A DNA stretch of 40,075 nucleotides from Lentisphaeria bacterium (GCA_017524965.1 JAFXUM010000151.1:1-40075), one strand, 5' to 3'; counted from the stretch's first letter, positions 1-40,075 are shown. Made by a program: numbers and translations. Notes: generated from the sequence alone by a model not told the origin.

Positions 1-1
1 C

Positions 2-400
2 GATGAAAACGAATATCCGGACCTCGGCAGCTCCATCGAAGTCTACACCGAGGGCGGCTACCTCGAACTCGAAACGCTCGGACCGCTCGCCATCCTCGAA
101 CCCGGCGACGAGGTCACGCACTCCGAATACTGGACCGCCGCCGAAGTCGAGCAGATCCCGCTCAACAACGACCAGGACGTGATCGACATGCTCGGCATCG
201 TCGAGGACGACGAATGCTGCGACGACGATTGCTGCTGCCACGACCACGAGGAGGAAAAGAAGGCCGCGAAGAAGGCCGCGAAATCCTCCAAGAAGGATGC
301 GAAGGCGGCGAAGAAGGCGGACGGCACGAAGAAGGCCGCCGAAAAGAAGGCTCCGGCAAAGAAGGCCCCGGCGAAGAAGGCCGCGAAGAAAGCCAAGTAA
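2..400 (+). CDS. C-terminal part of a protein entering from upstream (5'-partial): beta-rich domain, then Cys/Asp/His cluster and Lys/Ala-rich basic tail
   Basis: Frame 2 is open from the window edge (DENEYPDLGSSIEVYTEGGYLELETLGPLAILEPGDEVTHSEYW...) to TAA 398-400. ORF-track entry 179..400 is only its tail. A strong terminator follows. Confidence 0.6.
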   Translation, partial: DENEYPDLGSSIEVYTEGGYLELETLGPLAILEPGDEVTHSEYWTAAEVEQIPLNNDQDVIDMLGIVEDDECCDDDCCCHDHEEEKKAAKKAAKSSKKDAKAAKKADGTKKAAEKKAPAKKAPAKKAAKKAK

Positions 401-462
401 GGGGAGGCAAAGCCTCCGCTGATACTGTGCTTGTCTTCGCTCAAGCACGAAAATGAGATCCA

Positions 463-498
463 TCCCCCTGCGGCAGGGCAACTCCGCAGGGGGATTTT
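463..498 (+). terminator. Rho-independent terminator
   Basis: 11-bp stem TCCCCCTGCGG (463-473) / CCGCAGGGGGA (484-494) followed by TTTT. Confidence 0.8.
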
Positions 499-516
499 CA
501 GAAAGGAACGACAGAC

Positions 517-963
517 ATGGCACGCGCACAAATCTTTACAAGCCGCATCGACTGGAGCGACCTCGACCTGCTCGGACACGTGAACAACCTCGCGTTTTCG
601 AGGTTCTTTCAGGCGGCGCGCGTCGAATACTGCGGACACATCGGGATGAAGGTCTATCAGGGCATGAAGACGGGCCCGATCCTGGCGGCGTCGCGCGTCC
701 AGTTCACCGCCCAGCTCTTCTTCCCCGGCAATGTCCGCATCCTCACGCGCCTCAAAAAGGCGGGCGGCACGAGCATCGTGCTGGAGCATGCCCTGTTCGA
801 CGACGCAGGCACGCTCTGCGCGTTCGCGGAGGACGTGGTGGTGCGCTACGATTTCGAGGCGAAGACGAAGATCCCGCTCGGCGACGAGATCCGCGCCTTG
901 ATCGCCGAATACGAAGCCGTCTGCACCGGCGAATTTCCCGCCCTGCCCGGGCGCGCGGAATAA
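517..963 (+). CDS. 4HBT/YbgC-type hot-dog acyl-CoA thioesterase
   Basis: 148-aa ORF. N-terminal motif SDLDLLGHVNNLAFSRFF typical of the 4-hydroxybenzoyl-CoA thioesterase superfamily. GAAAGG-type RBS before the ATG. Confidence 0.75.
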   Translation: MARAQIFTSRIDWSDLDLLGHVNNLAFSRFFQAARVEYCGHIGMKVYQGMKTGPILAASRVQFTAQLFFPGNVRILTRLKKAGGTSIVLEHALFDDAGTLCAFAEDVVVRYDFEAKTKIPLGDEIRALIAEYEAVCTGEFPALPGRAE

Positions 964-1041
964 ACCATTCTCTTTTCCGGGGGGTTCCGCTTCAAAACGG
1001 AACGGATACGACCGCTTTTTCAGACGCGGGAAACCGGAAGA

Positions 1042-3441
1042 TCAATCTTCTTCCTCGAGATCGGACTTCCGGAAGAAACCGGCGATCCGGCTCAATTCGT
1101 CCTTTTTCGCAGCGGACAGACCGGACGCGCGGTCGAAACGGTTCCGCAGGAGTTCGGGATCGACGCCGAGGAACAACGCCCGCACGAACAGATATTCGCG
1201 GAACTCCTCGGAGAGCTTCGACAGCTGCGGACTGTTGATGAGGGTGACGACGATGCGGTCCTCCCCCTCGTCGGCGCGGAGTTTGTTCCAGGCGGCCCGC
1301 TGGATGATGCTGGCCTTCTGGTCCGGGACTTTCAGGCGGAACGTACTGCCGGAAATATCCTCGAGGACGCTGTCCGGGTAGGTGCGCGGGAAAAGCTTCA
1401 TGCCGCGAAGCGCTTTTGCGTTCTCATCAAGATACGGCAGAAGCGGCGCATTGTTGAGGACGATGAATTTCCGGATGCCGGTGCAGTTTTTCCGGGGGAT
1501 CTCATCGTTGAAAGCCTTGTCCGCCAGCAGATCGTTCACCATGCGGAGCGCTTCGGCGCGTTTGGCCTCGTCGCGGATGGTGCCCGGCAGATAATCCAGC
1601 AGGAGCAGGTAATTCAGGAGCAGCTTGGAATCCGTCACGGTCCCGGCCGCGTCATCGGACTCCGTTCCGGCGGCGGACGGACTCGTTTTTCCGGTCGCGG
1701 GCTCCGTTTTTCCGGCCGCGGGCTTTGTCTGCCCGGATGCCGACGGAGTCTGTTTCCGTTCGTTTCCGACCGGGTCCGTCCTGGTTCCCGCCTGGACGTC
1801 TCCGCCGAGGGACACGGCCAGCTGGAGATCGGAGAGCTGTTTCACATAGGCGTCGACCGTTTTCCGGTGCTCCTCCAGGAAGATGTGTTCCGGCAGCTCG
1901 GCGTCAAGCTTTTTCAGCTCGTCGCGTTTCGACATCACGGACATGCAGAGCGCGTCGAGCGTATCGAAATCCATTTTTGCCGCCTCGTCCGGCCTGAACG
2001 CCGCCGCCTGGTCCAGAAGCTTGTTCCGCAGGGTCAGCGCCCGGCTCTGTTTCTCCTCGGCGCGGAGCCTGGCGAGGACTTCGACCGCCTCGGCGGGAGC
2101 CTTCTCCCCGGCCTCCGCGATGAACTGTTCGACCTGTTTCCGTTCCAGGCCGGAATCCCTGGATTCCTCCTGGATCATCCGCCAGCGCGCCTCGTAAAAC
2201 GCCGCGTCGCGGACCGATGCGGGTTCCGTTTTCGTTTTTCCTCCGGGTGCGGGATTCCCCGGCGCGGACGGACTGTTGCCGGCAGAGGGCGGAACGGTCC
2301 TGCCCGGCGTGTCCTTTTTCGAGGCGACGCCGTACACGGCCGCCGCGATCGCCGCGATCAGGACCGCCGCGCCGACGACGATCGCCCACACGGGAACGGT
2401 TTTCTTCCTCTTCTGTGCCGGGACGCGGCCGGTGCCGGACTTTATCTTCTTTTCCGGGGGCGGCGCGGCATTGAGTTCGCGCTGAATGTCCTTGAGCTCG
2501 TCGACCACGTCGCTCCAGGACGCGGGCCGGTTCGCGGGGTCCTTCTCCATCAGCGCGTCGATCAGGTCGGACAGCCGCTGCGGGATGTTCGGATTGAGTT
2601 CGGAAAGCGGAGTCTGGATGTCGGACAGCTGCATGGCGCAGACCTTCACGGGATCGCTCCCGACGAACGGTTCGTGTCCGATCAGGATATGGTACGCCGT
2701 CGCGCCGAAGGAATACATGTCGGATTTGAACCCGGGGACGTCCTTGTCGCCGTTGATGATCTCGGGCGGCGCGTAGGCGGGCGTGGCGCGGATGTCCTCG
2801 TCGGCCAGCTCCGGGTCTTTCGCGCGGCGCGCGAGCCCGAAATCGGCGAGCTTGACCTTGCCGTTCAGGCGCATGATGATGTTTTCCGGCTTGATGTCGC
2901 CGTGGCTGAGCTGGTTCCGGGTCCATGCGTAGGACAGCGCGTTCGCCACGGAGATGAAGACGTCCAGCGCCTGCGGGATGTTCAGCGGGCCGACGTTGTT
3001 CAGCACCAGTTCCAGGTTCTCCCCGGTGATCTTCTCCATCACGAAATAATAGATGCCGTCCTCGGTCACGCCCGCGTCGTACGCCTGCACCACGTTCGGA
3101 TGCGACAGGCTGGCCGCCGCCCGCGCCTCGCGGAAGAAACGTTCCACGTACACCTCGTCGCTGGCGCTGTCGTCGGACAGGATCTTGATCGCGACCTCGC
3201 GGTCGAGGTTGGTCTGCCGCGCCTGGTACACGATCCCCATCGCGCCGCGTCCGAGTTCCTCCTCGATCTGAAATCCGGCCACGACTTCGCCCGGCCGCAG
3301 ATCGCGTCGCAGCGGGATGACGCCGCCGCATTTTTTGCAGAGGTACGTCACCGTTCCGTCTTCGTGTTTCTGAGGCGTGGTCGCTTCAAGCTGCTGGCAT
3401 TTCGGACAGTAGAGCATGGATTCGTCTTCCGGTTGCGCCAT
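1042..3441 (-). CDS. Membrane Ser/Thr protein kinase: N-terminal zinc ribbon, Hanks kinase domain, one TM, large extracytoplasmic region
   Basis: CPKC...CKKCG ribbon. Kinase motifs GRGAMGIVY, AIK, HGDIKPENII, LADFGLA, YAPPE. TM VWAIVVGAAVLIAAIAAAVYGV. Start moved to ATG 3441 (or 3417) because a TTGAAG-N17-TATATT promoter lies at 3502-3530, inside the longer ORF-track start at 3555. Confidence 0.85.
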   Translation of the reverse strand: MAQPEDESMLYCPKCQQLEATTPQKHEDGTVTYLCKKCGGVIPLRRDLRPGEVVAGFQIEEELGRGAMGIVYQARQTNLDREVAIKILSDDSASDEVYVERFFREARAAASLSHPNVVQAYDAGVTEDGIYYFVMEKITGENLELVLNNVGPLNIPQALDVFISVANALSYAWTRNQLSHGDIKPENIIMRLNGKVKLADFGLARRAKDPELADEDIRATPAYAPPEIINGDKDVPGFKSDMYSFGATAYHILIGHEPFVGSDPVKVCAMQLSDIQTPLSELNPNIPQRLSDLIDALMEKDPANRPASWSDVVDELKDIQRELNAAPPPEKKIKSGTGRVPAQKRKKTVPVWAIVVGAAVLIAAIAAAVYGVASKKDTPGRTVPPSAGNSPSAPGNPAPGGKTKTEPASVRDAAFYEARWRMIQEESRDSGLERKQVEQFIAEAGEKAPAEAVEVLARLRAEEKQSRALTLRNKLLDQAAAFRPDEAAKMDFDTLDALCMSVMSKRDELKKLDAELPEHIFLEEHRKTVDAYVKQLSDLQLAVSLGGDVQAGTRTDPVGNERKQTPSASGQTKPAAGKTEPATGKTSPSAAGTESDDAAGTVTDSKLLLNYLLLLDYLPGTIRDEAKRAEALRMVNDLLADKAFNDEIPRKNCTGIRKFIVLNNAPLLPYLDENAKALRGMKLFPRTYPDSVLEDISGSTFRLKVPDQKASIIQRAAWNKLRADEGEDRIVVTLINSPQLSKLSEEFREYLFVRALFLGVDPELLRNRFDRASGLSAAKKDELSRIAGFFRKSDLEEED

Positions 3442-3501
3442 GACCGCCGGACGGGGGAAAGCTGGTCCCGGCGGCGGATGATCAAGGCTGAATATCATAC
3501 T

Positions 3502-3530
3502 AATATAGACCGCGCACGAAAAAACTTCAA
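3502..3530 (-). promoter_or_regulatory. sigma70-type promoter for the kinase gene
   Basis: Minus strand reads TTGAAG (3530-3525) - 17 nt - TATATT (3507-3502). Confidence 0.55.
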
Positions 3531-3582
3531 CCTGAAATCGGCTTTTTTTCCTCATTTCGGCCTTTTTTCCGCATCCCGGCGC

Positions 3583-3611
3583 TTGTTTTTTCGGATTTCG
3601 CGGGTTATATT
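3583..3611 (+). promoter_or_regulatory. sigma70-type promoter for CDS 3674..4825 (divergent from kinase promoter)
   Basis: TTGTTT (3583-3588) - 17 nt - TATATT (3606-3611). Confidence 0.5.
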
Positions 3612-3673
3612 GTCTTCGGTTAATCTCGCAACTTCACCCCGGATGCACGCCGGACTAAACCTTTCTCTTCACC

Positions 3674-4825
3674 ATGTTGAACTTCGTACAGCCCAAACTG
3701 ACCTTTTCGGTACGATCAGCCGCCTTTCCGAAGGAAAAAACTGTCCGTCTGGATCCGGACCGGTCCTATCTTTTCGGATCCACGCACATCGACGTCGGCG
3801 GATGCTCCTACTATCGCATTCTGTTCATTTCCCAGCTGCTTGCCCAGACTCACAACAATCTGCTCTTCTGCGATACACGCCTTCCGTTCCTGAACAAGGC
3901 GATCATCCCGAGCCTTGCGTCCTTCCGTCTCCAGCGCGCATGCGCTCTCCGCGACCTCAAATGGTTCCGCGAAGTCATTCTCCCGGCAAAGGAAATGCAT
4001 CATTTCCCCGTCACCTACGAGATCGACGACATCCTCGTGGAGGAGGACATTCCCGTTTACAACTGCTTCCGCGACATTTTCAGGGAAGGCAAGGACGCTA
4101 TCCCCGTCTACATGGACGGCAGCGACGCCGTCACGGTCACCTGCGCCCCGCTCGCCGATTATTACAGCTCGAAATTCGGAATTCCGCGTGACAAATTCCA
4201 TGTGATCCCGAATTACCTGCCGCGCTACTTCTTCGATTCCTACGACGAGGCGGTCATCCTCGATCGCATCCGCTCGCAGAAATCGCGGAAGCCGCGCATC
4301 TGTTTCTCCTGCGGCATGTCGCACTTCGACGCGAACAGGACGGGCGCGGGCGACGATTTTTCCGGCATCATCGACTGGATCATCGAAAACCGCCATCAAT
4401 ACGAATTCGTGTTCCACGGCGGATTCCCCCCTGCCCTCGCGAAATACGCCGCCGATTTCACGCGCATCCCCGTCGGGCCGTTCCTGGACTATCCGCGCGT
4501 GCGGCGGGCCATCCGCGCCGACCTCTTCATCCAGCCGCTGCGCCATTCCCTGTTCAACGAATGCAAGAGCCCGATCAAACTGCTGGAATCCTGGGCGGAA
4601 GGTTCCCCCGTTTTCGTGCAGGACCTCGGCAACTATAAGAAGATCGCCCCGGACGCCTGTTTCGATACGCCGGACACGCTCGACCGCATGGTCAAAGCGC
4701 TCTTCGCGGATCCCGGCGCCCAGCTTCAGACCATCCGCGCGAACTACGCACGCATGAAGGACTACTGGCTCGACAACCACCTGAACGAATGGCTCGAGGT
4801 CCTGCTGTATCCGCACGGGCGCTGA
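3674..4825 (+). CDS. Hypothetical protein, 383 aa (possibly glycosyltransferase-like; family not recognised)
   Basis: Long ORF with normal amino-acid composition (K/F/Y/I/N-rich). The overlapping antisense ORF 3716..4948 is R/G/A-rich shadow. Own promoter. No clear SD. Confidence 0.6.
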   Translation: MLNFVQPKLTFSVRSAAFPKEKTVRLDPDRSYLFGSTHIDVGGCSYYRILFISQLLAQTHNNLLFCDTRLPFLNKAIIPSLASFRLQRACALRDLKWFREVILPAKEMHHFPVTYEIDDILVEEDIPVYNCFRDIFREGKDAIPVYMDGSDAVTVTCAPLADYYSSKFGIPRDKFHVIPNYLPRYFFDSYDEAVILDRIRSQKSRKPRICFSCGMSHFDANRTGAGDDFSGIIDWIIENRHQYEFVFHGGFPPALAKYAADFTRIPVGPFLDYPRVRRAIRADLFIQPLRHSLFNECKSPIKLLESWAEGSPVFVQDLGNYKKIAPDACFDTPDTLDRMVKALFADPGAQLQTIRANYARMKDYWLDNHLNEWLEVLLYPHGR

Positions 4826-4956
4826 ACCGCCGCGCATGGATGGGGACCGCGCCGGACACGCCCCCGGATGCGAAAAACCGCCGGACCGGATTGAATTGAC
4901 AGCGGCGCCCGAAGGACGATCTCCCGCAGAACAAACGGAGTTTTTCACCGATTCGC

Positions 4957-4984
4957 TTGATTTTTACTGAATCGGCAGTATAGT
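4957..4984 (+). promoter_or_regulatory. sigma70-type promoter for tRNA-Arg
   Basis: TTGATT (4957-4962) - 16 nt - TATAGT (4979-4984), about 50 nt upstream of the tRNA. Confidence 0.5.
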
Positions 4985-5037
4985 ATATGCCGGTCCGGAC
5001 GATGCGCGAACGTTTTTTCGCCCGGTTCTTTTTCCGC

Positions 5038-5114
5038 GGTGGCATAGCTCAGTTGGATAGAGCGGCTCTCTCCTAAAGAGCAGGTCGTGGGTTCGACTCC
5101 CACTGCCGCCGCCA
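5038..5114 (+). tRNA. tRNA-Arg (anticodon CCT), CCA encoded
   Basis: Hand-folded cloverleaf. Acceptor GGTGGCA/TGCCGCC (one G-T pair), D arm GCTC-AGTTGGATA-GAGC. Anticodon arm GCTCT-CTCCTAA-AGAGC, T arm GTGGG-TTCGACT-CCCAC, discriminator G, CCA. Confidence 0.9.
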
Positions 5115-5278
5115 TTCTTTTCGGAATTCCCCCGGCAGCGAACGCCGGACCTGCCGTCCGGTCTGAAGTTCGTGGAACGGTCCGCGTTTTTCAAGGTCCC
5201 TTCAATAGAGACGGCCGATCTTTCCGCATACAACCTCCTCGAACCGGAGACGGAATAGAATCATGCCGTCAGGGTCGA

Positions 5279-5650
5279 TTATTTCCTGAAGATGAAGAAG
5301 ACGGCGCCGCAGAGGCAGAGCGCCGCCCAGATGAAGTCGAGGCGGAATTTCTCGCCCATGAAGAACACGGAGAACGGCACGAAGACGGAGAGCGTGATGA
5401 CCTCCTGCATGATCTTGAGCTGGGCGAGCGTGAGCGTGGTGTAGCCGATGCGGTTCGCGGGCACCTGCAGCAGATATTCGAACAGGGCGATGCCCCAGCT
5501 GACAATGGCGGCCAGCCACCACGGCTTGCTCGCCATGTTCTTCAGGTGTCCGTACCAGGCGAACGTCATGAAGCAGTTCGAGCAGACGAGGAGGAAGATC
5601 GTGCGGTAGATGGCGGGGATGGAGACGACGGTTTCGATGATTTTCTGCAT
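5279..5650 (-). CDS. DMT-superfamily small membrane protein (DUF486-like)
   Basis: 123-aa ORF with 4 hydrophobic helices. N-terminal FAWYGHLK motif typical of DUF486 family proteins. Confidence 0.7.
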   Translation of the reverse strand: MQKIIETVVSIPAIYRTIFLLVCSNCFMTFAWYGHLKNMASKPWWLAAIVSWGIALFEYLLQVPANRIGYTTLTLAQLKIMQEVITLSVFVPFSVFFMGEKFRLDFIWAALCLCGAVFFIFRK

Positions 5651-5736
5651 GGCGGTGCGGTCCTGAGGGAGCCGGGAGTTCGATCATGTTTGCCCGGCGG
5701 TTTTATGGTTTTGCTCCTGAAAACGGAATAAGAATC

Positions 5737-5771
5737 GGCGGCGCAACGGTTGGTGTCCGATGTGCGCCGCC
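5737..5771 (-). terminator. Hairpin terminator downstream of the coiled-coil gene (palindromic, could act in both directions)
   Basis: 9-bp stem GGCGGCGCA (5737-5745) / TGCGCCGCC (5763-5771). T-rich tracts on both sides (minus: GATTCTTATTCCGTTTTC; plus: CGTTTTTTATT). Confidence 0.55.
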
Positions 5772-5810
5772 TGGTCGTTTTTTATTGGTGGTTTTTCGTG
5801 TTTCGCGCGG

Positions 5811-7622
5811 TTATTTCTTCCTGTCGAGCTGTTCGGTGATCCTCCGCAGGGATTCGTGCTTGTCCACGAAGTCGTAGTAGAGCGTCTGGGACGGTTCCTT
5901 CGTGAGGCGGAGCTGCGCCGCTTTCGCGAGCGCGGGCTCGCCGGTGAAGACGAAGCACTGCGCCGTGGAGGTCTGCCCGAGGTCGGCCGAGGAGACTTTC
6001 ACGACCACGCCGACGAAGAAGCCTTCCTTCGACAGCACGATGTCGCCGACTTCGGCCTTCAGCTCGCTGGAGGAACGGTTCGGGTTGCGGATGTAGAGGT
6101 AATTGTCGCCCTGCTCCATGCTGACGGAGCAGCGGCCCGTGACGTCGGCGGAATCCTTCGAGAAGGTCGCGGACTTGAAGAGCGTGAGGTTGTCGAGGCC
6201 GCGTTCGCGGAGGGCGTCGAACGTGATCACGCGGATCGGTTCGGCTTTGTCGGCGGCGACCGGGAAGAGGCACACGCGGGCGTCTTCGGCGAGGCAGAGG
6301 GCCGGGCCGTTGACGGCGGCCCATTTGTCCTTGCTCTGCGGACGGCGCACCTTGTACTGAAGCTCGGTGACCTTGGTGTAGCCGGAGTGCAGATTGAGGC
6401 CGGTCGTGTCGCGGAACGCCGAGACGAGCCAAGTCTTGCCGCCGAGCGTGACGGCGGGCAGGAAGAACGACTTGTCGATGACGATGTTGTTGAAGAGGCG
6501 GTCGTTGACGAGGTGGAAGGAGAGTTCGAGCGCGGAGGCGTTGTAGCTGGTGAGGACGTCGTTGTTGAGCATCTTCTTCAGCTCGCCCGCTTCCTTTTTG
6601 GTCTCGGTCAGGTCGCGGTCCTTGTCCTCGATCACCTTGTCCTTCTGCTCCAGGATCGTTTCGGTCTGCGCGATCGTCCGGTCCTTCTCGGACATGAGGC
6701 GTTCGTTCTGGGCGATCGTCTCCCGCGAAACGGCGAGCGACTGCCGGGATTCCGTCAGTTCCGTTTTGGTCCTCGTGAGATCGGAATTGACTTCCGTCAG
6801 CACGCGGACCGTGCCGTCCAGCTGCGTCTGCGCGGACGTGAGCTTGGTCTTCGTTTCCGCGAGTTCGACTTCGGCCGCGTGGAATTTCGCGATGGCTTCC
6901 TCCGCCCGGGCTCGGTCGCGCTTGGCGACTTCGCGGAGCGCTTCGAGTTCGAGCTTCGTCGCTTCGAGCTGGCCGGAGGTCCGGGAGAGCGTCTTTTCGC
7001 TCTGCTGGAGTTTTTCGGCGGCGGCGGCCTTTTCCTGCGTGACGCGCGCCAGGGAGCGTTCGCTCGCTTCGAGCAGGTTTTCGCTGTCGCGGATGACCTT
7101 GTCGCGTTCGACGAGCTCCTGCGCGGAGATCTTCAGCTCGCTTTCCTTCTGTTCGATGACGGCGGCGGACCGCTTCAGCGCGGCCTCGCGTTCGTCGAGA
7201 TCCTTCTTGATCTTCGCGAGCTCGGCGGCGCTCTTCGCGAGCTCGGCGGCGCTTTTCGCCTGTTCCTGTTCGGACTTGCTCTTTTCGGAGGCGAGTTCGT
7301 CTTTGGATTTCGAGAGGGCGGCGAGCGTTTCGGCGAGCTTCGCCTGAGACGCCTTGATCTCCTCGTCCCGGGACGCGAGCTGTTTTTCGTCCCTCAGCGC
7401 GAGCGCGCGGAATTCTTCAAGCTTCTGCGCCAGCTCGTCCTTCTGCTGCTTCACTTCCTCGTGGCGCGCCAGCTCCTCGTCGATCATCTCGACCAGACGG
7501 GTCGCGGGGGACGAGATCTTCGCGGCCCCGGCGGGATCGCCGACCTCGTTCATCCCGATCGACAGGGACATTGCCGCCAGGACCAGGAAGTCGCATGTGA
7601 CAATGAGAATGGACCGGTTCAC
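5811..7622 (-). CDS. Membrane-anchored long coiled-coil protein; N-terminal TM with embedded Asp (ExbD/TolR/MotB-like anchor), unassigned beta-rich C-terminal domain
   Basis: 603-aa ORF. GTG start overlaps the upstream stop (GTGA, 7619-7622). N-terminus MNRSILIVTCDFLVLAAMSLSI. aa ~40-375 is continuous E/K/L/A/Q heptad-like sequence. C-terminal ~230 aa is globular. Confidence 0.75.
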   Translation of the reverse strand: MNRSILIVTCDFLVLAAMSLSIGMNEVGDPAGAAKISSPATRLVEMIDEELARHEEVKQQKDELAQKLEEFRALALRDEKQLASRDEEIKASQAKLAETLAALSKSKDELASEKSKSEQEQAKSAAELAKSAAELAKIKKDLDEREAALKRSAAVIEQKESELKISAQELVERDKVIRDSENLLEASERSLARVTQEKAAAAEKLQQSEKTLSRTSGQLEATKLELEALREVAKRDRARAEEAIAKFHAAEVELAETKTKLTSAQTQLDGTVRVLTEVNSDLTRTKTELTESRQSLAVSRETIAQNERLMSEKDRTIAQTETILEQKDKVIEDKDRDLTETKKEAGELKKMLNNDVLTSYNASALELSFHLVNDRLFNNIVIDKSFFLPAVTLGGKTWLVSAFRDTTGLNLHSGYTKVTELQYKVRRPQSKDKWAAVNGPALCLAEDARVCLFPVAADKAEPIRVITFDALRERGLDNLTLFKSATFSKDSADVTGRCSVSMEQGDNYLYIRNPNRSSSELKAEVGDIVLSKEGFFVGVVVKVSSADLGQTSTAQCFVFTGEPALAKAAQLRLTKEPSQTLYYDFVDKHESLRRITEQLDRKK

Positions 7623-8209
7623 TGTTCGGATTCCTTTCCGTTGGTTTCGTCGGCGGTGATGAGGGCCTGCTTCAGCGGATACTGGAAGACCAGGCGCAGG
7701 ATCACGCTGAAGATGATGCCGACGAGCGTGGATGAGTAGGCGATCAGGCGGCTGATGTTCGGGTTGAACGACATCACGATGAAGCTGGAGACGGTACCGA
7801 GCAGGCCGAAGTACAGCGGCAGGTCAAGGAAGATATCGGCGTTTTCGAGCTTTTTCAGGCGGACCGAGACCGCTTCCGTGCTGCGTTTCAGGCCGGCGAA
7901 GACTTTCGCCGCCAGCATGAACGCGACAGCCTGGAGGATCAGGATGACCGTGAGGATGACGAACGAAAGATGCGCGGCGGTCCTGTTGATCTGTTCGACG
8001 TTCTTCGCCGCCTCGCGGATGTCGTTCTCGCTCGCCATCTGCGTCGGCGCGGTCACATTCCCCTCGAAGAGAGAGCGGAAGAAATCGTTTTTCCTGTAGA
8101 GGAACGAGAGGATGAGAACGATAAGGATCGCGAGCGCGATGATGACGATGTTGTAAATGAGGGCGGAGCGTCCGGCGCCGGATCCGGGAGTTTTGGATGT
8201 CTGATTCAC
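7619..8209 (-). CDS. Small MotA/TolQ/ExbB-like membrane protein (putative ion-channel stator subunit)
   Basis: 196-aa ORF with 4 hydrophobic segments. DLPLYFGLLGTVSSFIVM ... AYSSTLVGIIFSV resembles the GLLGTV / TTxxG helix pair of the MotA_ExbB family. GTG start with AGGAGG 6 nt upstream. Confidence 0.6.
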   Translation of the reverse strand: MNQTSKTPGSGAGRSALIYNIVIIALAILIVLILSFLYRKNDFFRSLFEGNVTAPTQMASENDIREAAKNVEQINRTAAHLSFVILTVILILQAVAFMLAAKVFAGLKRSTEAVSVRLKKLENADIFLDLPLYFGLLGTVSSFIVMSFNPNISRLIAYSSTLVGIIFSVILRLVFQYPLKQALITADETNGKESEQ

Positions 8210-8284
8210 GGTTTTCCTCCTGATTTGCTGTTTTTTTCTTGACTGTGATCCGTAGATATGTGCGTGCAGATTTGTTTATCTATT

Positions 8285-8313
8285 AACATAATGCTGTTTC
8301 CGGGAAAAATCAA
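8285..8313 (-). promoter_or_regulatory. sigma70-type promoter for the 7619..8209 / 5811..7622 operon
   Basis: Minus strand TTGATT (8313-8308) - 17 nt - TATGTT (8290-8285). Confidence 0.45.
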
Positions 8314-8320
8314 GCTTTAA

Positions 8321-8350
8321 AACAAAAAAAGCGGATTCAAAACCGTCCGC
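8321..8350 (-). terminator. Second (tandem) terminator after the candidate sRNA
   Basis: Minus strand GCGGA-loop-TCCGC followed by TTTTTTTGTTTT. Confidence 0.45.
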
Positions 8351-8372
8351 ACAGCCCTCCCCGAAAAAAGGC

Positions 8373-8486
8373 AAAAAAAAACAGAAGCAGGGTTTCATAT
8401 ACCGCTCCAACTAAATAGTAGGTGCAATAAGGCCTTGCGGCCCCGATATATTTCTTGTTCAGAGGAATGAACCGCTGCTTCCTGAT
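8373..8486 (-). ncRNA. Candidate ~110-nt structured small RNA (family not recognised)
   Basis: The 5' segment CAGGAAGCAGCGGTTC (8484-8469) pairs with the 3' segment GAAACCCTGCTTCTG (8396-8382), about 13 bp with 3 bulges. It is followed directly by T9 (8381-8373). Central GGCC-GCAA-GGCC GNRA hairpin. Own promoter upstream. No ORF. Confidence 0.35.
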
Positions 8487-8490
8487 GTTT

Positions 8491-8518
8491 AATTTAGGCG
8501 GGTTTTCCGAAAATGCAA
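8491..8518 (-). promoter_or_regulatory. Putative promoter of the candidate sRNA
   Basis: Minus strand TTGCAT (8518-8513) - 16 nt - TAAATT (8496-8491). T7-C-A7 palindrome (8532-8546) sits in UP-element position. Confidence 0.35.
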
Positions 8519-8620
8519 GTCTTCCGGTGCATTTTTTTCAAAAAAAGTCGTTTCTTCGCCGCGTCTTCCCCGCCGCACCGCGGACAGAGCCGAAAATATC
8601 GTTTTTTTGGGCGTTTCGAC

Positions 8621-8648
8621 TGGAAAAATGCGTTTTTTGAGCTATCTT
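8621..8648 (+). promoter_or_regulatory. Possible hisD operon promoter
   Basis: TGGAAA (8621-8626) - 16 nt - TATCTT (8643-8648). Each hexamer is one mismatch from the local consensus. Confidence 0.3.
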
Positions 8649-8692
8649 ATATGGATTAATGTTTGCGCCCCCGAACCAGAAAGGACCTTCCC

Positions 8693-9991
8693 ATGAAAAT
8701 CATTGACTGCACCGATGCCGATTACGGGCAGACGCTTCAATCGCTTTATACCCGGCCGGCGTGTCCCCCCGAGATCGAGGAGCGGGCACAGGCGATCGTG
8801 GACGAGGTCCGTGCGCACGGCGACGCGGCCGTCCTGTCGCAGATCGCGAAATTCGACCGCGTGATCCTGACCTCGCCCGAGCTGAAAGTCTCCGACGAAG
8901 AGATCGCCGCCGCGAAGAAGGCCGTCTCCAAAAAGACCAAAGACGCGGTCAGACTCGCGCTTGCCAACATCACCGCGTTCGCGAAGATGCAGATACCGCG
9001 TTCGTGGACCTCGCATCCGCGTCCCGGCGTCACGCTCGGCGAACAGTTCAAGCCGATGGACCGCGTGGCATGCTACGTGCCGGGCGGCACGGCTCCGCTG
9101 GTCTCCAGCGCGCTCCACACGGTCGCCATCGCAAAGGCCGCCGGAGTCCGCGAGATCATCGCCGCCACGCCTCCGCGCAAGGACGGCAGCATCAACCCGG
9201 CCACGCTGTACGCGCTGAACGCCGCGGGCGCCGCGGCCGTCTACAAGATGGGCGGCGCCACGGCCATCGCCGCGCTCGCATACGGCACGGAGACGGTCCC
9301 CGCCGTCGAGAAGATCGTCGGTCCGGGCAACGCCTACGTCGCCGCCGCCAAACGCTACGTTTACGGGCGCGTCGCCATCGACATGGTCGCCGGACCGTCC
9401 GAGGTCATGGTGGTCGCCGACGGCAGTGTGAACCCGGCCTGGACCGCCGCCGACATCCTGTCGCAGGCGGAACACGGCTCCGGCCTCGAACAGGCCGTCC
9501 TGGTCACGGATTCAAAGAAAGTGCTCAAAGACGTGCAGGCGCAGATCCTCGAACAGTCCAAGACGCTCACGCGCCAGGGGCCGCTTCAGAAGGTGCTCGC
9601 CAACGGCATCTTCCTGATCCGCTGCGCCTCCATGGACGAGGCGGCGGAGATCGCCGGAAAGTTCGCGCCGGAACACCTCGAGCTCCATTGCGCCGAACCC
9701 GCGAAATTCGCGAAGCGCATCCACGCCGCGGGCGCGATCTTCCTCGGGCCGTGGACCCCGGAACCCGCGGGCGATTTCACCGCCGGCCCGAGCCACGTGC
9801 TGCCGACCGCCGGGACCGCCCGGTTCTTCCACGGCATCACCGCGGGCGATTTCTTCTGCCGCAGCAGCATCCTGTCGTTCACGGAGAACGCGCTGATGCG
9901 CGAGGTGGACGCGATCGAACACTTCGCCGAGCTCGAGGGGCTGGACGCCCACGGGCGCAGCGCATCCATCCGCAGAAACGGCGGGAAATAA
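8693..9991 (+). CDS. hisD: Histidinol dehydrogenase
   Basis: Start at MKIIDCTD (ATG 8693) with GAAAGGA RBS. Family motifs GPGNAYVAAAKR, SQAEHG, and C-terminal GLDAHGRS. Confidence 0.92.
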   Translation: MKIIDCTDADYGQTLQSLYTRPACPPEIEERAQAIVDEVRAHGDAAVLSQIAKFDRVILTSPELKVSDEEIAAAKKAVSKKTKDAVRLALANITAFAKMQIPRSWTSHPRPGVTLGEQFKPMDRVACYVPGGTAPLVSSALHTVAIAKAAGVREIIAATPPRKDGSINPATLYALNAAGAAAVYKMGGATAIAALAYGTETVPAVEKIVGPGNAYVAAAKRYVYGRVAIDMVAGPSEVMVVADGSVNPAWTAADILSQAEHGSGLEQAVLVTDSKKVLKDVQAQILEQSKTLTRQGPLQKVLANGIFLIRCASMDEAAEIAGKFAPEHLELHCAEPAKFAKRIHAAGAIFLGPWTPEPAGDFTAGPSHVLPTAGTARFFHGITAGDFFCRSSILSFTENALMREVDAIEHFAELEGLDAHGRSASIRRNGGK

Positions 9992-10009
9992 GGCGAAAGG
10001 CGGCCAATC

Positions 10010-11086
10010 ATGACACCCGACAAATACACATCCTATTTCCGCAGGGACATCGACCGGATGGACGGCTACGCCCCCGGCGAACAGCTGAACATCCCCGAGC
10101 TCATCAAGCTCAATACCAACGAAAATCCGTTCCCGCCCTGCCCCGGCGTCTTCCAGGCGCTGTCCTCCATCGACCCGGAACGCCTCCGCCTGTACCCGAA
10201 TCCGACCTCGGATCCCGTCCGCGACGAGATCGCGAAGATGTTCGGGCTGACGCGCGACAACGTGATCGCGTGCAACGGCTCGGACGACACGCTGAGCATC
10301 ACGGTGCGGTGTTTCTCCTCGGCCGAGCTGCCGATCGCCTGCCTGCGCCCGTCCTACACGCTGTACCCCACGCTGGCGGCGCTCCACGGCGCGCCCGTGC
10401 GCTATATCGACCTCGCGGACGACTTCGGGCTGCCGGACGACATCCTGAAACAGCTCGAAGGCACGAACCTCTTCCTCATCGCGCGTCCGAACGCCCCGAC
10501 CGGCAACAGTTTCCCGCGCGCCGCGATGGAGAAGATCTGCGAAAACTACAGGGGCATGGTCCTGATCGACGAAGCCTACGCCGACTTCGCGTCCGACAAC
10601 TGCGCCGACTTCGTGAACCGCTTCCCGAACGTGATCGTCTCGCGCACGTTCTCGAAATCGCGTTCGCTCGCCGGGCTCCGCTTCGGCTTCGCCCTGGCGC
10701 ATCCGCGCACGATCGCCGGCATGATGAAGATGAAGGACTCGTACAACGTCTCCTACCTCACGCAGATGCTCGCGATCGCCGCGCTTCAGGACAAGCAGTA
10801 TTTCACGGACTGCGTCGAAAAGATCCGTCTGGCGCGCGAAATGCTCCGCACCGGACTGCTCGGACTCGGGTTCGAGGTTGTCCCGTCCGAGACGAACTTC
10901 CTTTTTGCCGCCCCGCCCGACGGCGACGGCGAACGCTGTTTCCGCGAGCTCCGCGCCCGCAACATCCTCGTCCGGTATTTCCCGTATCCGCGCACGAAAC
11001 GCTTCGTGCGCATCTCCATCGGCACGTCCGTCCAGATCGTGAAGGTGTGGTCGGTCCTGTCCCAGATCTACGGAGCAAAATCATGA
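10010..11086 (+). CDS. hisC: Histidinol-phosphate aminotransferase
   Basis: 358 aa. KLNTNENPFPP N-terminal motif and PLP-lysine motif SRTFSKSRSLAGLRFG. Confidence 0.9.
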   Translation: MTPDKYTSYFRRDIDRMDGYAPGEQLNIPELIKLNTNENPFPPCPGVFQALSSIDPERLRLYPNPTSDPVRDEIAKMFGLTRDNVIACNGSDDTLSITVRCFSSAELPIACLRPSYTLYPTLAALHGAPVRYIDLADDFGLPDDILKQLEGTNLFLIARPNAPTGNSFPRAAMEKICENYRGMVLIDEAYADFASDNCADFVNRFPNVIVSRTFSKSRSLAGLRFGFALAHPRTIAGMMKMKDSYNVSYLTQMLAIAALQDKQYFTDCVEKIRLAREMLRTGLLGLGFEVVPSETNFLFAAPPDGDGERCFRELRARNILVRYFPYPRTKRFVRISIGTSVQIVKVWSVLSQIYGAKS

Positions 11087-11859
11087 GCACGCTGTCCGCC
11101 CCGAAGAAAACGTTCCGTCTGTTCGCCCTGGCGGCGCTTCTGGCCGTCCCGTGCGGACTGCGCGCGGACGTCTTTTCCATCTGGCCGTTCGGCGGCGGCG
11201 CGGCGGCGAAAAACGGTGTTTCGGACATGTCGGCGGAGGCCGCCGAGGACACGCTCGCGACGCTGCTCGACGCCACGCAGTTCTGGTCCGAGAAGGTCGC
11301 GATCAACGGACAGAACATGACCATGAAGATCTCCATGTCCGACCAGCCGCTTTCGCTGGTCCGGGCGTCCGTACTGAAGCTCTTCCCCTCGGCGCAGGCC
11401 GCGGGCAACGAATCGTCCCTGCTCATGCGGCGTCCGCTCGACGACGGCGGCTCCCAGCGCATCTTCCTGCTTCAGCTCCGCGGCATGAACCCGCTTCTCC
11501 AGTTCACGACGGTCCTGCCGAAGGACATGCCGCGCGAGTGCCCGCGTCCGCTCTGGCCCGCCGAGTTTCCCATTGTCCCCGGCGCGGCGTCCTTCCAGCT
11601 CATGCAGTTCCCGAACCGCGGCTCGCTGTTCGGCACCTACGAGATCGCAAACTCCGAGATCGCGCCCGTCATGGACGACCTGACCGCGAAGATCCTGAGC
11701 GCGGGCTGGGCGCCGGCCACCATGGAGCACGCCGACCTCTTCATCGGGACCGGCGAGATCTTCATGAAGAAGGACCCGGACGCGCTGCTCCTGCTCGGCA
11801 TCGTGCGCGACGCCGCCGGAGCCGCTCAGGTATCGTTCTACACGCGCAAACTCAAATAA
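11083..11859 (+). CDS. Secreted hypothetical protein (signal peptide), 258 aa
   Basis: ATG 11083 overlaps the hisC stop (ATGA). N-terminus MSTLSAPKKTFRLFALAALLAVPCGLRA. It is the tail of spurious long ORF 8761..11859 and shows normal composition only from this Met on. Confidence 0.65.
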   Translation: MSTLSAPKKTFRLFALAALLAVPCGLRADVFSIWPFGGGAAAKNGVSDMSAEAAEDTLATLLDATQFWSEKVAINGQNMTMKISMSDQPLSLVRASVLKLFPSAQAAGNESSLLMRRPLDDGGSQRIFLLQLRGMNPLLQFTTVLPKDMPRECPRPLWPAEFPIVPGAASFQLMQFPNRGSLFGTYEIANSEIAPVMDDLTAKILSAGWAPATMEHADLFIGTGEIFMKKDPDALLLLGIVRDAAGAAQVSFYTRKLK

Positions 11860-11884
11860 CCCTTTTCAACAGGAAGCCCCGACC

Positions 11885-12565
11885 ATGGCAAGTTCAGTAA
11901 TCGCGATCGACGGTCCCGCCGCGTCCGGCAAAAGCACGGCCGCCCGGAACCTCGCCGTCCGCCTCGGCATCCCGTACATCAACACCGGTTCCCTTTACCG
12001 CGCCATCGCGTGGAAAGCCGCACAGCGCGGCATCTCCACCCGCGACGAGGCCGCGCTCCGCGCCATGCTCGCGGACACCGTCATCCGGTACGCCGTCCCG
12101 GCGGGCGGTGGCAACCCGGACATCGAGATCGACGGCGTTTTCCCCGGCCAGGCGCTCCGCGCCGCCGAGATCGCGCAGGGGGCGTCGAACGTCGCCGCCA
12201 TCCCGTTCGTGCGCGCCTTCACGCTCCAGATCCAGCGAGACGCCGCGAAGGATCAGCTCGTCGTAATGGAGGGACGCGACATCGGCACTGCGGTCTTCCC
12301 CGACGCCAAGTACAAATTCTTCCTCACCGCTTCCCCGCGCGTCCGGGCGCTCCGGCGGCTGGCGCAGGGCGGCGAGACGCCCGACAACGCCACGGTCGAC
12401 TCCGTGGCGGCCGAGATCGCCGAACGCGATCTTCAGGACATGAACCGGTCCGTCGCCCCGCTCAAACAGGCCGACGACGCGGTGTTCATCGACAGCAGCG
12501 GCATGACCGCCGAAGACGTGCTGGACGCGATGGTCCTGTGCATCCGGGACGGAGGCGACGCATGA
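11885..12565 (+). CDS. cmk: Cytidylate kinase
   Basis: 226 aa. IAIDGPAASGKST P-loop and VMEGRDIGT motif. Confidence 0.9.
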   Translation: MASSVIAIDGPAASGKSTAARNLAVRLGIPYINTGSLYRAIAWKAAQRGISTRDEAALRAMLADTVIRYAVPAGGGNPDIEIDGVFPGQALRAAEIAQGASNVAAIPFVRAFTLQIQRDAAKDQLVVMEGRDIGTAVFPDAKYKFFLTASPRVRALRRLAQGGETPDNATVDSVAAEIAERDLQDMNRSVAPLKQADDAVFIDSSGMTAEDVLDAMVLCIRDGGDA

Positions 12566-12978
12566 CCGTCTCCGCGTCCCTCGACTACCGCGTGCCGTAC
12601 GCCGACACCGACCAGATGACGTTCGTCTACTACGCGAACTATCTCATTTACTTCGAGATGGCGCGCGAGGAGCTCATGCGCGCGATCGGGCTGCCATACA
12701 GCAGGCTCGAAGAGCTCGGCTGCGCCCTCCCCGTCCTTGAGGCGGTCTGCCACTACAAGAAGCCCGCCAGGTTCGAGGACATCCTCACCATTACCGCCAC
12801 CCTCGCCGAGATGAAAGGCGTCCGCGTGAAGATCGCCTGCACCGTCAAGCGCGGCGAAGAGCTGCTCGCCGAAGGCTGGACCGTCCACGCGTTCATGAAC
12901 CGCGACGGCCGCCCGCAGAAGCCCCCTCAGGTCTTCCTCGACGCCATCCATTCCGCACCAACCTCTCCTGAATCATAA
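12562..12978 (+). CDS. YbgC/4HBT-type acyl-CoA thioesterase
   Basis: ATG 12562 overlaps the cmk stop (ATGA). YRVPYADTDQMTFVYYANYLIYFE motif. Tail of ORF 12010..12978. Confidence 0.75.
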   Translation: MTVSASLDYRVPYADTDQMTFVYYANYLIYFEMAREELMRAIGLPYSRLEELGCALPVLEAVCHYKKPARFEDILTITATLAEMKGVRVKIACTVKRGEELLAEGWTVHAFMNRDGRPQKPPQVFLDAIHSAPTSPES

Positions 12979-12993
12979 AGGATTTTATTTCAA

Positions 12994-13500
12994 ATGAGCA
13001 ACAACACCAATCCCGATCTCTGCCCCTGCGGATCCGGCGAACACTTCGCCGACTGCTGCGAACCCGTCATCCTCGGCGCCCGCAAGGCGAAAACTCCCGA
13101 GGAACTCATGCGTGCGCGCTACTCCGCCTACGCCACCTGCCACGTCGATTTCATCCTCGACTCCACGCACCCCGAACAGCGCGCCACCTGCGACCGCCAG
13201 GAAGTCAAGAACTGGGCGGAACAGTCCGAGTGGAACGGCATCAGCATCCTCCGCACCGAACGCGGCGGCGAGAAGGATTCCGACGGCATCGTCGAGTTCG
13301 TCGCGCACTACAAAAACCGCAACATGCAGATGGAGCACCACGAGATTTCCGAGTTCCGCCGCAGCGGCGGCGAGTGGTTCTTCTACGACGGCGCGATCGT
13401 CGGCCCGAAGCCCTACGTCCGCACCGCGCCGAAGGTCGGCCCGAACGATCCCTGCCCCTGCGGCTCCGGCAAGAAGTACAAGAAGTGCTGCGGCAAGTGA
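12994..13500 (+). CDS. YchJ-family protein with N- and C-terminal SEC-C metal-binding motifs
   Basis: 168 aa. [13 protein letters not shown] at the N-terminus and [14 protein letters not shown] at the C-terminus. Confidence 0.8.
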
Positions 13501-13573
13501 TTTCCTCGGCGCGTTTCCCGGCACGATGCAATAAAGCAGCCCCGGAAAGCGTTAATGGATCAGACTGACAAAA

Positions 13574-13623
13574 GACGTTCCGCCAAACGGTTTTTCCTGT
13601 GACGGAACGTCCTTTCCCTTTTT
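13574..13623 (+). terminator. Hairpin terminator ending the hisD...ychJ-like operon
   Basis: 9-bp stem GACGTTCCG (13574-13582) / CGGAACGTC (13603-13611) followed by CTTTCCCTTTTT. Confidence 0.5.
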
Positions 13624-13652
13624 CACGTACACGCAAATCCGAGGTCTTTCCC

Positions 13653-14846
13653 ATGCAGAACAAAACGAAAAAGCGCCTGAAACTCGTTCTGATCCTCACT
13701 CCCGTCGCGCTTGTCCTGATCCTTGCTGTCGTCGCGCTCGGCGCGTGGCGCATGTTCGGCACGTTCATCGTGGCGGCGCGGAGCATCCGCAAGCTCCAGG
13801 ACGGCCTGTACGTCATGGAATACCGCGGCGACTACGGGTTCGACGACTTCCTCGCGCAAGGCGGCGCGGACAGCGATTCCGCCATGGCGGACTATCTGGT
13901 CGGATTCCTGTCTCGCGGGTATTACAAAAAGGCCGACAACGACATCCGGCCCGGCGATTACGGCTGCACCACGGTCTGCGTGAAGGACGAGAACGGCGCC
14001 GTGTATTTCGGGCGGAATTTCGACTGGAAGAAGGGCCGCGCCATGATCGTCCACACCGTGCCGGAAAACGGCTACGAATCCCTGTCCACCTGCGGCCTCG
14101 ATTTCCTCGGATTCGGCGACGATTATGAGCCCGACGGCTCCATGCCGGAGCGCATTCAGACGCTCGCGGCGATCTATGTGCCGCTGGACGGCATGAACGA
14201 GAAGGGTCTGATCGTCGCCGACCTCATGGCCGGGGACGACGAGGAGACGCACCAGAAGACGGACAAACCCGACCTCACGACCACGACCGCGATCCGGCTG
14301 CTGCTCGACCGCGCGGCGAACGTGGACGAAGCCGTCGAGCTGCTGAAACAGTACGACATGAACTCGTCCATCGGCGCGGCGCATCATTTCGCCGTCGCGG
14401 ACGCGACCGGGAAAAGCGTGGTCGTGGAGTACGTGAACGGCGAAATGCTCGTCACGGAAACGAACATCGTCACGAACCACTACCTCGCCGACTGCCCGAA
14501 GAAGGGCGTCGGGGACGAGGACTCCCACCTGCGATTCGACTGGCTGTCCCGGTTTGGGCCGGATTTCGTCCTCGGCAGGTCCGGCGATGGTCAGTACCGC
14601 TGGGGGCCAGGATTCCCGTTCCAGCAAGTCAGGGCCTTGCTGATGTCCGTCGCGCAGTCGCAGTATCCGCAGACGGACGACGGCAATGCCGTGACCCTGT
14701 GGAGCATCGTCTACGCCCCGGGGGAACAGAGGGCCGACTTCTATTTCCGTGAAGATTTTAAGTACGGTCATCGGCTTTTTCTCCACCCCGAGATTAAGAT
14801 CAAAAACAAATTCATATCCGATACCCCCGTCGTTTACGTCGATTGA
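13653..14846 (+). CDS. Ntn-hydrolase, linear amide C-N hydrolase (choloylglycine hydrolase / penicillin V acylase-like), membrane-anchored
   Basis: Start at MQNKTKKRLK (ATG 13653). Signal-anchor helix. Candidate nucleophile context DYGCTTVCVKDENGAVYFGRNFDW. Confidence 0.7.
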   Translation: MQNKTKKRLKLVLILTPVALVLILAVVALGAWRMFGTFIVAARSIRKLQDGLYVMEYRGDYGFDDFLAQGGADSDSAMADYLVGFLSRGYYKKADNDIRPGDYGCTTVCVKDENGAVYFGRNFDWKKGRAMIVHTVPENGYESLSTCGLDFLGFGDDYEPDGSMPERIQTLAAIYVPLDGMNEKGLIVADLMAGDDEETHQKTDKPDLTTTTAIRLLLDRAANVDEAVELLKQYDMNSSIGAAHHFAVADATGKSVVVEYVNGEMLVTETNIVTNHYLADCPKKGVGDEDSHLRFDWLSRFGPDFVLGRSGDGQYRWGPGFPFQQVRALLMSVAQSQYPQTDDGNAVTLWSIVYAPGEQRADFYFREDFKYGHRLFLHPEIKIKNKFISDTPVVYVD

Positions 14847-14868
14847 ACCGGCATCAGGAGGCTATCCC

Positions 14869-14958
14869 ATGATTTACGACCACATCGACAATATCGGGCT
14901 GTACCGTTCCGGCGCGGCGACGGTCCCTTCGTATCCGAATCCTCGCCCTGGAGTATGA
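14869..14958 (+). pseudogene. 29-codon remnant resembling the N-terminus of YhcH/YjgK/YiaL (DUF386) family proteins
   Basis: AGGAGG 8 nt upstream of the ATG. Peptide MIYDHIDNIGLYRS... matches the usual family start (MIxxxLxNxxxY), then diverges and stops. A terminator lies only ~70 nt further. Confidence 0.3.
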
Positions 14959-15025
14959 AAGATATGAACTGAGCCGCCGCGAAGGACCGCGGCACGCTCT
15001 CTTTTCCGGCACATCGTACCATCCG

Positions 15026-15053
15026 CGCCTCCTCGATCCGGGGAGGCGTTTTT
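15026..15053 (+). terminator. Rho-independent terminator
   Basis: CGCCTCC (15026-15032) / GGAGGCG (15042-15048) followed by TTTTT. Confidence 0.7.
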
Positions 15054-15172
15054 CATTTCATGCACGTGGCATTTCAGGAAACGCAGGACCGGGCAGGTTT
15101 TCTTTCACGCTCCGTGTTTCCTTTTTCCTTCGTCATCCCCGCGATTTCAACACAAAAAAACGTCCCGCAGCC

Positions 15173-15201
15173 TTGATTTCACGGGAAAAGAATTGTATAT
15201 T
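15173..15201 (+). promoter_or_regulatory. sigma70-type promoter of the GH43-GH51 operon
   Basis: TTGATT (15173-15178) - 17 nt (ending TG) - TATATT (15196-15201). Confidence 0.6.
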
Positions 15202-15280
15202 ATGGAAAAATCGCCAGGTCAAACCACGAACCAACGGGAAACGCGCCGTCCGCACGCCGTTTCCACACAGGAGATCGCAC

Positions 15281-17230
15281 ATGTCATTCCGCACCGTCCT
15301 GTCCGCCCGGCATTCCGCCGTCCTCCGCAAACTCGCCCTCGCCTCGCTCTGCGCCCTGGGGCTCGCCCTCACGGCGTCCGCGGAGAAGCCCTACCCCGAA
15401 CCCGCCGCGAAGGACCGCACCTGCTATCTTTTCGCCTACTTCACCGGGAACAACCCGGACCAGGAGCAGATCCGGTTCGCCGTCAGCAGCGACGGACGCC
15501 ATTTCTTCGCGCTGAACGGCGACAGGCCCGTGCTGGACGCGAAGACGTTTGCGCGCTCCGGCGGCGTGCGCGATCCGCACATCATGCGCACCGAGGAGGG
15601 CGGATTCTACATGGTCGCCACGGACATGACCTCGTCGAAGGGCTGGGACTCCAACCGCGGCATCGTGCTTCTGAAGTCCGACGACCTCGTCAACTGGTCC
15701 GCAAAAGCGATCAATTTCCCCGAGCGTTTCCCCGAAATGCCCGGCATTCAGGACATCCTGCACGTCTGGGCGCCCCAGACCATCTACGATCCGGCGGCGA
15801 AGCGCTATCTGATCTACGTGGCGCTGATGTTCAAGGGCGGCGTCAACCGGATGTACGGCGTGTACGCGAACGACGATTTCACGGACCTTGAGGGCGAACC
15901 GATGTACATGTTCGGCAAGCCCGGCGTGCACGTGCTCGACGCCGACATCATCCCGTTCGGCGGCAAGTACCACATGTTCTACTGCGGCAAGGAGAAGGTC
16001 GTCTCCGACACGCTCTTCCCCGGCAAATGGGAAGCGCCGGAACCCGGTTACAAGCTTGACCCGAAGTTCGCCATCGAAGGCTCCAGCGTCTATCCGCTCG
16101 TGAACACCGACACATACGTCTTCATGGGCGACCTCTTCCGCGACGGACGCTGGTTTTTCGCCGAGACGAAGGACCTGAAGACGTTCACGCAGGGCGATTT
16201 CTCCGTCGACTTCCACGCGCGCCACGGCAGCGTAGTCTCCATCGCGCGGTCCGAGCTGGACGCCGTCCTCAAGAAGTGGGGCAAGCCCGGGAAATTCGAG
16301 CTCCCGAAGCAGAACAACCCGATCATCGAGGCGTTCTACGCCGACCCCGGCACGCTCTACTCCGAAAAGACCGGCAAATACTACATCTACCCCACGCACG
16401 ACGGATTCCCCGGCTGGGGCGGAAAGGATTTCCAGGTGTTCTCCTCCGACGATCTGAAAAACTGGAAGTTCGAGCGCACCATCCTGACGCTCGGCGAGGA
16501 CGTGAAATGGTCCGACGGCAACGCCTGGGCCCCGTGCATCATGGAGCGCAAGCAGCCAGACGGCTCCTATAAATACTACTTCTATTTCTGCGGCGCGCTG
16601 AAGGGCGACGGCAGGAAATGCGTCGGCTGCGCGGTCGCCGACGATCCGCTCGGGCCGTTCGTCGACACCGGCAAGCCCGTCGTCGACTTCAAGCCCGCTG
16701 GCGTGCGCGGCGGCCAGGAGATCGACCCGGACGTCTTCCACGACCCCGTCAGCGGCAAGTATTACCTCTACTGGGGCAACGGCTACATGGCGGGCGGCGA
16801 GCTCGCCGACGACATGCTCAGCGTGAAACGCGACACCGTGAAGGTGTTCCAGCCCGGCCGCACCTTCCGCGAGGGCACGAACGTGATCTACCGCGACGGC
16901 AAGTATTATTTCAGCTGGTCCGTCGACGACACCGGCAGCCCGAACTACCATGTCCGCTACGCCACCGCCGATTCCCCGCTCGGCGACCTCACTGTCCCGC
17001 GCGACAACATCGTGATCGAAAAGGACACGTCGCGCGGCATCCTCGGCACCGGACACCACCAGATCCTGAAGGTCCGCGGCGCGGACGACGAATGGCGCAT
17101 CGTGTACCACAGGTTCGCGTGGCAGAACGGCAAGGTCATGGACGGACCGGGATTCCACCGCGAAGTCTGCATCGACAAGCTCGAATTCAACCCCGACGGC
17201 TCCATCAAAAAAGTCGTCCCGACGCTCTGA
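15281..17230 (+). CDS. Secreted two-module glycoside hydrolase family 43 protein (arabinan/xylan side-chain active)
   Basis: Start at MSFRTVLSARHS (ATG 15281) with signal peptide ...LALTASA. First propeller module: YLFAYFTGN..., VRDPHIMRTEEGGFYMVATDM. Second module starts NPIIEAFYADPG and ends with a DGKYYFSWS-type blade. Confidence 0.8.
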   Translation: MSFRTVLSARHSAVLRKLALASLCALGLALTASAEKPYPEPAAKDRTCYLFAYFTGNNPDQEQIRFAVSSDGRHFFALNGDRPVLDAKTFARSGGVRDPHIMRTEEGGFYMVATDMTSSKGWDSNRGIVLLKSDDLVNWSAKAINFPERFPEMPGIQDILHVWAPQTIYDPAAKRYLIYVALMFKGGVNRMYGVYANDDFTDLEGEPMYMFGKPGVHVLDADIIPFGGKYHMFYCGKEKVVSDTLFPGKWEAPEPGYKLDPKFAIEGSSVYPLVNTDTYVFMGDLFRDGRWFFAETKDLKTFTQGDFSVDFHARHGSVVSIARSELDAVLKKWGKPGKFELPKQNNPIIEAFYADPGTLYSEKTGKYYIYPTHDGFPGWGGKDFQVFSSDDLKNWKFERTILTLGEDVKWSDGNAWAPCIMERKQPDGSYKYYFYFCGALKGDGRKCVGCAVADDPLGPFVDTGKPVVDFKPAGVRGGQEIDPDVFHDPVSGKYYLYWGNGYMAGGELADDMLSVKRDTVKVFQPGRTFREGTNVIYRDGKYYFSWSVDDTGSPNYHVRYATADSPLGDLTVPRDNIVIEKDTSRGILGTGHHQILKVRGADDEWRIVYHRFAWQNGKVMDGPGFHREVCIDKLEFNPDGSIKKVVPTL

Positions 17231-17276
17231 CATAAGTTCGTTTTCTCCACCTCCAAGCACAACGAAAGACACACTC

Positions 17277-19994
17277 ATGAAGCTCTTCCATCGCATCTTC
17301 GCAGCAGCCGTCTTCCTCTCCGCATCGTTCGCAATCTCCGGCGCTGCGGCAGCCGACAACGCCCCCGCCGATCCGTCGCAGCAAAGCGTTTCGCGCCACT
17401 ATCGTCCACTTCCGCCCAGCCCCCGTCCCATTCAGCTTTTCGCATACGAACGCGACAACCGCCTGTACTATGCGTGGAACAACGACGGCATGGAATGGCA
17501 CGCGATCGACCACGGCTGGCTGAGCAGCGACTACGGCGCCTGGGGCGCGGAGAAGAAAATGCACGATCCGTACCTCTTCCACGACGAGGCAAACGGCATG
17601 TGGTACTGCATTTTCACGCCGAACCCGGACGATCCGGTGTTCGCGCTCACGTCCTCGCCCGATCTCGTGCACTGGCACGTGCAGAACTATTACCCCATGG
17701 AGAAAGCACCGCGCGGATACGCGCCGTTCATCTACTTTCGTTCAAACGGCGAAGAAGACAGGGCATACTACATCGAGTGGGTCGATGAAAAGGGGGTTCG
17801 CCTGAATGAAGAAGAAATCCTCTCCACGGAGGATTTCAAGGATTTTTCCTTAGTCCCCTTCCCCTTCCCGAGACGGTATCGGGAAGTCAAAGGAATCGTC
17901 AAGCTCGGCGACCGCGAATGGAAAGGCTGCATCGTGACCGTCACGAAAGCCGAGCTCGACGGCATCCTCGCCGCGAAAATCGAAGCCGACAGGAAAAGCG
18001 AACAGAACCGCGAGCGCATCACGGACCTGCCGGACAGTCTCAAGGACGTCTCCCGCACCGCCGAGATCGCCGTCGATCTGAAACGAACCAAGAACATTAG
18101 CCCGCTCCTCTGGGGCATCTTCTTCGAGGACATCAACTATTCCGCCGACGGCGGCCTGTACGCCGAACTCGTCCGCAACCGCGATTTCGAGTTCAACGAC
18201 CTCGACCGCGGCGGATGGAACGCCCTCACCGGCTGGAAAGTTTCCGACGCCATCGACCTCGACGGCTGGCACGACCTCAACGACTGGAGCGTTTCCGAAG
18301 GGGCGAAGGCAACCGTCGCGACCGACGATCCCATTCACAAAAACAATCCGCACTATCTCGTGCTGGAAGCTTTCGCCGCGCTTGTCAACGAAGGGTACCG
18401 CGGCATGGTCTTCCGCGAGGGCGACTCGTATCTTTTCAGCGTCTTCACGAAGTGTCTCGACGGAAACGAAGCCGCACTGGATGTCAGACTGCTCGACGAC
18501 CGGAACAATACCGTCGCCTCCGGCACGGTCACGGCAAAGGGCAAGGAATGGACCAAAACGGAGTTGAAGCTGACCGCGAACAAGAGCACGGACCGAGGCA
18601 AGCTGGCACTCATCAAGTCCGGTGGCAAGGTCGCGATCGACATGGTCTCGCTCTTCCCCGAAAAGACGTTCAAAGGCCGCAGGAACGGCCTCCGCGCCGA
18701 CCTCGCGCAGACGCTCGCCGACCTCAAGCCGCGTTTCGTGCGCTTCCCCGGCGGCTGCGTGGCGCACGGCAACGGCCTCGGCAACATGTACCGCTGGAAC
18801 CGCACCGTCGGCCCGCTGGAGGCGCGCGTGCCGCAGTCCAACATCTGGGGCTACCACCAGTCCGCCGGGCTCGGCTACTTCGAGTATTTCCAGTTCTGCG
18901 AGGACATCGGTGCGGAACCGCTCCCGATCCTCCCCGCCGGCGTCCCCTGCCAGAACTCCTCGCGCGGCGGCAAGGGCCAGCAGGGCGGCATCCCGATGGA
19001 CGAGATGGGCGCGTACATCCAGGAGGTGCTGGACCTGGTCGAATGGGCGAACGGTCCCGCCGACTCCAAATGGGGCAAGGTCCGCGCGGAAGCCGGACAC
19101 CCCGCGCCGTTCAACCTGAAATACATCGGCATCGGCAACGAGGACCTCATCAGCGACGTCTTCAAGGAACGCTTCACGATGATCTTCAAGGCCGTGAAGG
19201 CGAAATACCCGGAGATCACTGTCGTCGGCACCGTCGGGCCGTTCTGCGAGGGCTCCGACTACGAGGACGGCTGGGAGCTCGCGCGCAAGCTCGACATCCC
19301 GGTCGTCGACGAGCACTACTACCAGTCGCCCGGCTGGTTCCTGAACAACCAGCATTTCTACGACACCTACTTGCGCGGCGCCACCACGCGCGTCTACCTC
19401 GGCGAATATGCCAGCCACAACGGACCGCGCACCAGCACCATTGAGACCGCGCTCTCCGAGGCGATCTACATGCTCTCGCTCGAACGCAACGGCGACGTGG
19501 TGGCGATGTCCTCCTACGCCCCGCTCCTCGCGAAGGAGGGCGACACGCAGTGGAATCCCGACATGATCTACTTCAACAACACCCAGGTCAAGCCGACCAC
19601 CGGGTACTACGTCCAGAAGCTCTTCGGCAACAACGCCGGCGACAAGTACGCGCGCACCGTCGCGAACCTCCTGAACAACGACGGCCGCGCGCTCCCGGAC
19701 AACGGCGATTTCGCGCCGCTGAACAAGCGGTTCGCGTCCTCCTGCGTGATCGACACGAAGACGAACACCGCCACGGTCAAGATCGTGAACCTGCTCCCGT
19801 TCGAGGTGAAGACCACGCTCAAGCTCGACAATCTCGGCTCCGTCCCGGTGAAGGCGACGAAAACCGTCCTCTCCGGCAAGCCCGACGACGTGAACGTGCG
19901 TCCCGCCGAACCGAAGGACGTCACGCTCAGCTCCGAAAGCACGGTCACCGTCCCGGCGTTCTCCCTGACCGTCCTCAGCTTCCCCTTGAACTGA
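17277..19994 (+). CDS. GH51 alpha-L-arabinofuranosidase with ~270-aa N-terminal extra domain
   Basis: 905 aa with signal peptide. GH51 hallmarks GGLYAELVRNRDFE, FVRFPGGC, IGIGNEDL, and a C-terminal beta-sandwich. Confidence 0.85.
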   Translation: MKLFHRIFAAAVFLSASFAISGAAAADNAPADPSQQSVSRHYRPLPPSPRPIQLFAYERDNRLYYAWNNDGMEWHAIDHGWLSSDYGAWGAEKKMHDPYLFHDEANGMWYCIFTPNPDDPVFALTSSPDLVHWHVQNYYPMEKAPRGYAPFIYFRSNGEEDRAYYIEWVDEKGVRLNEEEILSTEDFKDFSLVPFPFPRRYREVKGIVKLGDREWKGCIVTVTKAELDGILAAKIEADRKSEQNRERITDLPDSLKDVSRTAEIAVDLKRTKNISPLLWGIFFEDINYSADGGLYAELVRNRDFEFNDLDRGGWNALTGWKVSDAIDLDGWHDLNDWSVSEGAKATVATDDPIHKNNPHYLVLEAFAALVNEGYRGMVFREGDSYLFSVFTKCLDGNEAALDVRLLDDRNNTVASGTVTAKGKEWTKTELKLTANKSTDRGKLALIKSGGKVAIDMVSLFPEKTFKGRRNGLRADLAQTLADLKPRFVRFPGGCVAHGNGLGNMYRWNRTVGPLEARVPQSNIWGYHQSAGLGYFEYFQFCEDIGAEPLPILPAGVPCQNSSRGGKGQQGGIPMDEMGAYIQEVLDLVEWANGPADSKWGKVRAEAGHPAPFNLKYIGIGNEDLISDVFKERFTMIFKAVKAKYPEITVVGTVGPFCEGSDYEDGWELARKLDIPVVDEHYYQSPGWFLNNQHFYDTYLRGATTRVYLGEYASHNGPRTSTIETALSEAIYMLSLERNGDVVAMSSYAPLLAKEGDTQWNPDMIYFNNTQVKPTTGYYVQKLFGNNAGDKYARTVANLLNNDGRALPDNGDFAPLNKRFASSCVIDTKTNTATVKIVNLLPFEVKTTLKLDNLGSVPVKATKTVLSGKPDDVNVRPAEPKDVTLSSESTVTVPAFSLTVLSFPLN

Positions 19995-20089
19995 CCGGTC
20001 TCCTCAACACACCACGCCGGGGATCGCGTTCGCGCGCCCGGCAGGGCAAACGCATCGCCGCATTTTCCTCACAAAGACAAAACAATCTC

Positions 20090-20118
20090 TTGAAAAATGG
20101 ATCGGGAGATGGTATATT
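20090..20118 (+). promoter_or_regulatory. sigma70-type promoter for CDS 20164..21675
   Basis: TTGAAA (20090-20095) - 17 nt - TATATT (20113-20118). Confidence 0.6.
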
Positions 20119-20163
20119 AGCTGTATCGGAACAGAATCGGAACCGCAACCGAAAGAAACGCGA

Positions 20164-21675
20164 ATGGCTCAGAACACATCGGAACAAACGAAGTCACAGC
20201 CCGCGTCCGGAGATCCCGCATCCGCCCCGGCAACCTTGTCGCCGGAGCCGGAACAGAATGCGTATTACGCGTATTTCCGGGAGGCCCCTGAACCGCTCCG
20301 GCAGCTGAAGTGGTGCGCGATCGCCCTGTATTCACTTCCCGTCTTCATGACGCTGTTCGCTTTTGTCGTCGGCTCGTATGCGCTGCTCATGATCCCGCTC
20401 GGAATCATCGCGTTCCCGGTCATCCCGGCGGTCATCGTCAGCAGGGCATTCCGGGACTTTGACGTGAGTTTCCCGCCGCCTTTGGGGGAACGCGCGGACA
20501 GCCGCGATTCCCGGCGGAACCGCCATGCGGAGATGGTCTTCGGCGCGCTCCGTGCGCTTTTGTTCATGTGGGGCAGATTCTCGCTGTACATGTTTCCTGT
20601 CATCCTCATTTTTCTCTGCGTCCTGATCTTCTCCACCACGGCTGCCTCACGGGGCACGAATTCCGGTCTTCTGCCGATCCTCGGCCTGTTTCTGGCGCTT
20701 GCCGTTTGCGGGTTTGCCTGGTGCATGCAGGAATTATGCAGACGGGCGGACACGCTGCTCATGACGCTGTTCTTCCTCCCGGCGTTCGGCGTACTCTTTC
20801 TGTTCATGTTCGTGGGCGGAACCGGGCTCTATGCTCTGGACGGCACGAGCCCGGAAAAATTTCACGGCAGTTTTCTGCCGGCCTTCTTTCCTTACCTGAT
20901 CTTCTGCGCCGGGTGCATGGTCTATTCCACGATTGTCACGCTCGACACGCTGGAACACGGCCTGAGCGGATATGCCTGGGGAATCCGGGCGCTTCAGGTC
21001 CTCGCGGTGATCTTCGGGTACATCATGGGCGCGGCAGGCATGCCGGCCTGTCTCCTCTGGACCGGGATCGGCATCTGCGGACTTCTGGTCAATTCCGTCA
21101 ACTCCACCTCGATCCTTGCACAAAGAGTCCGGCGTCTCCGCCCGCGGCGTTCCGTTCTGCATGAGCTTTTCGATCCCGCCTCGCCGTGGTCGCTGGTCCC
21201 GGTTCTCCTGCTGGAAATCGTTCTTTTCTTCCTCATAGACCGGATGTCGGGCGGATTCAAGCCAGAATCCAGAGGAGGAAAACAATTCCGCCTCGTGCGC
21301 GACGTCATCCTGCTGACCTGGGCCGCGCTCCAGTTCGCGCTCGCGCTTCAGTTCCTGCCGAGACGGCCCGGCAGCGACAGGAACGCCGCGTTCGTCGACA
21401 AACTGTCCGACATGCTGGAGTTCGACGCGTCCGCTATCGCGGAGCCGAATCCGAGGGACATGCCGCCCGGAGCGAAGCACATCCGGCTGAGTTTGTATTT
21501 CTTCCCGATTCTGCTGTGCATGATGGCCGCATATTTCACTCTGCGCGCGTACGCAAACCCAGCTCAGAAGCAGATGCCGCAAACACCGGGCATCATCCTT
21601 GTTTCCCTCGCGGCATCCATCCTTCTCCTGTTCGGAGCCGTGCTGTACGAATCATTCGGCAGCAGGCGTTCCTGA
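20164..21675 (+). CDS. Polytopic integral membrane protein, function unknown (503 aa)
   Basis: More than 10 hydrophobic helices across the ORF. Own promoter and terminators. Antisense ORFs are R/E-rich shadows. Confidence 0.7.
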   Translation: MAQNTSEQTKSQPASGDPASAPATLSPEPEQNAYYAYFREAPEPLRQLKWCAIALYSLPVFMTLFAFVVGSYALLMIPLGIIAFPVIPAVIVSRAFRDFDVSFPPPLGERADSRDSRRNRHAEMVFGALRALLFMWGRFSLYMFPVILIFLCVLIFSTTAASRGTNSGLLPILGLFLALAVCGFAWCMQELCRRADTLLMTLFFLPAFGVLFLFMFVGGTGLYALDGTSPEKFHGSFLPAFFPYLIFCAGCMVYSTIVTLDTLEHGLSGYAWGIRALQVLAVIFGYIMGAAGMPACLLWTGIGICGLLVNSVNSTSILAQRVRRLRPRRSVLHELFDPASPWSLVPVLLLEIVLFFLIDRMSGGFKPESRGGKQFRLVRDVILLTWAALQFALALQFLPRRPGSDRNAAFVDKLSDMLEFDASAIAEPNPRDMPPGAKHIRLSLYFFPILLCMMAAYFTLRAYANPAQKQMPQTPGIILVSLAASILLLFGAVLYESFGSRRS

Positions 21676-21705
21676 CCATCTTTCCCACCTCAAAAACGGC
21701 TTTCC

Positions 21706-21734
21706 GCCGCCTCATTTCCGGGGCGGCTTTTTTT
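21706..21734 (+). terminator. Rho-independent terminator
   Basis: GCCGCC (21706-21711) / GGCGGC (21722-21727) followed by T7. Confidence 0.7.
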
Positions 21735-21741
21735 ATTCTGT

Positions 21742-21953
21742 TTTCACCTCGATTCCGCCTCAATCACGAGGCGGCTTTCTTTTTGTCTTGATTTCACCTC
21801 GGTTCCGCCTCGCGGAACAGCTTTTATCCGAGCTCGGAAAAAAGCCTCGTCTGAGCTAAAAAAGATAAGATTTACAGGTCTTATAAGACTTATGGCCTTT
21901 TGAGCTTGTTTCGCTTCACATCAGAATTATCTTTTTCACCTCGGTTCCACCTC
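21742..21953 (+). repeat. Three direct copies of a ~20-nt motif TTTCACCTCGRTTCCRCCTC
   Basis: Copies at 21742-21761, 21792-21811 and 21934-21953, with 1-2 mismatches. Irregular spacing (50 and 142 nt). Confidence 0.6.
21755..21785 (+). terminator. Second tandem terminator-like hairpin
   Basis: CCGCCTC (21755-21761) / GAGGCGG (21768-21774) followed by CTTTCTTTTTG. Confidence 0.55.
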
Positions 21954-22060
21954 GGATTCCGCATTCCGGTTCCCGCTTCCGACTGACGGCACGTTTTTTC
22001 GTTGTTTTTCTTTGTCGGGGTGCATCCGTGGAAGGGGTGTTTTTCACGGTTTCAGACGTC

Positions 22061-22127
22061 AAAAAGGGGCAAAAAGGGACCGAAAAAAGGGCAAAATCAA
22101 AAAAAATCGAAAAAAAATCGAAAAAAA
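22061..22127 (+). promoter_or_regulatory. Seven phased A-tracts (UP-element / curved DNA) upstream of the mraZ promoter
   Basis: A5-A8 runs begin at 22061, 22071, 22083, 22093, 22099, 22110 and 22121. Spacing is mostly 10-12 nt. Confidence 0.5.
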
Positions 22128-22140
22128 GTTTGTTTTCGGC

Positions 22141-22168
22141 TTGAAAAAAGGCGGATGTAGGGTAAATT
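22141..22168 (+). promoter_or_regulatory. sigma70-type promoter of mraZ-rsmH-ftsL-ftsI
   Basis: TTGAAA (22141-22146) - 16 nt - TAAATT (22163-22168). Confidence 0.5.
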
Positions 22169-22192
22169 AGGGGAAGAAAGGTGAAAATAGGG
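22158..22192 (+). promoter_or_regulatory. Putative MraZ operator: TAGGG direct repeats on a 10-bp register
   Basis: TAGGG at 22158, 22168 and 22188, plus a degenerate AAGGT at 22178. Overlaps the -10 region and transcription start. Confidence 0.4.
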
Positions 22193-22230
22193 GCCCCAAA
22201 GGGGACGCAACGAGAATCTCGAAAAAAGCC

Positions 22231-22692
22231 ATGGCAAACGACACGAAAACAACCTCGACATTCTGCATTCTGAGCGGGAACTGCGAGTACAAGCTCGACA
22301 GCCAGCACCGCGTCGCAGTGCCGTCGGACTGGCGCAGCCAGGCTCCGACCGGATGTTTCGTGCTCATGCCCGGGCGCGACCGCACGCTCCAGCTTTATTC
22401 GGAAGAGATCTATGATGCGCGCATCGGTTCCAAGCTGAACGCCCTTTCGCCTTCGAATCCCGCCGACCTCATGAAACTGCGTCAGCTGGGCGCCCGCACG
22501 TTCAAACTCCAGTGCGACAAACAGGGCCGCATCCAGATTCCGCAGATCCTGATGGATTTTGCGCAGCTCAAAGACACCGTCGCCTTCATCGGTTCCGGCA
22601 ACTTCGGCCAGATCATGGACGGGGCCCGCTGGCGCGCCGAGTTCGAGGCCTTCAACGAGACCGGCGACAGTTTCCTGGACGTGCTGGATTAA
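22231..22692 (+). CDS. mraZ: Transcriptional regulator MraZ
   Basis: 153 aa. Two SpoVT/AbrB-like halves (KLDSQHRVAVPSDWR and CDKQGRIQIPQILMDF). Sits directly upstream of rsmH. Confidence 0.88.
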   Translation: MANDTKTTSTFCILSGNCEYKLDSQHRVAVPSDWRSQAPTGCFVLMPGRDRTLQLYSEEIYDARIGSKLNALSPSNPADLMKLRQLGARTFKLQCDKQGRIQIPQILMDFAQLKDTVAFIGSGNFGQIMDGARWRAEFEAFNETGDSFLDVLD

Positions 22693-22704
22693 GGAGAACG
22701 CGGC

Positions 22705-23691
22705 ATGACGCAGACCATGAACATACAGGAAAAACAGCTCGAAGCCCCGAAGCACATCCCCGTGCTCCCGGAGGCCGTCTGCTCGTTCCTCGCGCCCGAA
22801 TCCCGCACCGTCCGCCGCATCATCGACGGGACAGTGGGCTACGGCGGACACAGCTCGCTGCTCCTGAAGTGCAAGCCCGGGGCGGAACTGCTCGGCCTCG
22901 ACCGCGACGAAGAGGCCCTGGCGGCGGCGCGCGAACGCCTCGCCTTCGCAGGCGAACGCGTACACCTCATGCATTCCGACTACTCCCGCATGGCCGACCG
23001 CGCGGCAGCGCTCGGCTGGGACAAGGTCGATACCATACTCCTTGACATCGGCGTATCCTCCAGACAGATCGACGACGCGGAACGCGGCTTCTCGTTCCGG
23101 TTCGCCGACGCCCCGCTGGATATGCGGATGGACCGTTCCCGCGGTCGCACCGCCGCGGACATCGTCAACACGCAATCAGAAGAGGATCTCACGACCATAT
23201 TCCGCGACTACGGTGAAATCCGGGAGGCACGCCGCCTCGCCCGCCGCATCGTCGAACTCCGCAAAACCAAACCTTTCCTCACCTGCGGGGACCTGGCGGA
23301 CGTCTGCGACGACGTCCTCGGCGGGTTCCGCCGCAAAGGCGGACGCAAAGGTCCGCCCGCTCCCACTCTCGCGTTTCAGGCACTCCGAATCGCCGTCAAC
23401 GGGGAACTCGACGAACTCCGCGACGGCCTTCAGGCGGCTGTCGATCTTCTGTCTCCCGGCGGACGCATGGCGGTCATCAGCTTCCATTCGCTGGAAGACC
23501 GCATCGTCAAGAACTTCATCCGGGACATGGCCATGAACTGCAAATGTCCGCCCGGCACCCCGGTCTGCATCTGCTCCTGGCGTGCCGTCCTGAACCCCCT
23601 GACCAAAAAGCCCGTCGAGGCCGACGAGCGCGAGCTCGCCGCCAACCCGAGGGCCGCCTGTGCCAAACTGCGCGCTGCCGAAAAACTTTAA
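22705..23691 (+). CDS. rsmH: 16S rRNA (cytosine1402-N4)-methyltransferase
   Basis: 328 aa. HIPVLPEAV, IIDGTVGYGGHS, LLDIGVSS and ISFHSLEDRIVK motifs. Confidence 0.92.
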   Translation: MTQTMNIQEKQLEAPKHIPVLPEAVCSFLAPESRTVRRIIDGTVGYGGHSSLLLKCKPGAELLGLDRDEEALAAARERLAFAGERVHLMHSDYSRMADRAAALGWDKVDTILLDIGVSSRQIDDAERGFSFRFADAPLDMRMDRSRGRTAADIVNTQSEEDLTTIFRDYGEIREARRLARRIVELRKTKPFLTCGDLADVCDDVLGGFRRKGGRKGPPAPTLAFQALRIAVNGELDELRDGLQAAVDLLSPGGRMAVISFHSLEDRIVKNFIRDMAMNCKCPPGTPVCICSWRAVLNPLTKKPVEADERELAANPRAACAKLRAAEKL

Positions 23692-23717
23692 CCATATAAC
23701 GAGAGAGCGGGACACAC

Positions 23718-24158
23718 ATGAACCAATTCACAAAAAAAACAAATCCGGCGGAAGCCGAACCCGGAACCGAACCGCAAAAGACCCACTGGGTCGCGGGCCT
23801 GATCGTCAAAATGGCGATGATGATGTTCGTCATCTTCATCGCGTTCTGCGCCCGCGTGCATCTGAACGACAAAACCGAGCAGCTTGCACGCGAGAAGGCA
23901 CGCATCCTCGAGGAAATCCGCGAGAAGCGCACCGAGATCCAGACGCTTGTCGCGAAACGCGAATCGCTGCGCTCCTGGGACAACATCAACAAGAAGATCA
24001 ACCAGTACAACCTCGCGCTCCGCGCCGTCAATCCGAGCCAGGTGCGCTACATGAAACGTTTCGAAGGCCAGGTCGCCGCACCATCTCAGTACGGCGGGGA
24101 CACGCGCGTCGCGGACACCTCCGCGGGCGCGGCGCTGACCTCCGGAGGAATCCAATAA
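23718..24158 (+). CDS. ftsL: FtsL-like cell-division protein (single TM + short coiled coil)
   Basis: 146 aa. TM LIVKMAMMMFVIFIAFCA followed by a heptad region. Conserved position between rsmH and ftsI. Confidence 0.65.
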   Translation: MNQFTKKTNPAEAEPGTEPQKTHWVAGLIVKMAMMMFVIFIAFCARVHLNDKTEQLAREKARILEEIREKRTEIQTLVAKRESLRSWDNINKKINQYNLALRAVNPSQVRYMKRFEGQVAAPSQYGGDTRVADTSAGAALTSGGIQ

Positions 24159-24197
24159 CCTGAACCCCGAACCCCGCACACAGAAAGGACGACCGAC

Positions 24198-26201
24198 ATG
24201 ACACTGTTCCGCTCCATGGCCATCCGCATGGCTCTCGTGTACATCCTGCTTATCTGCGGGTTCGGCTACGTCGCACGCGTACTCTACGACGTTCAGATCG
24301 CGCGTCACGGCGAACTCTTCGAAAAAGCGCAGCACACCTATACGACCCGGATCGAGACGCACGGCACGCGCGGCGAGATCTTCGACTTCGGCGGCTCGCT
24401 TCTCGTCGGGAACATCCCCACGATGGACATCGTCGGCGACCCGGCGAACATCTTCATCCTGAACGGCAAGGACAAGGACAAGACCGAAACGGAATGCCGC
24501 CTGATCGCGGACTTTTTCGAGAAATACTGCGAAAACGTCAGCTCCGACGAGGTCTTCCGCCGCCTCAGCCGCCGCACGTTCACGACCACGGACGCGAACG
24601 GCGAAAAGGTCGAACGCGACTGCCACTACGCCGTCATCGCGACGGGCGTCAAGTACGAGACCGCAAAGATGCTCAGGGATAAAGTGAAAGAGCTGTCCTT
24701 CCACGGCGTCTCCTTCACGAGCTCCTACCGCAGAAACTATCCGAAGGACACGATGCTGTCGAACATCCTCGGCCTCACGAACTTCTCCGCGGACAAGTTC
24801 GTCCCGGTCCAGGGCATCGAACGCTCCCTCAACGCCGCCATGACCGCCACCTCCGGCTCCATGGTCTACGAACGCGCCCGCAACGGACGGCCCGTGACCT
24901 TCACGAACAGCTCGAGCGAACCCACGCTCGACGGTTACGACATCTACCTCACCATCCGCGAGCCCCTGCAGGCCATCGTGGAGGAGGAACTCGACCATAT
25001 GTGCGAACGCGTGAAACCGCACGCCGCATGGGCGATCCTCGTCGATCCGAAGACCGGCGACGTCCTCGCCGCCGCACAGCGTCCCACGTTCAATCCGAAC
25101 GACCGCGCCACCATGACCCCGGAATCCTCCGCGAACCGCCTCTCCGAACTCGCGATCGAACCCGGCTCCATCATGAAGCCGTTCGTGGTCTCCTACGCGC
25201 TCGACCGGGGCTTCGTGACCCCGAACTCCATCGTCGACTGCGAACAGGGCGTCTGGAAGTACGCGGGCCGTCTCCTGCACGACACGCACAACGTCGGCAA
25301 GGTGTCCGTGACCGAAGTCATCAAGCAGTCCAGCAACATCGGAACGGCGAAGATCTCGGTCATGATGGGCGCGAAGAACCTCGACAACGCGCTTCGTTCC
25401 TTCGGTTTCGGACAGAAGACCGGGATCCAGCTCAAGCCCGAGACCTCCGGCATCTTCCGTCCCCTCGAAAAATGGGACTCCCTCTCCGTCTCGCGTTTCT
25501 GCATCGGACAGGGCATCGCGGTCTCCCCGCTCCAGCTCGCACGCGCCTACTGCATGATCGCGAACGGCGGCTACAAGGTCGATCTCCGCATCGTCGACCG
25601 CATCGAACGCGGCGACGACATCCGCGTCATGCCCGTGGTCAGGGAGACGAAGAGCATCTTCACGAATCCGACCACGAAAAAGATGATCACCGACATGATG
25701 ATCGGCGTCACCGAGGCCGGCGGCACCTGCACGGAAGCCGCCATCGAGGGCTTCCATGTGGCGGGCAAGACCGGAACCGCGCAGAAGGTCATCAACGGCG
25801 CCTACTCCAACCGCTACTACGCCTCCTTCGTCGGGTTCGTCCCCGCCGAGGATCCCAAGTTCGTCCTCCTCGTCACCTGCGACGATCCCACGGTCGGCAG
25901 CCGTTACGGTGGTTCCGCCTCCGGCCCGACCTTCAAGGCCATCGCCGAACGCGCGCTCAAATACATGTACGTCCAGCCGCAGATGTCCAGAGAGGAATGG
26001 CTCGCGGAACGTTCCGCCGCCCAGAAGGCCCTGCACGAACGCAAGGTCCGCGAGGACGCGCTCGTCCAGGCGAGACGCGAGGCGCGCGACCGTCAGCTGA
26101 AGGAACAGCAGGCGAAGGAATCCGCGAAGAAGACCGGGACCACCGTCGCAAGCCGCCGGACAACGTCCTCCCCCTCGAAATCCACCACGATACGACGCTG
26201 A
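24198..26201 (+). CDS. ftsI: Class B penicillin-binding protein / peptidoglycan D,D-transpeptidase FtsI, with ~80-aa charged C-terminal tail
   Basis: 667 aa. N-terminal TM. SxxK (GSIMKPF), SxN (QSSNIG) and KTG (GKTGTAQ) motifs. dcw context. Confidence 0.88.
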   Translation: MTLFRSMAIRMALVYILLICGFGYVARVLYDVQIARHGELFEKAQHTYTTRIETHGTRGEIFDFGGSLLVGNIPTMDIVGDPANIFILNGKDKDKTETECRLIADFFEKYCENVSSDEVFRRLSRRTFTTTDANGEKVERDCHYAVIATGVKYETAKMLRDKVKELSFHGVSFTSSYRRNYPKDTMLSNILGLTNFSADKFVPVQGIERSLNAAMTATSGSMVYERARNGRPVTFTNSSSEPTLDGYDIYLTIREPLQAIVEEELDHMCERVKPHAAWAILVDPKTGDVLAAAQRPTFNPNDRATMTPESSANRLSELAIEPGSIMKPFVVSYALDRGFVTPNSIVDCEQGVWKYAGRLLHDTHNVGKVSVTEVIKQSSNIGTAKISVMMGAKNLDNALRSFGFGQKTGIQLKPETSGIFRPLEKWDSLSVSRFCIGQGIAVSPLQLARAYCMIANGGYKVDLRIVDRIERGDDIRVMPVVRETKSIFTNPTTKKMITDMMIGVTEAGGTCTEAAIEGFHVAGKTGTAQKVINGAYSNRYYASFVGFVPAEDPKFVLLVTCDDPTVGSRYGGSASGPTFKAIAERALKYMYVQPQMSREEWLAERSAAQKALHERKVREDALVQARREARDRQLKEQQAKESAKKTGTTVASRRTTSSPSKSTTIRR

Positions 26202-26235
26202 TACCCTCAAAAAATCAATACAGACTTTCTCCTTG

Positions 26236-26278
26236 TACCCGCAAAAATGATTTCTCCCGTTTTTGCGGGTATTTTTTT
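26236..26278 (+). terminator. Strong Rho-independent terminator directly after ftsI
   Basis: 12-bp stem TACCCGCAAAAA (26236-26247) / TTTTTGCGGGTA (26260-26271) followed by T7. Confidence 0.85.
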
Positions 26279-26522
26279 CAAAGGACGCCTCCATCAACTG
26301 GAACGTTGGAGCGGATGATTGTTCAGCACGAGGACGAACAGGACGCGCAGGAAGAATCGAGCGAGGCGGCCTGAATGCGACCGCCGGAAATCTTCCTCAT
26401 CGGGATTTGTCCGAATGCGAAAAGCCGAAGTCAAAATTGACGGAAGCGCCTGCAAAACGCTTTATTTCCTGAAATGACCCCGTTTTTTTTCAAAAAAAAT
26501 CGCCGTTTTCGCTTTTTTCCGC

Positions 26523-26551
26523 TTGAAATAACCTCGTTCCGGCTTTATTAT
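26523..26551 (+). promoter_or_regulatory. sigma70-type promoter of hisF operon
   Basis: TTGAAA (26523-26528) - 17 nt - TATTAT (26546-26551). T8-C-A8 palindrome at 26483-26499 upstream. Confidence 0.55.
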
Positions 26552-26595
26552 ATAGTGGAAAACAAATAAACCGCAACTTTTCTTCAGGAGTTCCT

Positions 26596-27357
26596 ATGAA
26601 CAAAGTTCAAATCATGCCCTGCCTTGACATGCAGAACGGACGCGTCGTGAAGGGCGTCCATTTCATTGATATCGCCGACGCCGGCGACCCCGTCGCCTGC
26701 GCGGAAGCCTATTGCGCCGCCGGAGCCGACCAGCTCGCCCTGCTCGACATCAACGCCACGGTCGAAAACCGCGGCACGCTCCTCGACGTCGTCAAATCCG
26801 TCGCCGCGGCCGCCACCGTCCCGTTCACCGTGGGCGGCGGCATCAGCGACGAAAAGAGCGCGGAAGCCGTGCTTTCCGCGGGCGCCGACCGCATCTCCAT
26901 CAGCTCCGCGGCCTACAAGAACCGCAATCTCCTCGCCAGCCTGGTCAAAGAGTTCGGCGCCGACCGCATCACCGCGGCCATCGACGTCGACGCGAACAAG
27001 TCCATGCCGTCCGGCTACGAGGTCTACATCAACGGCGGACGCACCGCCACAGGCACCGACGCGCTCGAATTCGCCAAGTTCGTCGACGACACCGGAGTCG
27101 ACGTCATTCTCCCGACCAGCAAGGCCGGAGACGGCGCGCGCACCGGTTACGATCTCCCGCTTATCCGCACCCTCGCCCGGAACTGCCGGGCCGCCATCGT
27201 GGCCTCCGGCGGAGCCGGGACGATGGAGCATTTCTGCGAGGCAGCCGAGGCGGGCGCCTCCATCCTCCTCGCCGCTTCCGTCTTTCATTTCCACATGATC
27301 GACATCGGCGAGCTGAAAGCCTACCTCAAATCCAAAGGTCTCCAAGTAAACGCTTAA
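26596..27357 (+). CDS. hisF: Imidazole glycerol phosphate synthase cyclase subunit
   Basis: 253 aa. [32 protein letters not shown] and ASGGAG motifs. AGGAG RBS. Confidence 0.92.
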
Positions 27358-27374
27358 CTTCGCGAGGTGTGACC

Positions 27375-29780
27375 ATGAACAAAACCAGAACTTTTACCGC
27401 AGTCTGCTGCGCGGCATTGCTCGCTCCCGCGCTCTACGCCCAGCGCCCCGAATACGCCGGACTCATCGCACAGGAAGCCAGAGGCAACGCAAACGCCGCA
27501 TTCCAGCTCTACGAACTCGCCCAGCGCGGACAGCTTTACTCCCGCAAGGATGAAAACGACCGCGCCGCACAGCGCTACCTCAACCGCGCCGCCGAGCTCG
27601 GCAGCATCTCCGCACGCTACGAATTCGCCCTCTCCCGTCTCTCCGGAATCGGTTCGCTCCGGTCCGGCCAGAAGACCGCGTTCGAGTATCTGCTTGAACT
27701 CGCCAAGCTTCAGCCCTCCAGAGAATTCACGCCCGAACAGTATTTCGAGGTTCACTCCCTCATCGGCGAATGCTACGAAAACGGCAAGGGCGTCCAGCCC
27801 AACCTCGACCTGGCGTTCCGCTACTATCTGTTCGCCTCCGTCCAGAACGAAAAAGCGCGCCTCGCCCTCGCTCGCATTTTCATGAAGGGCATCGACTCCA
27901 TCGGGCTGAAGGCCAACCCCGACGCCGCGATGTTCGAGTTCTTCGACGTCTTCACGAGAAACGAAAAGCGCATCCCCGAGATCATCGGCATGCTCCGCGC
28001 GGCGGGCAAGGTCAACGACTTCTCGAAATTCCTGGAGCGCAAGGCGCGCGCCGGCGACCCCGTGGCGGCCTACTTCCTGGCCAGCAACACCTTCTCCGGC
28101 AACATCTTCCCCAAGGAAGTCCAGAAATCCCTCGAGATCTATGAGCTCGCGGTCCGCTACGGCGACCTGAACGCCGCCATCGACCTCGGCGACATCTACA
28201 CGTTCGGGAAGAACTTCATCCCGGTCGACGAGGAAAAGGGCTTCGCCTACTACGACCTCGCGCTCGCGTCCGCCGACACGCGCGAGACCGCCGCGAAGCG
28301 CATGCTCCGCTACGTCGAGAAGAAAAACGATCCCTACGATCTCTTCAAGTTCAACATCCTCGCGAACGACCTCCGCAAGGCCAGGGACGTCATCCGCAGG
28401 AACGTCCAGATGAGCTGGTCCGCCGAGGACATTTACCTGAAGGCGAAGGAATTCAAGGACGGCCGGGTGCGCATGAAACAGTTCGACAAGCGTGCGCAGG
28501 CCGACTATTTCGAACGTCTCCACATGGCGTCCAACGCCGGCTACTTCCTCGCAGTCGAGGATTATTTCCGCGAGGCGGGCAGCCGCGAATACGCCCGCAT
28601 GATCTGGGCGCTCGAACTTGATCCGCATCCCGAAGATCCCGACTGGCTCTACACGCTCTCCGTCTGCTACCGTTCCGGCGGCACGGACAACAAGAGCCGC
28701 GACTTCAAGAAATCCCTTGAATACATGATCAAGGCCGCCGACAAGGGCCATGTGACCGCCATGGACCTGCTGGTCAAGCTCTACACCCGCGGCGGCGCGC
28801 GCTACGGCGTGCCCGAACCCGTGCCCGAACTCGCCCAGAAGTACACCGACCTGCTCGTCCAGCACGACTACAAGCTCAAATATCCGGGCTATTTCAACGC
28901 CTACCTCGAAGAACTCGAAAAGGTCGAGGGCGAGGAATACGACCCCACCAGCCTGGATCCGGCATTCCGCTCCATCCAGACCAGCCCCCTCGCCGCCATG
29001 GCACTTTCCAAGATATTCATGAAGGGCAACGAGGACTTCAAGGTCGAAAAGGATGAAATGCTCGCGCTGGTCATGCTCCACGAAGCGGCGGCGAACGGGT
29101 ACGAACCCGCCGTCCGCGAGCTCACCGACATCTGCAGGACCGGCATCTCCGACGTCATCGCAGCAAACGACGATTTCAGGAAAAAATACGAATCCCTGCT
29201 GACCTACGTCCCGAGGTATATCCAGAACGAGGACGGCTCCGCCGCCACCTCGACCGCCAAGCCGGTCGAGGATACCGCCGACCGCAATCAGCCCAGGATC
29301 CCGACTATCCGGCCCACGGTCCCGCGCCGCGGCTGGAGACCCGGCATGATCCCCGGAATGGGCGGCGGCATGATGGGTCCCGGCATGGGATCCGGCATGG
29401 GCCCCATGATCCCCGGCACCGTCCCCGGCACCGTCCCCGGCACTGTTCCCAGGACCACCATCCCCGGCACCGTTCCCGGAACCGTTCCCAGGACCACCAT
29501 CCCCGGCACCGTTCCCGGAACCGTTCCCAGGACCATCCCCGGAACCATCCCCGGACCGCTTCCCGGAACCATCCCCGGACCTCTTCCCGGAACCGTTCCC
29601 GGCGGAATGGGCGGCATGCCCCCCGCCCCCGGAATGGGCGCCAGACCCGGAGCCGTCCCCGGACAGAATCCGGTTGCGGGCTCCGACGCGAAAAAGGCGG
29701 AACAGAAGGCCGACGAAAAACCGGCGGACAAACCGGCGGACGAACCGGCGGACGAACCGGCGGACGAAGACACTCTCTAA
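27375..29780 (+). CDS. Secreted Sel1-like repeat (SLR/TPR-like) protein with Pro/Gly-rich tandem-repeat and acidic C-terminus
   Basis: Start at [23 protein letters not shown] (ATG 27375). This is the tail of spurious ORF 26712..29780. Repeated GxGVxxNxxxAxxYYxxAA-type Sel1 units. Confidence 0.8.
29409..29603 (+). repeat. In-frame tandem repeats (39-bp unit and shorter derivatives) encoding ([13 protein letters not shown])n / IPGPLPGT
   Basis: ATCCCCGGCACCGTTCCCGGAACCGTTCCCAGGACCACC repeated head-to-tail from ~29459. Further 4 x 12-bp (A/G)AACCGGCGGAC repeats at 29718-29765. Confidence 0.8.
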
Positions 29781-29801
29781 CGCAGGAGGCGTGAAACTCG
29801 C

Positions 29802-31025
29802 ATGAAAAAGTTACAGTTCATCCTGACGGCGGCGGTCCTTCTCGCCGCCGCCCTTCCCGTCTTCGCGCAGAGCGCCGCTTCCGGCGGCATCGTGGTCACG
29901 GCCGAGGCGAAAAATGCCAATCCGACGCTCGTTTTCACGGGCGGCCTGTCCGACCAGGCGCTGAACGCGAAGATCCAGTCCGATTTCGAGTACTGCGGCT
30001 GGTTCACCGTGCTGAAATCCGGCAAGGCGGCCTATCATGTCTCGGCAAAAGGCTCCCTGCAGGATTTCACGGTCACGATCTCGAACAGCGCGGGCGTCGC
30101 GATGAACTCGTTCCGCATCACGGACAGCAGGGAAGTCGACGCGGCCGCGCACACGGCGGTCGACACGGTCCTGAACAAGATCTTCGGCATCCAGGGCATC
30201 TGCCGCTCGAAGATCGTTTTCTCCGCCGCCACCAGCGCGAAAAACCGCGAGATCTTCATCTGCGACTTCGACGGAAAGAACATCAAACAGCTCACGAACC
30301 ACAACACGCTCTGCGTCGAGCCCGTCTGGGCCCCCGATGGAAAGAGCTTCGTCTTCAGCTTCTACGGCCCCAGCTACACGAACCTCGTGCAGTACAACAT
30401 GGAGACCGGGCTTTCCCGCAGGCTCACCCAGTACGGCGGCATCAACGCCGGCGGCTCGCTCTCGCCCGACGGAAAGACCCTCGCCATGATCCTTTCCCGC
30501 AGCAACCAGGTCGATCTCTACACGCGTCCGACGGAAAGCGGCGTCACGCCGAAACGTCTCACCAGCGGAAAAGCCGTCGAGGCGAGCCCGCGCTGGAGCC
30601 CGGACGGCAAAAAGCTCTGCTTCGTCTCCGACGCGAAGAACGGACGCCCCGTGCTCTGCGTGATCGACCCCTTCGCGGGCGGAAAGGCCGTTGAAATCTC
30701 CGGCCTCGTCGGCAGCGAACGCGTCGCGCCGTCCTGGTCCTCCGACAACAAGATCGCCTACTGCGCGAAGATCAACCGCAATTACGAGCTCCGCGTGGCG
30801 AAACTCAGCGCGGACGGCAAGTCCGGCGTCATGGAGGAGGTCGGCGTCGCGGGAAACAACACGTTCCCCGGCGAAGACCCGTCCTGGGCCCCCGACAACC
30901 GCCACGTCAGCATGACCGTGAACGGCGCGATCTACGTGATCGACACCCGCCTCGGCGCGAAACGCAAGCTCGTCTCCGGTTCGGGCAAGGTCGGCCAGTC
31001 CAACTGGTCGCCCATCCTGAAGTGA
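29802..31025 (+). CDS. tolB: TolB-like periplasmic beta-propeller protein
   Basis: 407 aa with signal peptide. N-terminal TolB-like domain, then repeated PD40 blades (WAPDGKSF, LSPDGKTL, WSPDGKKL, WSSDNKIA, WAPDNRHV). Confidence 0.75.
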   Translation: MKKLQFILTAAVLLAAALPVFAQSAASGGIVVTAEAKNANPTLVFTGGLSDQALNAKIQSDFEYCGWFTVLKSGKAAYHVSAKGSLQDFTVTISNSAGVAMNSFRITDSREVDAAAHTAVDTVLNKIFGIQGICRSKIVFSAATSAKNREIFICDFDGKNIKQLTNHNTLCVEPVWAPDGKSFVFSFYGPSYTNLVQYNMETGLSRRLTQYGGINAGGSLSPDGKTLAMILSRSNQVDLYTRPTESGVTPKRLTSGKAVEASPRWSPDGKKLCFVSDAKNGRPVLCVIDPFAGGKAVEISGLVGSERVAPSWSSDNKIAYCAKINRNYELRVAKLSADGKSGVMEEVGVAGNNTFPGEDPSWAPDNRHVSMTVNGAIYVIDTRLGAKRKLVSGSGKVGQSNWSPILK

Positions 31026-31068
31026 CCCCGGAAAGGTTTTTCCTGTCGAAGGCATCCGTTTTTCCTTT

Positions 31069-32352
31069 ATGACGAACCGTCAATTTCTCGACTGGCTGGC
31101 CGGGCTTGAATTCTTCGGCATCAAGCTCGGCCTCGACCAGACGCGCGCGCTCTTCCGCGCCGCAGGATCGCCCGAACGCGACCTGAAGTTCATCCACGTG
31201 GCGGGCAGCAACGGCAAAGGCTCCGTCTGCGCCATGATCGAATCCGGGCTCCGCGCCGCCGGATTCCGCACCGGATTCTACTCCTCGCCGCACCTCGTTT
31301 CCCCGTGCGAACGATTCCGCATCGACGGCCGTCCGGTCACGGAGGACGCCCTCTGCGCCGTTCGGGACGTCGTCCTGCCCGCCGTCGCGAAGCTGGAGCA
31401 GGACGGCATGAAACCGACCTATTTCGAGGTCACGACGCTCATCGCCGCGCTGCTTTTCGCGCGCGCGCACTGCGACTATGTGGTGTGGGAGGTCGGCATG
31501 GGCGGACGCCTGGATGCCACCAATATCGTCACGCCGCTCGTTTCCGTCGTCACCGGCATCTCCATGGAGCACACGCAGTACCTCGGCGACACGCTTCAGA
31601 AGATCGCGGGCGAAAAAGCCGGCATCGTCAAGCCCGGCGTCCCCGTGTACTGTTCCTCCGGCACCCCGATCCCAGCCCGCAACGTGATCGGATTCCGCGC
31701 CGCCGAGCTCAACGCGCCGTTCCGCATCCCCCCGGAACCTTCCGCGCCCGACTGCGTGCGCCTGCTCGACGGCGGCCGCACCGTGGAACAGCGTTTCACG
31801 TTCGACGACGTCCCGCTCACGCTCAGGCTCGCGGGCCCGCACCAGCGCAGAAACGCCGCGCTCGCGTTCTCCGTCCTGCGCTATCTCGCCGACCTCGGCG
31901 GCTTCGATTTCGCGGCGGCGATCGACGGTCTCCGGCATACGGCGTGGCAGGGGCGCTTCGACCTGTATCCCGAGTTCGGGCTCGTGCTGGACGGCGCGCA
32001 CAATCCCGAGGGCATCGGCGTGCTCGCGGAAACCCTCCGCGAAGTTTTCCCCGGGCAAAGATTCCGCTTCATCTTCGGCGCGTTCTCCGACAAGGACACG
32101 GTCGACAGTCTCCGCGTGCTCGCTCCCCTCGCGACAGAATTCGTCTTCGTGCAGCCGGAATCCGCACGCCCCAGCAAGTCCGCCGCCGAGCTCGAATCCG
32201 AACTTGCGCGCATTGCGCCCGGCATCCCCGCGTCCGACTCCGCACTGGACCGCGCGCTCGAATCGCTTGATCCGGCGCGTCCCACCGTCCTCTGCGGCTC
32301 GCTGCATCTCTGCGGCGACGTCCTCGCGCGTCTGGGCGTCAAAGTCCGCTGA
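31069..32352 (+). CDS. folC: Folylpolyglutamate synthase / dihydrofolate synthase
   Basis: 427 aa. Mur-ligase P-loop HVAGSNGKGS, GMGGRLDATN, and DGAHNPEG in the C-domain. Confidence 0.88.
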   Translation: MTNRQFLDWLAGLEFFGIKLGLDQTRALFRAAGSPERDLKFIHVAGSNGKGSVCAMIESGLRAAGFRTGFYSSPHLVSPCERFRIDGRPVTEDALCAVRDVVLPAVAKLEQDGMKPTYFEVTTLIAALLFARAHCDYVVWEVGMGGRLDATNIVTPLVSVVTGISMEHTQYLGDTLQKIAGEKAGIVKPGVPVYCSSGTPIPARNVIGFRAAELNAPFRIPPEPSAPDCVRLLDGGRTVEQRFTFDDVPLTLRLAGPHQRRNAALAFSVLRYLADLGGFDFAAAIDGLRHTAWQGRFDLYPEFGLVLDGAHNPEGIGVLAETLREVFPGQRFRFIFGAFSDKDTVDSLRVLAPLATEFVFVQPESARPSKSAAELESELARIAPGIPASDSALDRALESLDPARPTVLCGSLHLCGDVLARLGVKVR

Positions 32353-32513
32353 CGTACGGAAAAAACAGGGGAACAGCCGTTCCGCCCGAGGCATTTTCCC
32401 GCCTGAAACAAGCTCAAAGAAAAAGCGTTGAAAATTCTGAAACAATAAGAGATTTCCCGTTCAAAACGACTGAACCGCAAAAACATTTTTTCCGGAAAAA
32501 ACTTTCATTTTTC

Positions 32514-32541
32514 TTGCTTTTTCAGATTTCCGGTGTATATT
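32514..32541 (+). promoter_or_regulatory. sigma70-type promoter for the 71-aa gene and rsmI
   Basis: TTGCTT (32514-32519) - 16 nt (ending TG) - TATATT (32536-32541). T6-CCGG-A6 palindrome at 32486-32501 upstream. Confidence 0.55.
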
Positions 32542-32579
32542 ATTTACTCCGTTTTGTTAAAAACCAAGAGGTAAGCCTA

Positions 32580-32795
32580 ATGTCTTCTTCATCCATTGCC
32601 GAAAAAAATTTGGCGAGACTCGCGAAAACAAGCCTCGCACAAGATTTCGTCACCCGTCACAATGGCGAATGGAACCACACGGACTGGCTCGAATTCTGCG
32701 CCTTCCTTGAGGAAAACGGCTACACGCCCATCGACCTCGACCGCGTCGGTCTCCTCCTCGAACAGAAAAAATCCGAATTTTTCGAGCACCGCTGA
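32580..32795 (+). CDS. Small hypothetical protein (71 aa)
   Basis: ATG 32580 preceded by AAGAGG. The longer ORF-track start 32514 lies inside the promoter. Hydrophilic, W/E-rich sequence. Confidence 0.5.
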   Translation: MSSSSIAEKNLARLAKTSLAQDFVTRHNGEWNHTDWLEFCAFLEENGYTPIDLDRVGLLLEQKKSEFFEHR

Positions 32796-32816
32796 GCCGC
32801 GGCGCCAGCCTTTCCC

Positions 32817-33572
32817 ATGGCCGACAGTCCCGCCTCCGGCACGCTCTACATCGTCGCCACGCCCATCGGCAATCTCGAAGACATCACTCTGCGTGCGCTC
32901 CGCGTCCTGAAAGAAGCCGATCTCATCCTCGCCGAAGACACGCGCCGCACGGCCATCCTGCTCCAGCATTTCGACATCAGAAAGCCGCTGGAATCCTACC
33001 ACATCTTCAACGAGCACGCGCGGACGCCCGCCCTCATCCGGCGCATTCAGAACGGCCTGACCGCCGCGCTCGTGAGCGACGCCGGCACCCCGTGCATCGC
33101 CGACCCCGGATTCATGCTCATCCGCGCCGCCGTCGAAGCGGGCATCGAACCGGTCATCATCCCCGGCGTCTCCGCCCTGACCTTCGCGGTCTCCGCGAGC
33201 GCCCTCCCCTCCGACCACTTCACGTTCCACGGCTTCGTCCCCGTCAAGAGCGGACGCCGCCGCGCCGAACTCGAACGCATCGCCGCCGACAAACGCACCG
33301 CGGTCGTCTTCGAATCGCCGTTCCGCATCGCCAAGCTCCTCGCCGAGGTCAGCGAGATCGTCGGCCCGGACACCCCGCTCGCGCTCGTCCGCGAGGCGAC
33401 CAAGATCCACGAACAGATCCTCCGCGGCCCGGCGGCGCAGCTCGCCGAACAGGCGAAGAAAGTCAAATGGAAAGGCGAGTGTGTGCTCGTGATCGACGCC
33501 CGCGACGCCTCGGACCGCGCGAACGACGCCGCCCGCGAAGTTTCCCCCGCCGACGACGGCGCGGAAGACTGA
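32817..33572 (+). CDS. rsmI: 16S rRNA (cytidine1402-2'-O)-methyltransferase
   Basis: 251 aa. LYIVATPIGNLEDITLRALRVL and LAEDTR motifs of the tetrapyrrole-methylase-fold RsmI family. Confidence 0.88.
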   Translation: MADSPASGTLYIVATPIGNLEDITLRALRVLKEADLILAEDTRRTAILLQHFDIRKPLESYHIFNEHARTPALIRRIQNGLTAALVSDAGTPCIADPGFMLIRAAVEAGIEPVIIPGVSALTFAVSASALPSDHFTFHGFVPVKSGRRRAELERIAADKRTAVVFESPFRIAKLLAEVSEIVGPDTPLALVREATKIHEQILRGPAAQLAEQAKKVKWKGECVLVIDARDASDRANDAAREVSPADDGAED

Positions 33573-33745
33573 TTTTCTCCTCGGTTTCTCCTCACACTTC
33601 CCCATCCTTCCCCGTGTCCGTGCGAAGCCCGACACTGCCGCCGTGGAGGGCTTGCCTTCCCCCCTCGGCTTTCCCTCACATTTCCCGAAACGGTCATTTT
33701 TCGTCTTTTTTTCACGCTTTTTGAGTGATTTCCGCTGATTTATGT

Positions 33746-33773
33746 TTGACTTTAAACAGTTTTCATGTATATT
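33746..33773 (+). promoter_or_regulatory. sigma70-type promoter of the lipoprotein-secretin-secretin-marR operon
   Basis: TTGACT (33746-33751) - 16 nt (ending TG) - TATATT (33768-33773). Confidence 0.6.
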
Positions 33774-33830
33774 ATCTTTGCGACAAAACTATTTTTCACA
33801 AAAGACACTTTCCAGAAAAGAGACCACTTC

Positions 33831-34292
33831 ATGAAAAACGCCTCCCGTTTCTCCGCTCTCGCAGCCGTCCTCCTCGCGGGCGCAGTCTCCGCGTGCACGA
33901 CCATCCGTGAACTTCCGCCCGACCCCGCCGACGCCGAGATGAGCGTCGAGCAGACGGAGGAACGCGAATACTCCCGCAAGCTGCTGGAAGCCTTCCTGAA
34001 GAACGACGCGTCCGGGTTCATCGACCTGCTCTCGCCCGAGATGAAGGAGGAGTTCGGCAAGGACAAGTTCGAGCTTTCGCGCAAGGTCATCACTGAAACG
34101 CTCGGCAAGCCGGTCTCGTTCAGCTACGTCACCGCGCTCGAACACATCGCGATCACCCCGTACATCTGGAAAGTCCGTTTCGTGCTCAAGAACAAAGAGG
34201 ACAAGGAATACTACAGCGAAGCGCTGTTCCGCGTCCTAGCCGGACACGACACGCAGGGCAACGTGATCATCGTCGGCTTCAATTTCCTTTGA
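33831..34292 (+). CDS. Small lipoprotein, function unknown (153 aa)
   Basis: Start at MKNASRFSALAAVLLAGAVSAC (lipobox VSAC). The ORF-track start 33765 falls within the promoter -10. Confidence 0.7.
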   Translation: MKNASRFSALAAVLLAGAVSACTTIRELPPDPADAEMSVEQTEEREYSRKLLEAFLKNDASGFIDLLSPEMKEEFGKDKFELSRKVITETLGKPVSFSYVTALEHIAITPYIWKVRFVLKNKEDKEYYSEALFRVLAGHDTQGNVIIVGFNFL

Positions 34293-34433
34293 TCCGGACG
34301 AACGGCGTTCCCGGGATCCCCCCCCACACACAAAACACAAAACAAAACGGAACCTCGCGTTCCGGGGCCGTCCTTGTTTCTTCCGCTCATATCAACCCTC
34401 ACACATACCCTCACACTCAACCACGAAAACCAC

Positions 34434-36065
34434 ATGAACAAGACCGCAAGAACTCTCCTCTGCCTGGCAGCCGGGACGCTGTGTCTCGTCTCCCTCGCCG
34501 CGGACGACGCGTCGCAGGACGACGGCTCCGCAAGAACCATCCATCTGAAGCAGGACGACGGACAGATCCGCTTCGACAGCCGCGTGTACGAGCTGAAGAA
34601 CGTGACTTCCGAGTCCGTTCTGCCGTTCGTGAACTCCGCGATCCAGCGCTACAACCGCAGCTCCACGATCCGCCGCGTCACGGCGATCGCCCCGGACGCC
34701 AAGGATGCGATCCTCGTCTCCACGGGCAAGGATTTCCTGCCCTACGTCGACCAGATCGTCGCCGCGCTCGACCGTCCCGGCCAGAAGGGCATTCAGGGCA
34801 CCGGCGTGGCGCGCATCGCCTACACGCCGAAATACCGCGCCGCGCAGGAACTCACCGACCTGATCGACAAGACGCTCGGCACGTCCGCCGGCAAGTCCTA
34901 TGTGAACGACGAGACCAACACGATCTTCTGGCGCGACCAGACCGACGCCGCGCGCGGCACGCTCGAATTCATCGAAACCGAGCTTGACCGCCCCCTGCCC
35001 CAGGTCGCGCTCCGCCTCAACTACTACGAACTCCGCGACAGCGACCTCAAGGACTGGGGCTTCGACTATCTCGCGTGGAAGAACGGCCCCGGCGTGAACC
35101 TGCTCAACCTGAGCTACAACGCCGGCCGTCTCGCCGTCGACCAGGTCCTGGAAGACCTCCAGTTCGTCGCCACCTCCACCTGGGGCTACGGCGGATTCTT
35201 CACCGCGCCGCAGTTCGACATGAGCTTCATCCGCTGCCTCCAGCAGTCCGGCAACGCCGCCGTCACCGCGAACGTCTCCCTCACCATGGTGAACACTCCG
35301 GTCCGCTCGCTCGAAGAGTATGCGATGCTCCGCGGCGTGCAGGAATCCGCCGCCGACAAGGCCCCGTTCATCTACCGCGCCTCCATGGAGCCGGAATACC
35401 AGAACATCGCCAAGAACGTCCTCGGACGCACGTTCGTCGGCAAGAGCTACTACGAGGACGAGGACGGCAACAAGTTCTCCAATCCCCCGGCGCTCGACGT
35501 CCAGATCATCAACCCCTTCATCTGCCTCCCGCAGGAAAACGCCCCCGCCGGAGCCTACAATGAAAAATACAAAGTGACCGATTCCGCCGCCGACCTCAAC
35601 AAGGACATGGTCAAGACCGACGGCTGCGTGATGTTCGACTACTCCCTGTTCTTCAAGGACGTCGTCGAGCGCGGCAACACCGGCGCCGAGCTCAGCAACA
35701 ACGTTCTCTGCGCGGGCGCGGCCACCCTCGGACTCGGACGCGAAAAAGTCCTCACCGTCTACGAAAAGGAAAACGACGTCGAGCAGACTATCGGCCTCCC
35801 GATCCTCTGCCGCATCCCCGTCATCAAATACCTCTTCAGCACCGTCACCAGCATCAAGGAACGCACCTACGTGATCGTGACCGCCGAAGCCGTCCTGCTC
35901 CACCCCGAGGAGAAGAAAGGCATCCCGCAGACCGAAAGCGTCAACAAGGACGTGAAGCGCCGCATCGAGAATCCCTTCCGCGCCAGCGAAGACGACGCCC
36001 CGAAGGCTGTGCCCGCCGCCGAACAGCAGGCCGAAACCGAACAGAATGCCGAAAGCGAGGACTGA
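34434..36065 (+). CDS. Secretin-family outer-membrane channel protein (paralog A, Sec signal peptide)
   Basis: Start at MNKTARTLLCLAAGTLCLVSLAADDA. Two secretin-N-like modules (…ILVSTGKDFLPYVDQIVAALDRP; …NTIFWRDQTDAARGTLEFIETELDRPLPQV). C-terminal secretin signature GLPILCRIPVIKYLFS. Confidence 0.75.
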   Translation: MNKTARTLLCLAAGTLCLVSLAADDASQDDGSARTIHLKQDDGQIRFDSRVYELKNVTSESVLPFVNSAIQRYNRSSTIRRVTAIAPDAKDAILVSTGKDFLPYVDQIVAALDRPGQKGIQGTGVARIAYTPKYRAAQELTDLIDKTLGTSAGKSYVNDETNTIFWRDQTDAARGTLEFIETELDRPLPQVALRLNYYELRDSDLKDWGFDYLAWKNGPGVNLLNLSYNAGRLAVDQVLEDLQFVATSTWGYGGFFTAPQFDMSFIRCLQQSGNAAVTANVSLTMVNTPVRSLEEYAMLRGVQESAADKAPFIYRASMEPEYQNIAKNVLGRTFVGKSYYEDEDGNKFSNPPALDVQIINPFICLPQENAPAGAYNEKYKVTDSAADLNKDMVKTDGCVMFDYSLFFKDVVERGNTGAELSNNVLCAGAATLGLGREKVLTVYEKENDVEQTIGLPILCRIPVIKYLFSTVTSIKERTYVIVTAEAVLLHPEEKKGIPQTESVNKDVKRRIENPFRASEDDAPKAVPAAEQQAETEQNAESED

Positions 36066-36068
36066 TCC

Positions 36069-38090
36069 ATGAAAACCAAACTCTACAGAAACATCATCCT
36101 GACGTTCGCCGCCGGACTCCTCGCGGCTTCCTGCAACTCCGACCAGCTCCCGCAGCCCCCGCCGAACGTTTCCATCCTGGAAGGCGCGAAGGTCCCCTCC
36201 CAGATCACCGTCACTCCGCAGGCCATCCCCGGCTCCGCCAAGAGCGAACAGGGCGCCCCGACCGGCGGCTACGGCCCGTCCAACGTCCAGGCGCAGCTGA
36301 AGATCGACGTGAAGGACGGCACGAAGGAGATCACCGTCATCCGCGACAACACCGATCCGCTCGTGATCACGAAGCCCTACACGATCAAGAACGCCGACCC
36401 CTACGCGGTCCGCAGCTACCTTGAAGCCGCCGTCGGCGCGCGCAGCGTCAGCACCAGCCCCGCCCAGGCCACCGCAGTCAAGTTCGACGACGGCACCGGC
36501 GTGGTCCTCGTCTCCGCCGAGGAATACCGCTTCAGCGACAACGAGGACGGTCGCGGCATCGACAGCATCGTCGCCGCGCTCGACCGCAAGGGCCTGACCT
36601 ACTCCGGCGACGCCGGGACGCGCATCTACTTCCCGCGCGCCAGCAAGGCCGCGAACCTCCGCGACATGCTCCTGAAGGTCGGCTCCTCCGAGCTCGATCC
36701 GCAGTTCGAGATCTCCCCCAGCACGGTCCTGGTCGACGGCGAGCTGAACGCGCTCGTGGTCTGCGCCCCGGAATGGTCCTGGGAAGACATGCGCAAGCTC
36801 CTCGCGAGCTACGACCGCCCGATCCCCGAGGTCAAGATCTCCTACCGCATCATCGAGATCTACGCCGAGAACGACGACCGCATCGGCGTCGACTTCCAGA
36901 GCTGGAAGAACAACGAGGGCGTCGACCTCTTCTCCGCAGGAGCCATGATGAGCCGCAACTGGGGCACCTTCTTCACCAGCAGCGTCCAGGACACCGGCTT
37001 CAACAAGGTCTCCTACTGGAACTTCAATCCGAAGTGGAACACCCGCTACCTCGACTTCATGACCTCCATCGGCAAGGCGAAGATCCTCGCACGCGGCGAG
37101 ATCGTGGCGCAGAACCGCACCGTCTCCACCGTCCAGGTCGCCTCCGGATTCTTCTATGACCGCACGTTCTACACCGCCGGCGCGAAGACCATCGCCGAGG
37201 GCACGGGCGAGTTCGCCTACACCGATCCGAACCCGGACACCATCCTCCGCGAGGCCGTCACCAAGATCCAGCCGCTCGCCAAGATCCAGGAGTTCTACAA
37301 GGACGCGAAGACCGGCGCGATCATCCGTCCCGACGGCTACACGCTCCGCACCATGAACACCCAGACCGGCACGAACACCTACGGCGACGTCTCCGCAAAG
37401 GTCTTCGGCAACGACTCCAAGACCAGCCCGCTCGCCAAGTTCCTCACCGGCTACGTCAAGGCCGACGGCACCGTCGTCAACGGCGCCTACTACAACACCA
37501 ACTGGGACAACGCGAACGCCGCCCCCGGCGTCATCCACGGCTGGCTCCAGTACCCGATGGTCACTGACGGCTTCAAGTTCGACCTCCGCGTCACCCCGGT
37601 CGTCACCTCCAAGGCCGCCAAGATCACCTTCGACCTCGACAGCATCTCCCTGCTCGGCTGGAACGCCGACGGCTCCGCACGCATGAGCAAGTCCCAGACC
37701 GGCACGACCTTCCAGATCGGCACCGAGGCCGAGGAATTCGTGATCGGCGGCCTCAAGAAATCCGAGTCCGTCCGCAGCACCGCCGGCCTGCCCTTCCTGA
37801 AGGACATCCCCATCATCGGCCGCGCCGTCTCCACCGAGTCCGAGTCCATCAAGCAGTCCCAGCTCGTCGTCATCGCCAGGGTCGAATACTCCAACCCCGA
37901 CGACGCCGTCGGCGAGGAGATCTCCGAGGACCTCGGCAAGATCGTCAAGAGCGTCAACAAGGGCATGACCAGCCGCGTCGGCAACATGTTCTTCCAGCAG
38001 TACGGACTCGACGACGACCGCTCCGACCGCGTCGACCGTCTCGACAAGGTCGGCAACTTCATCAACGATGACTATCAGGAGATGAAGTGA
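36069..38090 (+). CDS. Secretin-family outer-membrane channel protein (paralog B, lipoprotein / liposecretin-like)
   Basis: MKTKLYRNIILTFAAGLLAASC lipobox. Secretin-N-like modules (…VVLVSAEEY…IDSIVAALDRKG; …LNALVVCAPEWSWEDMRKLLASYDRPIPEV). C-terminal signature GLPFLKDIPIIGRAV…LVVIARV. Confidence 0.75.
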   Translation: MKTKLYRNIILTFAAGLLAASCNSDQLPQPPPNVSILEGAKVPSQITVTPQAIPGSAKSEQGAPTGGYGPSNVQAQLKIDVKDGTKEITVIRDNTDPLVITKPYTIKNADPYAVRSYLEAAVGARSVSTSPAQATAVKFDDGTGVVLVSAEEYRFSDNEDGRGIDSIVAALDRKGLTYSGDAGTRIYFPRASKAANLRDMLLKVGSSELDPQFEISPSTVLVDGELNALVVCAPEWSWEDMRKLLASYDRPIPEVKISYRIIEIYAENDDRIGVDFQSWKNNEGVDLFSAGAMMSRNWGTFFTSSVQDTGFNKVSYWNFNPKWNTRYLDFMTSIGKAKILARGEIVAQNRTVSTVQVASGFFYDRTFYTAGAKTIAEGTGEFAYTDPNPDTILREAVTKIQPLAKIQEFYKDAKTGAIIRPDGYTLRTMNTQTGTNTYGDVSAKVFGNDSKTSPLAKFLTGYVKADGTVVNGAYYNTNWDNANAAPGVIHGWLQYPMVTDGFKFDLRVTPVVTSKAAKITFDLDSISLLGWNADGSARMSKSQTGTTFQIGTEAEEFVIGGLKKSESVRSTAGLPFLKDIPIIGRAVSTESESIKQSQLVVIARVEYSNPDDAVGEEISEDLGKIVKSVNKGMTSRVGNMFFQQYGLDDDRSDRVDRLDKVGNFINDDYQEMK

Positions 38091-38596
38091 TGAAGAAGAA
38101 CGGCGGCAGACAGGCGAAGCGCCCCGGAGCCGGGGCGCCGCTTCCTGAGACCTCGCCGGACCTCGAGGCGCTCAAGAAGATGGTCCGTCTCCTCGAACGC
38201 AAGCACCGCGCGTTCCTTGAGCAGGACTGGAAGGAGCACGCCTACGAGATCCAGCGCAGCCAGTTCAACCAGCTCATGATCGTCCGGTTCGCCATGCCGT
38301 GCAACCTCAGCCGCATCATGGCGGTCACCGGGCTCACCTCCGCCGGCGCGTCCCTCTTCGTCGACAAGCTCGTCCAAAGCGGATACCTCATCCGCACCGA
38401 CGACCCGAACGACCGCAGAAACGTCCGGATTTCGCTCTCCGAAAAGGGCGCGAAGTTCATCGGCGAGGTCGTCGACAGGTTCAACGCCTTCATCGAGGGC
38501 TACCTCCGGACGTGTACCCGCGAGGAGCTCGCCGTCGTGTCCCGGGCGATGGACATCATCAACAGGACGATCGACGACGGGGAGGAAGGCGCGTAA
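38090..38596 (+). CDS. MarR-family transcriptional regulator
   Basis: 168 aa. Winged-HTH region LSRIMAVTGLTSAGASLFVDKLVQSGYLIRTDDPNDRRNVRISLSEKG. The start (GTG 38087 / ATG 38090) overlaps the secretin B stop. Confidence 0.8.
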   Translation: MKKNGGRQAKRPGAGAPLPETSPDLEALKKMVRLLERKHRAFLEQDWKEHAYEIQRSQFNQLMIVRFAMPCNLSRIMAVTGLTSAGASLFVDKLVQSGYLIRTDDPNDRRNVRISLSEKGAKFIGEVVDRFNAFIEGYLRTCTREELAVVSRAMDIINRTIDDGEEGA

Positions 38597-38635
38597 TTCA
38601 AGCCCGATTCCTCCTCACGCAAGCTCAACGTCATT

Positions 38636-38672
38636 CCCGCCGCCTCTCACCCGGAGACGGCGGGATTTTTTT
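38636..38672 (+). terminator. Rho-independent terminator ending the secretin operon
   Basis: CCCGCCG (38636-38642) / CGGCGGG (38658-38664) followed by ATTTTTTT. Confidence 0.8.
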
Positions 38673-38894
38673 GTGCCCGGACACGCCCGAAGCGTTATCG
38701 TACCGCGGGAAAATGAACACGGCGGCACGGCGGAAACGTTAAAAAAAGTTACGGTCCATGACAAATAGTCAATGGCGGAAAACGGGGATTCGTGCGGAAA
38801 GCAGTTTAGAGATTACACAAAAACAAAATTTGAGGTTTTTACATTTCTCCACAAAAACTACATGCTTTTATCATATTTTACATATCTTTTACTA

Positions 38895-38923
38895 TTGAAA
38901 AATCAAATCCGCGATTGTATATT
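38895..38923 (+). promoter_or_regulatory. sigma70-type promoter of the CE15-like esterase gene
   Basis: TTGAAA (38895-38900) - 17 nt (ending TG) - TATATT (38918-38923). Phased TTTTA tracts upstream. Confidence 0.6.
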
Positions 38924-39025
38924 ATCGCTGAAAACCCGAATCAACCAAACAAGTGAGCTCAAGTTCCCCTCGCCAGGGGGCGGAAGGAACCGGCTCACGC
39001 AAACAAATCACAAGGAGTTCTCAAT

Positions 39026-40075
39026 ATGAAACTCGGTCATTTCCTCGGTTGCGCAGCGGCGATCGCCCTCGCGATCACGGTCTTCGCACAGGCTCCGGCC
39101 GGCCCCGGCGCAGGCGCTGGTGCTGGTAACGGCGGCGCTCCCGCCATGGGCGGCTTCGGCGGCTTCGGCGGCGGTATGGGCGGCGGCCAGCAGAACCAGA
39201 CTCCGGCCGTTGACATGGCGACTCTCCCCGGCGGCATCCGCAGCGAAGAACCCGAAAAGGCCGACGACAGCGGCTTCCCGATGGTCAAGGACCTGAAGGC
39301 CTCCGACGCGTATCCGGAAGTCATGAAGTTCCGCGACGGCACCGCCGTGACCAAGGACAACTGGGCGAAGCGCGCCGAAGAGATCAAGAAACTCTATGAA
39401 TACTACATGTACGGCGTGTGGCACGATGGCTCCGAAGTCGACGTGACCTACAAGATGAACGAAGGCGACAACAACGGCCGCAAGTCCATGACCGTGACCG
39501 TCACGCGCAAGAGCACCGGCAAGTCCGGCACGTTCGACGTGAACATCACGCTCCCGACCGCCAGCGACGAAGTCAAGATGCCGGAAGGCGGCTGGCCCGT
39601 CGTCCTCGGCATGCACGGCGCGCAGGAAGCGGTCGCGGCGTCCCGCGGCTATGCTTCCATGACCTTCGGCGGTGGCGGCGGCTTCATGGGCGGCGTCACC
39701 AACATCGCCGCTGACAACAACCGTCACACCGGCCTCTTCTACGATCTGTATCCCTACGGCGAAGACTGGAAGGAACAGACCGGCGAACTCCTCGCCTGGA
39801 GCTGGGGCATCTCCCGCATCATCGACGCCCTCGAAAAGGGCGCGGGCAAGGAACTCAACATCAACCCGAAGAACACCATCGTGACCGGCGTCTCCCGTTA
39901 CGGCAAGGCCGCCATGGTCTGCGGCGCGTTCGAGCCCCGCATCAAGATGTGCGCTCCGTCCTGCTCCGGCGCGGGCGGCGTGGCGATGTACCGCTACGTC
40001 TCCGAGGGCAAGACCTACGACTTCTCCAGCAAGAACGATTCCAAGGAATACAAGTACGGCCGGAACGAACCGATC
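39026..40075 (+). CDS. Secreted CE15-like glucuronoyl esterase (3'-partial, runs off window)
   Basis: Not in the ORF track because there is no stop in the window; I translated it by hand from ATG 39026 (AAGGAG RBS). Signal peptide and Gly-rich linker. FRDGTAVTKDNWAKRAEEIKKLYEYYMYG, AWSWGISRIIDALE, and nucleophile motif TGVSRYGKAA resemble CE15. Confidence 0.7.
   Translation, partial: MKLGHFLGCAAAIALAITVFAQAPAGPGAGAGAGNGGAPAMGGFGGFGGGMGGGQQNQTPAVDMATLPGGIRSEEPEKADDSGFPMVKDLKASDAYPEVMKFRDGTAVTKDNWAKRAEEIKKLYEYYMYGVWHDGSEVDVTYKMNEGDNNGRKSMTVTVTRKSTGKSGTFDVNITLPTASDEVKMPEGGWPVVLGMHGAQEAVAASRGYASMTFGGGGGFMGGVTNIAADNNRHTGLFYDLYPYGEDWKEQTGELLAWSWGISRIIDALEKGAGKELNINPKNTIVTGVSRYGKAAMVCGAFEPRIKMCAPSCSGAGGVAMYRYVSEGKTYDFSSKNDSKEYKYGRNEPI

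Follow-up and report, generated by a model that had tools for sequence, protein, structure and literature searches.

Secretins are regarded as homo-oligomeric gates, with one gene per machine. The locus described here raises the question of why two secretin-like genes follow each other in a single operon, and whether their products work together or apart. The operon is located in a rumen Lentisphaerota genome (Lentisphaeria bacterium GCA_017524965.1, JAFXUM010000151.1:1-40075); the whole stretch of 40,075 nucleotides that was analyzed is referred to as the window. Throughout the phylum the two genes, termed A and B, are neighbors, a pattern that points to a secretin channel of two subunits that has not been described before.

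Organization of the operon

Four genes on the plus strand are bounded by a sigma-70-like promoter and a strong terminator. The promoter (33746 to 33773) was found in a consensus scan with 10 of 12 matches and consists of the -35 element TTGACT (33746 to 33751), a 16-nt spacer, and the -10 element TATATT (33768 to 33773); four promoter-like sites of such match quality were present in 7 kb, compared to 1.0 expected. The extended -10 element (TATATTATCTTT) and an operator-like or 5′-leader region occupy positions 33768 to 33830. The first gene (33831 to 34292) encodes a small lipoprotein of 153 aa (MKNASRFSALAAVLLAGAVSAC) with the lipobox ...GAVSAC. It is followed by the genes for secretin paralog A (34434 to 36065; 543 aa), which has an ordinary signal peptide (...LVSLA/ADD), and secretin paralog B (36069 to 38090; 673 aa), which has the lipobox LLAASC. 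Only 3 nt separate A from B (stop codon TGA of A, tcc, ATG of B). The fourth gene (38090 to 38596) encodes a MarR-family winged-helix regulator of 168 aa, whose ATG at position 38090 overlaps the stop codon of B by 1 nt, the common A in TGATG; a GTG at 38087 is an alternative start. An intrinsic terminator (38635 to 38672) with a 12-bp GC-rich stem, one bulge, and a U7 tract closes the operon. As the stem is bulged, the terminator was not picked up by the scan and was found by RNA folding: the stem (38635 to 38665) has a folding energy of -21.3 kcal/mol (z = -2.36), and 1 of 200 shuffled sequences was as good.

The compact unit between one promoter and one terminator, the sizes of the first three products, the 3-nt gap, and the overlap of B with the MarR gene agree with the sequence-only reading of this locus that preceded our analysis. 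Gene calls on 94%-identical contigs gave the same products, with 153, 544, 672, and 168 aa, and the GC3 values of all four ORFs (0.78 to 0.95) resemble those of the remaining genes of the window.

Both large proteins are related to secretins

The assignment of both large ORFs to the secretin family, proposed earlier, was borne out by Pfam and PHROG matches, PDB profile comparisons, and Foldseek, although Pfam itself recognized only B. With 51.5 bits, B exceeded the cut-off of 27.5 for Secretin (PF00263) and matched profile positions 59 to 163 of 169, whereas its score for Secretin_N (PF03958), 27.5 bits, was just under the cut-off of 28.2. A stayed under both cut-offs, with 20.3 bits for PF00263, confined to the last ~40 profile positions, and 21.8 bits for PF03958. 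Precomputed PF00263 matches exist for some A orthologs, and precomputed PF03958 matches for many orthologs of A and of B. The identity of A as a secretin rests on other comparisons. Profile alignment with B (hhalign) extended from end to end over 456 columns with a probability of 98.6% (E = 6.8e-16), BLASTP of A against B gave E = 4e-13, and A matched the PHROG pIV family with E = 3.7e-12; this M13 protein IV assembly family was the sole PHROG family matching A and B. In Foldseek searches, all matches at E ≤ 0.001 were secretins, 38 for A (best E = 6.5e-12, probability 1.00) and 36 for B (best E = 8.6e-14, probability 1.00), and the alignments covered ~390 to 670 columns. Since A lies below the Pfam gathering thresholds, its complete barrel is a feature that we infer.

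The AlphaFold monomer models of the two secretins are of low confidence (mean pLDDT 58 and 49), and the TM-scores of these models to secretins are just 0.2 to 0.5. Both low-confidence models contain a beta-alpha-beta-beta-alpha pattern, and that of A has ~8 long beta-strands past residue 190. A profile of B orthologs matched PDB chains of GspD, PilQ, pIV, and RcpA; the top PDB sequence match for A was pIV (7ofh). A is composed of two N-type domains, a diverged secretin domain, and an acidic C-terminal tail, and B of N-type domains, a secretin domain with a conserved insertion of ~100 aa, and a conserved helical C-terminal tail. The insertion in the barrel region of B, which had been noticed before, amounts to ~100 additional residues relative to A in the profile alignment, and the motifs described previously (LDRPG/LDRKG, DRPLPQV/DRPIPEV, and GLPxLxxIPxI) were all found in the translations of A and B. 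Orthologs across Lentisphaeria share 58 to 65% identity in the case of A and 60 to 73% in the case of B, with equal conservation of the barrel-region motifs in both proteins. An N0 domain was detected in neither protein with Pfam (including PF21305) or NCBIfam. NCBI records label both proteins as hypothetical, so that the family is unannotated in rumen and gut metagenome-assembled genomes.

These features bear on the possibility that B alone forms the pore and that A is a non-pore partner, either a periplasmic ring or adaptor replacing the N0/GspC-type coupling or an assembly scaffold. A is shorter than B, has neither a lipid anchor nor the conserved helical tail, and reaches only the end of the Pfam secretin profile below the cut-off, and the failure to detect N0 in both proteins points in the same direction. 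We nevertheless consider this explanation quite unlikely, as the end-to-end alignment with B includes the barrel region, the model of A has long beta-strands, Foldseek aligns A to whole secretin chains, and the barrel motifs are no less conserved in A than in B.

A and B are inherited and duplicated as one unit

With an identity of ~22 to 24%, A and B are ancient paralogs. They are nearer to each other than either is to the canonical GspD proteins of Lentisphaeria, with which only the last ~65 residues can be aligned (E = 0.012 for A and 8e-5 for B). A highly diverged secretin that was duplicated long ago gave rise to both.

The operon is not confined to a single genome but represents one orthogroup of an A/B family that extends throughout the Lentisphaerota. 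The A/B pair is inherited and duplicated as one unit: 139 A-then-B pairs were present in 135 of 163 related loci, with gaps of -23 to +42 nt, and none of the 163 loci contained a lone A or B away from a contig end. The identity matrices of A and B correlated with r = 0.977, or 0.975 for the 57 divergent pairs alone, compared to at most 0.13 when partner labels were shuffled, and the cluster concordance (ARI) was 0.91 to 0.99. A single genome or contig may carry more than one pair, as illustrated by A-B-A-B tandem arrays in three loci (L094, L095, and L112) and by two different pairs on one contig (L139). The cassette is conserved in more than 150 species genomes, and its flanks differ between clades. 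Strict adjacency and co-inheritance would be expected for two co-regulated, physically separate channels as well.

One of the two alternatives raised by the sequence-only reading was a single two-secretin complex, and it now gains comparative support from the invariant adjacency, the co-duplication, and the in-step evolution of the partners. That A and B always form a tightly packed pair which is inherited and duplicated only together argues that they most likely work in one complex.

Secretion genes in the surroundings of the pair

The remaining ORFs of the window contained no T2SS, T4P, or Tad families, and no prepilin motif was found in its six frames. As the window includes just 1.4 kb downstream of the operon, the 10 kb downstream were examined in two relatives whose secretin B is 93% identical, and contained no type IV filament genes. 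The earlier description of the unit as an orphan, lacking genes for an ATPase, a platform protein, or pilins, holds for the window ORFs and for these 10-kb regions. Nor is the pair routinely embedded in a T2SS or T4P cluster elsewhere: a GspF homolog was located near 1 of the 163 related loci, no ATPase or platform gene was recurrently linked to the pair among them, and the only families recurring around it were MarR and the lipoprotein. Lentisphaeria possess a separate, apparently complete canonical gspD-E-F-G...J T2SS operon, whose GspD has an N0 domain; in one case (L049) this operon and the cassette are on the same contig. Because this T2SS has its own GspD, the A/B pair is not its default gate, and the inner-membrane partner of the pair is probably not the canonical T2SS.

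This weakens, for the T2SS, the second alternative of the earlier reading, in which A and B gate machinery encoded elsewhere. In general form, it assumes two independent homo-oligomeric secretins that are co-expressed as alternative gates for machines such as type IV filament systems. Such an arrangement would conform with known secretins, which are homo-oligomers, and candidate components exist, since GspE-type ATPases occur in the related genomes and prepilin-like genes (N_methyl/DUF1559) are dispersed through the related loci; as no platform is linked, any partner must act in trans. Independent gates should, however, become separated, lost, or duplicated singly, which was seen in 0 of 139 pairs, down to ~25% within-family identity. 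Moreover, the PilQ-type secretin of Akkermansia is reported to have a homolog in Lentisphaera araneosa (PMC4960237), so that, together with the T2SS and its GspD, the two obvious machines already have gates. We therefore regard independent gates as unlikely.

Given that M13 protein IV assembly was the only PHROG family found for A and B, the operon might also be the remnant of a filamentous-phage (pIV-type) export module. Phage genes are absent from the window and the flanks, where the neighbors are housekeeping genes, and the distribution of the cassette over so many species, with clade-specific flanks and congruent A/B distances, makes this origin extremely improbable.

Lipoprotein, lipobox, and MarR regulator are additions of one orthogroup

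In contrast to the pair as such, the other parts of the operon are additions of the orthogroup to which the window belongs. With a family HMM, the lipoprotein was recognized in 68 of 76 loci of the core clade, including the window, compared to ~1 in 57 divergent pairs. Its gene lies 5′ of A in 54 of the 75 related loci of this clade and is absent beside 53 of the 57 divergent pairs. All 28 orthologs retain the lipobox Cys, which is followed by a conserved T-V-I-R-E-L-P. Searches of Pfam, NCBIfam, PHROG, and PDB sequences gave no match for the lipoprotein, which is a candidate accessory or pilotin-like factor.

The lipobox on B that had been reported is indeed present in the translation (LLAAS-C), and lipidation of B is predicted. 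Apart from two regex matches elsewhere, this lipobox is limited to the core clade, where its Cys is kept in most orthologs (missing in P0020 and P0040); the wider, divergent B family has plain signal peptides.

The regulator packed against the end of B belongs to the MarR family, as proposed, with scores of 33.5 bits for PF01047 (cut-off 24.6) and 28.3 bits for PF12802 (cut-off 27). MarR accompanies 69 of 76 core pairs, compared to ~1 in 57 divergent pairs. The position at the 3′ end is the usual one but is not fixed: in 55 of the 75 related loci of the core clade MarR lies 3′ of B, with a gap of -4 to +9 nt in 33 of the 43 such loci outside the near-identical set, and it is the first gene in one subclade (L049, L055, L068, L072, L080, and L082).

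A candidate MarR operator at the promoter

In ~35 diverged loci, cTTGACA-N17-TATATT is found at the same place before the first gene of the cassette. The conserved element cTTGACA-N17-TATATTATCTTTc-N3-GAAAGAT(A/T)TTT precedes the first gene irrespective of whether this encodes the lipoprotein or MarR. It includes a 17-bp family palindrome, ATCTTTC-N3-GAAAGAT, which adjoins the -10 element and is perfect (7-3-7) in L023 and L025. With up to 2 mismatches, the palindrome was present in 23 of 61 MarR-type cassettes, compared to 0 of 52 MarR-less pairs, and it is a candidate MarR operator at the regulator's own promoter. In 1.1 Mb, the half-site is about as frequent as the background, leaving aside the promoter and one site in A that is coding-driven.

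The copy in the window is degenerate (ATCTTTG-CGA-CAAAACT, 33774 to 33790), with mismatches at 4 of 14 positions, and was missed by the palindrome scan even when up to 3 mismatches were allowed; MarR control in this genome therefore rests on orthology and position. It is followed by A-rich repeats of ~16 nt (CACAAAAGACACTTTC / CAGAAAAGAGACCACT), and an inverted repeat, AAACAGTTTT / AAAACTATTT (33754 to 33763 / 33785 to 33794), flanks the -10 element on both sides. The 12-mer of the extended -10 element has a single copy in the window (0 expected) and is found at the same position in related loci. For the MarR-type autoregulation suggested previously, the comparison supplies a candidate operator that is conserved where the cassette includes MarR and missing where the pair has no MarR; the copy in the window is degenerate.

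The AT-rich repeats might instead constitute an RNA leader element controlling translation or stability, in which case MarR would regulate something else. Being located downstream of the -10 element, the repeats are transcribed and could act as RNA, and a period of ~16 nt is odd for the operator of a dimeric winged-helix protein; Rfam contained no match for them, with which a new element would still be compatible. We consider this reading very unlikely, because the first repeat element and the sequence flanking the -10 element on its 3′ side together make up a DNA palindrome, the palindrome is found only where the cassette has MarR, and its position remains unchanged when MarR is the first gene.

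A possible two-subunit secretin channel

With slightly better than even confidence, we favor the explanation that the four genes specify an outer-membrane channel of the secretin type which has two subunits, is self-contained and under the control of a repressor, and is peculiar to Lentisphaerota. Its two paralogs would share a mixed ring or build two rings on a common axis, and would not act as independent gates. The lipid anchor predicted for B could route it to the outer membrane via the lipoprotein pathway, making it self-piloting, and the small conserved lipoprotein would serve as an assembly or pilotin-like helper. MarR presumably binds the palindrome next to the -10 element and would keep all four genes, its own among them, repressed until it is released by a signal. 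It is from comparative genomics that we infer the physical assembly of A with B, the role of the lipoprotein, and the binding of MarR.

A bolder version, which we regard as a long shot, would make the A/B pairs the first natural hetero-oligomeric secretins, acting as regulated giant outer-membrane pores that need no dedicated cytoplasmic ATPase or platform, with several per genome that are tuned to different cargos and with the one described here opened by a signal that MarR senses. Such stand-alone pores might carry polysaccharide fragments or the many prepilin-like surface proteins of the phylum.

With old paralogs that are never separated and are co-duplicated phylum-wide, the family would make the first case from nature for a secretin of two subunits, and such a secretin would be a tractable system for studying how subunits share ring symmetry, gating, and insertion into the membrane. 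It would also bear on the question of how large molecules pass the outer membrane in polymer degraders of the Planctomycetes-Verrucomicrobia-Chlamydiae (PVC) group, whose polymer-degrading members have hundreds of prepilin-like proteins. The conserved promoter and palindrome offer a direct experimental handle.

Relationship to known systems

Like GspD/PulD, A and B combine a Sec signal with N-type ring domains and, at the C-terminal end, a secretin domain, and GspD/PulD ranked first among the PDB sequence matches of B and among the fold matches of either protein. Unlike GspD, they have no detectable N0 domain, are encoded outside a gsp operon, always occur as two paralogs, include the conserved ~100-aa insertion of B, and score 29 bits (A) and 52 bits (B) for TIGR02517, compared to a cut-off of 351. 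B shares its N-terminal lipobox with the self-piloting liposecretins HxcQ, BfpB, TcpC, and R64 PilN, and BfpB-BfpG (9u5s) was among the fold matches for A. These liposecretins are single secretins within the operon of their own system, whereas the predicted lipidation of B is limited to one orthogroup, in which some members lack the Cys. The lipoprotein resembles pilotins (PulS/OutS, AspS, MxiM/YscW, PilF/PilW/Tgl) as a small protein with an invariant lipobox Cys encoded beside secretin genes, but its sequence resembles neither a known pilotin nor any Pfam family or PDB chain.

A precedent for two secretins in one ring is provided by the pIV proteins of f1 and IKe, which can form mixed multimers; these rings are artificial and not a fixed paralog pair. 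Unlike phage pIV, A and B are chromosomal, vertically inherited, multi-copy, and free of accompanying phage genes. With marRAB-type autoregulated operons the cassette has in common the MarR domain, a regulator gene inside the presumed target operon, and a palindrome over the core promoter; it differs in that the regulator is mostly the last gene, packed against a secretin gene, and in that the presumed targets are outer-membrane channel proteins and not efflux or catabolic genes. The verrucomicrobial PilQ (Amuc_1098 family) is a secretin from the same superphylum, and B showed a weak NCBIfam match to it over the last ~65 residues, scoring 20 bits compared to a cut-off of 750; Amuc_1098 itself, a single protein, has ~900 aa and carries a TPR region at its N-terminus (PMC4960237).

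Organization of the operon

The operon at 33746-38672 encodes, on the forward strand, a 153-aa lipoprotein (33831-34292), secretin paralog A (543 aa, ordinary signal peptide; 34434-36065), secretin paralog B (673 aa, lipobox LLAASC; 36069-38090), which starts 3 nt past A, and a 168-aa MarR protein, whose ATG at 38090 shares one base with the stop codon of B. The genes are preceded by a promoter, TTGACT-16-TATATT (33746-33773, + strand), in which 10 of 12 positions match, and followed by a terminator with a fold of -21.3 kcal/mol and a U7 tail (38635-38672, + strand). Rechecking of the ORFs and junctions confirmed the operon coordinates of the sequence-only reading, and independent gene calls on contigs 94% identical to the window gave the same four products. 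The window originates from an uncultured rumen Lentisphaerota of the order Victivallales, and its B shows 98% identity to a gene on ONQZ01000011 ("uncultured Lentisphaerae bacterium RUG555"). Both A and B are named "hypothetical" at NCBI.

Assignment of A and B to the secretins

In Pfam searches B reached 51.5 bits and MarR 33.5 bits, both over their cut-offs, whereas A reached only 20-22 bits and stayed under its own. A and B could be aligned end to end by their profiles (98.6%, 456 columns, 24% identity) and matched each other in BLASTP with E = 4e-13, and A matched the pIV family of PHROG with E = 3.7e-12. Foldseek searches with AlphaFold2 monomers, built from alignments of 33 sequences for A and 37 for B, returned 38 and 36 matches, respectively, at E <= 0.001. 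Every one was a secretin (GspD, InvG, PilQ, pIV, BfpB, RcpA), with ~390-670 columns aligned. Because of the profile alignment with B, the BLASTP and PHROG matches, and the Foldseek results, A is taken to be a secretin, too. Both proteins are members of the secretin superfamily, B by the Pfam criterion and A only via homology and fold. Equivalog family scoring identified neither as a GspD, PilQ, SctC, MshL, or HofQ equivalog. The confidence of the monomers was low (pLDDT of 58 for A and 49 for B), which is adequate for fold matches at the family level and too poor to judge barrel completeness or interfaces; a complete barrel is at most presumed for either protein. That A is a non-pore partner, for which its Pfam score leaves room, appears quite unlikely to us.

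The A-B pair is an old family

B has hundreds of homologs with 60-73% identity, the named ones all from Lentisphaeria or Victivallaceae, and the homologs of A show the same pattern. When each GTDB species was scanned with one genome, 164 relatives emerged, and in the 80 loci examined of these, A and B were adjacent wherever the contig allowed it. An exhaustive profile search gave 105 clusters (50% identity, E <= 1e-30), and a metagenome scan seeded with divergent members added 79 further loci; the distant representatives of the family are mostly metagenome proteins. Across the 163 loci carrying family members there were 139 A-then-B pairs with intergenic gaps of -23 to +42 nt, and every unpaired A or B was located at a contig end.

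The two paralogs have also diverged in step. The identities of A proteins to one another correlated with those of B proteins at r = 0.977, and at r = 0.975 within the 57 divergent pairs, which lie outside the window's orthogroup (the core clade, 76 pairs); after shuffling of the partner labels the correlation was at most 0.13. The clusterings of A and B agreed with an ARI of 0.91-0.99. In three loci (L094 and L095, both 5201-12007, and L112, 8457-15325) four secretin genes follow one another in the order A-B-A-B, the two A copies and the two B copies being equally diverged (~50%), which indicates a tandem duplication of the whole pair. In one further locus (L139), 7 kb separate a cassette of the window's type from a divergent pair, and a Victivallaceae MAG (locus-tag prefix PHI35) contains one core and one divergent B. 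The adjacency, the correlated divergence, the arrays, and the genomes with several pairs show that the pair is old, occurs in multiple copies, and is always inherited and duplicated as a unit. It is a family rather than a curiosity of one genome.

We lean toward a single complex of A and B under the control of MarR. A and B would be translated shortly after one another from a single transcript, pass the inner membrane by Sec, and join in one outer-membrane complex. In the window's orthogroup B would be lipidated and could use the lipoprotein pathway to the outer membrane, the small lipoprotein might act as a helper, and MarR would keep the promoter shut until a signal releases it. Two independent rings, one of A and one of B, are a reading to which we give some weight, though we hold it to be unlikely. 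In a full-text search of the literature, with incomplete coverage, we came across neither the A/B family nor any paired or heteromeric secretins. The parts are familiar; what is not familiar is the obligate pairing of paralogs, the multiplication of the pair, and an outer-membrane channel with a MarR switch dedicated to it.

Additions in the core clade and a candidate operator

MarR was present in 69 of the 76 core pairs and the small lipoprotein in 68, compared to about one of the 57 divergent pairs in either case. Likewise, most core B proteins carry a lipobox and those of divergent pairs an ordinary signal peptide. Among 75 related core-clade loci, the order lipoprotein-A-B-MarR was found in 53 and MarR 3' of B in 55; with the near-identical set left out, the gap between B and MarR was -4 to +9 nt in 33 of 43 MarR-after-B loci. 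In one subclade MarR is the first gene of the cassette. Within the lipoprotein family the Cys is invariant and T-V-I-R-E-L-P comes after it; the family matched no known family or solved structure. Its likeness to pilotins goes only as far as being a small adjacent lipoprotein, and that of B to liposecretins only as far as the presence of a lipobox. A single divergent, MarR-less pair (L114) has a lipoprotein homolog, located downstream of B (12019-12444) and not upstream of A.

Before the first gene, whichever gene that is, ~35 diverged core loci carry the motif cTTGACA-N17-TATATTATCTTTc-N3-GAAAGAT(A/T)TTT. It contains a 7-3-7 palindrome abutting the -10 region, which is perfect in two loci (L023 and L025) and often trailed by one to three extra GAAAGAT-type elements with a spacing of ~16 nt. 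With up to two mismatches allowed, the palindrome was found upstream of 23 of 61 non-redundant MarR-type cassettes and of none of 52 MarR-less pairs; apart from this promoter position and one site in A that is explained by coding, the half-site occurred at about background frequency. The palindrome has the appearance expected of an autoregulatory MarR operator, and we consider it a candidate operator. In the window its copy is degenerate (ATCTTTG-CGA-CAAAACT); the A-rich repeats of 16 nt are retained there, and a local inverted repeat brackets the -10 region. That the A-rich repeats act as RNA in the leader, a reading that concerns regulation only, we judge to be very unlikely. Rfam detected only a tRNA in the window.

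Two other sites were discarded. The GAAAGAT-like cluster within A is the reverse strand of conserved K-Y-L-F codons and thus coding-driven. In L063 (18560-18640, - strand) the 12-mer TATATTATCTTT recurs unchanged ahead of a 241-aa ORF that has no annotation, but the GAAAGAT palindrome is missing; we do not regard this ORF as a regulon member, and the 12-mer there is probably no more than the local -10 consensus. Past the operon, the glucuronoyl-esterase-like gene (from 39026) is preceded by a promoter-like site of its own at 38895 with the same extended -10 region, TGTATATTATC, suggesting that part of the 12-mer is simply this consensus. The leader of this gene also contains a strong stem-loop (38953-38998, -30.7 kcal/mol, z = -3.7) without an Rfam match.

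Relation to known secretion machineries

Neither in the window nor in the 10 kb downstream in close relatives did we find genes for an ATPase, platform protein, pseudopilin, or prepilin peptidase, and MarR and the lipoprotein were the only recurrent neighbors around the 163 loci. Prepilin-like N_methyl/DUF1559 genes, of which 36 ORFs were counted across 2.25 Mb of locus sequence, a number that we do not present as an enrichment, are scattered and keep no set distance or order with respect to the pair. A linked GspE-type ATPase was rejected as a partner, being present within 10 kb in only ~6 of 163 loci, which we judged coincidental; in L029, thyX, a TPR-LysM gene, and rdgC stand between the GspE-type genes and the cassette.

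A GspF homolog was found near only one of the 163 loci, L049, where a T2SS-type block (12036-20525) follows 3.5 kb downstream of a MarR-lipoprotein-A-B cassette. Its products are a protein that weakly matches PilN, a GspD of the canonical type (N0, Secretin_N, and Secretin, the last with 127 bits), GspE, and GspF. L048 has homologs of only the first two of these genes in the same position, and L164/L165 (6629-21343) contain the same canonical block, with the G...J genes continuing after GspF in L164. Many Lentisphaeria encode the canonical GspD as part of a gspD-E-F-G...J operon, and its alignment with A and B is limited to their last ~65 residues. The existence of this operon (L164, L165), which adjoins the cassette in L049 and possibly in L048, led us to reject A/B as the default T2SS gate. 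A homolog of the PilQ-type secretin of Akkermansia is reported for Lentisphaera araneosa in a paper on Akkermansia (PMC4960237). The T2SS is already gated and type IV pili probably so; the A/B pairs form a third secretin class.

Genomic surroundings

Outside the operon the window is ordinary chromosome, with genes for a Ser/Thr kinase, tRNA-Arg, hisD/hisC, cmk, a GH43 protein and an arabinofuranosidase, a Mur-ligase-family protein, and a TP_methylase-family methyltransferase. A prophage or pIV origin was rejected: despite the match of A to the pIV family, phage genes are absent from the window and the flanks, and the family is chromosomal and widespread with flanks that differ between clades, so that a phage remnant is hardly credible.

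At 22231-27357 the window contains mraZ-rsmH-(152-aa ORF, no Pfam match)-PBP3, followed directly by hisF and genes for a Sel1-repeat and a TolB-like protein, and not mur genes; this order is repeated in L001-L003. Three ORFs of 603, 196, and 503 aa (5811-8209, - strand, and 20164-21675, + strand) have a coding-like GC3 and belong to no Pfam family. From 9000 to 40075 the GC skew is persistently negative and the AT skew positive on the strand carrying nearly all genes; the cumulative GC skew over the window is -3.5.

In many independent assemblies of close relatives (L001-L011, L084) the contigs end at the same place, ~0.6-1.2 kb past MarR and within the gene that follows the operon, which suggests repeated or variable sequence there. 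L012, a close relative (B 93% identical), and L031 read through this site, and their sequences further downstream are different. Another MarR gene, accompanied by an efflux pair of the AcrB/AcrA type, is encoded on the opposite strand of L012 (15092-19835, - strand), 2.6 kb downstream of the cassette.
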